Assembly: GCA_964632175.1 (NCBI GenBank)
Contig: CAZWBJ010000004.1
Span: 1-63,744, forward strand
DNA from: Candidatus Hadarchaeota archaeon
GTDB lineage: Archaea > Hadarchaeota > Hadarchaeia > Hadarchaeales > JAWBSP01
DNA length: 63,744 nt
Reading direction: 5' to 3'
How positions within the stretch are numbered: position 1 is the stretch's first letter; the number at the start of each line of letters is the position of its first letter. This document shows, one piece after another, positions 1 through 63,744 of this stretch. A program made the position numbers and the translations under genes. The notes under the pieces are model-generated. The model was not told the DNA's origin and did not search any database. It was given only the letters and a program-made list of their open reading frames with translations.

Positions 1-2
1 TG

Positions 3-122
3 GATCCCGGCTTCAGGGTGTGCGTGGACGGGCCCGTTTTCGAGGGGGAGGAGATTGAGGGCACGGACTTTGGGAAGGCGAAGAGGGACGCCTCTGGGAG
101 GAGGGAGGAGCTTGCTCGTTAG
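3..122 (+). CDS. pyrK: 3' end of a gene truncated by the window edge, probably the PyrK-like electron-transfer subunit of dihydroorotate dehydrogenase
   Basis: Frame 3 reads DPGFRVCVDGPVFEGEEIEGTDFGKAKRDASGRREELAR, with stop TAG at 120-122. A VC.DGPVF C-terminus is typical of PyrK-type subunits, and the gene sits directly upstream of pyrC/pyrD. It is absent from the ORF track because its start is off-window. Confidence 0.45.
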   Translation, partial: DPGFRVCVDGPVFEGEEIEGTDFGKAKRDASGRREELAR

Positions 123-1323
123 AGGGAGGCTGCTCACGCCCGCAGGGCTCGTGGAGGGAACCATAAGGGAGGAGGGTGGAAGGATAGTGGAGATCTCTAG
201 GGAGGGGGACGGGGAGGCTCTGGACTTCAGCGGGCCCGGGCTGGTGATCCTCCCCGGGCTGATCGACATGCACGTCCACCTCAGGGACGAGCTCCTCTCC
301 TACAAGGAGGACTTCACCTCTGGAACCTCCGCTGCTGCTGCAGGGGGGTTCGTCCTAGTCGGGGACATGCCCAACACGAGGCCCCCCGTCAACTCGCTGA
401 CGAGGCTGGAGGAAAGGGAGAGGCTGGCGGCGGGGAAGGCGCTGGTGGACTACGGGCTCTACGTGGGGGTGGGGCCACCTGAGGGAACGGAGAGACTCTC
501 GCTCGGCCTAAAGGTATTCATGACCTCCGAGTACTACTCGGAGAGGAGGGGGGAAACCATCGGAGCGCTGGGGTATGCGGAGCGGAGAAAAAGGTTGGTG
601 GTCGTCCACGCCGAGAACCCCAAGCTCTACCAGGAGGGTAGGCTCGGGATGGCAGGAACACCCGAGGCGGAGGCCGAGGCGGTGAGGGAGATATGCGCGC
701 AGGGGTTGAGCAGGTTGCACCTCACGCACCTGTCCTCCAGGGCGGGACTGGAGGCCGTCAGGGGAGCCACCTGCGACACCTGTCCCCACTACCTCCTGCT
801 GGGGGGCCAGGAGCTCGGGTCATTCGCCAAGGTACATCCCTCCATTAAGAAAAAAGAGGACTCGGATGCGCTACTTCAGGCCATCAGTGAGGGAAAGATC
901 CAGGCGATAACCTCAGACCATGCCCCGCACCTGCCGGAGGAGAAGGGGGACCCGATCACCGCGCCCGGAGGCTTTCCCGGGCTGGAGACCACCCTGCCGC
1001 TCCTCCTGACGCTGGTGAACAAGGGGTTACTCTCGCTCGAGCAGCTGGTGAAGTTGTGCAGCACCAACCCCGCAAGAATCCTGGGTCTGGAGGGCTTCGG
1101 GTCCATCGAGCCGGGAAAGTTCTGCAGCCTGACCGTGGTCGACCTGAAGGCGGAGGGGGAGATAAAAGCCGAAAGGTTCCACAGCAAGAGCAAGTTTACT
1201 CCCTTCGAGGGATGGAGGGTGAAGGGAAAGCCGGTAGCCACCATTGTGAGGGGGAGGCTTGTGATGCACGGAGGGGAGATCCTGGAAAAACCCGGCTGGG
1301 GGAGGAATGTGAGGATGCTATGA
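112..1323 (+). CDS. pyrC: dihydroorotase (amidohydrolase superfamily)
   Basis: Part of ORF 55..1323. Motifs DMHVHLRDE and ITSDHAPH are present, and the N-terminus LLVRGRLLTP..G..EGGRIVEI is typical. I prefer TTG at 112, which overlaps the upstream stop at 120-122. The ORF-track start at 55 (TTG) is the alternative. Confidence 0.85.
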   Translation: MLVRGRLLTPAGLVEGTIREEGGRIVEISREGDGEALDFSGPGLVILPGLIDMHVHLRDELLSYKEDFTSGTSAAAAGGFVLVGDMPNTRPPVNSLTRLEERERLAAGKALVDYGLYVGVGPPEGTERLSLGLKVFMTSEYYSERRGETIGALGYAERRKRLVVVHAENPKLYQEGRLGMAGTPEAEAEAVREICAQGLSRLHLTHLSSRAGLEAVRGATCDTCPHYLLLGGQELGSFAKVHPSIKKKEDSDALLQAISEGKIQAITSDHAPHLPEEKGDPITAPGGFPGLETTLPLLLTLVNKGLLSLEQLVKLCSTNPARILGLEGFGSIEPGKFCSLTVVDLKAEGEIKAERFHSKSKFTPFEGWRVKGKPVATIVRGRLVMHGGEILEKPGWGRNVRML

Positions 1324-2222
1324 CGCTCTCCGTGAAGGTGGGGGGACTCAAGCTCCGGAATCCCTTCATCCTCGCCTCCGGGATCCTCTCGCACGGCTCC
1401 CTCCTGAAGCGGGCAGCGGGGGCGGGGGCGGGGGCTGTGGTAACCAAGAGCTTGACCCTTGAACCGAGGGAGGGATATCCCACGCCCGCGCTCGTGGCCT
1501 TTGAGGGGGGGTTCGTAAACGCCATGGGTTTGCCCAATCCTGGGTGTGAGGAGTACCTGCGAACCGACCTGCCCCTTGCCAAGGAGGGGAAGGTGCCGGT
1601 AATCGTGAGTCTCGCCGGCTCTCATGAGGGGGAGTTCGAGAGGATGGCCGTGCTGGCGGCGGATGCGGGGGCGGATGCCTTGGAGCTAAACCTCTCCTGC
1701 CCGCACGCAGAGAAGAGAGGGCTGGAGCTCGGCCAGGATCCCGCGATCGTGAGGAAAATCGTCCGGAGGGTCAGATCCTGCACCAGCCTTCCGATATGGG
1801 TCAAACTCGGGCTATGCGATTCGCTCATCGATTCGGCGCTGGCCTGCCAGCAGGAGGGGGCCCAGGCGGTGGTGGCCATCAACACCCTGAGATCCATGAT
1901 CATCGATGTGGATGCAAGGAGGCCCACTCTCTCCAACCTCTTCGGCGGGCTTTCTGGTCCCGCCCTCCGGCCCGTAGCCGTCAGGTGCGTTTTTGAACTG
2001 TACGAGAAACTCTCCATCCCCATCATCGGGTCGGGGGGAGTGATGGGGTGGAGGGACGCGGTGGAGTTCATGCTTGCAGGTGCGGCTGCAGTGCAGGTCG
2101 GGTCGGCCGTGGCGATCAAGGGTTTGCAGATTTTCCGAGAGCTCTGCGACGGGCTGGGAGCTTATTTAAAGAAGGAGGGGTTTTCCTCCCCGACGAACCT
2201 CGTCGGCCTCGCCCATCGCTGA
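1320..2222 (+). CDS. pyrD: dihydroorotate dehydrogenase catalytic subunit (class 1B-like)
   Basis: An internal ATG at 1320 gives MTLSVKVGGLKLRNPFILASG...NAMGLPNPG...LNLSCPH. It makes an ATGA overlap with the pyrC stop (1321-1323). Confidence 0.9.
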   Translation: MTLSVKVGGLKLRNPFILASGILSHGSLLKRAAGAGAGAVVTKSLTLEPREGYPTPALVAFEGGFVNAMGLPNPGCEEYLRTDLPLAKEGKVPVIVSLAGSHEGEFERMAVLAADAGADALELNLSCPHAEKRGLELGQDPAIVRKIVRRVRSCTSLPIWVKLGLCDSLIDSALACQQEGAQAVVAINTLRSMIIDVDARRPTLSNLFGGLSGPALRPVAVRCVFELYEKLSIPIIGSGGVMGWRDAVEFMLAGAAAVQVGSAVAIKGLQIFRELCDGLGAYLKKEGFSSPTNLVGLAHR

Positions 2223-2311
2223 CGGAATCTTCTCTCACCATCATGTGTTCAGCTTGGTGCCCAGACTCGCGGAAAGTCTTTCTTCAAAATATCGTCGAAA
2301 TGCTGTGTTTC

Positions 2312-2330
2312 GTGGCGTTACTTAGTAACA
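2312..2330. repeat. degenerate copy of the GTTAC-N4-GTAAC palindromic motif (3-nt spacer)
   Basis: GTGGCGTTACTTAGTAACA. It shares the GTGGC flank with the 7952/8002 copies. Located in the pyrD-pyrG intergenic region. Confidence 0.6.
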
Positions 2331-2340
2331 TGAATGGGAT

Positions 2341-2366
2341 TTGTCCGTTACCATAGTAACGGAAAG
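2341..2366. repeat. palindromic motif copy
   Basis: TTGTCCGTTACCATAGTAACGGAAAG. Centre lies about 57 nt upstream of the pyrG GTG. Confidence 0.8.
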
Positions 2367-2410
2367 AAAACCCGAACTCTTTTTACGCGGCTCTCACACA
2401 TAAGATTTCG

Positions 2411-4012
2411 GTGAAGTATGTCGTCGTCACCGGCGGCGTGATAAGCGGGCTCGGGAAGGGGATAGCCACCGCCTCCCTCGGGAAGATTCTGCAGTCGAAG
2501 GGCATCAAGGTGACGGCGATCAAAATCGACCCCTATCTCAACGTGGATGCGGGGACCATGAACCCCTTCGAGCACGGGGAAATCTTCGTCACGGAGGACG
2601 GGGGGGAGATCGATCAGGACATGGGGCACTACGAGCGCTTCCTAAACCTGAACCTGACCAAGGAGCACAACATCACCACAGGCCAGATCTACAAACAGGT
2701 GATCGAGGCCGAGAGGAGGGGGGAATACCTGGGCAAGACCGTCCAGATCATCCCGCACGTCACCGACGCCATAAAGGAGCGCATAAGGAGGGTGGCCAAG
2801 CAGAGCGATGCCGAGGTCTGCCTGGTGGAGATAGGCGGCACGGTGGGAGACATAGAGGGAATGCCCTTCTTGGAGGCGGTCAGGCAACTGAGGCTGGAGG
2901 AGGGCCCAAACAACGTCGTCTTCGTCCATGTCACCTTGGTTCCCTCTCTGGAGGTGGTGGGGGAGCAGAAGACCAAACCCACCCAGCATTCCGTCAGGCT
3001 GATGATGGAGGCCGGGATAATGCCCGACCTCCTCCTGTGCAGGTGCAGGACCCCCCTCACACCGGAGGCAAGGAGAAAAATCTCGCTCTTCTGCAACGTC
3101 CCCGAGAGTGCCGTCTTCTCGGCCGTAGATGCCGAAACCATATACGAGGTCCCCCTGCTGCTCGAGCGGGAGGGCGTGGGGGAGAGGCTGCTTGAGAGGC
3201 TGGGACTCAGGGCGAGGGGAGGCGACCTGAGCGAGTGGGCGAGGCTGGTGGAGAGGGCAAAGCAGGCGAAGGAAAAGGTGCGGGTGGCGATGGTGGGTAA
3301 ATACGTGAGGATCGCCGACACCTACCTGAGCGTCAACGAAGCCCTCAAGCATGCGGCCGCCTCCCTGGGGGTTTCGGTCGAGATAAATTGGATCGAGGCC
3401 GAGAACCTGGAGACGGGCGACGTTTCAGCCCTGAGGGGGTATCAGGGAATCGTGGTTCCAGGGGGCTTCGGGGCAAGGGGGGTGGAGGGGAAGATAAGGG
3501 CCATCCAGTTCGCGAGGGAGTGCGGGGTTCCCTTCCTCGGCCTGTGCTTTGGCTTCCAGCTCTCCGTGGTGGAGTTCGCCAGGAACGTGCTTGGGCTCAG
3601 GAGGGCGCACACTGCCGAGGTGGATCCCGAGACCCCCCATCCCGTGATCGACCTCCTCCCGGAACAGAAGAAGGTGAAGGAGCTGGGGGGCACCATGCGG
3701 CTGGGAGCGCACGAAATAGTCATCGCGCGCGGCACCAAGAGCTACTCCATCTACAAGACCACCCTCATCAGGGAGAGGCACAGGCACAGATACGAGGTGA
3801 ACCCCAAGTACATCCCGAGGCTAAGGAAAGGGGGGCTGGTCTTCTCGGGGAAGTCCAGGGACGGGAGGAGGATGGAAATCTTGGAGCTGCCGGGACACCC
3901 CTTTTTCCTGGCCACCCAGTTCCACCCCGAGTTCACCTCCAGGCTCGAGCGTCCCTCCCCTCCCTTTCTGGCCTTTTTGGAAAGTGCGAGGGCCTTCAGA
4001 GCCTCTTCATGA
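2411..4012 (+). CDS. pyrG: CTP synthase
   Basis: 533 aa. Canonical N-terminus [18 protein letters not shown] and a C-terminal glutamine amidotransferase domain ([15 protein letters not shown]). Confidence 0.97.
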
Positions 4013-4838
4013 ACTCTAGGAAGTAGCTCTGCCCCGCCGCAACTACGGCTCCGTGCAGCCCCGCCTCCTCCCCAAGGCTAGAGAGCTCTATCTTGGGAAG
4101 AGCATTCACCGCATACTCACCTACCAACTTTCTCACGGGCCCCAAGATCTGCTCCTTGCCCGCCAGGGCTATCGCCCCGCCGACCGCTATCACCTCCGGA
4201 TCATAGGAATTTATAACGTTGGCGAAACCGATGGCGTTCAGCCTCCCGATTTCCTCGAGCAGGGTTAGGGCCCGCTTCTCGCCCTTCCTAGCCTTCTCCA
4301 AGAGTTCCTCGGGAGTGAGCGGGTATCCCCTTAGCGCGGTGAAGTTTTTTATGCCCTCGCCCGAGCAGTACGCCTCCCAATGGCCCCTCCTCCCACAACT
4401 GCACTTGAGTTCCCCTTTCAGATCGATGGTATAGTGCCCGACCTCATGGGCGTTCCCGTCCTTCCCCAGTAGGAGCCTCCCATCCACGTACACCCCCGCC
4501 CCGACTCCCCCCCCCAAATTCACGAAGACAAAATTATCCACCCCTTTTCCTATTCCGAACTCATGTTCCCCCAGCACGGCGGCGACGCAATCGTTGATGA
4601 GGTAGACCGTGGTGCCCAGCTTTTTCTGAAGGGTGGGAACAACGGGCACCCTCTTGAAGGGAAGGTGCACGGGGTTGACCAGCTCCCCTTTCTTGTAGTC
4701 CATGGGACCGAAGGAGGCCACACAGAGGCTATCAAGCTCGGAGGGCTTTATCCCCTCCTTCTTGCAGAGAGTTTGGGAGAGAGAAACCAGCTGTCTCAAA
4801 AAGCCCTCCAGACTTTCACGGCTGGTGGGCTCCTTCAC
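3996..4838 (-). CDS. ROK-family sugar kinase (glucokinase-like)
   Basis: ROK signature [20 protein letters not shown] and the zinc motif [14 protein letters not shown]. The in-frame sequence upstream of the GTG start (up to about 4913) still encodes the ROK phosphate-1 motif YLGIDVGAVKVRAAL but contains no ATG/GTG/TTG (see findings). Confidence 0.8.
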
Positions 4839-4932
4839 CTGATAGAGAATTTCCTTCCCGTCGGAAAGAGCCGCCCTAACCTTGACCGCTCCAACATCTA
4901 TACCTAGGTAGATGCTCCCCCTCTAATTCTGG

Positions 4933-5814
4933 ATGATAGAGATTATAAGCAGATTTGACCCGTGGGGGGATCCCCTCTGTACCTGCTCGCCCAAATACTC
5001 CCTCAACCCCTACACGGGCTGCCAGCACCGCTGTCTGTACTGCTACATCACCTCCTACATTCCCAGGGCGTTCGAGTGCAGACCGAAGAAGGACCTCCTT
5101 CAGAGGGTGCGGAGGGACCTGGGGAAGCTGGACCGGCGCCTCCCCATAAGCCTCTCCAACTCCAGCGACCCCTATCCCCCCCTAGAGCGCGAACTCGGGC
5201 TCACCAGGAAGTGTCTGGAGCTGATCGGGAGGGCTGGGCTCGCAGTTCAGATCATTACCAAATCCGATCTCGTCGCCAGGGATGTCGACCTTCTGAGCAG
5301 GATGCGCTCGGTGGTCAGCTTCACCATCACCACCCTGAACCCCAGGCTTGCCCGAAGGCTCGAACCGAACGCTCCCCCGCCCGAAAGGAGGCTGAGGGCG
5401 GTGGGGGTGATTTCGAAGAAGGGAATTCCCGCCACCGTGAGGCTCGATCCGCTCTTTCCGGGCCTGAACGAGGAGGAAATTGAGCGGGTGGTCAGGGCCG
5501 CGGCGGGGGCGGGGGCGGTTCACGTGACGGCCTCCACCTTCAAGCCTCGCCCCGACTGCTGGCAGAGGATGATGCTGGCCTTCCCGGAATTCTGCAAAAA
5601 GGCGAGGGAGCTGTATTTCGTGGAGGGGGAGAGGCACAAGACCGGGCGCTACCTTCCGGCGGCCATGCGGAGGGAACTGCTACTGAGGGTGAGGGAGGCC
5701 TGCGAAGCCTCCGGCCTAACCTTTTCCGTGTGCAGGGAGGGGATGCGAGAGCTGAACACCGCTCCCACCTGCGACGGGACTCACCTGCTACCGAGAGAAT
5801 CCCGGAGCCTTTGA
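4933..5814 (+). CDS. radical SAM protein (SplB / DNA-photolyase-like family)
   Basis: 293 aa with a CxxxCxxC cluster motif, GCQHRCLYCY, near the N-terminus. Confidence 0.8.
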   Translation: MIEIISRFDPWGDPLCTCSPKYSLNPYTGCQHRCLYCYITSYIPRAFECRPKKDLLQRVRRDLGKLDRRLPISLSNSSDPYPPLERELGLTRKCLELIGRAGLAVQIITKSDLVARDVDLLSRMRSVVSFTITTLNPRLARRLEPNAPPPERRLRAVGVISKKGIPATVRLDPLFPGLNEEEIERVVRAAAGAGAVHVTASTFKPRPDCWQRMMLAFPEFCKKARELYFVEGERHKTGRYLPAAMRRELLLRVREACEASGLTFSVCREGMRELNTAPTCDGTHLLPRESRSL

Positions 5815-6302
5815 ACCTCCTCCTCAAGCCATTCGTACTTTCCCAGCTGGGAGAGGAGCGAGAGGAGATATCTGTAATCCGAGTCCTTGCTCCCCCGCCG
5901 TGATACCACCTCCACCGCCTGCTTGAGGCTCACCTCCCCCGTGGACAGCCTCACGGGCATTTCCAAGATTCTCTTGATGGCCTCGATCCGTTGCGCGGGG
6001 GAGAGGAGGGCATCGATGACGTGGATCTCGATGGGCTTCCAAGCGGGGTTGGAAAGGAACTCGAGCACTTCGTCGCTGGCCTCCGGTGGAACTGCCACCA
6101 CGCTTTTGCCCAGCTGAATGTGGGGGATTTTGGACAGGAGACCGGGGGTGAAGGCCTTGTAGGTTCTGCCACCCCGCCTTTTGATGTTGAAATACCCGAA
6201 CAGCTTGCGGTAGAAGCGAACCTTCAGGGATCCCCTGGCACTTAGGTCAAAGCTTATCACCTTCGCCCAGACCCCCTTTTTTCCAGTGGAACTCTCCTTC
6301 AT
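5781..6302 (-). CDS. hypothetical protein, possibly with a Cas2/VapD-like ferredoxin-fold N-terminal domain
   Basis: 173-aa ORF. The pattern VISFDLS..KVRFYRKLFGY...GKSVVAVPPEASDEVLEFL..IEIHVIDAL suggests a beta-alpha-beta-beta-alpha-beta fold. There is no confident family match by eye. A palindromic motif copy overlaps its putative TATA position. Confidence 0.5.
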   Translation of the reverse strand: MKESSTGKKGVWAKVISFDLSARGSLKVRFYRKLFGYFNIKRRGGRTYKAFTPGLLSKIPHIQLGKSVVAVPPEASDEVLEFLSNPAWKPIEIHVIDALLSPAQRIEAIKRILEMPVRLSTGEVSLKQAVEVVSRRGSKDSDYRYLLSLLSQLGKYEWLEEEVQRLRDSLGSR

Positions 6303-6313
6303 ACTTAGCAGGT

Positions 6314-6336
6314 TTGTACGTTACTATAGTAACATC
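6314..6336. repeat. palindromic motif copy with a TATA centre
   Basis: TTGTACGTTACTATAGTAACATC. Centre lies about 25 nt upstream of the ATG of the minus-strand ORF 5781..6302. Confidence 0.75.
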
Positions 6337-6381
6337 AATTAGGAAGAGAAATCAGAATACCCTCCAGTGGAAAGAAGGGGG

Positions 6382-7398
6382 TTACTCAAGGACGGAGAGG
6401 TAGGCCCGACCTTGGGGGGTTTCAAAATGCTGGCGCACTGGGGAAATCAACCTGTCAAGATAATCCACAAGGGCGAGCTTCAAATCGAGCGGATGGATCC
6501 TACCCTTCCGGAATTCCTCCTCGAGCTTGGGATACTGGTCAAAATGGAGCACCTCCCCCGATTTCAGCCTGACCTCAAACCCCCCAAAGGCCTCGAAGAC
6601 CAAGAACCTGATGTAGTCCATCACGGGGTTTATCGGGTCGCGCTCGGGGCAGTAGGCCTTCCTTATTTTTCTTTCGATCTCTTCCCTTGAGTCGTGCACG
6701 AAGATGCAGGTTTCAGGCTTGCTCTTACTCATCTTCTCCTCCGGCGTTTTCCCCGAAAGGCTCATGAGCATGTGGTGGTGAACCGCCACCGGCTTCCTCC
6801 TCCCGAGCTTGGGCGCCACCTCCCTGGCCAGCATGTTGGCCCTGCGCTGATCCATCCCAAGCTGGCAGATCTCCACCCCAAGGTAGAAAATGTCGGCCAC
6901 CTGCATGCTGGGGTAAAAAAGCCAGGCAGTGGGGTTCTCCAGGCTCTCCTCCCTCCCGGCGATGGTGAGGGCCCTCATCGCCCTCCTGACGTTGTGGTTC
7001 TTGGCCACCGAGAGGACGAGCTTCCAGTACTCGGGGTCGCGAACCAGATCGGAGGACCAGACGACCTCCACCTGATCCATGGGTACCCCCGCCGCCCTCC
7101 ACACCTCGATGAAGTACTCCCCCACCTTCCTTATGCGCTCGAAATCCCCACCCATCTTTTCGTTTATCCAGGCGAACCAGTCGGCCAGAAGGAGCTTGAA
7201 CCTGAGCCCAGCCTTCAGGAGCTTTTTCAGGGTGAGGGGGCGGTAGATTCCGAAGGGGAGGTGGGCCAGACCCGAGGGCTCGAAGCCGTCGTAGGCGAGA
7301 GGGTGCTCCTCCGTCTCCAGCAGGTCCCTGAGCTCCTCCTCGGTGACGATTTCTTCCGCGACCCCCTTTATCAGCTGAAGCCTAGTTTCAACGTCCAC
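6382..7398 (-). CDS. tyrS: tyrosyl-tRNA synthetase (archaeal type)
   Basis: 338 aa, colinear with M. jannaschii TyrRS as I recall it (EELR..L......AY.GFEPSG..HL, LLAD..A.LN.K, KMSKS). Confidence 0.93.
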   Translation of the reverse strand: MDVETRLQLIKGVAEEIVTEEELRDLLETEEHPLAYDGFEPSGLAHLPFGIYRPLTLKKLLKAGLRFKLLLADWFAWINEKMGGDFERIRKVGEYFIEVWRAAGVPMDQVEVVWSSDLVRDPEYWKLVLSVAKNHNVRRAMRALTIAGREESLENPTAWLFYPSMQVADIFYLGVEICQLGMDQRRANMLAREVAPKLGRRKPVAVHHHMLMSLSGKTPEEKMSKSKPETCIFVHDSREEIERKIRKAYCPERDPINPVMDYIRFLVFEAFGGFEVRLKSGEVLHFDQYPKLEEEFRKGRIHPLDLKLALVDYLDRLISPVRQHFETPQGRAYLSVLE

Positions 7399-7876
7399 CC
7401 TTCAGCCTCCACGCCAGTTCTGTCACCTTTTTCCCCAGTCCGAAGCACTCTCTCCTCGCCTGCTCATCCGGGGGGCCGTTGGCTGCCGCCCCGTAGTGGC
7501 CACCCGTGGAGAGGGGATCCCCGCAGACGACCATTCCGTGGATGAGCATGGACTGAAGGATGGAGAGCATGGTGGTCTCTCTCCCCCCCGCCCTGTGTCT
7601 GGAGGAGCAAAAGGCGGCGCCAACCTTCCCCTCCAGCTTGCCCCTGACCCTTATGGACTCGTCGAGGAAGCGCTTGACTTCCGCCGCCGGCCCGCCGAAG
7701 TAGGAGGGACTCCCGATGATGATTCCATCGGCCTCCACAAGCTCTTCCACCCTCGCTCGCGTGATCTCCTCCAAGACGACCTCGCCCCCCGCCTCCTTGA
7801 CCCCCGCCGCCACCTCTTCAGCCATGGCCTTGGTGTTGCCGCCGCGGGAGAAGTACAGAACGAGGATCTTTACCAT
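7388..7876 (-). CDS. flavodoxin-fold FMN protein (WrbA / NADPH-dependent FMN reductase-like)
   Basis: 162 aa. MVKILVLYFSRGGNTKAMAEEVA...GIIIGSPSYFGG is the flavodoxin-like FMN-binding pattern. It overlaps the tyrS start by 11 nt. Confidence 0.8.
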   Translation of the reverse strand: MVKILVLYFSRGGNTKAMAEEVAAGVKEAGGEVVLEEITRARVEELVEADGIIIGSPSYFGGPAAEVKRFLDESIRVRGKLEGKVGAAFCSSRHRAGGRETTMLSILQSMLIHGMVVCGDPLSTGGHYGAAANGPPDEQARRECFGLGKKVTELAWRLKGGR

Positions 7877-7951
7877 CAGAACCTAGTCCCGGGGTAGATA
7901 ATCTAGCAAAGTTTGCCCCACTGAAAGCGGCGTGTTCCCCGGTCAGGCGTA

Positions 7952-7977
7952 GTGGCGTTACTATGGTAACGGACAAG
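7952..7977. repeat. palindromic motif copy (26-mer, identical to 8002..8027)
   Basis: GTGGCGTTACTATGGTAACGGACAAG. Located in the rnfB-flavodoxin intergenic region. Confidence 0.9.
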
Positions 7978-8001
7978 GTAACCGTCAAGCGTGTTCCAGT
8001 T

Positions 8002-8027
8002 GTGGCGTTACTATGGTAACGGACAAG
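8002..8027. repeat. palindromic motif copy (26-mer, identical to 7952..7977)
   Basis: GTGGCGTTACTATGGTAACGGACAAG. Exactly 50 nt from the first copy and 9 nt from the rnfB stop. Confidence 0.9.
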
Positions 8028-8035
8028 ATGTCAGG

Positions 8036-8845
8036 CTAGGCCGGCACTTGGATAGGAACAAGTTGGAGGGGCTGGGCCCACTTGATGACTTTCCGCGGGC
8101 AGACTTCCACGCACTTCCCGCAACCCGTGCACAGGACGGGGTCAATGGAGATCCTCTCACCAACGAACTTTATTGCCCCCGTCGGACAATTTTTCTCGCA
8201 GAGTCTGCACTTTATGCATCCCCTGGTGCAGGAGGCCACCACTACCTTTCCGGGCTCCGGGGAGTTGCAGTCTACAAGCACCTTCGAGTTTCTGGGGATC
8301 AGCCTAAGCACTCCCCTCGGACAAACCCGGACGCATATCCCGCACCCCCGGCATTTCTTCCAGTTGATTTCTGGCAGCCCCCCGACCATTTTTATCGCCC
8401 CGAAAGGACAGGCCCTCTCGCAGTCCCCCAAACCTAGGCAGGCGTACCTGCAGACCGTCGGCCCGCCCTGAAGGAGGGAGGCGGCGAGGCAGCTCCTCTC
8501 CCCCTGATACCTGAAACGGGGCTTGGATCCGCCAGCGCAGGCCCTGGCCGCTACCGCCCACTCCACTTGTGGGGAAAGATGCACCTTGAGGTAGGAGGCC
8601 ATCCTCGCTCTCTCCGGCGCGGTCAGGACCCGGCAGCGGTCGAGGAGTTCGGGGTTGGAGACGAGCGCCCGGGCGTAGTCCTCACATCCCTTGAACCCGC
8701 AGGCGCCGCAGTTTGAGCCGGGGAGCATCCCCCTCACCTCCTCCACCCTCTCGTCCACCTGAACCGCGAACCTGCGCGAGGCCCAAACCAGCAGGAGGGA
8801 AAAGCCGAAGCCCACCAGACCAAGGGAGAGGGATTCCCCTATCAT
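8036..8845 (-). CDS. rnfB: Rnf complex subunit B (polyferredoxin)
   Basis: N-terminal membrane anchor, then GSNCGACGFKGCEDYARALV, followed by several CxxCxxCxxxCP 4Fe-4S motifs. Confidence 0.88.
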   Translation of the reverse strand: MIGESLSLGLVGFGFSLLLVWASRRFAVQVDERVEEVRGMLPGSNCGACGFKGCEDYARALVSNPELLDRCRVLTAPERARMASYLKVHLSPQVEWAVAARACAGGSKPRFRYQGERSCLAASLLQGGPTVCRYACLGLGDCERACPFGAIKMVGGLPEINWKKCRGCGICVRVCPRGVLRLIPRNSKVLVDCNSPEPGKVVVASCTRGCIKCRLCEKNCPTGAIKFVGERISIDPVLCTGCGKCVEVCPRKVIKWAQPLQLVPIQVPA

Positions 8846-9417
8846 CCCCCTATCCCCGCGAACCCCTGGAAGGAAAGCGCCAGGAGCCCCGCCGCTATGA
8901 AGGCGATGGGCGCCCCCTGCAGAGAGCGGGGCAGCTCCTCGTAGGCCAGCCTCTCCCTGATCCCGGCTAGCAGGACGATGGCCAGGGTGTAACCGAGGCC
9001 GGTTGCCAGGCCGTTGACGAGGGAGGCCGGGAGCGAGTACCCTTCCTCGAAGTTTATCAGGTTGACGGCTAGGATGGCGCAGTTGACGGTGATGAGGGGG
9101 AGATAGATCCCGAAGGCCGAGTAGAAGCGGGGCATGGTCTTCCGCATGATGATTTCCACCAGCTGGACGAAGGAGGCGATGACCAGGATGAAGGCCACGA
9201 TGCGCATGTACTGGATGCCGAAGGGAGTGAGGAGGAAGTGGTTGATGAACCAGGTCACCGCCGAGGAGGAGACGGCCACGAAGGTCACGGCCATCCCCAT
9301 CATGGCCGAGTTCCTGAGGTTGGAGGAGATGCCGAAGTAGGAGCAGAGGCCGATGAACCTAGTGAGCACAATGTTGTTTATCAGCAGGGTCACCAGGAAA
9401 ATGGAAAGGAGGCCCAA
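8842..9417 (-). CDS. rnfA: Rnf complex subunit A
   Basis: 191-aa polytopic protein. The N-terminus LLINNIVLTRFIGLCSYFG and the NCAILAV motif are typical of RnfA/NqrE. 4-nt overlap with rnfB. Confidence 0.92.
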   Translation of the reverse strand: MGLLSIFLVTLLINNIVLTRFIGLCSYFGISSNLRNSAMMGMAVTFVAVSSSAVTWFINHFLLTPFGIQYMRIVAFILVIASFVQLVEIIMRKTMPRFYSAFGIYLPLITVNCAILAVNLINFEEGYSLPASLVNGLATGLGYTLAIVLLAGIRERLAYEELPRSLQGAPIAFIAAGLLALSFQGFAGIGG

Positions 9418-10023
9418 CTAGATCACCCCCAGCTTTTTCAGTAGGGCGAGCATCCCTCCCATCACCAGGAAACCGCCTGGGGAGAGGAGAAAGCCGGAGA
9501 CCGGCTGGGAGAGGAGAACCAGGGAGCGGCCGAAAAGGGAGAGCCCTCCCGAGCCTAGGAGTTCCCGGATGAAGGAGATGGAGACGATGGCCAGACCGAA
9601 GCCCGCCGTCATCCCGCACGCATCCGCCAGGCTTTCGAGCACGGAGCGCTTGGAGGAGAAGGCCTCCACCCTCCCCAGCACGATGCAGTTGACGGTAATG
9701 AGGGGGAGGAAGATCCCAAGGTGCTCGCGGAGGGTGGGGGAATAGGCCCTGATGATCAGCTCGGTGACGGTGACAAAGCTGGAGATCACCACCACGAAGA
9801 TGGGTATCCTGACGTTCTTGGGAATCCAGCGCCTGGAGAAGGAGGTGACGAGGCAGGAGCCCAGGAGGACGAACCCGAAGGCCAGGGTCATCCAGATGGC
9901 ATCCTCCACCGACTTGGAGATGGCCAGGAAGGGGCAGAGGCCCAGCAGGATGACGAAGACGGGGTTCTTGCGCAGGATCCCCTTTTCCGCCTCCCACCTC
10001 AGGTTCGGCCTCTCCTCAGCCAC
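9418..10023 (-). CDS. rnfE: Rnf complex subunit E
   Basis: 201 aa. NPVFVILLGLCPFLAIS and ITVNCIVLGR are typical of RnfE/NqrD. It abuts rnfA. Confidence 0.92.
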   Translation of the reverse strand: MAEERPNLRWEAEKGILRKNPVFVILLGLCPFLAISKSVEDAIWMTLAFGFVLLGSCLVTSFSRRWIPKNVRIPIFVVVISSFVTVTELIIRAYSPTLREHLGIFLPLITVNCIVLGRVEAFSSKRSVLESLADACGMTAGFGLAIVSISFIRELLGSGGLSLFGRSLVLLSQPVSGFLLSPGGFLVMGGMLALLKKLGVI

Positions 10024-10528
10024 GGGTAAGCGCCTCCCTCACTGCCTCCAGAATGGCCCGGGAGGTTATGGTGGCACCCGTCACTGCCTCCACCTTTCCC
10101 TGGGGCTTGAAGGCTAGATCCCCCCATCCCAGGTTCTCGAACTGGGAGAGGTAGGAGGGCTCGGTTGCCCTGGAGCCTATCCCCTTGGTTTCGCTGTGGG
10201 AGAGCACCCTTACCCCCCTCACCGTGTTGTCGGGATTTATCCCCACCAGCACCTTGATGGCTCCGCCGTAGCCCTTGGTCTCCACCTCCACCGCCCTCCC
10301 CACCAACTGGTTGTCGCGGAAACAGTAAAAGATGCCGTTCTCCTCCCGGAACTGGCACCCGGGGAAGATCTCCCCCACTTTCGCCTCCCTCTCCCTCCTC
10401 TCGGCCTCCTCTATCCTCGGCTCGGTCATCTTGTGCACGTAGCCGAGAATCAGCCCCCAAATCACGCAGGTGAGGGTGAGGGCGAGGACGGGCTTGAAGG
10501 CTTTCATCTCCCCTTTCCACGAACACAT
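10016..10528 (-). CDS. rnfG: Rnf complex subunit G (FMN-binding)
   Basis: N-terminal anchor, SETKGIGS, and the flavinylation-type motif VTGATITSRA. An alternative ATG at 10507 gives MKAFKPVLAL. Confidence 0.88.
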   Translation of the reverse strand: MCSWKGEMKAFKPVLALTLTCVIWGLILGYVHKMTEPRIEEAERREREAKVGEIFPGCQFREENGIFYCFRDNQLVGRAVEVETKGYGGAIKVLVGINPDNTVRGVRVLSHSETKGIGSRATEPSYLSQFENLGWGDLAFKPQGKVEAVTGATITSRAILEAVREALTRG

Positions 10529-10603
10529 TTTAGGCCCATGTTACAGCGACGTGGGCGATTGGGGGTTAGCAACCGCACTTCAGTACGGGAATCCTAGGTG
10601 ACA

Positions 10604-10625
10604 TGGCGTTACTATGGTAACGCCA
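10604..10625. repeat. palindromic motif copy (perfect 9+4+9 palindrome)
   Basis: TGGCGTTACTATGGTAACGCCA. Located in the apbE-rnfG intergenic region and flanked by AAAATTTT. Confidence 0.85.
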
Positions 10626-10687
10626 AAATTTTGAGGCTCCCGTTTTTTCGAGTCTTGATTATGCCCTGACTCTCACAGCAGCCGCCT

Positions 10688-12745
10688 TCATGGGGACAGT
10701 AACGCACCCCAGTTCTCGGTGGTGCGAATTTCTCCGGCAGAGGTCACGAAGAGCCCGTGGGCCCCCAGGTTTTCGAGGAGCTCTCCCCCGGCCGCGGGCC
10801 CTAGGACGAAGGTTGCCGTGCTCAGGGCATCCGCATCCACCCCCCTCCTCGCGACCACCGTCACGCTCTGGCACCCCGTGGCTGGCTCACCCGTTCGGGG
10901 GTCGATGATGTGGTGTATCCTCCGGCCGCCGAGGAAGTACACCCTCACGTAATCGCCCGAGGTCGAGACCGCCCCCTCCTTGAGCTCTATGGTCTGCAGG
11001 ATCTCCTCCGGCTTCCGCGGGTGCTGGATTCCGATCCGCCAGCTCTTGCCGAAGACCCTTATCTCCCCCCCTATCTGCACCATCCCCGCCTCAATCCCAG
11101 AAGACCTGAGGATCTCACAGGCCCGGTCGGCGGCGTACCCCTTGGCTATCCCACCCAGCGTCACCTGCATTCCCACCCTCTCGAACCTCGCCCTTCCATT
11201 CTCCAGCGCGAGCCACTTCCAGTTGACCAGCGCTCTCGCCTCCTCCAGCTCCCCCGCCGAGGGCAGCTTTCCCGTCTCCTTCACCTTTTCCATCCAAAGG
11301 TCCACCAGCGGCTTGACGGTGGGGTCAAAGGCCCCCCCGCTGAGCTCGGCGTAGCGGAGGGCTTCTTGGAGCACTTGGAGGGTTTCGGGAGAGAGGTCCA
11401 CCCAAGAGCTTGAGTGGTTGAGCCTCCAGATCTCCGTCCCCTCCTTTTCGCTTGAGAGGAGATCCTCCAGCCTGTGGATTTCCTGAAGGGCCCGCTCCAC
11501 CGCCTCCCCCGCCCGCCCGAGGTTCTCGTCGAGGGCGGTCACCCGAACCAACGTGTCCATGGCGAGGTCCTCTGCCTTCACGTACCCGGCCCCGTACTCG
11601 AAGCGGGGAAGGGAAAGGGCGGTGAGCAGCAGGGGGAGGAGGAAGAGGAGGCAGGCCAGACCGATCACCGTTCTCCGGCCTTCGCCCTTCACTCTGGGGA
11701 GAAGAAGGAGGAGGGAGGCGAGGAGGGACTGGGTGAGGAGGAAGCTGAGGGAGAGGCCGAGGAGCCCGAACCTGCGCCCGAGCAAGATTAAGGAGAGGAG
11801 CTGGAAGGGGACGGCCGCTGCGTAGGCCGAGGAGGCCCCAGCTGGCTTCTGCTCGGAAAGGAGCTCGGCGCTGCACACCTGGGAAACGGTCGCCGGGACG
11901 AGGGAGAGCAGGATGATTCTCAGGGCGGTTGTGGAACCCGAGTAGTCGGGGAAGAGCTGGGGGACTAGGAGGGAAAGGGGGAAGGAGGCGATCAGCAGGA
12001 GGAGGGAGGATCTAAGGGCCAGAGAGCGCACCCCCTTGGAGCCGGTGGAGAGGGAGTAGAAGAAGAGGGTCTGGGGGAGGGCGGCGAGGAGGTAGAAGAA
12101 CCTAGTGGAGAAGTGATACAACCCCAAGACCTCCATCCCCAGCAGCCTTCCCGCCACCGCTTTGTCCAGGAAACCGAGGGAGGCCGAGCCCAAGTCCGAG
12201 AGCAGGTAGCCCGCGATTTTGGGGCTGGGTTTTGGCGTTACCATAGTAACGGACAAACGCCGGAGGAGGAAGGGGACGGAGGGAAGGAAGTGGGAGAGGA
12301 AGAGGCCGAAGAAGATGAGCCAGGTCCTGCCTCCCCAGAGGTAGAGGAGGACGGGGAGGGGAAGGAGGGCGGAGCGGAAGAGCCAGAGGAGGAGGTACCC
12401 TCCGGGATCCTGCCGTGAGAGCTCGAGGTGGAAGGAAAGGGAGAAGAGAGAGAGGCCGAAGACGAGCAGGCCGGCCCAGGGGTTGAGGAGGGAAAGGGCA
12501 GCGCCAGCGACGGTGGAGGAGAGGAGGGTCAGGTAAAAGGAGAGCTGCGGGGAGGGGGACCTCGAGACCACCAGCGACTTCCCCAAGCCCAGGCAGGCAG
12601 CGGTTGAGACGAGCATGGAGAGGGAGTAGAGCCAGCCCACCTCCCCGAAGGCGAAGGGATGGAGGAGGAGGGCGAGGGTGAGCCAGAAGAGGGCGCCGGA
12701 AAGGGTGGCCAAGACCTGCGCCGCCGCCACCAGCTTTAGGTCCAT
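10688..12745 (-). CDS. apbE: fusion protein: polytopic MOP/polysaccharide-flippase-like membrane domain (about 390 aa, about 12-13 TM) plus C-terminal ApbE FAD:protein FMN transferase
   Basis: The C-terminal part carries ApbE signatures (AFDPTVKPLVDLW, TLGGIAKGYAADRA, SGDY, HHIIDPRTGEP, DADALSTA). The N-terminal part is L/S-rich and polytopic, with flippase-like segments (GRLLGMEVLGLYHFS; LLLHPFAFGEVGWLYSL). It is one uninterrupted ORF of 685 codons. Confidence 0.8.
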   Translation of the reverse strand: MDLKLVAAAQVLATLSGALFWLTLALLLHPFAFGEVGWLYSLSMLVSTAACLGLGKSLVVSRSPSPQLSFYLTLLSSTVAGAALSLLNPWAGLLVFGLSLFSLSFHLELSRQDPGGYLLLWLFRSALLPLPVLLYLWGGRTWLIFFGLFLSHFLPSVPFLLRRLSVTMVTPKPSPKIAGYLLSDLGSASLGFLDKAVAGRLLGMEVLGLYHFSTRFFYLLAALPQTLFFYSLSTGSKGVRSLALRSSLLLLIASFPLSLLVPQLFPDYSGSTTALRIILLSLVPATVSQVCSAELLSEQKPAGASSAYAAAVPFQLLSLILLGRRFGLLGLSLSFLLTQSLLASLLLLLPRVKGEGRRTVIGLACLLFLLPLLLTALSLPRFEYGAGYVKAEDLAMDTLVRVTALDENLGRAGEAVERALQEIHRLEDLLSSEKEGTEIWRLNHSSSWVDLSPETLQVLQEALRYAELSGGAFDPTVKPLVDLWMEKVKETGKLPSAGELEEARALVNWKWLALENGRARFERVGMQVTLGGIAKGYAADRACEILRSSGIEAGMVQIGGEIRVFGKSWRIGIQHPRKPEEILQTIELKEGAVSTSGDYVRVYFLGGRRIHHIIDPRTGEPATGCQSVTVVARRGVDADALSTATFVLGPAAGGELLENLGAHGLFVTSAGEIRTTENWGALLSP
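12233..12256. repeat. palindromic motif copy inside the coding sequence
   Basis: TGGCGTTACCATAGTAACGGACAA. On the minus strand it reads in frame as ..S V T M V T P K.. in ORF 10688..12745. Confidence 0.85.
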
Positions 12746-12773
12746 CGTTTATCGCCGGACTCGAAATTTTAGT

Positions 12774-12847
12774 GGGCCCGTAGTCTAGCCTGGATAGGAC
12801 ACAGGCCTGCGGAGCCTGGAACTCGGGTTCAAATCCCGACGGGCCCG
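12774..12847 (+). tRNA. tRNA-Arg (anticodon GCG)
   Basis: Hand-folded cloverleaf: acceptor GGGCCCG/CGGGCCC, D-arm with GG, anticodon stem CAGGC/GCCTG with loop CTGCGGA, T-arm TCGGG-TTCAAAT-CCCGA, discriminator G. CCA is not encoded. Confidence 0.9.
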
Positions 12848-13615
12848 CTAACCCGAGGTGTGCGTGACCTGAATGGTGGAATGGAATGGACCGGTGAGCA
12901 CTTCGATCCTCACCTGGTTCTCCCCCCTCCTCAGCAGAAGGAAAGCACTGAAGAGGTTCTCATCCTCTATCGCCCAGCCCTGGAGGGTCAGCGTCTGTCT
13001 GAACCAGTAGGCGAGGGTGGTGACGTTTCTCTCCGGGCTCCCGTAGGTGAGTTGGACCCGGTTTCCGGAGACGGAGTGGGAGAGCATGACTGAATCGGGA
13101 TATCTGGGGATGGGCTCCCACCCACTTGCCTGATCCGAAGAGGGAAGGAGCTCCCACGGGGCTAGGCTCGAGGGCTCTCCCCTGGCAAGAAGATAGAAGG
13201 AGCCGTTCTCGTTCCCAGCCGCCCCCACTCCGACCCCCTCGTTTTCTCTTGCGAAGATGAACCAGCCGAGCTCGAGGGACCCCGTTGGCAACCCGATGGT
13301 CATCAGCCCCTGCATGCCTACCAGGGCGTAGCCCCTGTTTTTAAGAATCCCCCGGTACCACTCAAGCACCTCCCCCGCGGCCTTTTTCACCCAGAAAGAA
13401 GAGAGGTTCTCCACCCCTCCAAAGGGAAACTGAGAAGGGAGAAAGGAGGGCAGGTTTTCCGGAACGGAGCCGGGGTAGATTGGGATTTCCTTCTCCTCCC
13501 CAACATTTTCCCCCGCCTCCTTCCGGGTCTCCCCAGCTGATTTCAGGTGTAAGGCGAGATAGCCCGCGCCGACCACGACTAGGGCGAGAACTGCTAGGGC
13601 TGGGGCTTTCCTCAT
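12848..13615 (-). CDS. signal-anchored extracytoplasmic protein with two internal repeats (hypothetical)
   Basis: 255 aa. N-terminus MRKAPALAVLALVVVGAGYLALHL. Two related modules: IPIYPGSV...VLEWYRGILKNRGYAL and IPRYPDSV...LAYWFRQTLTLQGWAI. It abuts the PrsW-like gene. Confidence 0.6.
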   Translation of the reverse strand: MRKAPALAVLALVVVGAGYLALHLKSAGETRKEAGENVGEEKEIPIYPGSVPENLPSFLPSQFPFGGVENLSSFWVKKAAGEVLEWYRGILKNRGYALVGMQGLMTIGLPTGSLELGWFIFARENEGVGVGAAGNENGSFYLLARGEPSSLAPWELLPSSDQASGWEPIPRYPDSVMLSHSVSGNRVQLTYGSPERNVTTLAYWFRQTLTLQGWAIEDENLFSAFLLLRRGENQVRIEVLTGPFHSTIQVTHTSG

Positions 13616-14191
13616 CTATTTTTCCCCGGCTAAGGTTTTGCCCTGCCTGGAGGATCGGGTGAGCAGGAAGGGGAAGACCAGCAGCCCCAGCATAAGCTCG
13701 CACAATCCCTGCACTTCCAGCCGAGAGGGAAAGGGACTCGCGGTGTTCCAGAGGGAATGCAGAAGGACCGCCGCCGAGTATGCTAGAACCCCCCAGCCTC
13801 TCCGCCTGCAGAAGAACCCCCAGTAGAGGCCAAGCCCGACGAGACCTGACCCGAGCGCATGGGAGAACAAGGCCAGGAACCTGAGCCCCCCGAACTCTCC
13901 GTATCCGAGGTTTTCCACCACGCCGAAGAGGAAGCCGCAGAGGTATCCAAGCGCGTACCAGCTCCCCCCCGCTTCCAGCCAAGGCATCTTCCTCACCCCG
14001 CGGCGGTAGGTGAGCGCCAGCATGAGGGGCCCGAGCACCTTCAGGAACTCCTCGACCAACGGGGCCTCCACACGCTGCCGGATGAGGGCGTCGTGGAAGA
14101 GGGAGTGGATTTCGGCCGCGAGAAGGGAGGCCGGTAGAACCGCCACCAAGACGGCGAGGAGAACGAGCAGGTTGAGAGCTTCTTCCTTCAC
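13616..14191 (-). CDS. PrsW-family intramembrane protease-like protein
   Basis: 191-aa polytopic protein with PrsW-type motifs EEFLK (EExxK), FGVVE (FxxxE), SHALGSG and HSLWN (HxxxN). The GTG start overlaps the upstream stop (GTGA). Confidence 0.7.
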   Translation of the reverse strand: MKEEALNLLVLLAVLVAVLPASLLAAEIHSLFHDALIRQRVEAPLVEEFLKVLGPLMLALTYRRGVRKMPWLEAGGSWYALGYLCGFLFGVVENLGYGEFGGLRFLALFSHALGSGLVGLGLYWGFFCRRRGWGVLAYSAAVLLHSLWNTASPFPSRLEVQGLCELMLGLLVFPFLLTRSSRQGKTLAGEK

Positions 14192-14439
14192 CCTTCACCC
14201 CTCCCCCAGCCCGTCGTGTATCTCCGGAGGATCATTGAAATATTGTAGGAGTGGGAAGGACGGGCCAGCATGCGGCCTCCAGTGCGGGGTTCACCCTCTT
14301 CAGTCCCCTCTGGGCTTCTCAACTCCTGCAGGGAGCGTGCCGCCAGAAAGACGGTGCTCTTAAAGTTGACCAGCGCGGCCTTCTCGAGATTTTTCTCGGT
14401 GGGGAACTCCTCGAAGAAATCAATCCTCAAGTTGGTCAC
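14188..14439 (-). CDS. small hypothetical protein (about 83 aa)
   Basis: Lies within ORF 14188..14520. The GTG at 14439 overlaps the stop of the upstream gene (GTGA), and its own stop overlaps the PrsW-like GTG start (GTGA). The coupling pattern argues that it is translated. No family was recognised. Confidence 0.4.
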   Translation of the reverse strand: MTNLRIDFFEEFPTEKNLEKAALVNFKSTVFLAARSLQELRSPEGTEEGEPRTGGRMLARPSHSYNISMILRRYTTGWGRGEG

Positions 14440-14918
14440 CACCAGCCCAGCCGCCCGTAAACGACCCTGAACACGACGAGGGAGACCATCCCCACCAGCA
14501 CGGGCCCCGTGCTCAGCCACTCCATGCCCAGAACCCCCACCCCGTAGAGCGCCTCAAGTATCCCGTGGGAGAGCTGCATGAAGGTGAAGAAAGAGAGAAG
14601 GAGCTTGGCAACGATGTCCTCGATGGCGGCCCAGAGGGCTAGAAAAACGAGCCCCGCCCCAAATCCCCCCGCGGAGAAGATGAGGATAATGTGCAGCAGA
14701 CTCTCGCAGGGGCGGTCGAGGTGAGTATAGCCGTAGACGTTCGGGAACTTCACCCCGTAGAACAGATCCGGGTTGTAGCCCAGAGCCCTAGCCGCGAGAA
14801 GGTGGGAGGTTTCGTGGACGATCAGTGAGAGGGCAAAGAAAACCAGGAAGAGCAACACCCCCCTCTTGACCTCTTCCAGCGGTCGTCTTCTCTTCCTCCT
14901 CCTCGGGATGAGCTTCAA
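14436..14918 (-). CDS. small polytopic membrane protein with an HExxH zinc-protease motif (DUF3267-like putative zincin)
   Basis: 160 aa. A basic N-terminus is followed by LIVHETSHLLAARALG embedded in a hydrophobic segment. The TTG start overlaps the RNase J-like stop (TTGA). Confidence 0.65.
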   Translation of the reverse strand: MKLIPRRRKRRRPLEEVKRGVLLFLVFFALSLIVHETSHLLAARALGYNPDLFYGVKFPNVYGYTHLDRPCESLLHIILIFSAGGFGAGLVFLALWAAIEDIVAKLLLSFFTFMQLSHGILEALYGVGVLGMEWLSTGPVLVGMVSLVVFRVVYGRLGWW

Positions 14919-16285
14919 GCAAGTTCAAGCCGTTCTCCTCTTTTGGGACAAATGATATTCTCGCCCCCCACGAACTTCTTGAAAAGCGCCGGACGGTTCG
15001 AGTGCACCACGACGACGCGCTTGGGATTCAGTCTCTCCACAACCTCCTTGAGTTCGAGGGAACTGGCGTGCCCCGAGGCGTGGACTTGGAACATGGAGAG
15101 GCCCAGAAACTCCAGCCAGTTCTCAAGCTTTCCGAACTCTATCTCCCCCTCCTCATCCCAAGGCTCGCTCTCGGAGTACACGTAAATGGAGCCCGGTTTT
15201 GGCTTGATGCCGAGTAGCTCCGTCATGTCGTAGTAGGTGGCGAAGAGCACGACTCTGTCCTGCTTCTGCGAAACCGAGGGGCCGTCCACGGTTTCAAACC
15301 GGTCGGCCAGTTTCCTCTCCCACTTGAACATGATCTCCTTTTCTCTCTGGTAAATCTCCACCTCGGGATCCCCGAGCTTGAAGATGTGCTTTATTCTGCC
15401 GCTTTCTATCTCCGGTCTGAGGAGCTCCATCAGGCAGGCCTGCCTCATGGAGATCACCAGCTTCCTGCCCGTCTCCCGCGCGATCTGATAGAAGGTTCTT
15501 AGTCTGTCGATGTCAACGGCCGAGAAGCTTGCCGCGAGCAGACCTTGATTTTTTTGTGCTTTTTGTGCAAGGTCTCTAACTTTGTGCCTCACTTCCTCTT
15601 CAGAGGAAACCTTCGACTCCAAGATATTGGTTCCCTCGATGAGGAGGACATCCACCCCCTCGGCGGCCCGGAGGAAGTCTTCCGACATCTCAGCTCGGGC
15701 TCCGTGGAATCTCAGGTCCCCGGTGTAGGCGATCGTCCCCTCCGGCCCCTCCACGAGGAAACCGTAAGAGCCCGGGGTGGAATGATCCACGTGGATGGGG
15801 GTAACCTCGAATTCTCCAACTTTGACTTTCTCCCCGGTCCTGAAGGAACTGGCGAGGGGCAACGTGCCAACGCAATCCAGCAGGCGGTCGCTCGGATCGC
15901 TGAGCTGAGCCAGTCTATACTCCTCCTTTCTCGGCGTGACGATCTCCCTAGCATAAATTATCCTCCAGGTGGTCTCCCCGGCCCAAACCGGAATGTCGCG
16001 CCTCACGTATCTGACATAGTCCATGTGGTCGAGGTGGGCATGGGAGAGGAAGATCCCATCAATGGGGGGTTCTCCTTCTTTCTCATACAGTGAGGGAAGC
16101 CCCGGTACCAGGCCGAGCAGGAGGAGATGCTCCACCTTGCGGGGCCTGAGGAAGGGCTCGGTGAAGAACTCTGATTCTCTTGAGAAGTTCCGTCCGAAAT
16201 CGAGCATGATTTTCGATTCCTTGCCCTCCACCAGAATCTGATTTCCCCCTATCTCCCCGGCACCGCCGAAAACTGTTATTCTCAC
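14915..16285 (-). CDS. rnj: metallo-beta-lactamase / beta-CASP ribonuclease (archaeal RNase J-like)
   Basis: 456 aa. MRITVFGGAGEIGGN, the MBL motif SHAHLDH, and the C-terminal beta-CASP motif HASGHAS...VVVVHS. Confidence 0.8.
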   Translation of the reverse strand: MRITVFGGAGEIGGNQILVEGKESKIMLDFGRNFSRESEFFTEPFLRPRKVEHLLLLGLVPGLPSLYEKEGEPPIDGIFLSHAHLDHMDYVRYVRRDIPVWAGETTWRIIYAREIVTPRKEEYRLAQLSDPSDRLLDCVGTLPLASSFRTGEKVKVGEFEVTPIHVDHSTPGSYGFLVEGPEGTIAYTGDLRFHGARAEMSEDFLRAAEGVDVLLIEGTNILESKVSSEEEVRHKVRDLAQKAQKNQGLLAASFSAVDIDRLRTFYQIARETGRKLVISMRQACLMELLRPEIESGRIKHIFKLGDPEVEIYQREKEIMFKWERKLADRFETVDGPSVSQKQDRVVLFATYYDMTELLGIKPKPGSIYVYSESEPWDEEGEIEFGKLENWLEFLGLSMFQVHASGHASSLELKEVVERLNPKRVVVVHSNRPALFKKFVGGENIICPKRGERLELA

Positions 16286-16361
16286 GAACTCCTCCCCCTC
16301 TGGGTTCTAATAGCCAGATACCGCCGGTTTGAGAATCAATTAAAGTTGGTCAGAATTTTAG

Positions 16362-16589
16362 ATGGAGGCGAGACTCGTGGGCTTGGGTCTCCTCCTGCTT
16401 CTCGCAGGGACGTTTCTCATCCTGATGGGAATGCTGAAGGGTGGCGGCCCGGCGGAGGGCGGGGGCCTTATCCTCATCGGTCCCTTCCCTATAGCCTTCG
16501 GCACGACGGAGAAGATCGCCAAGACCATGCTTGCTCTGGGGGTGGCCATAGTCACGTTTTTCATCGTCCTTCACCTCCTCCTTGGATGA
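16362..16589 (+). CDS. small archaeal membrane protein (DUF131/TIGR00304-like)
   Basis: 75 aa, two hydrophobic helices flanking GGLILIGPFPIAFG. ATGA overlap with the dut start. Confidence 0.55.
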   Translation: MEARLVGLGLLLLLAGTFLILMGMLKGGGPAEGGGLILIGPFPIAFGTTEKIAKTMLALGVAIVTFFIVLHLLLG

Positions 16590-17011
16590 AGCTCAGGTAC
16601 AGAAGAGTCGATCCTTGGGCGAGGATAGAGGGCCCGAAGCATGAGGGCGACGCGGGCGTGGACCTTTTCAGTTGCGAGGATGTGCTGGTGGAGCCGGGCG
16701 GGGGCAGATGGGTGCGAACCGGGATAGCGGTGGAGGTTCCGCGGGGACACGTGGGCCTTGTGAAGGAGAAGAGTGGGCTGGCTCACCGGTTCGGGCTGGG
16801 GGCGGGCGTGATAGATAGCTCCTACCGAGGGGAGATTAAAGTGCTGGTGAGGAACTTTAGCCCAGAACCGCTCAAGATTGAGAAGGGTCAGCCGCTCGCT
16901 CAGTTGCTCCTCCTCCCGTGTGCTGGGGTTGAGCTGGAGGAGGGAGAGCTCTCACCCACCACTAGGGGCGAGAAGGGGTTCGGCAGCACTTACTCGCGGG
17001 GGAGCCGGTAG
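16586..17011 (+). CDS. dut: dUTP diphosphatase (trimeric dUTPase)
   Basis: An internal ATG at 16586 gives MKLRYRR...GDAGVDLF...GVIDSSYRGEIKVLV...RGEKGFGST, which are the dUTPase motifs. Confidence 0.85.
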   Translation: MKLRYRRVDPWARIEGPKHEGDAGVDLFSCEDVLVEPGGGRWVRTGIAVEVPRGHVGLVKEKSGLAHRFGLGAGVIDSSYRGEIKVLVRNFSPEPLKIEKGQPLAQLLLLPCAGVELEEGELSPTTRGEKGFGSTYSRGSR

Positions 17012-17457
17012 GTTTCCTCCCAAAGGAGCCCCAGGTTTTTGATGAACTCCCCGAGCTCGCGCCTAAATTCCTCGCTCTCCATCATTCCCTTCAGCGTCCT
17101 GCCAGCCAGCATGCCCACGAAGGCCCCCAACGCCTGCAGTACCTGGGGATCGCCCGTGGAGAGCCCCTCGATTCCCTTCCTGACCTGGGGGGGCAGGGAG
17201 AGTTTTTCAAGGTCCCCCGGCTTCATGAACTGGGAGAGCCTCTCGTGCATGGCGCTCGAGAAATAGAGGTAGTTGGTGAGAAGCTTGGCGGTGAGGTCCG
17301 GTCCCAGCTGATCTGCGAGTTTGAGCAGCGCCCTGAGGGTACCAGGGTCGGTGGAGGAGAGGAACTTCCTGAGAGCGCGCTTGTCCACCCTGAAGAGGAC
17401 CTTCGTCAGCGAGAAGGGAAGGGAGATCCAGCCAAGCAGGTTTCTGAGGCCGCCCAT
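16990..17457 (-). CDS. hypothetical helical protein
   Basis: 155-aa ORF that abuts the end of the pyruvyl-transferase-like gene, with no gap. No family was recognised. Confidence 0.5.
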   Translation of the reverse strand: MGGLRNLLGWISLPFSLTKVLFRVDKRALRKFLSSTDPGTLRALLKLADQLGPDLTAKLLTNYLYFSSAMHERLSQFMKPGDLEKLSLPPQVRKGIEGLSTGDPQVLQALGAFVGMLAGRTLKGMMESEEFRRELGEFIKNLGLLWEETYRLPRE

Positions 17458-18783
17458 TCAGTCACCAAAGGTTTCCTTTACCCATCGCCTGAAAAGCTCC
17501 CTGTTCTGGGATGCCCTTTCGACAAAAACCTTATCGTGCCTCTTTATCCTCTCCCTTATTTCCTGTTCCCTCTCTTCCAGCCTTTCCATCTTCTCCACCA
17601 GCTGATCGTAGAGATTCGCTGGCATCTGCGGCGGGCTGACGGTGACGGGGATGTAGAAGTCCATGAGCTCGAGCTCCCTGAAGACCGCCTCAAGCCTGGA
17701 ATCCGAGGAAATGGCGATCATGGGGACACCCGCGGAGGAGGAGAGGACGGAGGCATGGTATCGGGTGGTGATGAGGAAGCGCGATTCCACCAGCAGGGAC
17801 TTGATGTCGTCCACGTTGTACTGGAAGGAAGGAATCCAGCGGGCCTCCTCCTTATGTTTCATGAGCTCCATAATCTCCTTGGCATTCTGACAGTCCCCCT
17901 CGAAGGCCGCCATCCCGATGAGGAGCACGTTGGTGTTGAATTTCTCCACCAAGTAATCGCAGAACCTGGCCATGTCACGCTTGAAGCGCTCGCTGAACTC
18001 CCTCCCCACCCGCCCCACCGCTAGCCAGTAATTGGGAAGGTAGACTTTGGAGCTTATGAGGGGGGCGTACCCGTACTCCCTCTTCCACATGGCCTCCAGC
18101 GTCTGGTATCCCTCTCTGGGGTAGAGCTTGGGCGTGATGGGAAGGAGGCCCCAGAACTCTTTGGGGGCGACGGCTATGGGAGGCTTCTTTATGTTCAGCT
18201 TTTCCAAGAGGGCCCGGCGGTATTCTTCCGGCGGAGTGGGGTAGAGGTAGGCACCGTCTGCCGTGACGTGTATCTCCTTGGTCACCCCGTACTCCATCAT
18301 CCGCTTCTTGGCATCCGGGTTGCGCACCATGATGAGGTCGATACACCGGTTCAGGGTCCGGGCGGAGGCGGGGGCGTTGTAGAACTTCATGGGGCTGCAG
18401 TCGTTGGAGTAGGAGACGGTGTGGCGCCCGCGCAGGTGCTGTAGCCTGGCGGCGAGGAGGAAGAGCCAGAGGAAGCCGTCGTGGTAGGTGTCTAGGAAGG
18501 TCGAGCCCTCGCAGAGCAGGACGATATCATAAACGTCCCCCCAGATCAAGCGATAGAGGGATTCCAGTCCCCCTTCGAAGATCGGGAAGAGGGAGATGAT
18601 CTCCACATCCGGGTCCTTCACGTACCTCCTCTCGTTTGAGGGACCCACCACCAGCACGTAGAGCTTGCCTAGCCGCTCGCCCAGAACTTCTTTCACGTCC
18701 CTGATGGTGACTAGGAGCTTCGCCTCCGAGCCCGTGTTGTCCACACCGTTCCACCCAAGCAGGAGAACGTTCAGCTTCCTCAT
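17458..18783 (-). CDS. polysaccharide pyruvyl transferase family protein
   Basis: An internal ATG at 18783 (ATGA overlap with the upstream ORF) gives MRKLNVLLLGWNGVDNTGSEAKLL. The C-terminal motif ITTRYHASVLSSSAGVPMIAISSDSR is typical of this family. Confidence 0.72.
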   Translation of the reverse strand: MRKLNVLLLGWNGVDNTGSEAKLLVTIRDVKEVLGERLGKLYVLVVGPSNERRYVKDPDVEIISLFPIFEGGLESLYRLIWGDVYDIVLLCEGSTFLDTYHDGFLWLFLLAARLQHLRGRHTVSYSNDCSPMKFYNAPASARTLNRCIDLIMVRNPDAKKRMMEYGVTKEIHVTADGAYLYPTPPEEYRRALLEKLNIKKPPIAVAPKEFWGLLPITPKLYPREGYQTLEAMWKREYGYAPLISSKVYLPNYWLAVGRVGREFSERFKRDMARFCDYLVEKFNTNVLLIGMAAFEGDCQNAKEIMELMKHKEEARWIPSFQYNVDDIKSLLVESRFLITTRYHASVLSSSAGVPMIAISSDSRLEAVFRELELMDFYIPVTVSPPQMPANLYDQLVEKMERLEEREQEIRERIKRHDKVFVERASQNRELFRRWVKETFGD

Positions 18784-19199
18784 TTTTTCGCCACCGCTAT
18801 GGCAAGGAATTCCCTGAGCAGCCTGCTCCCGCTCACGAGAAGGTTGGCTAGGTACTCCCTGCACTTTTCGTTCTGGAGGAGGTCGGTGAGGACGGGGGAG
18901 GCCATCCCAGCAACGGCCGGGAGAACATCCAGCCACTCGCACATCTCCCTGTTGATACCGCCTAGGATCCGGAGGCTCTCCCTCACCCTCGGGTCGGAGA
19001 GAAACTGCTGGATTGCTTGGGAGAATTCGGGATCGTTTAGGGCAGCAGCTCTAGGACAAGCAAGCAGGGTTTCCTTCAGGGTTTGGAGGAGCCTCGGTAG
19101 TGCCAGCTCTTCCAGCACGCCCGCCATTAACACTTGTGTGCGGGCTAAAAAGAAGCGGGCTTTGAGGAGTTTTGAGGCCCATGCGGTTGCACCGGTCAC
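18780..19199 (-). CDS. hypothetical helical protein
   Basis: 139-aa ORF, first gene of the three-gene minus-strand unit and translationally coupled to the next gene. Confidence 0.5.
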   Translation of the reverse strand: MTGATAWASKLLKARFFLARTQVLMAGVLEELALPRLLQTLKETLLACPRAAALNDPEFSQAIQQFLSDPRVRESLRILGGINREMCEWLDVLPAVAGMASPVLTDLLQNEKCREYLANLLVSGSRLLREFLAIAVAKK

Positions 19200-19228
19200 C
19201 CCTTATTTAACCTTCCTCCAAGGAATCG

Positions 19229-20044
19229 ATGCCCAGACCGAGAGCTCGTTCGATCTCCATCTGTTCCGGTAAGGGTGGCACGGGAAAGACCGTCCTGACG
19301 GCCAACTTGGGCATCGCGCTGGGCTCGCTGGGTAAAAGGGTGGTCATCATGGACGCCGACCTAGCCATGGCCAATCTCTCCATCGTGATGGGGATGCATC
19401 GGTGCGAGGTGACCCTCTTCGATGTCCTGAAAGGGAAGGCAACGCTGGACCAAGCTCTCTACAAGAACTATGGGGTGGAGGTCCTCCCGACGGGCTTCAG
19501 GTTTGAGGAGGTTCAGGAGATGCTGGGCGGCGTGAGAAGGGAGAAGGTGGAGGAGATAATTTCCGAGCTGCTGAACAGGGCGGAGATTCTCCTGCTAGAT
19601 GCGGCGGCCGGGATTCAGGAGACCTCCCTCCTCCTGCTGGCTGCGGCTAGGGAGGCCTTGCCCGTGAGCACACCCTCCTACGCCAGCCTCGTGGACGTTT
19701 ACAAGACCATCAGGATAGCCAACCTGCTCAGAGTGTGGACGAGGGGCTTGGTTCTGAATAGGATGGGCACCACAGACCTTACTCGGGAGGAGGTGCAGGC
19801 CTTCATGGGGAGGGCGGTGAAGGGGTTGCCCATCCTCGCGGAAATCCCGGAGGATCCGAGGGTGAGGGAGGCGGAGAGGGAGGGGGTACCCGTGCTGGTG
19901 TACGATCCCAGCTGCCCGGCTTCGGAGGCCATTCAGGGGCTGGCCAGGATAGTCGCGGGGGAGGAGCACCTGCCCTACATCCCTGTTGAGGAAAGGGAGA
20001 TAAGGGAAACCTCTCGGAGGCTGCTGGCCGCCCTTCTTGGATAA
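19229..20044 (+). CDS. minD: MinD/ParA-family P-loop ATPase
   Basis: 271 aa with the deviant Walker A motif SGKGGTGKTVLTANLG, followed by VIMDADLAMANL. Confidence 0.85.
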   Translation: MPRPRARSISICSGKGGTGKTVLTANLGIALGSLGKRVVIMDADLAMANLSIVMGMHRCEVTLFDVLKGKATLDQALYKNYGVEVLPTGFRFEEVQEMLGGVRREKVEEIISELLNRAEILLLDAAAGIQETSLLLLAAAREALPVSTPSYASLVDVYKTIRIANLLRVWTRGLVLNRMGTTDLTREEVQAFMGRAVKGLPILAEIPEDPRVREAEREGVPVLVYDPSCPASEAIQGLARIVAGEEHLPYIPVEEREIRETSRRLLAALLG

Positions 20045-20084
20045 GTTTCGGGAAATTCCGAAAAACCTGAAAAACTTAAAAAGA

Positions 20085-20092
20085 TTTATATA
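20085..20092 (+). promoter_or_regulatory. candidate TATA box (TTTATATA) for the small zinc-ribbon gene
   Basis: AT-rich intergenic island. The TATA lies about 38 nt upstream of ATG 20127, with a GGTGA Shine-Dalgarno-like element 5 nt before the ATG. Confidence 0.45.
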
Positions 20093-20126
20093 CGGTGTAT
20101 AACAAAAATTATATGATGGTGAAAAG

Positions 20127-20246
20127 ATGGACCCCCTCCCGACCGTCTGCAAGAGGTGCAGGCTTTTCTACCTCTACCCACAGGGCCTCGACTACTCGAG
20201 GAACCCGTGCCCGAGGTGCGGGTATGAGAACAACCACGGAACGTAA
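20127..20246 (+). CDS. 39-aa zinc-ribbon mini-protein
   Basis: MDPLPTVCKRCRLFYLYPQGLDYSRNPCPRCGYENNHGT has a CxxC...CxxC arrangement. It has a good TATA plus SD context. It is below the ORF-track length cut-off. Confidence 0.45.
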   Translation: MDPLPTVCKRCRLFYLYPQGLDYSRNPCPRCGYENNHGT

Positions 20247-20340
20247 GAAGGTCTATTCCTGCCCGAGGTGCGGCTTCGTGATGGAGGATAGATACTCCTA
20301 CAAGATGCACCTCACCAAGAGCTGCCCCAAACTGCAGTAG
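20224..20340 (+). CDS. 38-aa zinc-finger mini-protein (3' part of ORF 20095..20340)
   Basis: MRTTTERKKVYSCPRCGFVMEDRYSYKMHLTKSCPKLQ has a CxxC...H...C arrangement. It overlaps the previous mini-ORF by 23 nt in another frame. The upstream part of the 81-aa ORF looks non-coding (R/S/T-rich). Confidence 0.35.
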   Translation: MRTTTERKKVYSCPRCGFVMEDRYSYKMHLTKSCPKLQ

Positions 20341-20352
20341 GCCGGTTTTTGT

Positions 20353-21261
20353 TCATTTCGTCCCATAAACTCTGGGCTTGGTGAATCTCTCGATGAGGGG
20401 CGAGAAGGCGTTCATGATGAGGATGGAGTAGGTGACCCCCTCCGGCAGGCTTCCGAACTTCCTGATCAACACCAGCAGGCACCCCGCCCCCACCCCGAAG
20501 ATGAGCCTACCCTTCTTGGTGATGGGTGTGGTCACATAGTCCGTCGCCATGAAAAAGGCCCCCAGCAGCAACCCCCCGGCTAGCAGGTGGAAGAGGACGG
20601 GCTCTCCCAGTAGCCAGGTCAGGAGGGCGACGGTTCCGAGATATGACGCAGGAATTCTCCAATCGATTAGCCTGAGGATCAGGAGGGCGGCACCCCCCAG
20701 AAGGAGGGCGAAAGCCGAGATCTCTCCGATGCATCCTGGCCTGAAGCCCCAAAACATGCTCGAGAGCGAGGAGGTGGCATGCTGGTGCTTCCAGAGGTTG
20801 AGGGGGGTAGCGGAGGAGGTGGCTTCCAGCGGGACGGGCCAAGTAGGCGGGGCTATCAGGGCGGGCCAAGAGAGCATGAGAAAAGCCCTGCCCACGAGCG
20901 CTGGATTGAAGAGGTTGTTGCCAGTTCCCCCGAAGGCAATTTTGCCCGCGAAGATGGCGAAGGCTGAGCCCACGGCGGGAACCCAGAGTGGAACCGAGGG
21001 TGGAAGGCAGAGGGCAAGGAGGAGGCCCGTCACCGCCGCCGAAGATCCCGGTTGCTTTTTCAGCATCCGGCAGCCCAGGCATTCGGAGAAAAGGGCGGAG
21101 GCGATGGAGATCAGAACCACCGCTAGGGTCCTCCAACCAAAAGCGTATACTCCCCAGCCTGTGGCGGGGAGGAGGGAGAGGATCACCGCCAGCATGATGA
21201 GGTTGGAGGTGGTTCGAGCCCTCACATGGGGCGGCGGGGATACGGTGAGATTCTGCATCAT
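20353..21261 (-). CDS. rnfD: Rnf complex subunit D
   Basis: An internal ATG at 21261 gives MMQNLTVSPPPHVRARTTS and makes an ATGA overlap with the rnfC stop. Polytopic, with the SSATPL flavinylation-type motif and MATDYVTTP. Confidence 0.9.
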   Translation of the reverse strand: MMQNLTVSPPPHVRARTTSNLIMLAVILSLLPATGWGVYAFGWRTLAVVLISIASALFSECLGCRMLKKQPGSSAAVTGLLLALCLPPSVPLWVPAVGSAFAIFAGKIAFGGTGNNLFNPALVGRAFLMLSWPALIAPPTWPVPLEATSSATPLNLWKHQHATSSLSSMFWGFRPGCIGEISAFALLLGGAALLILRLIDWRIPASYLGTVALLTWLLGEPVLFHLLAGGLLLGAFFMATDYVTTPITKKGRLIFGVGAGCLLVLIRKFGSLPEGVTYSILIMNAFSPLIERFTKPRVYGTK

Positions 21262-22532
21262 CGCTTGACCAGCGCCGAGGCCTTGAGCTTCCCCTCCCTC
21301 ATGAGGTGCACCAGCGGAATTCTGGAGGGGCAGATGTACGCGCAGCACCCGCACTCGTCGCAACTGAGGATGTTTCCCGACAGGCAGTCCTCATATCTCC
21401 CAGCCCTGACGAGCTTGGCCAGCAGAGTGGGCATGAGCCCCATCGGGCAAACCTCGAGGCAGCGGCCGCACCTTATGCAGGGGCTCTCCGGCTCCTCTTT
21501 CACCTCCCCCATCACCAGCACATTTCCTGTCGTCTTGGCAACGGGGGCGTCTCCCGAGAGGGCCACCCCCATCATGGGCCCGCCGGCTATGAGTTTTGCG
21601 GGCCCCTTGGTCGCCCCGCCGCACTGCTGGAGCAAGTCCGAAAAAAGCGTTCCCACCCTCACCATGAGGTTCTTGGGCTGAGCGACATCGCCGGTGACGG
21701 TTACCACCCTTTCAACTAGGGTCCTCCCCTTGAGGGCATCCGAGATGGCCTTGAGCGTGGCGACATTCTGCACCACCACGCCCACGTCGAAGGGAAGTCC
21801 GCCAGCCGGCACCTCCACCCCCAGCACGGATCTTATGAGATGCCTTTCGTCCCCCCTCGGGTATCTGGTCTTCAGTAGCTTTACTTCGGCGAATCCTCTC
21901 ATGACTTCTCCCATTTTCTCGGCCGCGTCGGGTTTGTTATCCTCGACTGCTACAATCACCCTCCGGACTCCGAGAATTCTGGCTGCAATCTTGGTTCCCT
22001 CGGCTATCTCTTGGGGGAATTCCAGCATGAGTCTGTGGTCAGAGGTGATGTAGGGTTCGCACTCCACCCCGTTGACCAAAAGAGTGTGAACGGGTTTGGG
22101 CGGGTTCAGTTTGACGTGGGTTGGGAAGCCCGCCCCCCCCATCCCCACCACTCCCGCCTCCCTTATCCTCTCCAAAAGTGCCTCCTTGGGCGCGTCGGGG
22201 CTGAGGGGGGGAAGTTCTACTCGCTCGTCCTTTCCGTCCGAGGTGATGGTGATGCAGGTGATGAACTCTCCTGACGGGGAAAGCTCGCTTGAGATTCCGC
22301 TCACGGTTCCCGAGATAGAGGCATGCACCGGGGCCGAAACCTTGGCGGGGGAATCGCCGATCTTCTGTCCGGTCTTGACCACATCGCCCACCTTGACCAA
22401 CGGCTCACAGGGTGCCCCTACGTGCTGGCGGAGTGGAATGACCACCTTTTCTGGGAGTCTAGCCTTCTCGATGGGTTTGGAGGCTGTGAGCTTGCGCTCC
22501 TTGGGGTGAACTCCTCCTCTGAATCTGGGCAT
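21258..22532 (-). CDS. rnfC: Rnf complex subunit C (NADH/FMN-binding and 2x[4Fe-4S] type)
   Basis: The probable start at ATG 22532 gives MPRFRGGVHPKERK. Also present are GMGGAGFPTHVK and C-terminal CIRCGRCLEVCP / CDECGCCAYICP. The ORF-track start at 22646 (TTG) adds an atypical 38-aa extension. Confidence 0.9.
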   Translation of the reverse strand: MPRFRGGVHPKERKLTASKPIEKARLPEKVVIPLRQHVGAPCEPLVKVGDVVKTGQKIGDSPAKVSAPVHASISGTVSGISSELSPSGEFITCITITSDGKDERVELPPLSPDAPKEALLERIREAGVVGMGGAGFPTHVKLNPPKPVHTLLVNGVECEPYITSDHRLMLEFPQEIAEGTKIAARILGVRRVIVAVEDNKPDAAEKMGEVMRGFAEVKLLKTRYPRGDERHLIRSVLGVEVPAGGLPFDVGVVVQNVATLKAISDALKGRTLVERVVTVTGDVAQPKNLMVRVGTLFSDLLQQCGGATKGPAKLIAGGPMMGVALSGDAPVAKTTGNVLVMGEVKEEPESPCIRCGRCLEVCPMGLMPTLLAKLVRAGRYEDCLSGNILSCDECGCCAYICPSRIPLVHLMREGKLKASALVKR

Positions 22533-23123
22533 TGAGAATCTCTGCGCGGGAGTTAAATCAGGAACGCGAGGGCTCTTTACTTCGAGAGCCTTACCTTTTA
22601 GGGAGAGCTTTCTCTGACCACCCAAGTAGCCTCGCGATGGATTCAATTCCGAGTTCCTTCAGGGCTGAGCTTACCGGTTTTCCACAGCACCCAGTTCTTT
22701 TCGAGAATGATGCGCTCGCCCGGAGGCAGGGGCCATCCCCTTTTAACGCCCTCCCTGATGAGTTTGCCGTACTCTTGGAGTTCACGAATTTCCTCCGCGG
22801 AGAGCCCGGCACCCGGCCCTTTTTCTGCGGGGGTGAAACACTCTTTTTTCCACTAACGCCCGAGCTGTGGTTTAAAGAGGAAGCACGCTGTGAGAAACGA
22901 ACCGCTACCAGAGAAAGAAATTCTGGCTGAAAGCACTCTTCCTCTTGGCAGGTTCCTCAACCATCCTTGGTACCTGAGAAATGCAGGTCGCTTCCTTTGG
23001 TGATGTTTTGCTTGTTTGGTGCCTGAGGACTGGGCACGTGACTATTCGTACTCGGAACGGGAGTAGGCTTATAGCAAGGGAGGGATAGTTTTCAGCGCGA
23101 TGAGGTGAAGGCTAGGCTGAAAC

Positions 23124-24526
23124 TCATGATGAAGATTTTGAGTGCCGAGCGCCACCCTCTCCCTTCAGGTATTTGCGGATGAACTCAGGCCTGACTTTTT
23201 TGAGTTCGCTTTCGGGTAGCAGGTGCAGGAGCTCCCAGCCCAGATCGAGTGTGGTTTCGAGCGAGCGATTCTCGTACATCCCCTGGTTCACAAACTCCCT
23301 CTCGAACCGTTCAGCAAATTCTAGGTATCTCCGGTCTCTATCCGTCAGGGCTTCTTGCCCCACCACCGCCACCAGCGCTCTGAGATCCCTCCCCTCGGCA
23401 TAGGCAGCATAAAGCTGGTTGGAGAGCTCCATGTGATCCTCTCTGGTCTTGCCCGGTCCTATTCCATCCTTCATGAGTCTGGAGAGAGAGGGGAGGACGT
23501 TCAGGGGCGGGTAGATCCCCTTGTGATGGAGTTCCCGATCTAGGATCAACTGCCCCTCACAGATGTACCCCGACAAATCCGGAACGGGATGGGTGATGTC
23601 GTCTCCGGGCATGGTGAGGATGGGCATCTGGGTGATGGATCCTTTTTTCCCCCGAACTCTCCCCGCCCTCTCGTAGATGGTGGCAAGATCGGTGTACAGG
23701 TATCCAGGGTATCCCCTCCTCCCCGGAACCTCGCTCCTAGCGGCCGAGATCTCCCTCAGGCTTTCAGCATAATTGGTCATGTTGGTGAGGATAACAAGGA
23801 CGTGCATCCCCTGCTTGAAGGCCAGGTACTCCGCGGCGGTGAGGGCGAGCCTTGGAGTGAGGATGCGCTCGATGGCGGGGTCGTTGGCAAGATTGAGGAA
23901 GAGCACCGCCCTTTCCAGCGCGCCCGTTCTCTCGAACTCGGATCTGAAGAAGGAGGCCTCGGCGTAGGTGATTCCCATCCCCGCAAAGACCACCGCGAAC
24001 TCCTCTCCTCTCCCAGGTATGGTGGCCTGCCTGGCGATCTGGGCTGCAAGCTCATTGTGGGGGAGACCGGACCCGGAGAAGATGGGGAGCTTCTGTCCCC
24101 TCACGAGCGTGTTCATGCCGTCGATGGCCGAAATACCAGTCTGGATGAATTCGCTTGGGTATTCCCTAGACGCGGGGTTCAGGGGGGCGCCGTACACGTC
24201 CCTCCTCTCCTCGGGGAGGGGCTTGGGTCCGCCGTCAATGGGATCCCCCCTCCCGTTGAAGATTCTCCCAAGCAGCTCCATCCCCACCCCGAACTTCACC
24301 GTTTCGCCCGTGAATCTGATCTTGGTTCCCTTCGTGTCGAGGCCGGAGGTCCCCTCGTATACCTGGACCACCGCCCTACCCTCGTGAGAGTCAAGCACAT
24401 GCCCCCTCCTTCTCTCGCCATCGGGTCCCGTGACCTCAACCACTTCCCCGTATGCGGCGTCCTTCACCCCTTCAACTACGAGCAGGGGCCCGGCGATGCT
24501 TGAGATGGTCAGGTACTCCCTCGCCC

Positions 24527-24530
<4 letters not shown>
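23124..24530 (-). CDS. atpB: A1AO (A/V-type) ATP synthase subunit B
   Basis: 468 aa. [17 protein letters not shown], and it is colinear with archaeal B subunits. Confidence 0.96.
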
Positions 24531-26263
<1,733 letters not shown>

Positions 26264-26321
26264 CGCTCCCTTTCCGGCGAGTTTATTTAGTCGATTAGCT
26301 TTCCCCTTTCCCTCCGGGTGG

Positions 26322-27377
26322 ATGATGGTGGAAACCCTCGTGTTGAAAGTGGATCCCCAGCTCCCCGACGCCAGAAAGATTTGTTTGGCTGCGGAAGTTC
26401 TGCGTGCCGGTGGCTTGGTGGCCTTCCCCACTGAAACGGTTTATGGCCTCGGGGCAAACGCTTTGGACGAGAGGGCCGTTCTGAGGATATTTGAGGCCAA
26501 GAAGAGGCCGGCAGACAACCCGCTTATCGTTCACATAGCTGATCTGGAGGATGTTCACCTTCTTGCGGAGCATCTGCCCCCCAGGTCTGAGGAGCTGATG
26601 GAGAGATTCTGGCCGGGTCCCCTCACTCTCCTTCTGCCCCGCTCGGAGCTCGTGCCCGATGTCACCACCGCTGGTCTCGACACGGTTGCAGTGCGGATGC
26701 CGAGCCATCCCGTGGCTAGGATGCTTATAAAGGAGGCGGATGTGCCCGTTGCCGCACCGAGCGCCAACCTCTCGGGAAGACCGAGCCCCACCACCGCGGC
26801 ACATGTGCTTGAGGACCTCTCGGGGAGGGTGGAGGTGGTGATTGATGGGGGCGAGGTGGAGTTTGGTCTGGAGTCCACCATCCTGAGCCTCACCACCACT
26901 CCCCCAACCCTCCTGAGACCCGGACCCATCACGGTGGAGGAACTGCAGGAAATCTTGGGGGAGGTCAGAGTTCACCCCGCCGCGAGGGCTGAGTCCACGG
27001 AAGTGGCACTGGCACTAGCCCCGGGGATGAAGTACAGGCACTATGCTCCTAAGGCTAAAGTGGTGGTGGTCGAGGGGCCGGTGCAAGCTGTGAGAGCCAA
27101 GATCCGGGAGTTGGCGCAAAGGTACAGAGAGATGGGTAAGAAGGTGGGAATCATGGCAACCGCCGAGAACGCCTCCGAGTATGAAGGGCTTGTGGAAGTG
27201 GTGGGAGAGCGCCAGCGACCCAAGACGGTGGCGAAAAATCTGTTCAAGGTTCTAAGAAAGTTTGACGAGGAAGGTGTGGATGTGGTGATAGCCGAGGGGC
27301 TGGAGCCCGTCGGTGTGGGGCTCGCCATCATGAACAGATTGAGGAAAGCAGCAGGCCAGGAGGCAATCCGCGTTTAG
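26322..27377 (+). CDS. sua5: threonylcarbamoyl-AMP synthase (Sua5/YrdC plus Sua5 C-terminal domain)
   Basis: The internal ATG at 26322 is taken as the start. Motifs: [43 protein letters not shown]. Confidence 0.9.
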
Positions 27378-27401
27378 AGTTTATAGTTTCCCTTCTCTTC
27401 C

Positions 27402-27716
27402 TTGATGAAGGAACTGGACGAAATTTTTGAGGCGGAGAGGAAAGCCGCGGAGATTTTGAAAAAGGCTCAGCAGGAGGCCGAGAGGATGAGAGAGGAGGCT
27501 AGGAGGAAGGCACAGGAGATCAGAGAAAACCTGAGGAGGGAGGGGGAAGAGGAGGCCAAGAGGGAGATGGAAAAGTGGAGGGAGAAGGCGGAGGAGGAGG
27601 CAGCGAAGCTAGAAAGCCAGACGGAGGAGGAGCTGAGGGAGCTGGAGCAGAAGGCCAGCAGAAATTTAGAGAAGGCCTGCACCCTCCTGCTTCAGGAGGT
27701 GCTGGGTCAATGCTGA
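27402..27716 (+). CDS. atpH: A1AO ATP synthase subunit H (peripheral stalk, E/K/R-rich coiled coil)
   Basis: 104-aa charged helical protein directly upstream of atpI, overlapping its start. The assignment rests on position and composition. Confidence 0.65.
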   Translation: MMKELDEIFEAERKAAEILKKAQQEAERMREEARRKAQEIRENLRREGEEEAKREMEKWREKAEEEAAKLESQTEEELRELEQKASRNLEKACTLLLQEVLGQC

Positions 27717-29686
27717 GGAGCACTAGGATGCTGGAATTCAGAGCCCTGATTCCCCAGCGGCTTCAGGAGGAGGTCGTCGGTCGCCTACACAGTATTGGGA
27801 TAGTTGAGTTCAGGGAAACCAAGCTTCCACAGCTCAAAAGGAGGGAGGTTCAGCTCCAGCCCATCTTGCATCTCCTTGCTAGGGCCGAGAGGATAGTAGG
27901 GGAACTGAAACCACGCCCAAGGGTTCTGGAGCTAACGAAGGAGCCGAAGATCGAGGAAGTCCTGAGGAGGGTGGAGGAAAAACTCTCACAACTGGAGTCC
28001 AAGCTGGATCCACTTTTGAGGGAGAAAGAGGAGCTCTCGGGCAAAAGGGAGAGGCTGAGCGAGGAGAGCGAGCTCGTGAAGGAGGTTCTCTCGCTCGGCA
28101 TAAAGCCGGAGAGAGCGTTCGGGACGGAGAGAATCTCGGTTTGGCTCGGCAGGCTGGAGGAGGAGAAAATAGATTCCTTTCTGGGCTCCCTAAGGGAAGA
28201 GCTGGGGGGAGGGTTCTGGTTCGGGCGTTCGGCCAAGCGGGGAAAACCCCTGTTTCTCCTTGCCTCCCTGAGGGAGAATGCTCCGAAAGTCTCCTCCCTC
28301 CTTTACAGGTTCGGCGTGGAGGTGGTCCAGCCCCCGGAGGTCTTGGGGGAAAAGAATCCGCTCGAGAGGGTACGAGGGGAGCTGGAAGAAGTTTCGGAGA
28401 AGGAGAAAGAGGTGCAGGACGGGCTGCGGCGGCTCTCCAAGGAGGCGGAGGATCTTCCCGCCCTTCTCGAGCTTCTGAACCTCTACAAGGAGAGGATGGA
28501 GGCTTCCTCGCTCTTCGGTTACACCGAGGCCACGGTCATGCTGGAGGGGTGGGTGCCGAAGGAGAAGGTGGCGGAGCTCGAGAGAGCCCTTCGGGAATCC
28601 TCGGGCGGGAGGGTGATCTTCCGCGTCCAGGAGCCGCTGGCGGAGGTGGGGGAGGTGCCCACCCTGCTCAGGAATCCCCCGATTGTCAAGGATTTCGAGC
28701 TCTTCCCGGAGATTTATGGTCTTCCAAAGTACGATGAGGTCGATCCAACTCTCCTCCTCTCCTTCACCTTTCCCTTCTTCCTAGCCCTCTGCATTGGGGA
28801 CGCGGGGTACGGGCTCCTCCTGGGAATCCTCGCCTTCTTCTCTCCCGGTCTATTCAAGGAGGTGATCACGGGGAGGCTGAGGAAAATCCTGCTAGTGGGG
28901 GCAGCGTTCAGCGTTCCCGTCGGCCTGCTTGTGGGCGGGGTTTTCGGCTTCGGTCCCCTGTGGGTTAACCCCATCAAGACTCCCATCCCCATCCTCAAGC
29001 TGGCAATCCTCATCGGCCTGACTCATGTGACGATCGGTTTTCTCCTCTCCTCGCTCAAGGGATGGTGGAGGAGGGACTGGAGGGAGGGGCTGGACGGTCT
29101 GGCCAAGGCGGTTGGGATTTTGGGATTTTTTGGTTTGTGTTTTTCCATCGTGGGCATCGGTCTGCACGAGTTTGGCATAAATTACCGCTTTCCCAAGGTC
29201 GGGCTCTCCGAGGCTCTTAATCCAACCCTAACCTCCGGCCCCTTCCTTTTTAGGATTCTCTTTTACTCCGGACTCCTCCTCTCGATTTTTCTCTCCATTC
29301 AGGCGGGCAGGGGATTGAGGAGGATTTTCGGCCCCATAAACACAGTCTACGGGGTGACGGGTTGGATTTCGGACGTCGCCTCCTACTCTAGGCTGATGGC
29401 CCTCTGCATGGCTACGGCGATCATCGGCTTCACCATCAACTATCTCTTGGGCATGGTTTACGGTTCGGTTTCCGGACTTCCCCTCTTTCTCCTCGGCCCC
29501 ACTCTGCTCGCCTTGGGTATCGCTTTTGTCCTCCTTCACTTGGTGAACACCCTGCTGGGACTTCTGGGGGGGTTCGTCCACACCATGAGGCTTCACTTCG
29601 TAGAGTTTTTCAGCAAATTTTATGAGGGAGGGGGGAGGGGGTTTGCACCCTTCAAGGTTAAAATGGGTTTGGTGAGGTTTGGATGA
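27710..29686 (+). CDS. atpI: A1AO ATP synthase subunit I (a-subunit homologue)
   Basis: An internal ATG at 27710 gives MLRSTRMLEFRALIP. A soluble N-terminal half is followed by a polytopic C-terminal half with the conserved SYSRLMAL arginine region. Confidence 0.9.
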   Translation: MLRSTRMLEFRALIPQRLQEEVVGRLHSIGIVEFRETKLPQLKRREVQLQPILHLLARAERIVGELKPRPRVLELTKEPKIEEVLRRVEEKLSQLESKLDPLLREKEELSGKRERLSEESELVKEVLSLGIKPERAFGTERISVWLGRLEEEKIDSFLGSLREELGGGFWFGRSAKRGKPLFLLASLRENAPKVSSLLYRFGVEVVQPPEVLGEKNPLERVRGELEEVSEKEKEVQDGLRRLSKEAEDLPALLELLNLYKERMEASSLFGYTEATVMLEGWVPKEKVAELERALRESSGGRVIFRVQEPLAEVGEVPTLLRNPPIVKDFELFPEIYGLPKYDEVDPTLLLSFTFPFFLALCIGDAGYGLLLGILAFFSPGLFKEVITGRLRKILLVGAAFSVPVGLLVGGVFGFGPLWVNPIKTPIPILKLAILIGLTHVTIGFLLSSLKGWWRRDWREGLDGLAKAVGILGFFGLCFSIVGIGLHEFGINYRFPKVGLSEALNPTLTSGPFLFRILFYSGLLLSIFLSIQAGRGLRRIFGPINTVYGVTGWISDVASYSRLMALCMATAIIGFTINYLLGMVYGSVSGLPLFLLGPTLLALGIAFVLLHLVNTLLGLLGGFVHTMRLHFVEFFSKFYEGGGRGFAPFKVKMGLVRFG

Positions 29687-30192
29687 TAGCCGAGGGTGTG
29701 TGGGTTGCCCTAGCTGCGGCCCTGGCGGTCGGGATTCCGGGCATTTTTGCGGCCTTGGGGGTGGGAATAACGGGCGTGGCAGCCTCGGCAGTCGCAGCGG
29801 AGGATCCGAAGAAGGCCTACAAGGCCCTCTTCTACGTCATCATGCCAGGAACCCAAGGAATATACGGTTTTGTAGCTGCCTTTCTGATTGTCCTCACCAC
29901 GGGTCTGAAGGTGGCACAGTCCGCGGGCGGGGGCCTTGAGATCCTTCTGAAATCCTCCATTGCCGGGATACCAAACATCGGGCTTCTGGTGCTCATGTGT
30001 GCCCTTCCCGCCATCCTTCAGGGAATAACCTCCTACTTCCAGGGAAAGGTTGCTTCAGCAGCGGTTTCCGCTTTCGGCAAGAAACCCGAGGTTTTTGCTG
30101 CAGGGACCATGTACGTGGTCGCCGTCGAGCTTTACGCCATCTTGGGTCTACTCTCCACCATCCTGATGCTTTCTCTCACTGGCATACTCTAG
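29683..30192 (+). CDS. atpK: A1AO ATP synthase proteolipid subunit K/c, duplicated (4-TM, NtpK-like)
   Basis: 169 aa. PGTQGIYGFVAAFLI, FQGKVASAAVSAFGKKPE and VAVELYAILGLL align with Enterococcus hirae NtpK as I recall it. Confidence 0.9.
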   Translation: MIAEGVWVALAAALAVGIPGIFAALGVGITGVAASAVAAEDPKKAYKALFYVIMPGTQGIYGFVAAFLIVLTTGLKVAQSAGGGLEILLKSSIAGIPNIGLLVLMCALPAILQGITSYFQGKVASAAVSAFGKKPEVFAAGTMYVVAVELYAILGLLSTILMLSLTGIL

Positions 30193-30193
30193 C

Positions 30194-30784
30194 TTGGAGG
30201 AGAGCAAGAGGGTAGTGGAGGTCATCCTAGCCGAAGCTGAGAGGAAGGCGGGGGAGATTCTGGAGTCCGCAAGGAGGGAGGCGGAAAGCCTCCTACAGGG
30301 GGCCAGGATTTCTGGAGCGGAGGAGAAGGAGAACATACTCCGGCAGGGAAGGATCAAAGCGCAGGAGCTCTTCAGGGAGAGGCTCATGGCAGCGAGGCTC
30401 GAGAACAGACGCCGGTTTCTCTTGAAGAGGGAGGAGCTCCTCCTGCGGGTCTGGGAGGAGGTGAGGAGGAGGCTGAAGGACTTCGCGGGGAGCAGGGAGT
30501 ATGCCGATTGGATGGAGAGGGAGCTGGAGAGGGCGGGCGCCGAGCTTGGTGCCGAGCTGGAGGTGGAGGTGAGGGAGGAGGACCTTGGGCTTCTGGAAAG
30601 GTTGAGGGAGAACCTCAGAAGAAAGGGACTCAAGATAAGGGTAGGCGCTCCCACCCATTGCTCGGGCGGTTTCAGGGCGAGGACGCCGGACGGGAAATTG
30701 CTGGTGGACCAAACCTTCGAGCGGAGACTTGAGAGGCTGGGGGAGGAAACTAGGGCGAAAATTGCAAAGGCCATGTTCGGATGA
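30194..30784 (+). CDS. atpE: A1AO ATP synthase subunit E
   Basis: 196 aa, TTG start. A charged N-terminal helix (ILAEAERKAGEILESARREAE) plus a globular C-terminus. Position in the operon supports the call. Confidence 0.85.
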   Translation: MEESKRVVEVILAEAERKAGEILESARREAESLLQGARISGAEEKENILRQGRIKAQELFRERLMAARLENRRRFLLKREELLLRVWEEVRRRLKDFAGSREYADWMERELERAGAELGAELEVEVREEDLGLLERLRENLRRKGLKIRVGAPTHCSGGFRARTPDGKLLVDQTFERRLERLGEETRAKIAKAMFG

Positions 30785-31854
30785 TTCTTCCTCTAATCTT
30801 CCTGCTCTTGGGCGCCCTTCTCCTGCTGGTCTTCCTAGATGCCCGGAGAACCTTTCCCTACGTTTACTGCAACGCCATGGTCAGCTCCTGGGAGGGCAGG
30901 ATGCTGGACTCAAAGAGGGTGGCGGAACTCTCCGAAATGGATCCGGAGGGAATCCTCTCTGCCCTCTCCGGGACGGATTTCGAGGGCTTGGAGCTGGGAG
31001 AACCGGTGAAGGTGGAGGAGGAGATGAGGGAGAGGTGTGCGGCCAGGTACAGGGAGATATGCCAGAATCTCCCGGCCAAGGGGAGGAGATTTTTCGAGCT
31101 CCTCCTCGAGCGCTTCGAGCTCTACAACCTCAAGAGCCTCCTGACCTCCCTCCACACCGGCCTGCCACCTCAGTTCCTTCCTTCTCCCATCAGCAGCAGG
31201 GAGAGGCTTCAGCTCCTTTCACAGGTGAAGAGCGTGGAGAACCTCTTGGACTTCCTGAAGGGTACGGACTACGGAGAGGTGCTGCTCGAATCGCTTGAGG
31301 GATACAGAAAGAGGGGGCTCTCCTTCATGCTCCGCAGACTGGATCATCACTATTACCAGAAGCTCTGGAGGGAGGCCCAGAGGCAGAGAAAATCGGTGAG
31401 GGAGCTGGTGGGGGTGGAGATAGATCTCGCTAACCTCAAGCTGCTGGCTAGGCTGAAGAAGGAAGGGGTGCCCCCAGAGGAAATAAGGGAGCTCCTGATC
31501 AAACCTTCCCATCTCATCCCCGCCCACCTGCTAGATCGGATGGCCGAAGCCGAGGATCTTTCCTCTCTCCTGCAGATGCTTTCCGACACACCGTACGGCG
31601 AGGCGGTTTCGCGGGTTTCCCAGCAGGTGCAGGCCTCAGGCTCCCTCCTCCCGCTTGAAAAGGAATTAGAGGAAGGATTCCTCAGGCTCTGCAAGTGGTA
31701 CTCGTCCGCCGATTTCTTCAGCCTTGCCCCGGCCGTTTGCTTCTTTTACATGAAGGAGGCGGAGCTCAGGAACCTGAGAATTCTCTTGAGGCTGAGGGCG
31801 AGAGGGGTTCAGTCAGTAGAAGTCCGGGAGATGGCAGTTTTCCATGAAGTGTAA
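30781..31854 (+). CDS. atpC: A1AO ATP synthase subunit C (d-subunit homologue)
   Basis: 357-aa helical protein, with 4-nt overlap to atpE and overlap with atpF. Operon position supports the call. Confidence 0.85.
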   Translation: MILPLIFLLLGALLLLVFLDARRTFPYVYCNAMVSSWEGRMLDSKRVAELSEMDPEGILSALSGTDFEGLELGEPVKVEEEMRERCAARYREICQNLPAKGRRFFELLLERFELYNLKSLLTSLHTGLPPQFLPSPISSRERLQLLSQVKSVENLLDFLKGTDYGEVLLESLEGYRKRGLSFMLRRLDHHYYQKLWREAQRQRKSVRELVGVEIDLANLKLLARLKKEGVPPEEIRELLIKPSHLIPAHLLDRMAEAEDLSSLLQMLSDTPYGEAVSRVSQQVQASGSLLPLEKELEEGFLRLCKWYSSADFFSLAPAVCFFYMKEAELRNLRILLRLRARGVQSVEVREMAVFHEV

Positions 31855-32173
31855 AATCGCCGCGGTGGGGGACCTGGAAACGATCACGGGATTCGGGCTG
31901 GCGGGTGTCACTCACCTGCACCTCCATCGCGAGCGGGCCGAGACCCTGGAGAAAATAAAGGCCCTCCTCTCCGATCCGGAAGTTGGACTCATTCTCCTCA
32001 CTGCAAGGGTCAAGGAGGAGCTCTCCGAAGAACTAGGGGAGCTTCTTAAATTCAAGGGACCCCTGCCGATGGTTCTGACAATTCCCGACAAGGAAGGGTA
32101 CTACCCTCCCGCCGTTGATGAGCTGGAGAGGCTGGTGAGGAGGACGGCCGGAGTGGAGGTGGTGCTGGGATGA
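31844..32173 (+). CDS. atpF: A1AO ATP synthase subunit F
   Basis: 109 aa. MKCKIAAVGDLETITGFGLAGV is the typical F-subunit N-terminus. Confidence 0.88.
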   Translation: MKCKIAAVGDLETITGFGLAGVTHLHLHRERAETLEKIKALLSDPEVGLILLTARVKEELSEELGELLKFKGPLPMVLTIPDKEGYYPPAVDELERLVRRTAGVEVVLG

Positions 32174-32820
32174 CGAAGGCGGTTGCAACAATCTCGCCCA
32201 CGAGGATGGAGCTCATAAGGCTGAGGAGGAGGATAGAACTCGCCCAGAAGGGGCATGATCTGCTGGAGCAGAAAATGGATGCTCTGATGATGGAATTCTT
32301 GGGCCTGGCGAGGAGGATCAGGGTGAAGAGAAAGGAGGCCTTTGGGAAGCTGCTGGAGGCTCACAGGAAACTCCTGCGCTGCATGGCTTGGATGGGAACG
32401 GCTGAAACAATCCAGGCAAGCCTTGAAACGGCAAGGGAGCTTGAGCTTGAGGTCTCCAGCCGCTCCATCATGGGGGTTAGAGTCCCCATGGTGGAGGAGG
32501 TCAGAGCCCGCAGGAAGCCCACGGAAAGGGGCTACTCGCTTCACACCGGATCGGCTCTCCTGGATGAGGCGGCCCTTCAGTTCGAGGAGACGCTTTCCGC
32601 TCTTTGTGGGCTGGCGGAGATGGAGGAGGCGGTTAGGCGGATAGGACGGGAACTGGAGAGAACGAGGAGGAGGGTGAACGCCTTGGAGTACGTGCTCCTC
32701 CCCCGTCTGAAGTCCATGGTGGCGTTCATCGCCTTCAGACTGGATGAGATGGAGAGAGATAACTTCGCTAGGCTCAAAAGGATAAAGGCGATGCTCGAGG
32801 GGAGGGAGTGGAGGAAATAG
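32170..32820 (+). CDS. atpD: A1AO ATP synthase subunit D (central stalk)
   Basis: 216 aa. SPTRMELIRLRRRIELAQKGHDLLEQKMDAL. ATGA overlap with the atpF stop. Confidence 0.92.
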   Translation: MTKAVATISPTRMELIRLRRRIELAQKGHDLLEQKMDALMMEFLGLARRIRVKRKEAFGKLLEAHRKLLRCMAWMGTAETIQASLETARELELEVSSRSIMGVRVPMVEEVRARRKPTERGYSLHTGSALLDEAALQFEETLSALCGLAEMEEAVRRIGRELERTRRRVNALEYVLLPRLKSMVAFIAFRLDEMERDNFARLKRIKAMLEGREWRK

Positions 32821-33188
32821 TTCTCCGCGAGCTGGTCAGGCTCAACGCGCACCTTCCCAAGAGGAGGGTGAGTCTGAAGGAGGCGCTGGAAAAACCGGTG
32901 GTGGAGCTCGCGGATGGCGGGACCCACCAGTTCAGGAGGTCCGAACTCGAGCTGCTAAAATCACTCCTGCCCGAGGAGGACTGGGACTCCCTCAAGATTC
33001 CCATTCTGATAGAAATGGACCCGAAGCTGGGGAGGGGGGCCGGAAGGATCAGGGGGAAGCTGGAGTGCAGAGTGGTCGCTAAGGTGCTGGGAAAACAGGA
33101 AAGGGAGGAGCTAGTCCTCTATCTCCCGGAACTTGCGGAGCTCAGGGGGAAGCTTCAGACCACCACCGAATACCTCTTCACGGCATGA
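32808..33188 (+). CDS. UPF0216 (DUF61)-like archaeal protein
   Basis: 126 aa. LNAHLPKRRVSLKEAL...LLPEEDWDSLKIPILIEMD..LGRGAGRIRGKLE resembles the UPF0216 family as I recall it. Confidence 0.55.
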   Translation: MEEIVLRELVRLNAHLPKRRVSLKEALEKPVVELADGGTHQFRRSELELLKSLLPEEDWDSLKIPILIEMDPKLGRGAGRIRGKLECRVVAKVLGKQEREELVLYLPELAELRGKLQTTTEYLFTA

Positions 33189-33445
33189 GGAGATTGGTGG
33201 CCCTTTATCCGGTGGCGAACGTTCTCGCCCTCACCGGTTTTCTGGCTGCGGTCCTTCTCCTAATGGGTCTTGAGCCCCCCCTCACGGCTGCCCTTTCCCT
33301 CTGGTTCTGTTTTCTGGGGCTGTTTCTCGTCTACTCGATGGGGAGGAAGCCCCTGAAGAAGTTGGGCCTTCAAAGGTACGTGGCAGGTTTCCTGCTTCTT
33401 GTAGGTGTGCTTGCTCTCTCGCTCACCCTTTCCATCGTAAGATAA
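33185..33445 (+). CDS. small membrane protein (hypothetical)
   Basis: 86 aa with three hydrophobic segments. ATGA-type overlap with the upstream gene. Confidence 0.45.
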   Translation: MRRLVALYPVANVLALTGFLAAVLLLMGLEPPLTAALSLWFCFLGLFLVYSMGRKPLKKLGLQRYVAGFLLLVGVLALSLTLSIVR

Positions 33446-33450
33446 AGAAT

Positions 33451-35271
33451 CTACCCAGAGCTTCCGGCTTTCTCGAGCCTCCGCCTGAAGATGTAATTTA
33501 TGATTTCCCCGTAGGCTGGGCGGGTGATGAGCACCGCTATTAGAACCCCCAAGATGGTGACGATGGCGAATCCCTTCATGGCCCCGAAGCCGATGAAGAG
33601 GAGCATGAACATGGCTGCCACCGTCGTGAGGGCCGCGGTCAGGATGGTGAGGAAGGCCCTCCCGATCCTCCCCCTTATCCCCCTGGGCCGGTACTCCTGA
33701 ATCCTTCCCTTGAGAACCTCATCGGTTATTATAATTTGGTGTTCCACCCCGGTCCCTATCACGGCAAGCACCCCGCCGATCTCCGCCATTCCCATCGTCT
33801 GTCTTATGGCCGCCGCCGCACCGACGGTGAGGATCAGCTCGCACCCCATGGTGGTCAGAATGAGGAGAGTTATGGCGGGGTCCCTGTATCTCACGAAAAG
33901 CACGGCCATGATGGCGATAACGGCGGCGAACGCAGCCCTCTTTATCTCCCTCGCGAACTCGCTCCCTAGCCTCGGGGGGATGAAGGTGGTGGAGACTATG
34001 GCGGTTTTAGTTGTCAGCCTCTGAGATAGGACATTCCTCAGCTCGTTTGCTTCCCTGGTTGCCTCAGCCTCGGTGCTCCGCGTACCGGTTATCTCAACCT
34101 CCCTCTCCTCTTTTCCAGCTATGCTTTCCATGATTCTAGGGGCGGACTGCATGCCGCATCCTTTGAAAATCCAATCGCTTATCTCCATGGTCCCCTGTGG
34201 AAGAAGCTCAACTCGGTTGTCGAACAAGTTGTCGAGGAGCTCTAGGGTCTGGGGAGAGAAGATCGAGTTGTCTCCCAGCACGATGCACCTGCTCTTCGTT
34301 TTTCTGAACTCTTGAATCAGCGAGATGTCGTTCTCTCCCGGGTTCCGCGGGTCAATGGGGAGGGCGTGCACGAGCAGGTAGAAGCCGTGGGTCTCGTCTA
34401 TTTTTGCATAGAACTGCCTCCTACCCTCCGAGTAATCGGTCACGAGAGGATAGGGGGGGCCCGCTTTGGTCAGCCGTCCAAGCAACCCGCGGTCGAACAC
34501 CAGCAGCGCATCCACGGGACGGTCGAGATATATCACGAGCGGGTAGCCTGCCTTTCCTTGGGAGCTCTCGGCGAACCTTCTTGCCCCATCTGCCGAAATG
34601 CGCAGCGGAACCTCATATTGATATCCCCTCTGTGTGGAGCTCACACGCACAGAGTAAATGATTTCAATATCCACTCCCCGGAGTACGAGGGTGTTCTCGA
34701 TGAAGGCTTCCAGTTTTCCCTCCTTCTCTATGAGCGTTTTGGCTTTCTCCGGCTCCATGGCTGGGATTTCAAAGAGAAGCAGGTCAGTCCCGGCTGGCCT
34801 CGCTTGGACCCCCAGGAGACCCGTTGGGTCGATTCTGTTCAGGAGGGTGGTGGCCACCTCGTCCATGGTGGCTGAGCTGACCGCCCCCTTGGAGATGGAG
34901 AGAAGCTCGCCGAAGTTTTCAACCAGCCCCCCAAGTACCGTCTCGTTCACGGCAGTACCGATCTCTACTTTTACCTCGCGCGTGCCGGTGTTGACATCCA
35001 GAACTTTTACATCCGATAAGAGGGCATCGGCGAGGTGATCCCGCATCTCTTTGACCGAATTGAGCCGCTCATCAAAGGGCTGAGCGAACCGGATGATTGC
35101 CTGCGTGGCCTCCAGCCTGATCACGACTCTGGATCCCCCCGCGAGGTCAAGCCCCGTGGTGATCCCCCTGAATTCAAACGACAGGCCTCGCCAGGGTTGC
35201 CATATCCCAAGCAGGGCCAAGAGGGTGAGGGAGACCAAAAGGACGATCCTAGAGTTCCTATAGAGAGACAT
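33451..35271 (-). CDS. secD: protein-export membrane protein SecD
   Basis: The probable start at ATG 35271 gives MSLYRNSRIVLLVSL. N-terminal TM, a large external domain, and a C-terminal 5-6 TM bundle. It overlaps the secF end by 14 nt. Confidence 0.85.
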   Translation of the reverse strand: MSLYRNSRIVLLVSLTLLALLGIWQPWRGLSFEFRGITTGLDLAGGSRVVIRLEATQAIIRFAQPFDERLNSVKEMRDHLADALLSDVKVLDVNTGTREVKVEIGTAVNETVLGGLVENFGELLSISKGAVSSATMDEVATTLLNRIDPTGLLGVQARPAGTDLLLFEIPAMEPEKAKTLIEKEGKLEAFIENTLVLRGVDIEIIYSVRVSSTQRGYQYEVPLRISADGARRFAESSQGKAGYPLVIYLDRPVDALLVFDRGLLGRLTKAGPPYPLVTDYSEGRRQFYAKIDETHGFYLLVHALPIDPRNPGENDISLIQEFRKTKSRCIVLGDNSIFSPQTLELLDNLFDNRVELLPQGTMEISDWIFKGCGMQSAPRIMESIAGKEEREVEITGTRSTEAEATREANELRNVLSQRLTTKTAIVSTTFIPPRLGSEFAREIKRAAFAAVIAIMAVLFVRYRDPAITLLILTTMGCELILTVGAAAAIRQTMGMAEIGGVLAVIGTGVEHQIIITDEVLKGRIQEYRPRGIRGRIGRAFLTILTAALTTVAAMFMLLFIGFGAMKGFAIVTILGVLIAVLITRPAYGEIINYIFRRRLEKAGSSG

Positions 35272-36133
35272 AGTACATCCTCTTCTTGGAAGCATGCCAG
35301 AGCAGTATGCTGGCGTTCAGGAACCAGGTGTTTAGTAGGTCGGCGGCCAGACCGAAGACGAGAACGGTGGAGAGCTGGTCGAGGGAGGGGTTGGTCACAA
35401 AGAGGTTGACGGCGAGCATGGTCAACAGGGTGGTCAGGGTTATGGTGAAGCCCGTCTTCATGGCCGAGGCCACCCTCTCCTCGGGTTCCCCCTCGAACCT
35501 TTTGAGGACATAGGTGGCGAGGAGCACGTTCGTGTCCACCCCGTACCCGAGCAGCAGGAGCAGGCCGGCAAGAGAGGCTAGGGAGAGAGGTGTTCGGGTG
35601 AGGCACATTCCGCCCACGGCGACCAGCAGGTCGAGAAGCACGCAGGGAACGGTTAGCAGGGTTACTTTTCTTCGATAGACGAAGAGAAGGCAGAGACCTA
35701 TGGCGAGGGAGGCGATGAGGATACCTTCCACCGCCTGCCGCTTGTATATCCTCCCGAGCGCGGGCTCGTAGGGGAGGATACTGGGGTTTTCGAGTCCAAA
35801 GCTGGAGAGGAGTGCGAGTATCTGGTTTTCTTTCTCTTCATTCTCGTATACGAGAGCAGTGGTCTGAATGTCGAGCCCAAATTTTCCGGTGGCTGGGTCG
35901 GTAGTGACTTCGGCCTTCACCTCCTTCTGAAGCATCCCTCGCAACGAACGCTCTATGGAGGCGACGTCCGGTTTGTTTTCGAGTCCTTGATAGCTTATGA
36001 GGGTCCCGCTTGAGAACTCAAGGCTCATGGGAAGACCGAGAAGAAGGATGAAAAGGCACATGCAGGCCGCCAGCGCGAGGGGAGAAAGTACCATTCTGCG
36101 CCTGCCAAGTTTTCTGATGAACTCTAGGAGCAT
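35258..36133 (-). CDS. secF: protein-export membrane protein SecF
   Basis: 291 aa. LLLLGYGVDTNVLLATYVLKR is typical of SecF. Confidence 0.88.
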   Translation of the reverse strand: MLLEFIRKLGRRRMVLSPLALAACMCLFILLLGLPMSLEFSSGTLISYQGLENKPDVASIERSLRGMLQKEVKAEVTTDPATGKFGLDIQTTALVYENEEKENQILALLSSFGLENPSILPYEPALGRIYKRQAVEGILIASLAIGLCLLFVYRRKVTLLTVPCVLLDLLVAVGGMCLTRTPLSLASLAGLLLLLGYGVDTNVLLATYVLKRFEGEPEERVASAMKTGFTITLTTLLTMLAVNLFVTNPSLDQLSTVLVFGLAADLLNTWFLNASILLWHASKKRMYYVSL

Positions 36134-36155
36134 CTTTCTTTTGCCGTGCGGTTAA

Positions 36156-36917
36156 ATGAGGATGCCTGCAGAGGGAGAGTGGGTACTGCTGCTGCACCGC
36201 ACCGGTGACAAGTACCTGGTGAGGGTGGAGGATCGGGAGTTCCAGAGCAGCATGGGGGTCCTGAAGCTGGGGGAATTGAGAAAGCTTCAGTTCGGGCAGA
36301 CCCTCAAATCCCATCTGGGGGAAGAGTTCCTGGTTCTCCCCCCCTCTCTCCCGGACTTCTTTGAGAAGCTGAAGAGGGCCCCTCAGGTGGTGCTTCCCAA
36401 GGACGCCGCGCAGGTGGTTGCCCACACAGGGGTGGGTCCGGGGGATGTGGTGGTGGATGGCGGGACGGGTTCTGGATGGTTGGCGATTTTTCTGGGGAAC
36501 TTGGTCAGGCCAGACGGGAGGGTTTACACCTACGAGATAAGGGAAGAGTTCGCAAGGGTGGCTGAGGAAAATATACGGAAGGTAGGGCTGGAAAAAATCG
36601 TTACGGTGAAGAGGAGGGACATATATCAGGGGATCGACGAGATGGAGGTAGATCTAGTCTCCCTCGATGTCCCCGAGCCCCACCGGGTAGTCGCCCACGC
36701 GGAGAAGGCTCTCAAAGTGGGGGGATACCTTGTTGCCTTCACGCCCTGCGTCGAAACTCTGCAGCAGCTCTATCAGGCGCTGAGGGGAGGCAGGTTCGCC
36801 GAGCTGAAAACCATCGAGTGCCTGGTGAGGGAGATTCTGGTCAGGCCCGGCGCGACGAGGCCGAGCACGGAGATGATAGCCCACACGAGTTACTTGACCT
36901 TTGCTAGGAGGATTTGA
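36156..36917 (+). CDS. trmI: tRNA (adenine-N1)-methyltransferase TrmI (Gcd14 family)
   Basis: 253 aa. An N-terminal beta domain plus the SAM motif VVDGGTGSGWLAIFL. The family layout is recognised. Confidence 0.85.
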   Translation: MRMPAEGEWVLLLHRTGDKYLVRVEDREFQSSMGVLKLGELRKLQFGQTLKSHLGEEFLVLPPSLPDFFEKLKRAPQVVLPKDAAQVVAHTGVGPGDVVVDGGTGSGWLAIFLGNLVRPDGRVYTYEIREEFARVAEENIRKVGLEKIVTVKRRDIYQGIDEMEVDLVSLDVPEPHRVVAHAEKALKVGGYLVAFTPCVETLQQLYQALRGGRFAELKTIECLVREILVRPGATRPSTEMIAHTSYLTFARRI

Positions 36918-37299
36918 CGGGTCTCGCCTTATACCCGTAGCAGATGATTTCCCCCTCCTCGCTTATTTTCCTGAAGACCATCTCCACCTCCTCACCTATC
37001 TTCACCTCTTGTCCAGCCGTGTCGGTCAGCTGGGCAAGCACACGGCAGCCCTCCTCAAGCTCGATCAGTGCGATGATATACGGGACCTGTTTCTCAAATG
37101 CTGGCGCTGGGGAGTAAACCTCGGTGAAGGAGATTATTTTCCCCTTTCCCTTAACCTTATAGGGTTCAACGTTTCCCTTTCTTCCGCACTGGGGGCAGAG
37201 GTACCTCGGCGGGAAAAAGACCTTTCCGCAGTTCCTGCAGCGCGTCCCCAGAAGGTTATACCTGCTCGGTATCTCCCTCCAAAATCTGGGGGCCGCCAT
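36904..37299 (-). CDS. DUF35 OB-fold/zinc-ribbon protein (scaffold of the thiolase/HMG-CoA synthase complex)
   Basis: 131 aa. The zinc ribbon CRNCGKVFFPPRYLCPQCG is followed by an OB fold. TAATG overlap with the thiolase stop. Confidence 0.85.
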   Translation of the reverse strand: MAAPRFWREIPSRYNLLGTRCRNCGKVFFPPRYLCPQCGRKGNVEPYKVKGKGKIISFTEVYSPAPAFEKQVPYIIALIELEEGCRVLAQLTDTAGQEVKIGEEVEMVFRKISEEGEIICYGYKARPVKSS

Positions 37300-38462
37300 T
37301 ATCCCATCCTCCGGAAGATGTGAACCACTGCGGTCCCCCCCGTTCCCCCAACGTTATGTGTCAGCCCTACTTGTGCACCCTCCACCTGTCTTTTGCCGGC
37401 CTCTCCCCTCAACTGGAGGACTATCTCCACGGCTTGGGCTATTCCAGTGGCCCCAACCGGATGCCCCTTCCCCTTCAGACCACCACTGGGATTTACCACT
37501 ACTTTCCCTCCCAGATTCGTCTGTCCTTCTTCCGTCATCTTCCCACCCTCCCCCTTCTTGCAGAATCCCAGATCCTCGATGGCCATGATTTCGGCAATGG
37601 TGAAGCAGTCGTGAACCTCCGCCACCTGGACTTCGGAGGGAGTGAGGCCCGCCATACGGTACGCTTCCCTTGCTGCCTCGACGGTGGCGTCCAGTTGTAC
37701 CAGAGACCTCCGGCTGTGTAGGGCGAGGGTGTCGGTCGCGTGCCCGCTGCCAGCTATCAGGATGGGGGTGTCGGTGTATCTTTTTGCCTCCTCGGCAGGG
37801 GCCAGAACCACACAGGCCGCTCCATCCGAGATGGGCGAACAATCCAGCAGTTTCAGGGGGGTGCACACCGGGGGGGAGCGGAGCACGTCCTCCACGCTTA
37901 TCTTAGTGTGGTACTGGGCGCACGGGTTCCTAGCTGCAAAGGCGTGGTTCTTGACCGCCACAAGGGCCATCTGTTCTTCCGTGGTCCCAAACTCGTACAT
38001 ATGTCTCCTGGCCATCAGGGCGTATAGAGAGGGGAAGGTTGCCCCCACGAAGGCTTCCCACTCTTGGTCAGAGGCCGAGGCTAGAGCGCCCACCGCTCCC
38101 TCACCTATTACATCGCTCATCTTTTCCACTCCCGCCGCGACCACGATGTCGTGCATGCCGGAGGCAACGGCTATCATGGCCTGCCGCAAGGCCAGTCCCC
38201 CCGAAGCACAGGCAGCTTCCACCCGGGTGCAGGGGAGGGGGTTGAGGCCGGCGTGGTCGGCGATGAGGCAGGCGAGGTGTTCCTGTCTTATAAACTGCCC
38301 CCCCGACATGTTTCCCACGTATATGGCGTCTATATCGTCTCCACCTATTCCCGCGTCCTCCAAGGCCCTTATCCCGGCCTCCATGACGAGCTCCCTGAAA
38401 GAACTCCACCACAACTCGCCAAACTTGGTAGTTCCCACACCGATGATAGCCACCTTTCTCAT
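37299..38462 (-). CDS. acetyl-CoA acetyltransferase (archaeal thiolase)
   Basis: 387 aa. Active-site regions VEAACASGG and GHPVGATG...NVGGTGG. Confidence 0.92.
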
Positions 38463-39491
38463 CTAACCACCCAGATATTTCAACTTGGAGTAGATACCGT
38501 AATCCACCAGCACCCTCCGCTTCAGGTAATATTCCACGCTTGGAGCGAGGGGCTTTTTGCTCTCCAAGTTCTCTGTGGTTTTAATACTGAACGCATCGCT
38601 CCCCGCCCCCGAACCGTAAGAGACTAAGAGGATTCTCTGGTCGACCCTTGCCTGATCGAGCACGTAGGCCAGACCTATTAGGCTGGAGGCCGAGTAGGTG
38701 TTTCCGATGTGCTTGACTACGAGTCCGGGAAGGACTTTTTCTGGGGGGAAGCCCAGCTCGGTCGCGGCCTGAAGAGGATACTTGAAGTTGGGCTGGTGGA
38801 GAACGACATAGTCAAAGTCTTGGGGGGTGAGGTTGAGCTTCCTCATCAGACCCTGCGCCGCTGCCAGCACATGCTTGAAGTAGGCGGGTTTTCCCGTGAA
38901 CCTTCCCCCATGGCTGGGGTAGGGTTTTCCCTCCCTCCTCCAGAAGTCGGGAGTGTCAGTGGTATAGGAATAGAAACCCTCGATGCTCGCCACCCATTCG
39001 TTGCTCGAGGATCCAACAATATAGCACGCCGCGCCCGCCGCGGCAGTGAACTCCAAGGGGTCTCCAGGTCTGCACTGGGCAGAGTCGGAACCTATGGCCA
39101 TCCCGTACTTTATCTGACCTGAGGTGACGAGCCCCACGCAGGCTTGGAGGGCGGCGGTCCCGGCTTTGCAGGCGAACTCGTAATCGGCGGCAGTGGTTTC
39201 AGGCGTGGCCTCCACGGCCTCGGCAACGATGGTGGCCGTGGGCTTCACGGCGTAGGGTGGGGATTCGGAGCCCACGTACACCGCACCGATATCCTTGGGG
39301 TTAATCCCAGCTCTCTTGAGAGCGTTCCTTGCTGCTTCCACTGCCATGGTGGTAGTGTCCTCGTCAGGCCCCGCCACAGACTTCTCCTCTATTTCAACGT
39401 CTGGCTTCCTCCCCCACACCCTAGCCAGCTCGGCTATCTTTATCCTGTAGAGGGGGAGGTAGACCCCGTACCCTACGATTCCCGCGAGCAT
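38463..39491 (-). CDS. hydroxymethylglutaryl-CoA synthase (archaeal)
   Basis: 342 aa. [11 protein letters not shown], the ACKAGT catalytic Cys region, and VLHQPN. Its stop abuts the thiolase ATG. Confidence 0.92.
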
Positions 39492-39522
39492 ATTTTAGTC
39501 CTGCTATGCTGGTTAAACCCTA

Positions 39523-40233
39523 TCACTTTAGGGTCCTGAGTTCCCGAATGATCTCTTCCACCTTGGGCAGGCGGGAGATGGCCACGGGCAGGTGCAGCTG
39601 CTCCGCGATTTTGGCAGCCAGCGGATCTATCTTATCGATTTTTCCGTGGAGCACCACGAGCCCGGGTGTCAAACCCACCACCTTTACCGCGACCAGAGGG
39701 GATCTACCCGTTCCCACCTCCGTGAAGACGAGCGCCCTCTCCTCCGTCATACCATAAAGTCTCCTGAGATCTTCCGAGGAGAGCGAGAGGATGGCCTTCA
39801 GACTGTCAATCACGGTGTAGCCGAAGATTTTTCTATCCTTGAGTTGCGGGCAGACCAGGATCTCCGCCTTGGCAAGCTCACAGAACCTCTCAACCGTCAC
39901 CGCCTCCTCAAGCTCCCTGAGGTCCAACACCACCTCCGAGGGGAGTGGAGCCCCGAGCACGCGGGAAAGGGAGCCCAGCATCCTGCCGCCAGATCTTGAG
40001 TCGTGTTCGATGAGGGCCGCGACGATTTTCTTCACGGTCCTTATTCCTGGAGACTTCCTCCTTCCGCTCTCATAGTCGCTTATCACCGAGGGGGAGATCC
40101 CGAGTTCCACCGCGAGAGCCGTCTGGCTGGTGTTGAACATCTCCCTCCACCTCTTGAGAGCCACGCCTGGTCTTGGAGAGAGGACGATGTCCCCCGCAAT
40201 CCACCTAGCAACCCTCTCCCTCAGCCCCTCCAT
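39523..40233 (-). CDS. XRE-type HTH transcriptional regulator (archaeal COG1395-like)
   Basis: An internal ATG at 40233 gives MEGLRERVARWIAGDIVLS. The HTH region is FNTSQTALAVELGISPSVISDYESGRR. Confidence 0.75.
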   Translation of the reverse strand: MEGLRERVARWIAGDIVLSPRPGVALKRWREMFNTSQTALAVELGISPSVISDYESGRRKSPGIRTVKKIVAALIEHDSRSGGRMLGSLSRVLGAPLPSEVVLDLRELEEAVTVERFCELAKAEILVCPQLKDRKIFGYTVIDSLKAILSLSSEDLRRLYGMTEERALVFTEVGTGRSPLVAVKVVGLTPGLVVLHGKIDKIDPLAAKIAEQLHLPVAISRLPKVEEIIRELRTLK

Positions 40234-40287
40234 CAGAAAAGGGGGGAGAGAAAATAACAAGGTAAAAAAGTAGCAGGGTAGAAAAGA

Positions 40288-41484
40288 ATGAATCTGACGG
40301 TCGAGAGACTGCCGATTCCCCCCATTGAGGAAACGGACCTTGAAATAGTGGAGAGAAAGGGGCTTGGTCACCCGGACACCATCTGCGACATGGTTCTGGA
40401 CAGAGTGTCAGTAGAGCTGAGTAAGGAGTACCTGAAAAGGTTTGGTACCGTTCTGCACCATAACACCGACAAGTCCCTGCTGGTGGCGGGGGAGGTTGAG
40501 ACGAAGTTTGGCGGGGGAAGGGTAAAGCGGCCCATGTTGCTGGTCTTCGGGGATAGGGCCACCACTAGGGTGGGGGAAGAGGAGGTAGATGTCGAGAAAA
40601 TAGCGGTTGGGACGGCGAAGGAATGGTTCAGGGAAAACCTGCGTTTTGTGGACCCCGACAGGCATGTAAGGTACCAGGTGGAACTCAAACCCGGCTCGGC
40701 AGCTCTGGTGGACATTTTCAAGAGGAAGAAGAAAGGAGGATTTCTGGGGGCCAACGATACCTCCGCCGCCGTGGGCTACGCCCCCCTGAGCAGGACGGAG
40801 AAGCTGGTTCTGGAGCTGGAGAGACACCTCAACTCTAGGGAGTTCAAGAAAAGCTTTCCTGAATCTGGTGAGGACGTGAAGGTGATGGGCGTAAGGAGGA
40901 AGAACAGAATCTCCCTCACGGTGGCCATGGCCTTCGTCGACAGGTTCGTGAAGAGCGAGCAGGACTACTTCAGAAAGAAGGAGGAAATCCTAGAAGAGAT
41001 GAGAAACTTCCTCTCCGCCTATGGGTTCGAGAAGGTGGAGCTAACCCTCAATGCCCTAGATGCGAGGGGGAGGGGAGTGGATGGAGCGTACCTCACGGTG
41101 CTGGGGACGAGCGCGGATGGCGGTGACTCGGGGGAGGTGGGACGAGGGAACAGGCCCAACGGGGTGATCCCGCTGAACCGTCCCATCAGCTCGGAGGCGG
41201 CAGCCGGCAAGAATCCTGTGAGTCACATAGGGAAAATCTACAATCTCTTTTCCCACAGGCTGGCGAATGTTATTTACCAAAAGGTAGACGGCCTCAGGGA
41301 GGTTTACGTCTGGCTGGTGAGCCAGATAGGAAGGCCTATAAATGAACCCTCCCTCCTTCTCGTCAAGGCCATCTCCGACAGGAGGGGGTTTGAAAAGGAG
41401 GTGAGGAGGGAGGTGGCGGAGGAGTTCTCACGGCTGGGAGAATTTTGCGAGGCGCTCATCAGGGGCGAAATACCCCCCTGCTGA
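40288..41484 (+). CDS. metK: S-adenosylmethionine synthetase, archaeal type
   Basis: 398 aa. [16 protein letters not shown] and [17 protein letters not shown] are typical of archaeal MAT. Confidence 0.93.
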
Positions 41485-41492
41485 GGTTTTGA

Positions 41493-42980
41493 GTGGGAGT
41501 TTTTGAGATCTTTCAGAGAGATGCGGGTGGCAGGATAGGCAGGCTCAAAACCGCTCACGGAGTCATTTCCACCCCCTGTCTGCTCCCAGTGGTTAACCCG
41601 GTGAAGTTAGAGATTCCGGTGGAGGAAATGAGGAAGGCCGGCGTGGAGGCACTAATGACCAACGCATATATAATCTACCGCCACTGGCCGGAGCCCCCCA
41701 AGGTGCACGAACTTTTGGGATTTGAGGGCCCCATCGCCACGGATTCGGGGGGCTTCCAGATTCTGAGGTACGGGAAGGTGAAGGTCAATCCGGAGGAGAT
41801 AGTCAGGTTTGAGGAGATGCTCTCCTCCGATATCGCTGTTATCCTTGACATCCCGACGGGAGCCTCAGACAGCCGCAGGCAGGCTGAAAAGAAGGTGGAG
41901 ATAACCCTCAAGCGGGCGAGGGAGGCCGTCCGTCTGAGACAGAACCCTTCCATCCTGTGGGCGGCACCCGTGCAGGGTGGAAGATATCTAGATTTGGTGG
42001 AGAGGTGTGCCCGTGAACTGGGACAGCTGGATTATCCCGTTCATGCCATAGGCGGACCAGTGGAATATTTCGAGCGCTACCATTTTTCCAGGGTTGTGGA
42101 TCTCGTCATGACCGCCAAGATGAACCTCCCCCTCGATCGCCCCGTCCATCTTTTCGGGGCCGGACATCCGATTCTATTTTCTCTTGCAGTCCTGATGGGC
42201 TGTGATCTCTTCGATTCCGCGGCCTACGCTCTCTTCGCGAAGGCTGGCAGGTACATGACGCCGGAGGGAACGATGCGGCTGGAGGAGATGCGGGAGTTCC
42301 CCTGCCCCTGCCCCGCCTGTCTAGGTCACTCTCCCCGTGAGGTGAGGAAAATGGCGGCTGAGGAGAGAACCAAGGTGCTCGCTCTGCACAACCTGTATGT
42401 TTCGCTTGTTGAGGTGAGGAGGATAAGACAGGCCATTGCGGAGGGAAGGCTGTGGGAGTACGCCCAGCGGAGGTGCTCTTCGCATCCACGGCTCTTAGAT
42501 GCCTTCAGGAGGCTCGCGCGGTATTCTGACTGGCTCGAAAAGTTTGACCCCGTCACCAAACCTTCGGGCTTCCTGTATACAGGGCCGGAATCAGCCCATC
42601 GACCAGAGGTTATCAGGCATCGAAGGCGCATGGATCGCTACGCCCCCCCACCCTCCGAGATCCTCGTTATCGCACCTCTGGGCTGCAAGCCGGAACTTGA
42701 GGGACACGTGATAAGGGTCATCCCCCCTTTTGGTGTGATTCCAGAGGAACTCTCTGGATTTTACCCGCTGGGTCAGTACGAGATCCCCAAGAGTCTTTCT
42801 CGCGAAGAATGGCTCACCTCTCTTTCCTCGCTCGAAGAATACCTGAAGAAGTTTGGGGAGAAATACCAGAAAGTGATTCTCCTTTGGATCGAGGGTGTGG
42901 GAGAGGAGTTGGTGAAGGCCTGCCGGGTGGTGAAGGAAAAGCTTGAGATCCATCGAAAGGGAGAAAAGTGCGTGGTATGA
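41493..42980 (+). CDS. tgtA: tRNA-guanine(15) transglycosylase (archaeosine TGT)
   Basis: 495 aa, GTG start. FEI..RDAGGRIGRLKTAHG.ISTP.LLPVVNP, and the zinc site CPCPAC..H. Confidence 0.88.
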   Translation: MGVFEIFQRDAGGRIGRLKTAHGVISTPCLLPVVNPVKLEIPVEEMRKAGVEALMTNAYIIYRHWPEPPKVHELLGFEGPIATDSGGFQILRYGKVKVNPEEIVRFEEMLSSDIAVILDIPTGASDSRRQAEKKVEITLKRAREAVRLRQNPSILWAAPVQGGRYLDLVERCARELGQLDYPVHAIGGPVEYFERYHFSRVVDLVMTAKMNLPLDRPVHLFGAGHPILFSLAVLMGCDLFDSAAYALFAKAGRYMTPEGTMRLEEMREFPCPCPACLGHSPREVRKMAAEERTKVLALHNLYVSLVEVRRIRQAIAEGRLWEYAQRRCSSHPRLLDAFRRLARYSDWLEKFDPVTKPSGFLYTGPESAHRPEVIRHRRRMDRYAPPPSEILVIAPLGCKPELEGHVIRVIPPFGVIPEELSGFYPLGQYEIPKSLSREEWLTSLSSLEEYLKKFGEKYQKVILLWIEGVGEELVKACRVVKEKLEIHRKGEKCVV

Positions 42981-42992
42981 GATGCTGGGGGA

Positions 42993-43445
42993 ATGAAGGA
43001 GGTAAGGCTCGACGACAAGGACAGGAAGCTTCTGAAACTTCTGGCTAATAACTCTAGGACATCCCTCGAAAGGCTGGGGGCGGCAGTCGGTCTGGGCATT
43101 TCGGCCACACGCAAGAGGATCAAGCGGATGGAGAGGGATGGTGTGCTCCGGTACACCATCTCCGTGGACCCAGCACTTTTGGGCAGGGGGGTCTTGGCCT
43201 TCATGTTGGTGGGTTCGACGGTGAGCAAGGAGAAGGAGCTAGCGGAGACCCTCGCCGGCTGGCCGGAGGTATGTGAGATCCACGAGATCTCTTCCGAGGG
43301 GGGCGGTCTCCTTCTGAAGCTCAGGACTAGGGATCAGCGGGCGCTGGCGAAGCTCAAGGATAGGGTAAGGGAGAGAGTGCCTGAGGCCCAGGTACGGGTG
43401 CTCGAGGTTATCAGAACGCGCAAGGAGTCCCCGCTGGTGGTTTGA
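42993..43445 (+). CDS. Lrp/AsnC-family transcriptional regulator
   Basis: 150 aa. An N-terminal HTH (LDDKDRKLLKLLANNSRTSLERLGAAVGLGISATRKRIKRME) plus a RAM domain. Confidence 0.85.
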   Translation: MKEVRLDDKDRKLLKLLANNSRTSLERLGAAVGLGISATRKRIKRMERDGVLRYTISVDPALLGRGVLAFMLVGSTVSKEKELAETLAGWPEVCEIHEISSEGGGLLLKLRTRDQRALAKLKDRVRERVPEAQVRVLEVIRTRKESPLVV

Positions 43446-43669
43446 TGGAGGAGATAGTCCAGAGGGTCTTTTCCTCCGTTCAGCCCTACCTGGTTTATCC
43501 CCAGGAACTGAAGATCCTGCTGGAAAAGAAGTCTGGAGGCACCCCCGAGCGTTTGGCGGAGGAGCTGAGGAAGGAGGCCTCAAACTTGGATGAGGTAAGG
43601 CGCACGGATATCCGCATCTTCCTCAACGAACTTGAGCGCTGGACTAGGGCCGGGGCGGGAGGAGTTTGA
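43445..43669 (+). CDS. small hypothetical protein
   Basis: 74 aa. The ATG overlaps the Lrp stop (TGATG). No family was recognised. Confidence 0.4.
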   Translation: MEEIVQRVFSSVQPYLVYPQELKILLEKKSGGTPERLAEELRKEASNLDEVRRTDIRIFLNELERWTRAGAGGV

Positions 43670-43928
43670 ACACCTGATCCTTCTCCCTCACCCTCTCCTT
43701 CACTTTGAGCCCGATGGCATCCCCCGCTTTAGCCACTTCTACGTTTTTGTGCTCTATCTGCATGGATTCCACCACCTGCTGGAAGTTTGTGGTGACTCCC
43801 TCGATGGAGATGGTGTCGCCCACTCTGAGTTCGTCCACTAGCTCAACCACCCCTACCCCTATCTTTGGGAAGTAGTGGGTAACCCTCCCGACCAGCTTTT
43901 TTTCTGGAGGCTGCATCAGAAGTTGCAT
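43644..43928 (-). CDS. EF-Tu domain-2-like beta-barrel protein
   Basis: 94 aa. GRVTHYFPKIGVGVVEL...GDTISIEG...VEVAKAGDAIGLKV resembles the stand-alone translation-factor domain II family. Confidence 0.5.
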   Translation of the reverse strand: MQLLMQPPEKKLVGRVTHYFPKIGVGVVELVDELRVGDTISIEGVTTNFQQVVESMQIEHKNVEVAKAGDAIGLKVKERVREKDQVFKLLPPRP

Positions 43929-44005
43929 GTGGGGCTTAAAACATCTAATCCCAAAACTCTTCTGGAATACTACCCCCGGTAAAACCCTGAGATAAAATAG
44001 AGTCC

Positions 44006-44569
44006 ATGAAATATGGGATGCTCGAACTCCTGAGGAGGCTCAACGGGCTGAAGTGCGTGCCGAGGGTGGGCTGGTCCCTCTGCTCGGTTCCTTCCTCCCT
44101 AATTGAGGACGTGGCTCAGCACACCTTCGAGGTGGCATCTCTCTCCCTTCTCCTTTCCGAGGGACTCAAGCTGGACGAGGCCAAAGTTTTCAAAATGGCT
44201 CTGATTCATGACTGGCCGGAGGCCCTCGTGGGAGACGTTTCCTACTCTGCCCTTCCCTACTTGGGCGGAAGGGAGGTCAAGGGGAGGATAGAGGAGAGAG
44301 CGCTCCAGCGTCTGCTCGGGGGGAAGAGGGAACTCGTTGAGCTCTGGAGAGAATTCCGGGAGGACCGTACTCCCGAGTCTAGGCTGGTACACTTCTGCGA
44401 CTACCTCGCCATCCTTCTCCAAGCCCTTCACTATTTTGACCTAGGGAACCGATCTCCGGTCCTGAAAGAACTCTGCGACAACGTGAGTAAGGATCTGGAG
44501 CCCTACTTCTCCACCTTCCCGCAGTTCAAGCCACTTGTGGAGGAGATTCGCGCTGTTTTGAGGTTTTGA
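44006..44569 (+). CDS. HD-domain phosphohydrolase (YfbR-like 5'-nucleotidase family)
   Basis: 187 aa. VAQHTFEV...IHDWPEALVGDV gives the H...HD...D pattern. Confidence 0.78.
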   Translation: MKYGMLELLRRLNGLKCVPRVGWSLCSVPSSLIEDVAQHTFEVASLSLLLSEGLKLDEAKVFKMALIHDWPEALVGDVSYSALPYLGGREVKGRIEERALQRLLGGKRELVELWREFREDRTPESRLVHFCDYLAILLQALHYFDLGNRSPVLKELCDNVSKDLEPYFSTFPQFKPLVEEIRAVLRF

Positions 44570-44900
44570 GCCTTCTCTCCAGCCTTTCCAGTTCTTTCTC
44601 TACCTCGGGAAGGGGTGGCCTGTACTCTCCCCTTATCCTCTTCGAGAAAGGGGAAAGCGCTCCTCCCACGATGCCGATGCAGAGCCCCAGCAGCAGGCAG
44701 GTCTCAGGGACCCCGAGCCCCAGCCATCCAGAGAGTAGAACGGGAGGCAGGGTGGAGGCGAGACCGGCACCCAGGCATCCCCCGAGCACAAGGCTCCTCC
44801 TTCTCCGGTAGAGGGCGAAAACCTTTCCCCCCAGCCCAAGGAACATGGCCTCCAAGCCGAAGGCGGGCATTCCCAGCAGCAGGAGGAGCATCCAGTTCAT
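44526..44900 (-). CDS. small membrane protein (hypothetical)
   Basis: 124 aa, 3-4 hydrophobic helices. 4-nt overlap with the nth end. Confidence 0.45.
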   Translation of the reverse strand: MNWMLLLLLGMPAFGLEAMFLGLGGKVFALYRRRRSLVLGGCLGAGLASTLPPVLLSGWLGLGVPETCLLLGLCIGIVGGALSPFSKRIRGEYRPPLPEVEKELERLERRLKTSKQRESPPQVA

Positions 44901-45511
44901 TCCCTTCTCGATGGGCAGCTCTTAATGGGACACAGCCTGCACCGCGGATTTCTGGGGAGGCAGATTTCCCTCCCGAAGAGAACCATCCCACGGTTTAGAA
45001 GGGTCCAGTCCTCTCTTTTAAAGATTTTTTGTAGCGCCTCCTGAACTTCCTCCACATCCGCCTCCTCCCGCACTAGGCCTAGTCTCTTGCTTATTCTGTT
45101 GACATGGGTGTCAACCGGTATGCACGGGTCTCCAAATCCGTAGCATCTGGTGACATCCGCGGTCTTGGGGCCCACTCCAGGTAGCTCCATCAAGCTCTCC
45201 CTCTCGCGCGGCACCCGGCCGTTGTACTTTTCTATAAGAATCCTGCAGACTTTCCTTATCCTCTCCGCCTTCTGTTTCGCGAACCCCACTCGCCTTATGA
45301 GCTTCTCCAGCTCGGCCGGAGGGAGTCTTAAGATCTGCTGGGGCGTGGAGGCGACGGAGAAGAGCTCCCTGGCGGCGGCCTCGGTGTTCTCCTCCCTCGT
45401 CCGCTGGGAAAGGATGCAACTTATCAGAACCCTGAAGGGATCTTCCCTCCCCCCAATTTCCTTTTTATATCTCTTCTCGAGAAAGGAGAGAAGTTCAGCG
45501 GCCGCGCTCAT
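44897..45511 (-). CDS. nth: endonuclease III (HhH-GPD DNA glycosylase with a 4Fe-4S cluster)
   Basis: 204 aa. ILSQRT, LPGVGPKTADV, DTHVNR, and the C-terminal CLPRNPRCRLCPIKSC. Confidence 0.9.
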   Translation of the reverse strand: MSAAAELLSFLEKRYKKEIGGREDPFRVLISCILSQRTREENTEAAARELFSVASTPQQILRLPPAELEKLIRRVGFAKQKAERIRKVCRILIEKYNGRVPRERESLMELPGVGPKTADVTRCYGFGDPCIPVDTHVNRISKRLGLVREEADVEEVQEALQKIFKREDWTLLNRGMVLFGREICLPRNPRCRLCPIKSCPSRRE

Positions 45512-45824
45512 CTAGGATTTCAGCTATCTTCTTTGCCAGCACGTGATAGCACATGTCCACTCCAGCCTTTCCTGTCACCACGTTCAGGGCGTAATCCATG
45601 CAGTAGCAAAGCTCCCCGACAATCTCATACTCGTCCGTTTTTCCCTCCACCACCCAGAGCTTTCCCTTCCTCTTTACTCGTCCCCTCTTCACGGCTAAGA
45701 GGGCCTTCCTTCCCCTCTCCCCGTAAACCTCCACCACCGCCCGCTCGACCGCGGAGGAAAGTCCCTCCTTTCTGATGAGCCCAAAGAGTTCCTCACGCTT
45801 GGCAGGATCGAATTTTACTTCCAT
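45495..45824 (-). CDS. small SWIM-zinc-finger protein
   Basis: 109 aa with the CxC...CxH pattern CYCMDYALNVVTGKAGVDMCYH. Confidence 0.55.
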   Translation of the reverse strand: MEVKFDPAKREELFGLIRKEGLSSAVERAVVEVYGERGRKALLAVKRGRVKRKGKLWVVEGKTDEYEIVGELCYCMDYALNVVTGKAGVDMCYHVLAKKIAEILDERGR

Positions 45825-45835
45825 CGCTGAGAACT

Positions 45836-46693
45836 TTGGTGGAGATACTAAATCTCCTCCGGGACAGCGGGATTCGCCTCAGCAAGAGGGCTGGTCAGCA
45901 CCTCATGGTGGATCAGGCCGTGCTGGAGAGGATGGTGGATTATGCTGAACTTTCACCGAGCGACACGGTTCTGGAGATAGGGGCGGGAGTGGGTAACTTA
46001 ACCTCCCTGCTGGCCGAGAGGGCAGGAAAGGTGCTGGCGGTGGAGAAGGATCGCAGGCTCTTCCTGCTTGCTCAAAAAAGGCTGAGGAATTACAAGAACG
46101 TTGAGCTACGCTGCACGGACTTCCTGAAGATGGAGATCCCAAGCTTCGACAAGGTGGTCTCCAACCTTCCCTTTGGGATCTCCTCGCAGGCCACCTTCAG
46201 ACTTCTCCAGAGCGGCCTGAAGCTCGGCGTTCTTACCTACCAAACGGAGTTCGCGAAGAGGCTGGTGGCGCAACCCGGTTCGGAGGATTACAGCAGGCTA
46301 ACGGTTGCGGTTCGCATGAGGGCAGAGGTGGAGCTGCTGGAGGAGATCCCGCCCTCCTGTTTCCTTCCTCCCCCTAAGGTTTCAGCAACCGTCGTGAGGC
46401 TGAGACCTAGAGCCTTCCACCCCCAGCCCCGTGACTGGTCCAAGTTTGAGGAAGTGCTCAAGGCGCTCTTCCAGCACCGGAGGCAGCAGGTTAGGAATGC
46501 CCTTCTACACTCCCCACACCTCTGGCCGGGGACATCCAAATCTGAAAGGAGGATGGTCCTCCAACATCTCCCGGCGGAGCTTGCCGAGAAGAGGGTCTTG
46601 GACATGTCTCCAGAAGAAATCGTGAGGCTCTCGGACTTCCTCTCCAGTATGCAGGGCGGGGCTCGAATTTCGGAGAAAACTACTTCTCCATGA
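45836..46693 (+). CDS. rsmA: 16S rRNA (adenine-N6,N6)-dimethyltransferase (RsmA/KsgA/Dim1)
   Basis: 285 aa. The SAM motif VLEIGAGVGNLT and the NLPFGISS motif. Confidence 0.9.
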   Translation: MVEILNLLRDSGIRLSKRAGQHLMVDQAVLERMVDYAELSPSDTVLEIGAGVGNLTSLLAERAGKVLAVEKDRRLFLLAQKRLRNYKNVELRCTDFLKMEIPSFDKVVSNLPFGISSQATFRLLQSGLKLGVLTYQTEFAKRLVAQPGSEDYSRLTVAVRMRAEVELLEEIPPSCFLPPPKVSATVVRLRPRAFHPQPRDWSKFEEVLKALFQHRRQQVRNALLHSPHLWPGTSKSERRMVLQHLPAELAEKRVLDMSPEEIVRLSDFLSSMQGGARISEKTTSP

Positions 46694-48869
46694 ACTCCTC
46701 TGGCTTTGGAACTTCCGGCTTCAGTCCCTTCCTCTTCCTAGTCTCCTGAATTACCTCTTTTTCCAGCTCTGGAGGCAGGCGCTCGAACTTTTCAAACTGG
46801 GTGGACCATATGGCTCTCCCCTGCGTCTCCGATCTCATGTCAGTGGCAAGCCCGAAGGAGCTGGCGACCGGGAGGAGGGCAGTGATGATGGTTATGTCTC
46901 CTTCGTTCTCCATGTTCAGAATCTTTCCCCTCCTTCCCTGTATCACCTTCAGGGCCCCGCTCATGAACTCTTGAGGAACCCTCACCTCTAGCCTGAAAAG
47001 AGGCTCCAAGATGACGGGATCCGCCATCAGCAAGCATGCCTGGATGGGTCTCCTCACGGCAGGAATGATCTGGGCTGGTCCCCTGTGCACGGAGTCCTCG
47101 TGGAGCATGGCGAAGTTTATGAGCACCTTGAGGCCCCTGGTGGGTTCCCGCATGATGGGTCCCTCCTCCGCCACTTGAGTGAAGGCCTGGATGATGTAAT
47201 CCTCCACCTCCCTCATGTACTGGGTGCCTTTCGTGACATCCACTATAACGTTGGCCCCAGCGATGGCGAGCACATTCTTGGCTGCATCCGCATCCCACCC
47301 AAGCTCCCTCAAAATTCTTGCCCTCTCCTTCTTGTCTTGGTGCATGCTGATTCTCTTTTCCTCTATGGCCTTGATTACCTCCGGCTCCAAAGGCTCCACC
47401 GAGATCAGGAAGCGGTTATGTTTGTTGGGGGACTTGCCCTCCACGGGACCAGCTGGCTTGGTGGGGCTCTCTCTGTAAACCACCAGCGGTTCGGAATACT
47501 TCACCTCCAGCCCCGCCTTCGCCAGCTTGTACTGGACGATTTCCAAGTGGACTTCCCCCATTCCCGAGATGAGGTACTCCCCCGTCTCCTCGTTGATTTT
47601 CACGCGGAGATTGGGGTCCTCCCTCGCCAGTCTGTTGAGGTGCTCCACGAGTTTTGGGAGGTCCTGGAAATTTTTGGGTTCCACGGCCACGGTCACCACT
47701 GGCTCGCTGATGTATTTCAGCTCCTCGAAGGGATATCCCTCCGCCCCTTCCTCCACCACGGTCTCCCCCACAAAGGCATCCTTCAGCCCGATGAGGGCAG
47801 CAATATTCCCCGCTGGTACCTTGTCCACCGTCACCCTGTCCGGCCCCATGTATATGCAGACCTGCTGGATTCTCGCCTCGCTCTTGGCCCCCAGCAGCCT
47901 GACGCTCTTGCCCTTTTCGAGGGTTCCCGAAAAAAGCCTTCCCGTGGCAATCACCCCCGCCTGCTCGTCCACCACGATATCCGTGACGACCATGCAGACC
48001 TTCCCGTTCGGGTCGCAAGAGATCATCTGCCTTCCCAGCTCGGAGTTTGGATCCCCCTCCCAAATGGTCCGGATCCTCTCCCCCTGCGCCTCCCTAGGGT
48101 TGGGGAGGTGGTTGACAACCATGTCAAGGATTACCTCCCAAACCGGAGAGAGCTTGGCGAGTTCCGCCTGCTGACCGTTTTTTACCATTTCCATGACCTG
48201 TTTGAAGGTTATGCCCTTCTTCTTCATCTGGGTCATGGAGATTCCCCACTTCTGTTTGGCGGAGCCAAACGCCACCGACCCCTCCTCCACGCTCACCTGC
48301 CATTTTTGGGCCAGTTCCTTGGGGGCGTATCTCGCGATGAGCTCATTGAACTTGGTGATGATCTTGGCGAAGCGTTGCTGGATGGCCTCTGGAGTGAGCT
48401 TGAGTTCTGTGATGAGCCTGTCGACCTTGTTTATATAAAGTACGGGCTTGGTGCGCTCCGAGAGGGCCTGCCTCACCACCGTTTCGGTCTGGGGCATCAC
48501 CCCCTCCACCGCATCCACCACCACGACCACCCCGTCGATGGCCCTGAGGGCCCGCGTGACGTCCCCAGTGAAGTCCACGTGGCCAGGCGTGTCTAGGAGG
48601 TTGATCAGGTACTCCTTTCCATCCAAGGTGTGCACCAAGCTCACGGCAGAGGTCTGTATGGTTATCCCCCTCTGCTGCTCTATCTCCTCAAAGTCGGTGA
48701 AGAGCTGCTCCCCGGCTAGCTCGAAGCTTATGATTCCCGAGGCTGCCACCAGCGAGTCGGTTAGGGTGGTCTTCCCGTGGTCGACATGAGCAACTATCCC
48801 AATATTCCTTATGCTGCTTGGATCCTCCATGAGCTTCTGAACTTCCCCTATGTGTTTGTACCTGCGCAT
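46680..48869 (-). CDS. fusA: translation elongation factor 2 (aEF-2)
   Basis: 729 aa. GTPase motifs AHVDHGKTT and DTPGHVDF, and the diphthamide-region HEDSVHRGPAQ. Confidence 0.97.
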   Translation of the reverse strand: MRRYKHIGEVQKLMEDPSSIRNIGIVAHVDHGKTTLTDSLVAASGIISFELAGEQLFTDFEEIEQQRGITIQTSAVSLVHTLDGKEYLINLLDTPGHVDFTGDVTRALRAIDGVVVVVDAVEGVMPQTETVVRQALSERTKPVLYINKVDRLITELKLTPEAIQQRFAKIITKFNELIARYAPKELAQKWQVSVEEGSVAFGSAKQKWGISMTQMKKKGITFKQVMEMVKNGQQAELAKLSPVWEVILDMVVNHLPNPREAQGERIRTIWEGDPNSELGRQMISCDPNGKVCMVVTDIVVDEQAGVIATGRLFSGTLEKGKSVRLLGAKSEARIQQVCIYMGPDRVTVDKVPAGNIAALIGLKDAFVGETVVEEGAEGYPFEELKYISEPVVTVAVEPKNFQDLPKLVEHLNRLAREDPNLRVKINEETGEYLISGMGEVHLEIVQYKLAKAGLEVKYSEPLVVYRESPTKPAGPVEGKSPNKHNRFLISVEPLEPEVIKAIEEKRISMHQDKKERARILRELGWDADAAKNVLAIAGANVIVDVTKGTQYMREVEDYIIQAFTQVAEEGPIMREPTRGLKVLINFAMLHEDSVHRGPAQIIPAVRRPIQACLLMADPVILEPLFRLEVRVPQEFMSGALKVIQGRRGKILNMENEGDITIITALLPVASSFGLATDMRSETQGRAIWSTQFEKFERLPPELEKEVIQETRKRKGLKPEVPKPEEFMEK

Positions 48870-48890
48870 CTCGAGAATTCGCTTCCCTGC

Positions 48891-50078
48891 CTAAAACAGC
48901 CTGCCCGACTCTATGGCCCCCTTCTCCTCCACCGGCGGCGGGAACTCCTCCGGGAATTTCTCCTGCCCGATTCCTATGGTGTTGCCTATACCCGCCACGA
49001 TGACGGTGTCCCCCGGTTTAGTCCTGCTCCTCACGGCCTGCTCCACCAGCTCGACAGCCCGGTCACAGGCCGAGGCCAGCCGGGAGTTCAGCGAGGTGAT
49101 GGCCTCCCTGAAGGACTCCTTGATGATGAGGGCATCGAGGGGTATCTTGTACTTCACCGCCACCTGCTCTATCTTGTACTTCTCCGTGGGTGGCCCCCCT
49201 ATGGCGGCCCCCACTCCCTCTATAACCTCTCCACTTCTCTCCCCTTCGAGCTTGAGGGCAGCGTCTATCATGATGATCCTCGCCGGTCTCCTCCTCTTCA
49301 CCAGCCACTCCACCATCTCTCCAGGTTTTCCCACTCTCCCCCCTGGGCCCCGTGCCTTTATTAGAATTAACTTCCTTCCCTCGAACTCCTTCTCAGCGTA
49401 GACCATCTCTTCTATCCCCTCCTTCCATCTCGCCCCCCGTCCCATCCTAGCCACCACCAGCGGTCCCGCCCCGTCCCCTATGGGCTTGTTCTCAGCAAAA
49501 ACCTTGGTGGCCTCAAGATAGGCCTTCCCGTATTCCCTCAGGAGAGGGGCCTGCATCTGGATGAGCATAGCCAGCTGGTAGCTCTTGGTCTTCTCCGCGA
49601 GCAGGAGGTAATGTCTAACCAGCCGGAAGAGGAAGTTGCTGGCTATCGCCGCCTCCATCACCATTTCAAGGGAAGCGGCTGTCTCTGGATCGGCCTTGGG
49701 GGCAAGGGTGGAGATCATCCCCTCGAACCTCTTCTTCCTAACATCTAGGAGGTGGTCGAGCCTCTGGAGGACTCCCGCCGGATCGTCGGAGACTGGTTCG
49801 ATGGTGAAGAACTCCAAGAAGCTGTCGAAATCCCTTTCAAAATCCCTTTTAGGCCTGCCGTACTTGGAGAGGACGTTTAGCGAAATCCTCCTGCTCTCAT
49901 CCGCCCACTCCTTCAGCCGCTCCAGCGTTTTCGCGGCTTCCCTTATACCTATTCTGGCCTGAAGAGTGAGGAGCTGGGGCGTGAAGAGAATCGAGACAAG
50001 GCTGAAAAGCAAAAGAACCACTATCCACATCAGGATGTTTTCGAAGCCCCACCCACCGGCGAGAATCAGTAGCCACAT
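48891..50078 (-). CDS. membrane-anchored conserved archaeal protein (possibly DUF1512 family)
   Basis: 395 aa with an N-terminal TM and a large soluble domain. The family name comes from memory of the length and architecture only. Confidence 0.5.
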   Translation of the reverse strand: MWLLILAGGWGFENILMWIVVLLLFSLVSILFTPQLLTLQARIGIREAAKTLERLKEWADESRRISLNVLSKYGRPKRDFERDFDSFLEFFTIEPVSDDPAGVLQRLDHLLDVRKKRFEGMISTLAPKADPETAASLEMVMEAAIASNFLFRLVRHYLLLAEKTKSYQLAMLIQMQAPLLREYGKAYLEATKVFAENKPIGDGAGPLVVARMGRGARWKEGIEEMVYAEKEFEGRKLILIKARGPGGRVGKPGEMVEWLVKRRRPARIIMIDAALKLEGERSGEVIEGVGAAIGGPPTEKYKIEQVAVKYKIPLDALIIKESFREAITSLNSRLASACDRAVELVEQAVRSRTKPGDTVIVAGIGNTIGIGQEKFPEEFPPPVEEKGAIESGRLF

Positions 50079-50105
50079 CTAAAAATTTGCGTGCGAAGGT
50101 TAATA

Positions 50106-50193
50106 GCGGGGGTTGCCAAGCCAGGTCAAAGGCGCGAGGTTCAGGACCTCGTCCCGTAGGGGTTCAGGGGTTCAAATCCCCTCCCCCGCACCA
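50106..50193 (+). tRNA. tRNA-Leu (anticodon CAG), long variable arm, CCA encoded
   Basis: Hand-folded: acceptor GCGGGGG/CCCCCGC, anticodon stem CGAGG/CCTCG with loop TTCAGGA, a 14-nt variable arm, T-arm AGGGG-TTCAAAT-CCCCT, discriminator A, then CCA. Confidence 0.9.
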
Positions 50194-50346
50194 TAAAGTC
50201 ATGCTGGTAGTGGACATGGCACCGACTTCCTGGGGTAATTTCTCTTCCAAACCATTGGGAGGATTCTCATAGCGAATGCCCACCTATGTTTGCGTTCCAG
50301 CTCTTCAGGGTTAGAAAAACAGCATTGATGCAAAAAGTCGTATATT

Positions 50347-52203
50347 TTAAAACTTATCGGGGGATATGTACTCCCCGAGGCTCAGGGCGTCCGTCAACCT
50401 CCGTTCCTGCTGGTTCAGTATCTCAAAGACTTCGGGAGGAGCATCTGGAATGCCCTTCCAGAACTCGCGCACGCGCCGCACCTTCTCCAGATTTTCGCGA
50501 ACTCTGAGGGTGAACTGCTTCTCATAATCCTCGCGGCGGTATTCCTTCCCAAGTACACGCTTAAAGAGGTCTTCCAAATCCTCATACTCCGGAATCAGTC
50601 CAGTGGGGATTTTTATGGCACCCACCTCGCCATGAACGCGGAGCTCCATCCACTTCACCCAGACATGTTTGTCCCGCTTGCTGTTCAGGAACTCCCCCGT
50701 TTGGAGATCCTTCAGAAAGTAGTTGACCCCAAAAATCAGGGGCACCTTTTTTAACCTTCGGCCGAACTCTAGGTAGTTTTTGAGGTACTGCCCGAGCGTT
50801 ATGGAGAGAAAGTCCCTCATACTCATGGGATTTATCTCGAACTTGGGCGGTTCGGTAATGGTGAAGGTGGTCTCCGTTTCGAGTCCCGCCCCAAAGGTGA
50901 CAATTCCGTGCTCCCAGCCAAAGCCCTCCTGAACGGGAACACTTGCCCGGTAATCCCTCCCTCCGAACATGATTCCCCCCAGTTCCACCCCTTCGGGGTT
51001 GTTAAGCTCGGGGTCGCAGTTGGGCAGGCGGTCCAGAGCCACGGCATACCTAGCGTTGGGATGGGAGGGTGGGACTTCCTCTCCATCTGGGCCCTTCTTG
51101 CCTTTCCACCACTCGCCCGAGAAGTTCACCCCCTCTGTCGGTAGCTCTCTTCCCATTCCCAGCCAGTAAGGTTTGCCGTCCTTTACGAGGACGTTGCTGA
51201 AGATGATTTCTCCGGGGCTCGTCAAAACTTGGTAGATTATCGGGTCGTCTTCTGGATTGACATCCTGAATTATTCCAAAGATTCCAGATTCCACATTCAC
51301 GGCCCTCGCAACACCCCCCACATTCCTAACGTAAGCTAGGTCGTCGGCTAGAATGGTTTCCCCCGGCAACATGGCAGTGGAAGTCTTTCCGCATCCGCTG
51401 GGGAAAGCGCCAGCCAGATAGGTTTTCCTCCCACCCGGCCCCCGTACTCCCACCACCATGAAGTGCTCAGCTAGCCAGCCTTCCTTGTGGGCTTTGCGCA
51501 CGGCAAGGCGGAGGGCGAGCTTCTTGAAGCCCAAGGAGTTCCCTGCATACTGGGTGTTCACGCTGTAGACCGTGTTCGCTATATAATCAATGTATATGCG
51601 CTTCTTTTCCACTTCCACGCTGTTTTTCCTTCCGTCCAGTCTTCCGGCAGAGTGCAGGGTTTTGAAGAGCTCCCCGGATGTCAGTCCGAGAAAGGTTGAA
51701 TAGCCGGGACGATAAAGGAGGCTGGCCGAGTGTGCGACGTACCAAGAGTCCGTGCACTCCACACAGGGGATGGTGAAGGCGGAGTTGGGGGGACCTAGGA
51801 TGAGAAACCTGACGATCATAGTTTTTCCAGCCATCGAGCCACGGAGGAGACCAAGGATCTCTTTTAGACCTTCTTCCCTTTCCATTTGGTTAAGCGGACC
51901 CAGCGATTCTCCCTTGGGCACCAAAAGCTTAGTAACAGCTCTGTCCCTCCCTTGGTCGTAATATCCGTCGAAGTGAAAGGTATGGCCTGGCGTTAGTAGG
52001 GAGCTCTCTTCCCCACTTGCAAGAGCCATCTGTCGGATATATTCAATCTCTTTCGGAGTGTCGCTGCAGATGAAAACCTGTTCAGGTTCGCAGAGTTCGA
52101 TGCTCTCGGCAACAAATCGGCGGGCCTCGGGATGCGGTATGGCGACAAGTTTCGCGTATTCCTGTCCAGCCATCCTCCGTTTCAGGATTTCCTCCTCGCC
52201 CAT
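50347..52203 (-). CDS. pckG: phosphoenolpyruvate carboxykinase (GTP)
   Basis: 618 aa. The kinase-1a motif FPSGCGKTSTAML, and it is colinear with GTP-PEPCKs. Confidence 0.95.
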   Translation of the reverse strand: MGEEEILKRRMAGQEYAKLVAIPHPEARRFVAESIELCEPEQVFICSDTPKEIEYIRQMALASGEESSLLTPGHTFHFDGYYDQGRDRAVTKLLVPKGESLGPLNQMEREEGLKEILGLLRGSMAGKTMIVRFLILGPPNSAFTIPCVECTDSWYVAHSASLLYRPGYSTFLGLTSGELFKTLHSAGRLDGRKNSVEVEKKRIYIDYIANTVYSVNTQYAGNSLGFKKLALRLAVRKAHKEGWLAEHFMVVGVRGPGGRKTYLAGAFPSGCGKTSTAMLPGETILADDLAYVRNVGGVARAVNVESGIFGIIQDVNPEDDPIIYQVLTSPGEIIFSNVLVKDGKPYWLGMGRELPTEGVNFSGEWWKGKKGPDGEEVPPSHPNARYAVALDRLPNCDPELNNPEGVELGGIMFGGRDYRASVPVQEGFGWEHGIVTFGAGLETETTFTITEPPKFEINPMSMRDFLSITLGQYLKNYLEFGRRLKKVPLIFGVNYFLKDLQTGEFLNSKRDKHVWVKWMELRVHGEVGAIKIPTGLIPEYEDLEDLFKRVLGKEYRREDYEKQFTLRVRENLEKVRRVREFWKGIPDAPPEVFEILNQQERRLTDALSLGEYISPDKF

Positions 52204-52255
52204 TTCTGGACAAAATTTCGAAATTTATTAGATTAACGATTAACAAAATGTTAAG

Positions 52256-52714
52256 ATGGAAGAACTCGATAAGAAAATTTTGCTGGAACTGGTGGAGGAC
52301 AGCAGGAAGCCGATTTACCAGATAGCCAAGAAGGTTGGGGCGAGCAGGCAGACCGTGGCGAGGAGGATTGAAAAGCTTAGGCTCAGGGGAGTGAAGCTCA
52401 CGGTAAGCGTGAACCCTCTGGAGTTCGGTCTCAGGGTGAAGGCGTACATCCTGATGCGGCTGGATCCCAGACCAGAGGTCAGGAAACATTTTGAAAAGAG
52501 GGTTAGGAAGCTACCGCAGATTGCCGAGCTCCACTACCTGCTGGGACCCAAGGATGCGGTGCTGGAGGTATTCGCTGAGAGCAACGAGGAAATCGGAGCC
52601 CTAGTGAAAAAGCTCCACAAACTGCCGGGGGTAAGGGAAACTGAAACTTTTGTGGTTCACAGCACTGTCAAGGAAGAGCGTCCGTTTCTAAAATTCCTGC
52701 ACCGTGAAGGTTGA
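52256..52714 (+). CDS. Lrp/AsnC-family transcriptional regulator
   Basis: 152 aa. LDKKILLELVEDSRKPIYQIAKKVGASRQTVARRIEKL plus a RAM domain. Confidence 0.85.
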   Translation: MEELDKKILLELVEDSRKPIYQIAKKVGASRQTVARRIEKLRLRGVKLTVSVNPLEFGLRVKAYILMRLDPRPEVRKHFEKRVRKLPQIAELHYLLGPKDAVLEVFAESNEEIGALVKKLHKLPGVRETETFVVHSTVKEERPFLKFLHREG

Positions 52715-52822
52715 GTTCCGTGGGTTATTCCGACCGCATGTAGCGCCGGCGAGGTTCTCGATAAGCTCAGGATAGTCAGACCTGAGTCCCGACCGCTGTC
52801 ATCAAGACACGTAGCTCTCCAC

Positions 52823-53722
52823 CTAACCTGCTAGGTAGCGTAGTAAGAGGGCGGCTGAAAGGGGGATGCTCAGGTTATCCACACCTGAGGGGGAGAGAGA
52901 TTCCACCAGGGCAACGCTCCCGGAGACCAGCAAAAGGCTGGGGAGGGAGAGGCGGAAGAGGGCCAGAACGCAGAGGCTCGCGGCGAGGAAGCAGAGTGAT
53001 CCCTCCAAGGTTTTTCGGCGGTGGTATGGCAGCTCGTGGCGCCCAAATCTCCTACCCGCAAGTCCCGCCACTGGATCCGAGACCGAGAGGAGGAGCACCG
53101 AGGGCAGGGCGAATTCCGGTGCCAGGAGGACCGCACAGGCACAGCCCAGCAGGAAGAGGAAGCCCGGCAGGTAGATTCTCCACCTCCCCACCGTTGCCGG
53201 TTCCACCCACTCTCGGGCCACCCCGCTGACCACAGGTTTCGAGAGGGGCCTAGTTCTAGAGTACTCCGCCACAGCTAGGGCAGAAAAGCACAGGGATAGG
53301 AAGAGGAGGGCAGTATCCGTCCCCACCCAGATGAAATAGGCAGCGACCGTCCCCACCGCCGCCTGCCCCACGGCAACGTAGCGGTACTGATACCCGGAGG
53401 GGGGACCGAAGATCTTCCAGAACTGGACGTACTCCCTAGGGAGGGCCCGGTAGCAGACCGGCAGGAGCAGGCAGGCGGTCAGGACTCCCCCGAGGAGCTG
53501 TAGCAGCCTCTCCCGCATCTCGGTAAGAAGCCCCCTAGTTTCTTGGAGGTACAGCTGGGGGCTTAGATGATACAGGGGCAACACGCAAGGAACAGCCAAG
53601 AAGATGGAGAGGAGGATAGCCACCCAGCGCCCCACCCGCTTCCGGAGGAGGTGAAAGAAAACCAGCAGTGCCGCGGCGTAGCAGACCACCGCTAGGCTTG
53701 CTCTTACGGCCGCTTCCATCAC
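52823..53722 (-). CDS. polytopic membrane protein of the CTP-transferase family (dolichol/polyprenol kinase- or CdsA-like)
   Basis: 299 aa. The C-terminal motif SDPVAGLAGRRFGRHELPYHRRKTLEGS resembles the dolichol kinase / cytidylyltransferase signature. Confidence 0.5.
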   Translation of the reverse strand: MMEAAVRASLAVVCYAAALLVFFHLLRKRVGRWVAILLSIFLAVPCVLPLYHLSPQLYLQETRGLLTEMRERLLQLLGGVLTACLLLPVCYRALPREYVQFWKIFGPPSGYQYRYVAVGQAAVGTVAAYFIWVGTDTALLFLSLCFSALAVAEYSRTRPLSKPVVSGVAREWVEPATVGRWRIYLPGFLFLLGCACAVLLAPEFALPSVLLLSVSDPVAGLAGRRFGRHELPYHRRKTLEGSLCFLAASLCVLALFRLSLPSLLLVSGSVALVESLSPSGVDNLSIPLSAALLLRYLAG

Positions 53723-53743
53723 AAGGTCGGTGTCCCGAATTTT

Positions 53744-54994
53744 CTAGGCATGCGCCCCGAATCTCAGGAGGGCAGCCATCCCCCCGAAGGCCTTCCAGAG
53801 TTGCTCTCCCTCATCGGTTTCCCTGGAGATCAGTTCAACCTTCGTTCCGAATCTCTCTGCAACCGAGAAGAGCTCTTGGATTAAATCCTGAGTTTCCACG
53901 ATTTCCAGCTTTTTCTCCCCGCACTTGGGGCAGGTGGAGGAGGAGGTCTTCTTTTCCAGAAAGAGGAGGTCTTCCCCAGTCTCCGAGAATTCCAGCCCAC
54001 ATCCGGTACACTTTACTCTCACCCGGTATTTTCGGAGGGCCTCCGAAACCAGGAGGACGTCCACGGTGCCGTTCTCGAGCGCTCGCCTCACCTCCTCCTC
54101 CCCAGAGAGGGCCAAACCCCTTCCTTTTACCAGTTCGGAGAGGAAGCGCTGGACGACGGCCTTCTCTTTGGTCAGCTCCAGGTTGGTTAGAACCTCCCCA
54201 GCCTTGCTGGCCAGTTCCTTTATCCCGTACTCGTCGGTGTACCCGCAGTCCAGAACCGCCCCTATTTTTTTCCTCAAGGGCTCCTTCAGCATTTCGAGCT
54301 TCAGGAACTCCTCCTTGGTGGGTCCGGGTCCGCCCACTAGGAGGGTCTGGAGATCGGGGATCTGTAAAAAGACCTCGTTTACCTCCTCCGCCAATCTTTT
54401 CAGGTAGTCCTGTTCAGCGATCTCCCTCAGGCGCTCAAACCTCCGTGAGGATTGCCCCCCTTTCGAGTGCTTCCCCGGAACGCCCGAGGTTACCTTCTTC
54501 AGGATTTCCACATGCTTCCCTCGGAGGCTCCCCAAGGTGGCTTCCCTGCGATCCAAGGTGAGGAGACCTATAGTCCCCTTAATCTCCAGCATCTCCTCAA
54601 GGGGGGAGAGGACGAACTCCTGGTCACACCGATACATCCGTACGGTGATGGGCTCCGGGGGCTCAATCCACCACAGCTTAACGTCGACCTCCCCCTCCCT
54701 CTCGCTTACATTCCCGCAGAAGATAGCCAGACCGTGGGGAGGAGGGGTTCTGTGGGTTTCCGCGTAGGTCTTGAGGAACTGAAGAATGCGCTCGAGGGCG
54801 GCCAGGACGTTTTTCCTAGTACTCTTGGACTTTATGTTGGAGGCCGTCCCCTGCTCCTCCCTCAGTTGCTGCATCACCTTGGCCAGCTCAAAGTCCGGCG
54901 GGATGTAAACGGAGATTAGCTCGGTGCCACGCCCTTTCTTGGACTTTAGTTCCTCCAGCAGCCTTCTGAACCGGTACTTCTCGAGGGAATCCAT
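53744..54994 (-). CDS. prf1: peptide chain release factor aRF1
   Basis: 416 aa. NIKS motif (TASNIKSKS), GGQS motif (KHSKGGQSSRRF), and a C-terminal zinc ribbon CTGCG...CPKCG. Confidence 0.96.
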   Translation of the reverse strand: MDSLEKYRFRRLLEELKSKKGRGTELISVYIPPDFELAKVMQQLREEQGTASNIKSKSTRKNVLAALERILQFLKTYAETHRTPPPHGLAIFCGNVSEREGEVDVKLWWIEPPEPITVRMYRCDQEFVLSPLEEMLEIKGTIGLLTLDRREATLGSLRGKHVEILKKVTSGVPGKHSKGGQSSRRFERLREIAEQDYLKRLAEEVNEVFLQIPDLQTLLVGGPGPTKEEFLKLEMLKEPLRKKIGAVLDCGYTDEYGIKELASKAGEVLTNLELTKEKAVVQRFLSELVKGRGLALSGEEEVRRALENGTVDVLLVSEALRKYRVRVKCTGCGLEFSETGEDLLFLEKKTSSSTCPKCGEKKLEIVETQDLIQELFSVAERFGTKVELISRETDEGEQLWKAFGGMAALLRFGAHA

Positions 54995-55017
54995 TATACT
55001 CTAAGCGAGAGAAGCTG

Positions 55018-55689
55018 ATGAGGATAACCCTCTGTTTCGGCGGATCCGTCCTTGTGCCGGATCGCCCCGACGCCAGCACCTTCGCGAAGGCGGCGGAAGT
55101 CATCAGGAGGCTTAGAGAAAAGCACGAGGTCCTAGTGGTCACGGGCGGCGGTGCGGTGGCTAGGGATTATATCGAGAGTGCGGGCAAGCTGGGGGTGGAC
55201 GAGATAGGGCGTCACCAGCTGGGCATACAGGTGACGAGGCTGAATGCGGCCCTCCTTGCTCTTGCCTTAGGGTTGAAGGGACCCGAGGAAGATATGGGTA
55301 GGGCAGTGATGTCCTCCCTCCGCGGAGAGGTGCCCGTGATGGGCGGAACCACACCTGGGCAGACGACCGATGCCGTGGCGGCCGTGCTTGCGCAGATGAG
55401 TCGATCCGATTTGTTGGTGATTTTCTCCGATGTGGATGGGGTCTACACGGCCGACCCTAAACGTGACCCCACGGCGAAAAAGCTGGAGAAGATAAAGGCC
55501 GAGGACCTCGTCAAGCTGGTGGATGTGGCAGTGGTTCCGGGGATGAGAATGATCATAGACCCTATTGCGGCAAGGCTCATCCTACGCAACAAGATAAGAA
55601 CGCTCTTCCTGGGAAAGGAGGAACTGGGGCGCCTGCCTGAGATCGTGGAAGGGGGTAAGCACAGCGGGACGGAAGTGATCTTCGAATAG
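55018..55689 (+). CDS. pyrH: UMP kinase (archaeal type)
   Basis: 223 aa. MRITLCFGGSVL...VVTGGG..AR...TTDAVAA pattern. Confidence 0.9.
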   Translation: MRITLCFGGSVLVPDRPDASTFAKAAEVIRRLREKHEVLVVTGGGAVARDYIESAGKLGVDEIGRHQLGIQVTRLNAALLALALGLKGPEEDMGRAVMSSLRGEVPVMGGTTPGQTTDAVAAVLAQMSRSDLLVIFSDVDGVYTADPKRDPTAKKLEKIKAEDLVKLVDVAVVPGMRMIIDPIAARLILRNKIRTLFLGKEELGRLPEIVEGGKHSGTEVIFE

Positions 55690-55752
55690 CCGACATCCCT
55701 TTGTGGAGTGGAAGGAGACACTGGATATCTTGCTTGGACTGGGCGGAGGATT

Positions 55753-58401
55753 CTAGTTCCCCGGTTCGAAAATCACGAGGGTCAGGGAAAACTCTGGTAA
55801 CTCCTCCACGCAGGCGGAAATCCCCTCCACCTTGGTTTCCTTGAGGAGCACGAGATCCTCTCCCGTGAGGGAAATCTCCTCCCCCTCCACCTGAAGGGAG
55901 ATTTTCCCCTTTGTCTGGAGTTCCTTGGCAAGCTGAACAGGATCCGCTCTCGAGAGGATCTCCTGAATACTTTTTGTCTTCTTCCTAAAGGTGGGCCCTA
56001 CCCTTGGCAGGTTCAGTTTTACTCCCAAAATTCTCTCTGACACAGGGGGTTTCCCCTCAAGGATTTCCAGCTTCTCCACCTGCATGGTTCCCTTCACATC
56101 TTCCGCCACTCCTTTGACCTCCTCTGGGTTTCGGCAGTATATCTGTACACAGGGGAGGGGCTGGTTGAGGGGCATGCCCCGATTCGACTTGAACTTTCTA
56201 AGAGAAGAGATGATAGAATTGAGCATTTCTCCCGCCTTCTCGACTTTTTCGTCTATAAACTCGCGTTCCACCTCCGGCCAAGCGGAGAGGTGAACGCTTC
56301 TCTCCCCTTCCCCAAGGGTCTGGTAGACCTCTTCGGCGAAATGGGGGAAGAAGGGGGCGAGCATCTTCACGGTTTTGACGATGACCTCTCTGAGGGCGAA
56401 AGCCGCCGCGCCAGAGGTTGGGCTTCCCCCGTAGAGCCTGTGCTTGACCTCCTCCAAGTACATGTCGCAGAAATCGTGCCAGATAAAAGTGTGGAGCGTC
56501 CTGAGGCCCTCGTTGAACTGGAAGTCCTCCAGGCATCTTGTCACCGCCTCTATGGTTCGGTTGAGCCGGCTCAGGATCCAGCGGTCTGGCACCAGCAGTT
56601 GGGAGGGCGCGGAGCGGGAGAGATGGGGGAGGGAGAAGCGCACGGCGTTCCAGAACTTGGTCATGAGGCGGCGGCAGAACTCCACCTCCTTCCAGCTGAA
56701 GGGTATGTCCGAGCCCGTCGAGGCTCCCAGAACGGCCCATCCCCTCAGCGCGTCGGCACCGTGCTTCTTTCTAGCGGTGCTCGTGTCCACATAGTTGCCC
56801 AGGGATTTGGACATCTTTCTACCGTCCTCCCCGCAGACCATCCCGTTTATGAGAACCACTCTGTACGGCACCTCCCCCAGGAGGGCGAGATGGCGGATCA
56901 TGAGGTAGTAGTCCCAGGTCCTTATGATATCCGTCCCGTTTGGCTGGAGGTCGGCCGGGAAGAGGCGCCGGTCTAGGTTTGGCCATCCCGCGTGGCAGGC
57001 GATGGTTATGGAGCTGTCCATCCAGGTGTCCAGCACGTCCCTCTCCGGCGTGAAGGAGGTGCAGCCGCATTTGGGGCATCTCTCCACCGGGGGCTTGCTC
57101 TTCTCTGGGATGACCGGCACTTGATTCTCCTCTGCCACGACCACCTCTCCACAGGAGGAGCAGTACCAGGCGGGGATGGGGGTGGCAAAGATCCTCTGCC
57201 TGGATATCACCCAGTCCCACTCCATGGACTTGACCCAGTCCACGAATCTCTGTTTCATGTAAGGCGGGACCCACCTAACCTTCTCAGCTCCCTCTAGAGC
57301 CTTGGGGTTGAGTTCCGAAACCTTCAGGAACCACTGTGGCTTGCTCAGTATCTCAACCGGTGTGTTGCATCTCCAGCAAACTCCAACTTCCTGTGGGAGC
57401 TCCTCCTCTTTTTCCACGAGCCCGTTTTCCCTCATTTTTTGCACGATTCTCTCCCTTCCCTCTTCCACCCCTAACCCAGAGAATTCCCCAGCCCCCACCA
57501 GCCTTCCCTTCTCATCCATGCCTCTGATTACCGGAAGTCCATGGCGCTTCACCCAGCGCACGTCTGTTTTGTCCCCGAAGGTGCAAATCATCACCACCCC
57601 AGTCCCGAACTGCGGGTCCACCTCCGGGTCCTCGATGATTCTCACCCTCCGCTCGAAAAGCGGGACCACCAGCTCCCTCCCGACGTAGTTTTTGTACCTT
57701 GTATCTTCCGGGTGAACGGCAACCGTGACGCAGGCATGCAGGTACTCCGGTCTCGTGGTGGCGATGCTCAGGTACTCACCGCTGTCCGCCAGCCTGAACT
57801 TTATATAATAAAGCTTGGCGATTCTGGGCTCGTACTCCACCTCGGCATCGGCGATGGCCGTCTCGCATCTGGGGCACCAGTTCACCGGGTGTTCCCCCCG
57901 GTAGATCAACCCCTTCTTGTAGAGCAGGATGAAAGAGAGCTGGGTCCGCCCGAAGTAAGAGGGGTCCATGGTCTCATACTCGGTGGACCAGTCTATGGAG
58001 AAGCCGAGCGATTTCATTTCCTCCCTCATGTGGGCGATGTTCTCCTTGGTTAGATGGATGCAGAGTTCTCTGAACTTTTCAGGCGGGAGGTCACCTTTTT
58101 TAATCCCGTACCTCCTCTCCACCTGCACCTCCGTTGGAAGTCCGTGGCAGTCCCAGCCTTGGGGAAAGAAGACGTTGAAGCCCCTCATTCTCTTGTACCT
58201 TGCCACGATGTCGAAGTAGGTCCAGTTCAGTGCCGTCCCCATGTGGAACTCCCCGCTCGGGTAAGGCGGCGGCGTGTCGATCACATAGGTCGGTGATTTG
58301 TGGTCGTCCCATCTAAACCTGTAGATCCCCTGCTCCTCCCACTTCTTCTGCCACTTCTCCTCCACCTTGAGGGGGTCGTATTCCTTCGGAAGTTCGGGCA
58401 T
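55753..58401 (-). CDS. valS: valyl-tRNA synthetase
   Basis: 882 aa. The N-terminus is colinear with Pyrococcus ValRS as I recall it (IDTPPP..SG..H.G......DI.ARYKRMRG.NV.FPQG.D.HGLPTE). KMSKSLGN is present. The HIGH box reads HMGT (see findings). Confidence 0.88.
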   Translation of the reverse strand: MPELPKEYDPLKVEEKWQKKWEEQGIYRFRWDDHKSPTYVIDTPPPYPSGEFHMGTALNWTYFDIVARYKRMRGFNVFFPQGWDCHGLPTEVQVERRYGIKKGDLPPEKFRELCIHLTKENIAHMREEMKSLGFSIDWSTEYETMDPSYFGRTQLSFILLYKKGLIYRGEHPVNWCPRCETAIADAEVEYEPRIAKLYYIKFRLADSGEYLSIATTRPEYLHACVTVAVHPEDTRYKNYVGRELVVPLFERRVRIIEDPEVDPQFGTGVVMICTFGDKTDVRWVKRHGLPVIRGMDEKGRLVGAGEFSGLGVEEGRERIVQKMRENGLVEKEEELPQEVGVCWRCNTPVEILSKPQWFLKVSELNPKALEGAEKVRWVPPYMKQRFVDWVKSMEWDWVISRQRIFATPIPAWYCSSCGEVVVAEENQVPVIPEKSKPPVERCPKCGCTSFTPERDVLDTWMDSSITIACHAGWPNLDRRLFPADLQPNGTDIIRTWDYYLMIRHLALLGEVPYRVVLINGMVCGEDGRKMSKSLGNYVDTSTARKKHGADALRGWAVLGASTGSDIPFSWKEVEFCRRLMTKFWNAVRFSLPHLSRSAPSQLLVPDRWILSRLNRTIEAVTRCLEDFQFNEGLRTLHTFIWHDFCDMYLEEVKHRLYGGSPTSGAAAFALREVIVKTVKMLAPFFPHFAEEVYQTLGEGERSVHLSAWPEVEREFIDEKVEKAGEMLNSIISSLRKFKSNRGMPLNQPLPCVQIYCRNPEEVKGVAEDVKGTMQVEKLEILEGKPPVSERILGVKLNLPRVGPTFRKKTKSIQEILSRADPVQLAKELQTKGKISLQVEGEEISLTGEDLVLLKETKVEGISACVEELPEFSLTLVIFEPGN

Positions 58402-58457
58402 TCAGGTCTGCTTCAGGAAAAATTAACCGTTTGCGGGGCTCCTCTCTTTCCCAGAGA

Positions 58458-59564
58458 CTAGGTCAGGAGCCAGGGATTTCCTATCCTCACCTTTTCCAGC
58501 CCTTCCTCCTCGCATATCCTCAGGTACTTCTCGGCATCCTCCCTCCTCGTCCTCGGAAGGTCGTCCATGAAATAGGTGGGATGGAAGGCGAGCAGCGAAT
58601 AGGGAATGGTGGGGTCCAGCCGAGCAATGAAGGAGGCGAGGAGGCGGATTTCCTCCTCGTCGATATATCCCGGGACTAGAAGGGTGCTGGCACGCACAAA
58701 GGGCACCTCCGGCCTTTTCCTGTGGAGCTTGGCGAGCTTCTCAAAATTAACGTACGCGACCCTGTGCCTGACCCCGCTGAGCGCGTACAGGAGCTCCGTG
58801 GACCAGCACTTCAGGTCCGCCTTTATTCCCCCCCCGCTTTTTAGCGAAAGGGGGGCGAACCTCTCCAGATCCTCCCACCTCATGTTCAGGTTGGTCTCTA
58901 GGCAGATCCTCAGGAGCCTCCCTCCCGCCCGCTCGAGCATCTTCTCGGAGGAGGCTTGGACGAAGGGCATCTGGCTTGAGGGGTCCCCACCGAAGAAGCA
59001 GACGCACCCTACCCTTTCGTTCGCTTTTTCGGCCAGCTCGGAGGCGGTGTAGGTGGGCCTGCCCATCTCGGTGAGCTCCCTAAAGCTGAAGTTCTGACAA
59101 AAGAGGCAGCTGTAGGTGCAGCTCCCGAGGAAGACTGCGAGGTTGTAAAATCCTATATCTCCCCGTGGCGTCCTGCACCACTTGGGATATCCTGCCCCTC
59201 CCGATCCAGCGCAGAACTCAGCGGGGACGCAGTTGGTGGGCAGTGGGTCGTAATAGAACTGGAGTAGCCCCTTCTCGGGGGTCCCGAAGAGTCTCACCAG
59301 CTTTCCGCCCCGGTTCTCGACCAGACCGCAAAAGCCCCTTCCCCCTTCCGGGATTCTGCACCCGTTTCCGCACCCCATGCAGGGCGAGCCTTCAGGAGCC
59401 CCGGGAATCTCCGGCGGGAGACCGTACCCGGAGCGAACCCTCCTATGGGCTTCTTTGAGGTGGGGTTCGGCCTCTTCGAATCTCTCCCTGATGCATCTCC
59501 CGCAAACCCCTAGAACTCTAGATATCTCTCTAGCTTCCCCGCCGCAGACCCTACAGGCACCCAA
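58458..59564 (-). CDS. radical SAM enzyme (PflA-activase-like / AmmeMemoRadiSam-type)
   Basis: 368 aa. N-terminal Cys-rich segments (CRVCGG...CGRC; CMGCGNGCRIPEGGRGFCG) and the CxxxCxxC motif SCTYSCLFCQN. Confidence 0.72.
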   Translation of the reverse strand: MGACRVCGGEAREISRVLGVCGRCIRERFEEAEPHLKEAHRRVRSGYGLPPEIPGAPEGSPCMGCGNGCRIPEGGRGFCGLVENRGGKLVRLFGTPEKGLLQFYYDPLPTNCVPAEFCAGSGGAGYPKWCRTPRGDIGFYNLAVFLGSCTYSCLFCQNFSFRELTEMGRPTYTASELAEKANERVGCVCFFGGDPSSQMPFVQASSEKMLERAGGRLLRICLETNLNMRWEDLERFAPLSLKSGGGIKADLKCWSTELLYALSGVRHRVAYVNFEKLAKLHRKRPEVPFVRASTLLVPGYIDEEEIRLLASFIARLDPTIPYSLLAFHPTYFMDDLPRTRREDAEKYLRICEEEGLEKVRIGNPWLLT

Positions 59565-59567
59565 GAT

Positions 59568-60137
59568 TTACTTTATATTGATCTTTTCCCCACCCTTCTC
59601 CTCCGGCTGCCGCCTCAGGATGACATCCAGCACCCCGTTGGTGTAGCTCGCGTCCACGTTCTTGGGGTCGACCTTAGCCGGAAGCTCGATTTCCTTGTAG
59701 TATTTTCTTTCCCCGTGCTGGGCGGAGATAACCAGCTTGGTTTCGGTGGCTCTGAGATCGATGTCTTCCTTGCTCACCCCCGGGATCTCAGCCACCACCC
59801 TGATGATGTTGGGGGAGGGGATGACCTCCACAAATGGCTCCCTGCTCTCGGTGGGCTGCGGGATGGGTGTGGGCTTGAGGTTGCCGAACGTGCGAACCCG
59901 TGGCACGCCGTCAGGCCCTATGGTCATGGAATACCCATAGATGACCGGTCCGAAGCTCTTCACCACCGAGCCGTCCGGAAGCTTCCTCTCCTTGAAGAAT
60001 TCCTTTGGAGCGAACTCCTGCATCTCCTTGAAGACCTCCTCGAAGAACTTGTCCATCTCCCTGAAAAGTCTGAAAAAGGGTTTCCGCCTGAAGGGCCACC
60101 ATTCTTCAAACCAGTCGTCCATCACTTTTCTGGCCAC
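59568..60137 (-). CDS. hsp20: small heat-shock protein (Hsp20 / alpha-crystallin)
   Basis: 189 aa. The alpha-crystallin domain is VEVIPSPNIIRVVAEIPGVSKEDIDL...IELPAKVDPKNVDASYTNGVLDVIL. Confidence 0.9.
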   Translation of the reverse strand: MARKVMDDWFEEWWPFRRKPFFRLFREMDKFFEEVFKEMQEFAPKEFFKERKLPDGSVVKSFGPVIYGYSMTIGPDGVPRVRTFGNLKPTPIPQPTESREPFVEVIPSPNIIRVVAEIPGVSKEDIDLRATETKLVISAQHGERKYYKEIELPAKVDPKNVDASYTNGVLDVILRRQPEEKGGEKINIK

Positions 60138-60285
60138 CTGGTTTTTACCTTTATCCCCGAGAAGACTCCTACCGTTAAGGGCCCGAAAAACAGGGGGAAG
60201 GCCAGGGTCAGGCTAGCTAATGGGAAACTGGTGAACCAGCAAGTCTCGCGATGAATCAGGAAGTTCCTGCGAAAGCCGGGGTAGT

Positions 60286-61005
60286 TCACCTAAATTTTTT
60301 CTGCAACGTTTTGTAGAGTTCCTCCCCCATTCTTCTGAACTCCTTGGCTGAGGGGGAGCTGGGCTTATATTTTATCACCGGGACGCCCATGGCGGTCGCC
60401 TCCCTGACCTTTGGGTCGTCTGGAATCTTCGCGAGGATGGGCCACCCCAGGATCCTCTTTATTTCAGTGTCGGAGAGTTCATAGGGCTCCCCCCTGACCA
60501 TGTTCAGCACCGCCCCTATCATGTGTGCGCCGCAGATCTCGGCGGCCTTGAAGGTCTTGAGGGTGGAGGCCACGGTGGGGGTGTCTGGGTTGGAGATGGC
60601 TATCACCTCATCCATAACTTTCATGGCCGCGAGGGCCTCACTCCCGATTCCGGGCGCGGTGTCTATGATGAGGAGGGAGCATCTCTTCTTCAGCCTCTCC
60701 ACATGCTCGCAGATGTCGTAGGGATGGATCTCCTTCCCGTAGGCGAGCGAACCCGGGACGATGTTGACGCCCTGCAGCTTCACGATGGCCTTCTCGAGCG
60801 GGATTCGATTGGCCAGTACGTCGTGTATGGTATTCTTTGGGTTCAGCTCCCCGAAGTGCATAGCAAGGTTAGGGGCGGAGAGGTTGGCATCGAACAGGAT
60901 CAGCTTGTCGCCGAGCTTCTCGTGAAAAAACATCCCCAGGTTTGCTGCCAGAGTAGTCTTCCCCACTCCCCCCTTGCAGGAGGAAAAGCCCAGAGCGATT
61001 CCCAT
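60286..61005 (-). CDS. MinD/ParA-superfamily P-loop ATPase (second copy)
   Basis: The probable ATG at 61005 gives MGIALGFSSCKGGVGKTTLAANLG. The ORF-track start at 61035 is a GTG. Confidence 0.8.
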   Translation of the reverse strand: MGIALGFSSCKGGVGKTTLAANLGMFFHEKLGDKLILFDANLSAPNLAMHFGELNPKNTIHDVLANRIPLEKAIVKLQGVNIVPGSLAYGKEIHPYDICEHVERLKKRCSLLIIDTAPGIGSEALAAMKVMDEVIAISNPDTPTVASTLKTFKAAEICGAHMIGAVLNMVRGEPYELSDTEIKRILGWPILAKIPDDPKVREATAMGVPVIKYKPSSPSAKEFRRMGEELYKTLQKKFR

Positions 61006-61042
61006 ATATAAAAAATCACAGTGTGTATAAAGCACGAGCAGG

Positions 61043-62419
61043 CTAGGAGGCGATCTTTACCCTCTCCTTCAGTAGCTCTTTGATCCTCCTAGGATCCGCC
61101 TTCCCCCCCGAAAGCGCGAGAGCCCTGCCCACTAGAAAGTCGAGGGCCTTTTCCTGCCCGGCGAGATAATCCTGCACCGCCTGCTGGTTTTCCCCCACCA
61201 CTCTGTCGAGGATGCTCGAGAGCTCAGCCAGCTCCATGGGCACTAGACCCAGCCTTTGAAGGATTTCTCGCGGTTCGCAGGGCCTTACAGCGAGCTCCCT
61301 CAGCACCAGCTCTCCCTGTTCCGGTGTGATTTCCCCACGCTGGACCATTCCCAGGAGTTTGGAGAGCTGGGCCGGCGTACAGGGTAGATCCGAGGCCTTA
61401 AGGTGCAGGTAGTTGAGGACCTTTTTTAGCCTGGTTCTAAACCATTGGGCAGCGAGCCTTGGGTCCACCTCCTTGCAGACCTCTTCGTATAAATCGGCGA
61501 GCGCCTTCTCACTTACCAGAACGGAGGCTTCCCGCTTAGAAATCCCATACTGTTGCATGAGTCTCATTTCCCTGAGGTTGGGGGGTTCAGGTAGCTCTTT
61601 CTTCACCCGCTCCACAAGTCCCTCTTCGAGCAGCAGGGGGTAAAGATCGGGGTCGGGGATGTAGCGGTAGTCCTCCTCCGTCTCCTTCGTCCTCATGGTG
61701 GTGGTTATCATTTGGGATTCGAGGAAAGCTCTAGTCTCCCTCTCCACCTTCTCCCCCCTCCTGAGGCGCTCGGCCTGCCTCATGAGTTCAAACTTCAGGG
61801 CCCTGTAGACCCCCCTGACCGAGTTTATGTTTTTTATCTCCACCCTCGCCCCACCCTCTATGGAGACGTTGACATCCACCCTCATGGCCCCGCCGGCTTC
61901 CCCCCTAACCTTCCCGGAATACTCCAGCGTCCTTATAAGCTCCCTCAGGAAGGATCTGGCCTCCTCCGGGCTCCTCACGTCCGGCTCCGTGACAATCTCT
62001 ATGAGTGGAATCCCGGATCGGTTGAAGTCCACGCTTCCGGAGGCAGGATCGTACTTGCCCGGGTCCTCTTCCAGATGGACCTCTCTTATCCTCACTCCCC
62101 CTAGCATGCCGCAGGTGGCGAGCGGTGTGCTGGTTCGCTGGTACCCGGAGGGGAGGTCGGGGTAATCGTAGTGCTTCCGCTGGATGTATATTTTCTGACC
62201 TACGACAGGTTTGCAGCCCAAGAGGAGGGAGATGGCTAGGGCGGCTTCCACTGCCGCTTCATTCGGTGGCATGGGTTTGGCTCCCGGCATCCCCGTGCAA
62301 ATGGGGCAGATGTTGGTATTAGGTGGAACGGAGGCATAATCGGTGGGGCAGGAGCAATAAAGCTTCTGCTGGGTGGCGATCTGTAGGTGTATCTCAAAAC
62401 CTATTTTGGCTTCCGGCAT
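61043..62419 (-). CDS. gatB: Asp-tRNA(Asn)/Glu-tRNA(Gln) amidotransferase subunit B
   Basis: 458 aa. KIGFEIHLQI..QQKLYCSCP and a C-terminal YqeY-like tail (FLVGRALALSGGKADP). The size fits GatB rather than GatE. Confidence 0.9.
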   Translation of the reverse strand: MPEAKIGFEIHLQIATQQKLYCSCPTDYASVPPNTNICPICTGMPGAKPMPPNEAAVEAALAISLLLGCKPVVGQKIYIQRKHYDYPDLPSGYQRTSTPLATCGMLGGVRIREVHLEEDPGKYDPASGSVDFNRSGIPLIEIVTEPDVRSPEEARSFLRELIRTLEYSGKVRGEAGGAMRVDVNVSIEGGARVEIKNINSVRGVYRALKFELMRQAERLRRGEKVERETRAFLESQMITTTMRTKETEEDYRYIPDPDLYPLLLEEGLVERVKKELPEPPNLREMRLMQQYGISKREASVLVSEKALADLYEEVCKEVDPRLAAQWFRTRLKKVLNYLHLKASDLPCTPAQLSKLLGMVQRGEITPEQGELVLRELAVRPCEPREILQRLGLVPMELAELSSILDRVVGENQQAVQDYLAGQEKALDFLVGRALALSGGKADPRRIKELLKERVKIAS

Positions 62420-62683
62420 AATCCCACCATGTATACAAAGGAGCCGGAGGGTATAACATGTTATTCACCAGATCCCCCCTGTGTCTTTTCGAATAATAAA
62501 AAGTAAAAAAAAGGAAGTTTTACGTGTGAGTTAGCAAAAAGGGCTATTTCGCCGAGTTTCTCCCGAATTTCCCTCAAGATTATACTGGTTATAAGATATC
62601 CTCGGGGGATTTTTGTTTTGAACTGAGCTGAGGCTGGAACTGGGTTCCTTTACTCAAAACAGTCTTCTCTCGTCCCGTTATAG

Positions 62684-63661
62684 ATGATAAGCATCGAGAG
62701 CAATGGTTCGGTGCTCCTCGGCCGGCAGTTCTGCTGTGATGCTCATTCTCCACGAGCTGTGAGGATCGTGACCCACGCCCACTGGGATCACGTGCTTGGA
62801 CTGGAGGATAGCCTAAAGAGCTGCCAGGTGATCTACATGACAGCCGCCACCAAGGAACTCATTCAAGTCCTGAGGGGCCCGCTTCCAGAAGGAAAGGTCC
62901 GGGTGCTGGAATACGACAGGCCGGTCAGGGTGGGTGAGGAGGTTCTCACCCTTCTTCCGTCCGACCACATTCTCGGTTCCTGTCAGGTGAGGGTTCGGGA
63001 TGGGGAAGGAAATACGCTCACGTACACGGGGGACTTCAGGCTCCCCCGCACTCCTGTTCCTGAGACGGAGGAGCTCGTGATAGAGGCAACATACGGGAAT
63101 CCCCGAAACAGGAGGGCGTTCGGGCAGAGAGTGGAGGAAGAGGCGGAAGGGCTGGTGAGGCGGATGCTCGCCTCGGGGCCGGTTTACATCTTCGGCTACC
63201 ACGGAAAGCTACAGGAGTTTATTGGCATCCTCCGCCAGAGGGACATCGACGCTCCAGTACTCATGCCCAAGAAAGTTTATGAGGTTTCTAAGGTTTGCGA
63301 GCGTTTTGGGATGAAGCTGGGGGAATTCCTGCTGGCAGAATCTGAGGAGGGCAAAGAGATCAGAAAGGGTGGGAGGTTCATCGGAGCCTATTCCATGGGG
63401 TTCGGAAGGTTCATAGGTGGTCGGGTCACCCGCATATACTTAAGCGGTTGGGAGTTCGAGCGACCAGTCAGGCAGGTTTCCCTTAACGAATACGTGGTGG
63501 CCTTCAGCGATCACGCGGATTTCGATGGGCTGATGGAGTATGTGAGGCTGAGCAAACCAAGATATGTGATCACTGATAACTTCAGGGTAGGTGACGCGCC
63601 GAGCTTGGCAAGGGAAATAAAGAAAAGATTCGGGATACGAGCCCAGCCCATGCCCAAATGA
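62684..63661 (+). CDS. metallo-beta-lactamase-fold hydrolase (beta-CASP-related exonuclease-like)
   Basis: 325 aa. The MBL motif THAHWDH and the C-terminal SDHADFDGLMEYV. The subfamily is uncertain. Confidence 0.72.
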   Translation: MISIESNGSVLLGRQFCCDAHSPRAVRIVTHAHWDHVLGLEDSLKSCQVIYMTAATKELIQVLRGPLPEGKVRVLEYDRPVRVGEEVLTLLPSDHILGSCQVRVRDGEGNTLTYTGDFRLPRTPVPETEELVIEATYGNPRNRRAFGQRVEEEAEGLVRRMLASGPVYIFGYHGKLQEFIGILRQRDIDAPVLMPKKVYEVSKVCERFGMKLGEFLLAESEEGKEIRKGGRFIGAYSMGFGRFIGGRVTRIYLSGWEFERPVRQVSLNEYVVAFSDHADFDGLMEYVRLSKPRYVITDNFRVGDAPSLAREIKKRFGIRAQPMPK

Positions 63662-63744
63662 CAGGCCCCGGAGCTGGGAAGCTCGAACTGAGGCCGAGGT
63701 CTTTCTAGAGCCGGGGCACTTCAAGCTGGAGGGGGCTTCGGTTT

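Follow-up and report, generated by a model that had tools for sequence, protein, structure and literature searches.

What is a short, almost perfect palindrome doing when it recurs seven times in about 10 kb of archaeal DNA, and who or what reads it? The window, by which we mean the whole 63,744-nt stretch of Candidatus Hadarchaeota DNA that was analysed, had been described in an earlier note as carrying such an array, for which three readings were offered: an operator for a homodimeric transcription factor, a REP-like RNA hairpin, or a miniature mobile element. The array is confirmed, and the coordinates and sequences first given for it are correct, including those of two identical 26-mers (7952-7977 and 8002-8027) and a 22-nt palindrome (10604-10625). 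The exact motif GTTACNNNNGTAAC is present six times (at 2347, 6320, 7957, 8007, 10608 and 12237) against a mean expectation of 0.01, and none of 100 dinucleotide-preserving shuffles reached six; the variant GTTACTTAGTAAC at 2317, with a 3-nt spacer, makes a seventh copy. All seven fall within 9.9 kb (2317-12256), a clustering to which we assign, by a rough estimate of our own, a probability of ~1e-4 under uniform placement. The computed scan found no palindrome in the 51.5 kb of the window outside this cluster, as inspection by eye had suggested, nor is there one in the ~4 kb that a 99.8%-identical strain (locus L081) adds to the left.

The 14-base consensus is GTTAC-YATR-GTAAC, and the sites are of high information content (~26 bits) with hardly any degenerate members. 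Other spacers from 0 to 12 gave no match in the window, nor did the everted arrangement, and allowing up to two mismatches added only 4 matches when a total of 6.3 is expected, so the array has no penumbra of weak sites. The window holds few GTTAC pentamers (16, where base composition predicts ~50), a scarcity which the dinucleotide-preserving control suggests is largely ordinary TA avoidance. It had been proposed that the spacer flips independently of the flanks; the flank types TGGC and TTGTCC do combine freely (A+B', A+A', B+B'), but the spacer is not free, being YATR throughout with an invariant central AT. Complementarity of the flanks is not kept, and such mixing fits two monomers that would each read a half-site, not a hairpin.

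The copies, for which no strand is given, are placed in diverse gene contexts. The degenerate copy GTTAC-TTA-GTAAC (2317..2329) lies between pyrD and pyrG, 94 nt from the stop of the former and 81 nt from the start of the latter, and a similar GTTACTTAGTAAC copy is found at 18750 in L001. It is followed by TTGTCC-GTTAC-CATA-GTAAC-GGAAAG (2341..2366, core 2347-2360), 50 nt upstream of pyrG, with a TATA-like TTTTTA box between it and the start codon. The copy GTGGC-GTTAC-TATG-GTAAC-GGACAAG (7952..7977) precedes the flavodoxin start codon by 80 nt, and its twin (8002..8027), part of a ~50-bp tandem duplication, lies 15 nt past the rnfB stop codon. The perfect 22-nt palindrome TGGC-GTTAC-TATG-GTAAC-GCCA (10604..10625) is 66 nt from the ApbE stop and 79 nt from the rnfG start. 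The description of the copies as mostly intergenic is correct for most of them, but the one with its core at 12237 (12233..12256) lies inside a 685-aa membrane+ApbE ORF (10688-12745), where it is in frame and encodes SVTMVT. Measured edge to edge, copies in the window stand 15-124 nt past the preceding stop and 17-130 nt ahead of the following start, in place of the 16-95 and 25-140 nt reported for six copies.

Over the loci compared, the host spacers are tandem (25), divergent (10) or convergent (6). Many copies follow a stop codon by 4-8 nt, and several fill gaps of 26-28 nt between two stop codons; such abutting copies hint at a function at gene 3' ends, an observation that tells against the reading we prefer below, as does the intergenic bias, which would equally be expected of a selfish repeat that is tolerated or of an element linked to transcription. 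Site-to-start distance for the same gene varies from 17 to ~200 nt between species, the neighbours in relatives are functionally unrelated (PPDK, trpS, hisF, rps6e, CCA-adding enzyme, toxin-antitoxin modules), and rnfCD (20353-22646) has no palindrome. The sites are thus independent of their gene context, and the mixture of spacer types, together with the siteless rnfCD, does not fit a promoter regulon or a terminator.

Conservation, which the earlier note had claimed, is borne out in relatives, the core being present at orthologous intergenic regions. At least six related lineages (GC 48-60%) have it at orthologous positions, namely the tyrS|173-aa spacer, upstream of flavodoxin and rnfG, the pyrD-pyrG spacer (also in L002, L086, L089, L143 and L163) and inside the ApbE ORF; the loci with an orthologous 14-mer are L001, L002, L085/86, L089/L143 and L163, and their gene order is rearranged. 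The spacer DNA around these sites is not alignable, and the core is invariant from 35 to 60% GC. The in-ORF copy is kept at the same offset in six lineages and is conserved at synonymous positions; the ORF is bona fide, and its distant homologues show a similarly long loop that lacks the motif. Nine related loci hold 45 perfect copies versus 5 with one mismatch (3.8 expected by chance; ~4 look genuine). In the 99.8%-identical strain, 12 of 29 differing alignment columns lie in 100 bp around the tandem sites, and none is inside the 26-mers. Orthologous positions and a ratio of perfect to decayed copies of ~45:4 point to selection and not to recent spread; the palindromes are under purifying selection. 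The tyrS loci of L005 and L006 showed neither the motif nor the 173-aa gene in the sequence fetched. The flanks are species-specific and homogeneous within a genome; such "flavours" imply that copies have changed in concert, as REP-like repeats typically do, and this sits uneasily with our preferred reading.

The main context, missed earlier, is an origin-like module that has the palindrome at 6320 as its centre. An ORB-like box with a G-string, TCCACTGGAAAAAAGGGGG, lies on the minus strand at 6272..6290, and a second, TCCAGTGGAAAGAAGGGGG, on the plus strand at 6363..6381 in inverted orientation; the central copy, GTTAC-TATA-GTAAC (6320..6333), is exactly midway, 29 nt from each. The exact sequence TCCAGTGGAA occurs only twice in 64 kb, inverted on either side of this copy. 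The first box overlaps both the first codons of a 173-aa ORF, which begins 17 nt from the palindrome, and TTCCAGTGGAACT (6281-6293, plus strand), which is identical to the 13-mer mini-ORB of Pyrococcus abyssi (PMC1904270). The order ORB, palindrome, ORB, 173-aa gene is conserved down to relatives of 35% GC, its ORB, palindrome, ORB part in all lineages, and in most of those between 35% and 60% GC the palindrome and ORB(+) start ~42-44 bp apart (46-48 bp in L003/L004); the central spacer is TATA in 5 of 5 aligned GC-rich lineages. An orc1/cdc6 gene lies 3.5-8.5 kb from the module in L001, L003 and L004, and none is within the 64-kb window. The genes flanking the ORB pair on either side run towards it instead of away, which, like the lack of orc1/cdc6 in the window, counts against the reading preferred below. 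From its sequence, the palindrome array looks to be centred on a probable chromosomal replication origin, at which the ORB pair would fire.

The 173-aa gene (5781..6302, minus strand) that adjoins this module is an orphan. Its product matches no Pfam or NCBIfam family and belongs to a tiny one (38 clusters among 1.84 billion representatives). In the structural model the N-terminal domain is predicted to be ferredoxin-like (Cas2-like) and the C-terminal one helical; no DNA-binding fold can be recognised, and the sole structural neighbours are Cas2 proteins, at non-significant E-values. In most inspectable contexts a GTTAC...GTAAC-type palindrome is found 5-65 nt upstream of the gene, and often a second one just after its stop (L003, L004, L212, L214, L215); the distant homologues L211, L213 and L216 are without a clear copy. 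No ParA/SegA-type partner adjoins it, the nearest Walker ATPase (19229-20044) being an archaeal MinD; this and the absence of a DNA-binding fold weigh against the preferred reading. The earlier note had named this protein among its candidate regulators, and it is the best candidate here too, because the gene travels with the palindrome in most contexts.

Judged on these features, the palindrome is most likely a docking site for a DNA-binding protein, rather than a gene switch or a junk repeat. More specifically, and tentatively, we propose that a dimeric protein, probably the 173-aa protein, recognises the palindromes as duplex-DNA sites, which form an origin-proximal array like those of parS and SegB. 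They would be cis-acting sites on double-stranded DNA, read by a sequence-specific homodimer of which each monomer recognises ...(TGTCY)GTTACYA. The clade-restricted 173-aa protein, encoded beside the central copy, may bind there to autoregulate its own gene, and may bind the satellite sites over ~+/-6 kb here and +/-6-10 kb in relatives. Sites so occupied would mark or organise origin-proximal DNA, and the array would work as a centromere or origin-organising array does (ParB-parS, SegB), not as a switch for neighbouring metabolic genes.

Of the original suggestion of an operator, the dimeric DNA-binding protein survives as the best-supported idea and the local regulon does not. As an operator array, the sites would let the 173-aa or another protein occlude or assist the promoters of a local or global regulon comprising pyrG, flavodoxin-tyrS, rnfGEAB, apbE and its own gene. 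Dimeric regulators typically have such 5-N4-5 sites, the copy that invariably precedes the 173-aa gene by 17 nt is a classic signature of autoregulation, and there are several flavoprotein neighbours (flavodoxin, RnfG, ApbE, PyrD, IDI2-like). Copy centres are moreover 32-48 nt from the flavodoxin, rnfG and rps6e starts in several species, about the archaeal TATA/BRE position. However, we consider a regulon unlikely: there are sites in convergent spacers and in narrow stop-to-stop gaps, and one conserved inside an ORF; the distances to starts are unfixed; the TATA-like boxes of pyrG and flavodoxin in the window sit downstream of the sites; rnfCD has no site and the neighbours in relatives are unrelated; and sites of such high information with nearly no degenerate members are unlike ordinary regulons.

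Somewhat less probable again is an extragenic repeat of REP type, originally selfish and spread or homogenised in each genome, whose RNA or DNA hairpins at gene ends might serve in termination, mRNA stabilisation or processing. Its case includes the copies just past stops, even between convergent genes, the homogeneous species-specific flanks, the number of copies at one and the same spacer (1, 2 or 4 depending on species), and the hypervariable DNA and 50-bp duplication beside the tandem copies. The 24-nt palindrome of L002-type species folds at -15 to -19 kcal/mol, AT-rich relatives carry a T6-hairpin-A6 directly after stop codons, and the adjacent protein, with its predicted ferredoxin/Cas2-like, nuclease-type fold, could be the nuclease of the repeat. 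Against this, most copies in the window have non-pairing hybrid flanks and form stems of 5-6 bp; as these amount to -3.5 to -6.8 kcal/mol at 37 C and the closest relatives were binned from hot-spring metagenomes, an RNA hairpin is a weak proposition. Nor does a repeat of this kind account for the orthologous positions and invariant core across GC 35-60%, the near absence of decayed copies, their small number and local distribution, the ten sites in divergent spacers, or the coding copy conserved at synonymous positions. There was no Rfam family match, and neither the window nor the loci examined showed a HUH/RAYT-type transposase.

Site-specific recombination or integration, with crossover in the central YATR and modules or small cassettes inserted or inverted, seems very improbable. 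An AbiE toxin-antitoxin pair in L143/L163 does have copies on both sides, at the junction (pyrD|pyrG) that in the window holds two neighbouring copies; in L112 and L142 a copy marks the end of HEPN/nucleotidyltransferase pairs; the copy-flanked rnfGEAB block is inverted in L002, L086 and L089; half-site variants assort independently, as a central crossover would yield; and the outer TGTCYG with a central TATA presumably recalls resolvase site I. But neither the window nor related loci showed a recombinase gene, tens of active recombination sites per chromosome would be destabilising, the L086 ApbE|rnfB junction has no site, synteny breakpoints fall in spacers anyway, and the fixed geometry with the ORB boxes is left unexplained. 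A miniature mobile element is contradicted by the orthologous positions across species and the preponderance of perfect copies.

How, then, does a putative origin-proximal docking array compare with known systems? As in archaeal origins with inverted, Orc1/Cdc6-bound ORB or mini-ORB boxes, both boxes here carry a TTCC...GAA core and a G-string, form an inverted pair with a comparatively AT-rich centre and, in three relatives, have orc1/cdc6 nearby. The GTTAC palindrome, in contrast, is not an ORB, and to our knowledge none of the archaeal origins described has another, unrelated palindrome exactly between its ORBs that recurs over the flanking 10-20 kb. That orc1 is not adjacent in this window is a further difference, for which Thermococcus litoralis and T. 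sibiricus provide precedents (PMC4640148). Arms of the form TTAC...GTAA are used by RbkR of Thermoplasmata and Thaumarchaeota (PMC5397151). The RbkR operator shares with our sites a two-fold symmetry and arms of 4-5 bp, but its spacing is N10, not N4, and the targets of RbkR are riboflavin genes, with sites at promoters. The two-fold symmetric 5-N4-5 geometry is that of the boxes of CRP/FNR-type regulators; the context of our sites, unlike that of either kind of operator, is not promoter-specific, and neither an RbkR nor a CRP/FNR gene was identified here.

The REP/BIME elements of bacteria, with their RAYT transposases, number hundreds, are spread genome-wide and include many diverged copies. 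Like them, our sites are extragenic palindromes of 20-40 nt, often past stops, in variable tandem arrays with a species-specific consensus; unlike them, they are few, almost all perfect and orthologous, one is inside an ORF, and no RAYT was seen. The parS sites are near-perfect, high-information palindromes, numbering between a handful and two dozen, that cluster within kilobases of the origin, keep their positions from species to species and function in any local gene context. The palindromes here share all these features of sequence, clustering, position and independence from context, but the host is an archaeon, the sequence is another one, the sites, unlike many parS sites, are almost all intergenic, and the locus has no ParB (HTH/CTPase) or ParA partner. 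Closer in host is SegB of the Sulfolobales, which autoregulates and binds ~46 short palindromes clustered near segAB/oriC1 (bioRxiv 10.1101/2025.02.07.637068). Its motif is unrelated (TCTAGA-S-TCTAGA, 13 bp), 84% of its sites are intragenic whereas ours are almost all intergenic, and its fold is ribbon-helix-helix and its gene follows a ParA-type segA, a pair not found adjacent here, where the candidate protein has a predicted Cas2-like fold. Alike are the tens of palindromes per chromosome, densest by the binder gene and extended oriC1 and sparse elsewhere (bioRxiv 10.1101/2025.02.07.637068). Our local density is 1 per 1.4-2 kb, and, among the matches listed, at least four further contigs from one sample carry L002-flavoured copies, with a density there of at most ~1 per 39 kb; these contigs are linked by sample only. 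By analogy, such a distribution, dense near the putative origin and sparse elsewhere, resembles that of centromere-type systems.

The GTTACNNNNGTAAC pattern has six exact matches in the window, at 2347, 6320, 7957, 8007, 10608 and 12237, where dinucleotide-preserving shuffles of the same DNA yield 0.01 on average; a seventh copy, at 2317, has a spacer of 3 nt. The sequences and coordinates quoted for these copies in the earlier note proved correct on re-reading, and so did their confinement to a single region: all lie within 9.9 kb, and the exact pattern recurs neither in the remaining 51.5 kb of the window nor in the extra DNA that a 99.8%-identical strain (L081) carries to its left. Allowing up to two mismatches added matches at chance level only, and the arms are found in the window at no other spacing and in no other order. 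The spacer, which had been described as varying, does differ among copies, but not freely, since it reads YATR in every exact copy; outside the core, GTTAC is preceded by TGGC or by TTGTCC. In the whole window the pentamers GTTAC and GTAAC number 16 and 18 where base composition would give about 50, a roughly threefold rarity that the dinucleotide-preserving shuffles suggest is largely a general avoidance of TA. Helical phasing of the tandem copies was considered and discarded, as their spacings of 30-120 bp have no common phase.

The window's TyrRS shares 81% and 75% identity with proteins from L001 and L002, both Hadarchaeota MAGs, and these were the only two of 80 tyrS loci sampled across the archaea with the exact palindrome (11-12 and eight copies, respectively, in 21 kb). 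Homologues of a 173-aa orphan protein encoded beside site 6320 gave further lineages, namely the 99.8%-identical strain (L081/82), L085-88 (GC 0.49) and L089/90 (GC 0.48), and a metagenome scan added L143 and L163 among the matches listed; the core is the same in all of these. Palindromes stand at orthologous places in all lineages, in the spacer between tyrS and the 173-aa gene and upstream of flavodoxin and/or rnfG; the pyrD-pyrG spacer and one and the same offset within an ApbE-fusion ORF are further such places. Gene order around them varies (rnfGEAB, for example, is inverted in L002, L086 and L089), and the flanks are uniform within a genome and differ by species, with TGT before GTTAC in L001 and TGTCT in L002, L086 and L089. 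The 14-mer is nonetheless invariant between species, although the surrounding spacers cannot be aligned. Nine related loci hold 45 perfect cores and five with one mismatch, against a chance expectation of 3.8 for the latter; about four one-mismatch cores in these loci look like genuine decayed copies. The alignment of the window with L081 has 29 differing columns in 16 kb; 12 of them fall at 7890-7991, around and between the tandem copies, and none falls inside the 26-mers; a 10-bp indel (a duplication) lies at 10586, 20 nt from site 10608. In this comparison with one strain, the DNA directly beside perfectly kept palindromes is locally hypervariable at 7890-7991 and at 10586.

The copies had been placed mostly between genes, which holds for the others but not for 12237, which lies in frame within a 685-aa ORF (10688-12745, minus strand) in which a multi-pass membrane domain of about 385 aa, by eye similar to a flippase, is fused to an ApbE flavin-transferase domain. 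In six lineages the peptide encoded by this copy is VT[MI]VT, and the codons next to its core show only synonymous differences when the window is compared with L002 (TCC/TCT, ACG/ACA). Two more distant homologues share the fusion and have a loop of similar length that lacks the peptide, from which it follows that the fused architecture, which is kept in Hadarchaeota, is old. The site originated within this loop or took its place, and has been maintained thereafter at the level of DNA. As far as sequence comparison goes, the pattern of conservation, the in-ORF copy included, excludes a neutral or recently spread repeat. One homologue of the fusion (P0049) has VTIVT followed by an insertion with AIVT, possibly a partial second in-ORF palindrome. 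The start of the fusion ORF is closely preceded, on the opposite strand, by a tRNA gene (12774-12847, plus strand, 62 bits).

Site 6320 is the centre of an origin-like module. The only two exact TCCAGTGGAA decamers in the 64-kb window flank it, each within an ORB-like box with a G-string, one at 6272-6290 (minus strand) and the other, inverted with respect to the first, at 6363-6381 (plus strand); each box is 29 nt from the palindrome, so that boxes and palindrome share the centre 6326.5. The left box contains TTCCAGTGGAACT, the mini-ORB 13-mer that overlaps ORB1 in the origin of Pyrococcus abyssi and has the TTCC and GAA cores (PMC1904270). An ORB origin has at least two inverted boxes with a TTCC..GAA core; they are present here and kept in every lineage examined, and in five GC-rich lineages the two boxes and the palindrome are the only conserved parts of the spacer between tyrS and the 173-aa gene. 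The order of minus-strand box, palindrome, plus-strand box and gene recurs in several other lineages. L003 and L004, which are AT-rich, keep it with the palindrome in a derived form, TTTTGTTAC-ACCC-ATAACAAAA, and have a long stretch rich in AT; it is also kept on the contigs of distant 173-aa homologues, L215 (GC 0.35, with an exact GTTACTATGGTAAC), L214, L212 and L213 (degenerate), the palindromes of L214 being GTTAC-ATAT-GTAAC and GTTAC-ACGT-GTAAC. The start of the palindrome and that of the plus-strand box are 42-44 bp apart in most lineages; L003 and L004 have 46-48 bp. An AT-rich stretch of some length is present in L003, L004 and L215; in the window the 72 bp between the boxes are only moderately AT-enriched. 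In L001, L003 and L004 the module has an orc1/cdc6 gene at 3.5, 7 and 8.4 kb, respectively; this gene was found neither in the 64-kb window nor in the sequenced parts fetched of L002, L086 and L089. Two Thermococcus species are known to have origins distant from cdc6 (PMC4640148). No further ORB pair occurs elsewhere in the Hadarchaeota sequence examined. The genes flanking the module point towards it, not away from it, and GC skew was set aside as a test of an origin because it merely tracks gene orientation. The module is probably the oriC of this Hadarchaeota chromosome; literature searches found no published description of an origin in this phylum. The palindromes cluster about the candidate as in a centromere-like array, with seven sites in the 10 kb of the window that surround the ORB pair and 4-12 within 6-10 kb to either side of it in L001, L002, L086 and L089. 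The derived element of the AT-rich relatives, TTTTTTGTTAC-ACCC-ATAACAAAAAA, is asymmetric and all its copies have the same orientation (L003 at 11146, 11251 and 11840; L004 at 8261, 11175, 11295, 11881 and 20781; L212 at 5); several stand 6-7 nt past stop codons, and one L004 copy follows an orc1-tRNA pair.

The orphan 173-aa gene (5781-6302, minus strand) adjoins this module in all lineages, and usually tyrS as well; the left ORB box overlaps the first 10 or so codons of the ORF (SSTGKKG), which one gene caller starts 14 codons later. Most lineages inspected have a palindrome 5-65 nt upstream of this gene, and in L003, L004 and L215 a second one directly follows its stop codon. The tyrS loci of L005 and L006, as fetched, have neither the gene nor the palindrome, and among the distant homologues L211 is accompanied by no clear palindrome and L216 by an ORB-like box only. 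With 38 clusters at E<1e-3 in a set of 1.84 billion representatives, the family is very small, and the protein matches nothing in Pfam or NCBIfam even at E=10, nor in a sequence search of the PDB. A confident AlphaFold model (pLDDT 88.7) predicts an N-terminal beta-alpha-beta-beta-alpha-beta domain, Cas2/ferredoxin-like, and a helical C-terminal part with a beta-hairpin; Foldseek matched it in the PDB to Cas2 and ferredoxin folds only, with non-significant E-values and Cas2 as the only consistent neighbours, and in BFVD to nothing. Because its gene is linked to the palindromes and the module, the protein is the best candidate binder; to that extent the proposal that it reads the palindrome stands, but structure and sequence searches recognised no known DNA-binding fold in it. 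No Walker ATPase that might be a ParA or SegA partner adjoins the gene. The nearest ATPase gene (19229-20044) belongs to the archaeal MinD subfamily (TIGR01969), and its orthologue adjoins tyrS in L003 and L004. Just downstream of it, a small ORF (20215-20340, plus strand) without a family match has a zinc-finger-like CPxC...CP pattern (KVYSCPRCGF...KSCP).

The explanation that we favour, tentatively and at somewhat below even chances, treats the palindromes as duplex-DNA sites of a dimeric protein, probably the 173-aa one, which together form an origin-proximal array. At the central site the protein would be coupled by geometry both to the pair of Orc1 boxes and to the promoter of its own gene, and the satellite sites would build an array for organising, partitioning or controlling the region of the origin, as ParB-parS or SegB do. 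What the sequences show directly is the sites, the selection on them, their independence of context, the geometry with the ORB boxes and the linkages; binding, the binder's identity, origin activity and function are inferred from these. The make-up of the copies points to duplex DNA. Most of those in the window are hybrids that combine a TTGTCC flank with a GCCA flank, and such free mixing of two types of half-site would be tolerable to two protein monomers on duplex DNA and not to an element that depends on structure. In a bolder form, which we consider doubtful, the Cas2-fold protein and its palindromes would be a new archaeal origin-associated system, serving either the licensing or control of initiation or as the centromere of a third type of prokaryotic chromosome partition or organisation beside ParABS and SegAB; the protein would then sit exactly between the two Orc1 boxes and on the surrounding satellites.

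That the palindrome is the operator of a transcription-factor regulon is unlikely. We assigned context classes to 52 sites in 13 loci from our own gene calls, and obtained 25 tandem, 10 divergent and 6 convergent spacers, 3 locus edges and 8 sites in coding sequence, these last being three copies in ApbE ORFs, L131 and, for the remainder, artefacts of start-codon calling. Many palindromes lie 4-8 nt past a stop codon and some fill the 26-28-nt gap between convergent genes; others stand 17-48 nt ahead of start codons, the overall distance to a start ranging from 17 to about 200 nt. The neighbours are functionally unrelated (pyr genes, tyrS, trpS, PPDK, rnf, an FMN-dependent dehydrogenase, hisF, rps6e, a CCA-adding enzyme and toxin-antitoxin pairs). 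With such mixed spacers, distances and neighbours, the sites are intergenic in general, specific neither to promoters nor to 3' ends. A regulon would account for the autoregulation-like placement at the 173-aa gene and for several distances compatible with a promoter, but it leaves unexplained the convergent, in-ORF and post-stop sites and the incoherent targets. The local regulon of pyrG, flavodoxin-tyrS and rnfGEAB that the earlier note had envisaged lacks support on the same grounds, and a regulon of Rnf or flavin genes was rejected because rnfC and rnfD have no site. These two genes (20353-22646, minus strand) are split off from rnfGEAB (8036-10528, minus strand) by about 10 kb and lie beyond the MinD gene. 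Nor is the palindrome a TATA box. The distances would suit one at the 173-aa gene and for some of the copies at flavodoxin and rps6e. In L001, however, a Shine-Dalgarno sequence separates the site from the start codon; in the window, pyrG and flavodoxin have TATA-like boxes downstream of the sites; and a CATG centre does not resemble TATA.

We regard a REP-like repeat or RNA hairpin as less probable again. The proximity to stop codons, the variable tandem numbers, the species flavours and the local hypervariability would suit one, and the perfect palindromes of 22-24 nt fold well, at a predicted -13 to -19 kcal/mol. This part of the hairpin reading stands, but most window copies are hybrids whose flanks stay unpaired and whose stems, 5-6 bp long, reach -3.5 to -6.8 kcal/mol at 37 C; the closest relatives are bins derived from hot springs. 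At flank positions there are mismatches in place of G-U or compensatory pairs. Rfam (positions 1-14000, E<=1) matched only the tRNA at 12774-12847, so that a known RNA family can be dismissed, and a stable hairpin is likewise false for most window copies. A repeat is also hard to reconcile with orthologous places, perfect copies and an in-ORF site. Copy number is low: instead of many diverged copies throughout a genome, there are 45 perfect against about four decayed, and no HUH (RAYT) transposase was seen in the window or in the partial genomes of the loci examined. The metagenome scan, for which the query was the L002-type flavour CTGTTACYATRGTAACAG, returned mostly unrelated DNA among the matches listed. 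At least seven copies of TGTCTGTTACYATRGTAACAGACA were found on four contigs of one sample (138, 74, 54 and 5.6 kb; taxonomy unverified), beside unrelated housekeeping genes, so palindromes exist elsewhere too, and the samples that hold L143 and L163 have at least two further loci among the matches listed. The density elsewhere is about one per 39 kb or less among those matches, as against one per 1.4-2 kb around the ORB pair. An unrelated repeat, CTGCAGCTGTTACTATAGTAACAGC(G/A)C..., is found on many contigs of about 42% GC from a few samples (L091, L095, L098, L101, L103, L106, L107 and others); it shares an 18-mer with the palindrome by chance or convergence.

Toxin-antitoxin-like cassettes, either AbiEi/AbiEii or HEPN with a nucleotidyltransferase, lie directly beside palindromes in five loci (L143 5691-7568, L163 1855-3697, L089 13944-15810, L112 5487-6175 and L142 10122-10970), and the AbiE pair is bracketed by palindromes at the pyrD-pyrG spacer, where the window has two adjacent copies. 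Sites of recombination or integration, to which such flanked cassettes and the inverted rnf block might point, are very improbable, as no recombinase was seen in the window or the loci and the ORB geometry would go unexplained.

To our knowledge, replication origins and segregation are poorly understood beyond a few cultivated archaea, and we know of nothing on either for Hadarchaeota. The locus offers a concrete and conserved origin candidate, the ORB pair between tyrS and the orphan gene; a second, unrelated cis element with a fixed geometry in that candidate and repeated around it; and a small orphan protein that lends itself to expression and to tests with a defined 26-mer. Should the protein bind, it would make a new pair of DNA-binding fold and site, and a handle on the organisation of the origin in an uncultured phylum; should it not, the palindromes would be a rare, low-copy and strongly selected archaeal extragenic repeat, still in need of explanation.

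Among known elements, the palindrome may resemble the Rex, HcpR and FNR boxes and resolvase site I. Literature searches found no published account of the motif, or of a second such element in an archaeal origin. An operator of the RbkR type was rejected, since the published motifs (TTAC-N10-GTAA, TnnCA-N4-TGnnA and others) differ in spacing and their targets are riboflavin genes (PMC5397151). The ORB pair fits the known archaeal origins, although the palindrome itself is not an ORB, and the palindromes are not typical REP elements. In its proposed manner of working the array is most like those of SegB and parS, but it departs from them in motif, in protein family and in the ParA partner; the SegB motif, TCTAGA-S-TCTAGA, is unrelated in sequence to GTTAC-YATR-GTAAC (bioRxiv 10.1101/2025.02.07.637068). 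We would rate the array as belonging to a known kind, that of protein-binding palindromes at an origin, with an orphan as its candidate protein.

Follow-up and report, generated by a model that had tools for sequence, protein, structure and literature searches.

The window, that is, the whole analyzed stretch of 63,744 nt from the Candidatus Hadarchaeota contig CAZWBJ010000004.1, contains a gene for a 685-aa protein in which a predicted transporter domain is followed by a thirteenth transmembrane (TM) helix and an ApbE domain (Table 1). An ORF check returned this gene as a single uninterrupted frame of 685 codons with an ATG start, and the rnfGEAB genes follow 159 nt downstream on the same strand; both the frame and the gene order agree with the sequence-only reading of this DNA, which had also pointed out the flavinylation-type motifs present in RnfG and RnfD. 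The rnfD and rnfC genes (20353–22646) are separated from rnfGEAB and lie about 8–10 kb away. A tRNA-Arg gene is located 28 nt upstream of the fusion-gene ATG.

Table 1. Coordinates of the fusion gene, its domains and selected residues, and the rnf genes within the window
Feature	Position	Strand	Description	Basis or remark
Fusion gene	10688..12745	(-)	685 aa: PST/MOP-like transporter, then TM13, then ApbE	
Transporter domain, residues 1-350	11696..12745	(-)	Predicted 12-TM MOP fold (Wzx/PST-like)	AlphaFold2, Foldseek, homologues
Arg215	12101..12103	(-)	TM8, outer half	Invariant in the fused clade; Gln in 97% of stand-alone relatives
Residues 351-395	11561..11695	(-)	Positively charged cytoplasmic loop PRVKGEGRR, TM13, short beta-hairpin into ApbE	
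ApbE FAD:protein FMN transferase domain, residues 396-685	10688..11560	(-)	Predicted extracytoplasmic	PF02424, Foldseek, phmmer
His612	10910..10912	(-)	Equivalent of catalytic His257 of V. cholerae ApbE	Alignment to 6nxi and the H257G mutant 6nxj
rnfG	10016..10528	(-)	FMN_bind domain, presumed ApbE substrate	Acceptor motif TGATITS at 10061-10081
rnfE	9418-10023	(-)		
rnfA	8842-9417	(-)		
rnfB	8036-8845	(-)		
rnfD	20353-21363	(-)	PF03116, 368 bits	Acceptor motif SSATPL at 20800-20817
rnfC	21258-22646	(-)		

An assembly artifact, a frameshift or two adjacent genes can be ruled out, since the frame is continuous, GC and GC3 are equal between the membrane half and the ApbE half, and the same architecture recurs in 32 homologues from independent sources. 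Met396 was also considered as a translation restart site and rejected because it belongs to the conserved MGT/MDT motif of ApbE. We likewise reject the alternative offered in the sequence-only reading, namely, that the two parts were fused by accident or that one is a separate gene translated by re-initiation. The fusion is kept on independent contigs that come from archaea as well as from several bacterial phyla.

Analysis of the C-terminal part revealed a match to Pfam PF02424 over residues 396–660 (E = 2.9e-85; 286 bits against a cut-off of 25.6) that spans profile positions 1–258 of 266, together with the ApbE motifs GGIAKGYAADRA and HHIIDPRTGEP, as expected from the earlier claim of a full ApbE domain. 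The structure 1vrm was recovered by both Foldseek (E = 5e-19, TMt 0.90, rmsd 2.0 Å) and a phmmer search against the PDB (E = 7e-52). H611, H612, and D639/T643 of DADALST are invariant in an alignment of 32 sequences; the catalytic His is thus retained together with the Asp/Thr motif that binds Mg2+, and the ApbE domain is, judging from its residues, catalytically intact. In the established Rnf and Nqr systems, ApbE requires Mg2+ and takes FMN from FAD, linking it to a Thr that belongs to TGAT in RnfG and to SSAT in RnfD; the two acceptor sites are extracytoplasmic.

The N-terminal half, which is Leu-rich, contains 12 TM helices in residues 1–350 according to AlphaFold2 helices and hydropathy, in line with the earlier count of about 12, and these form two 6-TM lobes linked by a K/R-rich cytoplasmic loop (residues 162–176). 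The AlphaFold2 model of this domain reached a pLDDT of 85 and a pTM of 0.86, and that of the full-length protein a pTM of only 0.65. In a Foldseek search of the PDB, all 46 significant matches of the N-domain were MOP transporters, with WzxE (9g9p; TMq 0.69) as the best; the scores of Wzx, MurJ and MATE proteins were near one another, and MATE ranked just below the other two. The N-terminal 387 aa of the window protein gave no Pfam match even at E ≤ 10, and this copy scored below every Pfam and NCBIfam threshold for transporter models. In comparison, 11 of 16 homologous N-domains matched PF01943 (Polysacc_synt; best, 5.5e-12), 10 matched PF13440 (Polysacc_synt_3), and five matched the NCBIfam entry "MOP flippase family protein," while the MatE model (PF01554) found neither the window protein nor any of the 16 homologues. 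Profile A2 had no match among PDB sequences at E ≤ 10, and its hhalign comparison with single sequences was non-significant, and hence uninformative, for both E. coli YeeO (P = 0.2%) and WzxE. The "MOP hallmarks" noted in the sequence-only reading can be recognized only by way of the homologues and the predicted fold. On the strength of the model and the homologue profiles, the membrane half is a predicted MOP-superfamily fold, closest to Wzx/PST glycan flippases rather than MATE. A diverged RnfD was ruled out for the N-domain, which has no PF03116 match, as the true RnfD is encoded elsewhere in the window.

The thirteenth helix that had been described earlier corresponds to residues 360–378 (VIGLACLLFLLPLLLTALS); stand-alone relatives of the membrane half (~380 aa) stop at profile position ~370 and lack TM13. 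Under the positive-inside rule, a 13-TM model placed 17.9 K+R inside versus 1.9 outside, a bias seen in 32 of 32 homologues. The N-terminus is therefore predicted to be cytoplasmic, with TM13 returning the chain outward and the ApbE domain exposed on the external side, which is also that of the acceptor sites in RnfG and RnfD; the extracytoplasmic location proposed earlier is borne out to the extent of this prediction.

Relatives were gathered with the full-length query and an exhaustive profile search. Among them are 32 full-length proteins (683–785 aa) that align end to end, so that the fusion is not unique to this assembly. They occur in Hadarchaeales, Dehalococcoidia, Acetothermia and Atribacteraceae. 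Other archaeal ApbE matches, at Methanosarcinales and Altiarchaeota loci, are stand-alone; beyond ApbE itself, they include no more than a short N-terminal segment. An apbE gene beside rnf is a known arrangement (PMC5736913), and in the rnfCDGEAB cluster apbE also goes by the name "rnfF." We found rnf genes within 10 kb of the fusion gene at six of nine fused loci, adjacent in five (the window, L002, L004, L012 and L013) and 6 kb off in L001, with three loci lacking rnf in that range; among the closest stand-alone ApbEs, only 10 of 77 loci had rnf within 10 kb. No split form, i.e., a PST-like gene near a separate apbE, was found at these 77 loci, and the neighborhoods of P0038 and P0182, which are the nearest stand-alone relatives, had none either.

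The membrane half is under purifying selection. In a comparison with a 91%-identical orthologue, its dN/dS was 0.20, similar to the 0.17 of ApbE, and ~30 residues do not vary between domains of life, which argues that this half is not a decaying anchor. Besides Arg215, the residues Q10, H29, W38 and W121 are specific to the fused clade, W38 replacing a near-invariant Tyr of the stand-alone family, whereas the D194–K195 pair in TM7 is family-wide and kept in the fused clade. The polar and aromatic residues invariant in the fused clade fall on TM1, TM2, TM5 and TM8, helices that we infer to line the transporter cavity, and we take them as a sign of changed specificity.

These data bear on the idea that the 12-TM domain transports nothing and serves as an anchor or scaffold, holding ApbE at the membrane and perhaps docking it onto Rnf or an insertase in hosts without the bacterial lipoprotein route for ApbE. 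A lipid anchor or signal anchor suffices for characterized ApbEs (PMC12052999), other polytopic partners such as PepSY_TM are found fused to ApbE, rnf adjacency is frequent, and the window copy has drifted below all Pfam transporter models, all of which would suit an anchor. However, one helix would be enough for that role, purifying selection on the 12-TM part is as strong as that on ApbE, and the other archaeal ApbEs mentioned above stand alone. The retention of invariant buried polar or charged residues (D194, K195, R215 and Q10), typical of a substrate path, also argues against this idea, which we consider rather unlikely.

A second, unrelated fusion, MFS_1–ApbE, was found in Pseudodesulfovibrio/Desulfovibrionaceae (P0034, P0207 and P0222; 43 clusters). 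Its parts come in the same order, with a secondary transporter of 12 TM helices leading through a positively charged loop and one additional helix into ApbE, and its size is similar (~720 aa), but its transporter belongs to the unrelated MFS superfamily and its hosts are cultured bacteria. Neither of the two loci examined is beside rnf. No description of these proteins, or of the flippase-like transporter–ApbE architecture, was found in the literature searched.

Next, we considered whether the membrane half may have retained the flipping of glycans or envelope precursors, in which case the fusion would merely co-localize two envelope-biogenesis activities or couple glycan export with Rnf maturation. 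Its nearest families are Polysacc_synt, Polysacc_synt_3 and "MOP flippase," and WzxE is its top structural match. Two of the four examined stand-alone relatives of the membrane half lie in sugar or glycan gene neighborhoods, one in a cluster of glycosyltransferases, an epimerase and an exosortase and another adjoining sugar-nucleotide dehydrogenase-type genes. A polysaccharide pyruvyl transferase gene (PS_pyruv_trans) lies ~5 kb from the fusion gene in the window and is syntenic in L001, which would also fit glycan flipping. By contrast, the fused loci examined have no glycosyltransferase cluster, their neighbors being rnf or unrelated genes, and the fused clade has swapped near-invariant residues of the stand-alone family (Q to R215 and Y to W38). 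Glycan flipping would also leave the independent MFS–ApbE fusion inexplicable. We regard a retained glycan flippase as clearly improbable.

The explanation that we favor, albeit tentatively and at somewhat less than an even chance, is a bifunctional fusion whose transporter half feeds FAD to the tethered, outward-facing ApbE. The membrane half would be a working, neofunctionalized flippase-type carrier through which cytoplasmic FAD crosses the membrane, probably in a cation-coupled manner as in other MOP transporters, to be released beside the ApbE active site. The ApbE half would then place FMN on the TGAT Thr of RnfG and the SSAT Thr of RnfD outside the membrane, and a single polypeptide would thereby meet the need of an outward ApbE for FAD. 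This reading as a whole is favored by the 32 full-length homologues, the predicted topology, the intact ApbE residues, the MOP fold and the MATE and ECF precedents described below. Of the three outcomes that the sequence-only reading had named as refuting it, namely, a cytoplasmic ApbE domain, an N-terminal part unrelated to transporters, and a fusion confined to this assembly with a break between its parts, none was borne out. Export of FAD by the transporter half is plausible, and its support is indirect: the purifying selection on this half, the polar and aromatic residues invariant in the fused clade, the enrichment of rnf at fused loci and the independent MFS–ApbE fusion. Counted against FAD export are the placement in the Wzx/PST branch instead of the MATE branch of Bfe and YeeO, the sugar or glycan surroundings of two of the four stand-alone relatives, and a similarity to YeeO below detection in the single-sequence hhalign comparison. 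Counted against the bifunctional fusion as a whole are the near-equal Foldseek scores of Wzx, MurJ and MATE, the lack of a split form at the 77 stand-alone ApbE loci, the three of nine fused loci without rnf within 10 kb, the low pTM of the full-length model, and the nearby PS_pyruv_trans gene with its synteny in L001.

MOP transporters are antiporters, which would also suit a FAD-out/AMP-in exchanger that clears inhibitory AMP; a related option is a riboflavin or FMN carrier feeding a pyrophosphatase-type ApbE. AMP, which ApbE releases as a product, also inhibits the enzyme, and FAD hydrolysis is known for some ApbEs (PMC12052999, PMC4767422). The sequence data do not set these activities apart from plain FAD export, and FAD is specifically required by ApbE transferases. 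We judge these other flavin-related activities very unlikely.

Taking both fusions into account, the export of FAD straight to a tethered ApbE may have arisen by convergence, with "export-and-attach" polypeptides having recruited a Wzx-type MOP transporter in Hadarchaeales, Dehalococcoidia, Acetothermia and Atribacteraceae and an MFS transporter in Pseudodesulfovibrio; we consider this possible but somewhat doubtful. Maturation by ApbE-type flavinylation extends from Rnf, Nqr and NosR to reductive dehalogenase subunits and many proteins of extracellular electron transfer. ApbE substrates are encoded in about half of the sequenced bacterial genomes (PMC9973259), and the route by which FAD, a product of the cytoplasm, reaches outward ApbE has been called "still obscure" (PMC12052999) and "an open issue" (PMC5655446); the Firmicute ECF system alone provides a full answer, and the MATE exporter Bfe of Shewanella a partial one. 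The conserved covalent transporter–ApbE fusion is a specific candidate for this route. If FAD export were confirmed, the Wzx/PST scaffold would prove repurposable for a nucleotide cofactor and Rnf maturation in these archaea would be explained; if the "export-and-attach" reading were true, the missing FAD route would be found, and a scaffold known from glycan flippases would have been adapted to a dinucleotide cofactor. While Hadarchaeales are uncultured, the MFS–ApbE hosts are cultured Pseudodesulfovibrio with complete genomes and thus offer a possible experimental system.

Compared with characterized ApbE/Ftp enzymes (T. maritima TM1553, 1VRM; V. cholerae ApbE, 6NXI; and Listeria FmnB, 7ESA), the fusion protein has the same catalytic domain, catalytic His and D..T metal motif, a predicted extracytoplasmic location and a link to rnf, and its ApbE part is 36% identical to 1VRM (TM-score, 0.90). 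The known enzymes, however, are about 300–350 aa long, with one anchor helix, a signal peptide or a lipobox, whereas the fusion has a 395-aa N-terminal extension with 13 helices. With Wzx/PST flippases, such as E. coli WzxE (9G9P), it shares the predicted 12-TM two-lobe MOP fold, and its homologues match PF01943/PF13440. It differs from WzxE in a more compact membrane core (~350 aa), and from this family in its own R215, W38, W121, H29 and Q10, in the attached ApbE, and in loci that, where examined, have no adjacent glycosyltransferase cluster (PS_pyruv_trans being ~5 kb off).

The closest functional parallels concern FAD export. The FAD/FMN exporters Bfe (Shewanella) and YeeO (E. coli), members of the MOP superfamily, export FAD (PMC3551548, PMC5655446), the substrate hypothesized for the fusion, and in Vibrio a role in supplying ApbE with FAD has been suggested for Bfe (PMC5655446); both belong to the MATE family instead of PST and are separate proteins with no ApbE fusion. 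The ECF-type EetB-FmnA system of Listeria and other Firmicutes works on the same principle: an exporter devoted to FAD serves an ApbE-like enzyme, and the exporter genes colocalize with apbE and rnf (PMC9973259). This ECF transporter, however, is driven by ATP, consists of several subunits and has an unrelated fold, again with no fusion to ApbE. Finally, trypanosomatid fumarate reductase also carries ApbE as one domain of a larger protein, at its N-terminus (PMC12052999); there, ApbE is fused to its own flavinylation target and is intracellular, whereas here it is fused to a putative transporter and predicted to lie outside.

The fusion gene is a single 685-codon frame with an ATG start, and its product carries the motifs GGIAKGYAADRA and HHIIDPRTGEP and the helix VIGLACLLFLLPLLLTALS, so that the uninterrupted ORF, ApbE motifs and 13th helix described in the sequence-only reading are all present. 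Residues 396–660 comprise a complete ApbE domain (Pfam, E = 2.9e-85; NCBIfam concurs). A full-length search revealed 32 end-to-end homologues (683–785 aa, 37–91% identity to the window protein) drawn from independent sources (ENA, JGI, NCBI and Logan). Named carriers include Hadarchaeales, Dehalococcoidia, other Chloroflexi, Acetothermia and Atribacteraceae, with the nearest named homologues coming from Candidatus Hadarchaeales. GC and GC3 are equal across the two halves of the gene, and dN/dS against a 91%-identical orthologue (contig L095) was 0.20 across TM1–12, 0.19 in the TM13 linker and 0.17 in ApbE, indicating that selection maintains the membrane half no less strongly than the enzyme half. 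The concern that the fusion might be unique to one assembly or reflect a frameshift is thus removed: the fusion is real, conserved and under selection. It is also rare, with at least three full-length fusions (two Hadarchaeota, one Dehalococcoidia) among the best 80 ApbE-domain matches listed for GTDB species representatives, and a handful of clusters at 50% identity in a profile search of 1.84 billion representatives.

Hydropathy and AlphaFold2 helices give 13 TM helices. In an N-terminus-inside model, Lys+Arg averaged 17.9 in cytoplasmic loops versus 1.9 in outer loops, a bias found in 32 of 32 homologues, with strong positive charge in the central 6–7 loop and the 12–13 loop (PRVKGEGRR). 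ApbE is therefore predicted to lie outside the cytoplasmic membrane, in agreement with the placement first proposed and not in the cytoplasm. RnfG and RnfD likewise have their FMN sites outside the cytoplasm, as known from Rnf and Nqr structures. The ApbE half appears catalytically intact: its modeled fold resembles T. maritima ApbE (TM-score 0.90), His612 aligns with catalytic His257 of V. cholerae ApbE (wild-type 6nxi versus H257G mutant 6nxj), and the 32 homologues all keep H611, H612, the DADALST residues D639 and T643, and the GGIAKGYA motif.

The membrane half had been described as MOP-flippase-like, which held for its homologues and predicted fold, whereas the window N-domain alone has no Pfam match; nor did the membrane half match any PDB sequence. 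Specifically, 11 of 16 orthologous N-domains matched Polysacc_synt (PF01943), 10 of 16 Polysacc_synt_3 and 5 of 16 the NCBIfam 'MOP flippase family protein'. The AlphaFold2 N-domain model is confident (pLDDT 85, pTM 0.86), and all 46 significant PDB matches were MOP-superfamily transporters, headed by WzxE (TM-score 0.69), then MurJ, then MATE proteins; the full-length model (pTM = 0.65) gave the identical ranking below the ApbE structures. Membership of the MATE family, to which Bfe and YeeO belong, was ruled out, as the MatE model matched neither the window protein nor 16 homologous N-domains, and hhalign of YeeO to the membrane-half profile was non-significant.

An exhaustive search of the same 1.84 billion representatives with this profile yielded 253 proteins at E < 1e-30. 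Fusions scored highest (450–554 bits), followed by P0037, P0038 and P0040 (344–419 bits), three proteins that are stand-alone or perhaps truncated, and by a large stand-alone family of ~380 aa (≤254 bits). These relatives end at profile position ~370 and therefore lack helix 13 and ApbE. Homologue matches, predicted fold and stand-alone relatives point to descent of the membrane half from a compact Wzx/PST-type flippase family. The relatives differ from the fusions in gene context: P0050 belongs to a glycosyltransferase, epimerase and exosortase cluster, P0045 adjoins sugar-nucleotide dehydrogenase-type genes, P0182 sits among archaeal housekeeping genes, and no apbE was found beside these three or P0038. 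Four family members (P0088, P0106 and P0192, about 910–922 aa; P0102, 629 aa) have C-terminal extensions of ~250–530 aa with no Pfam match, so the compact flippase scaffold seems to have been fused repeatedly to extracytoplasmic domains.

We found several residues that set the fused clade apart. R215 (TM8) occurs in 100% of fused proteins versus Gln in 97% of stand-alone ones, Q10 and W38 are likewise invariant (stand-alone Asn and Tyr), and so are H29 and W121, which stand-alone proteins lack; the D194-K195 pair (TM7), Y210 and Y230 are family-wide and retained. Most map to TM1, TM2, TM7 and TM8, which, by analogy with MOP structures, would line a central cavity. The gained Arg and Trp may fit a ligand with a pyrophosphate and aromatic rings, which is suggestive but not proof. 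That the membrane half is a non-transporting anchor or scaffold is rather doubtful, given these buried polar invariants and the selection on this half.

Coordinates of the fusion gene, its neighbors and related loci
Feature	Position	Strand	Remark
Fusion gene	10688..12745	-	
rnfG, rnfE, rnfA, rnfB	10528 down to 8036	-	directly 3' of fusion gene (Pfam/NCBIfam)
rnfC and rnfD	20353-22646	-	directly 3' of ATPase genes
A-type ATPase A and B subunit genes	23124-26431		
Flavodoxin-like gene (FMN_red/Flavodoxin_5)	7388-7876	-	immediately 3' of rnfB
Same, Hadarchaeales locus L001	17703-18191		beside rnfG
Fusion gene-rnfG spacer	10529-10687		159 nt
Stem GGCGUUAC-CAUA-GUAACGCC	~10600-10640		perfect, 8 bp; AAAAUUUU 5' of it
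AAAATTT box	12765-12771		20-26 nt 5' of fusion ATG
tRNA-Arg(GCG)	12774-12848	+	divergent, 28 nt from fusion ATG
255-aa protein and PrsW-family intramembrane protease genes	12848-14191	-	beyond tRNA-Arg
Same, closest orthologous contig L095	1501-2850		syntenic with fusion gene
Polysaccharide pyruvyl transferase gene	17458-18942	-	~5 kb from fusion gene
Same, Hadarchaeales contig L001	1289-2620		syntenic
MFS_1-ApbE gene, L093	8001-10145		
MFS_1-ApbE gene, L094	8001-10163		

The window's gene content is archaeal (aEF2, aRF1, A-type ATPase, archaeal AdoMet synthetase). The proposed rnf context stood for rnfGEAB and for the flavinylation-type motifs (TGATITS in RnfG, SSATPL in RnfD), but rnfCD lies ~10 kb from rnfGEAB, and rnf is therefore split in this genome; other Hadarchaeota (L002 and L013) have an intact rnfCDGEAB. 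Among nine fused loci, on which these statistics rest, rnf occurred within 10 kb in six (adjacent in the window, L002, L004, L012 and L013; 6 kb off in L001) and was not found within that distance at L003, L005 or the truncated L014. Of 77 loci encoding the stand-alone ApbEs closest in sequence, 10 have rnf. No PST-like gene was found near apbE at any of these 77 loci. Rnf may have a low-potential redox partner in the flavodoxin-like protein. The AAAATTT box could act as an archaeal TATA element, in which case the mRNA would lack a leader. The spacer, whose folding is more favorable than that of shuffled controls (z = −2.85), could serve in termination, in transcript processing or as promoter region of rnfG. 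The 255-aa protein has no Pfam match and, by eye, an N-terminal hydrophobic segment as putative membrane anchor. Apart from the pyruvyl transferase gene, no glycan-related gene was found near the fusion.

In an unrelated family of ~720 aa, the leading transporter is of the MFS_1 type, and a positively charged loop and an extra helix again precede ApbE. The 43 clusters of this family (P0034, P0193-P0233) belong to Pseudodesulfovibrio and Desulfovibrionaceae and are represented in complete genomes of cultured species (e.g., P. methanolicus CP146609 and P. mercurii), with no rnf beside the gene at the two loci examined. Databases list its members solely as 'MFS transporter' or 'ApbE family lipoprotein'. 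This points to convergence of unrelated transporter families. While family membership favors a retained glycan-flippase role for the membrane half, the gene context and the MFS-ApbE parallel speak against it, making it unlikely. A further protein (P0033, 574 aa) is a fusion of ApbE to PepSY_TM, a membrane protein class linked earlier to flavinylation-dependent electron transfer (Meheust et al. 2021).

It is secure that the conserved fusion puts an active-looking ApbE outside the membrane, joined to a MOP-fold domain, and that it is genetically linked to its Rnf substrates. The transporter half would export FAD to the tethered ApbE; this is the likeliest reading, if a tentative and unproven one, and another way of moving flavins or nucleotides, FAD/AMP exchange for example, is quite improbable. 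The extracytoplasmic FAD source for ApbE has been called 'still obscure' (PMC12052999) and 'an open issue' (PMC5655446). The components are known, as is apbE beside rnf (PMC5736913). The 13-TM PST-ApbE and MFS-ApbE architectures and their implication for FAD supply are undescribed in the literature searched, surveys PMC8238504, PMC11334425 and PMC12052999 mention neither flippase-ApbE nor MFS-ApbE fusions, and database labels read only 'FAD:protein FMN transferase', 'thiamine biosynthesis lipoprotein' or 'MFS transporter'. Known export routes are the Firmicute ECF exporter EetB-FmnA, whose genes colocalize with apbE and rnf (PMC9973259), and the exporters Bfe and YeeO (PMC3551548, PMC5655446), which belong to the MATE family, whereas the membrane half here is of the Wzx/PST type.
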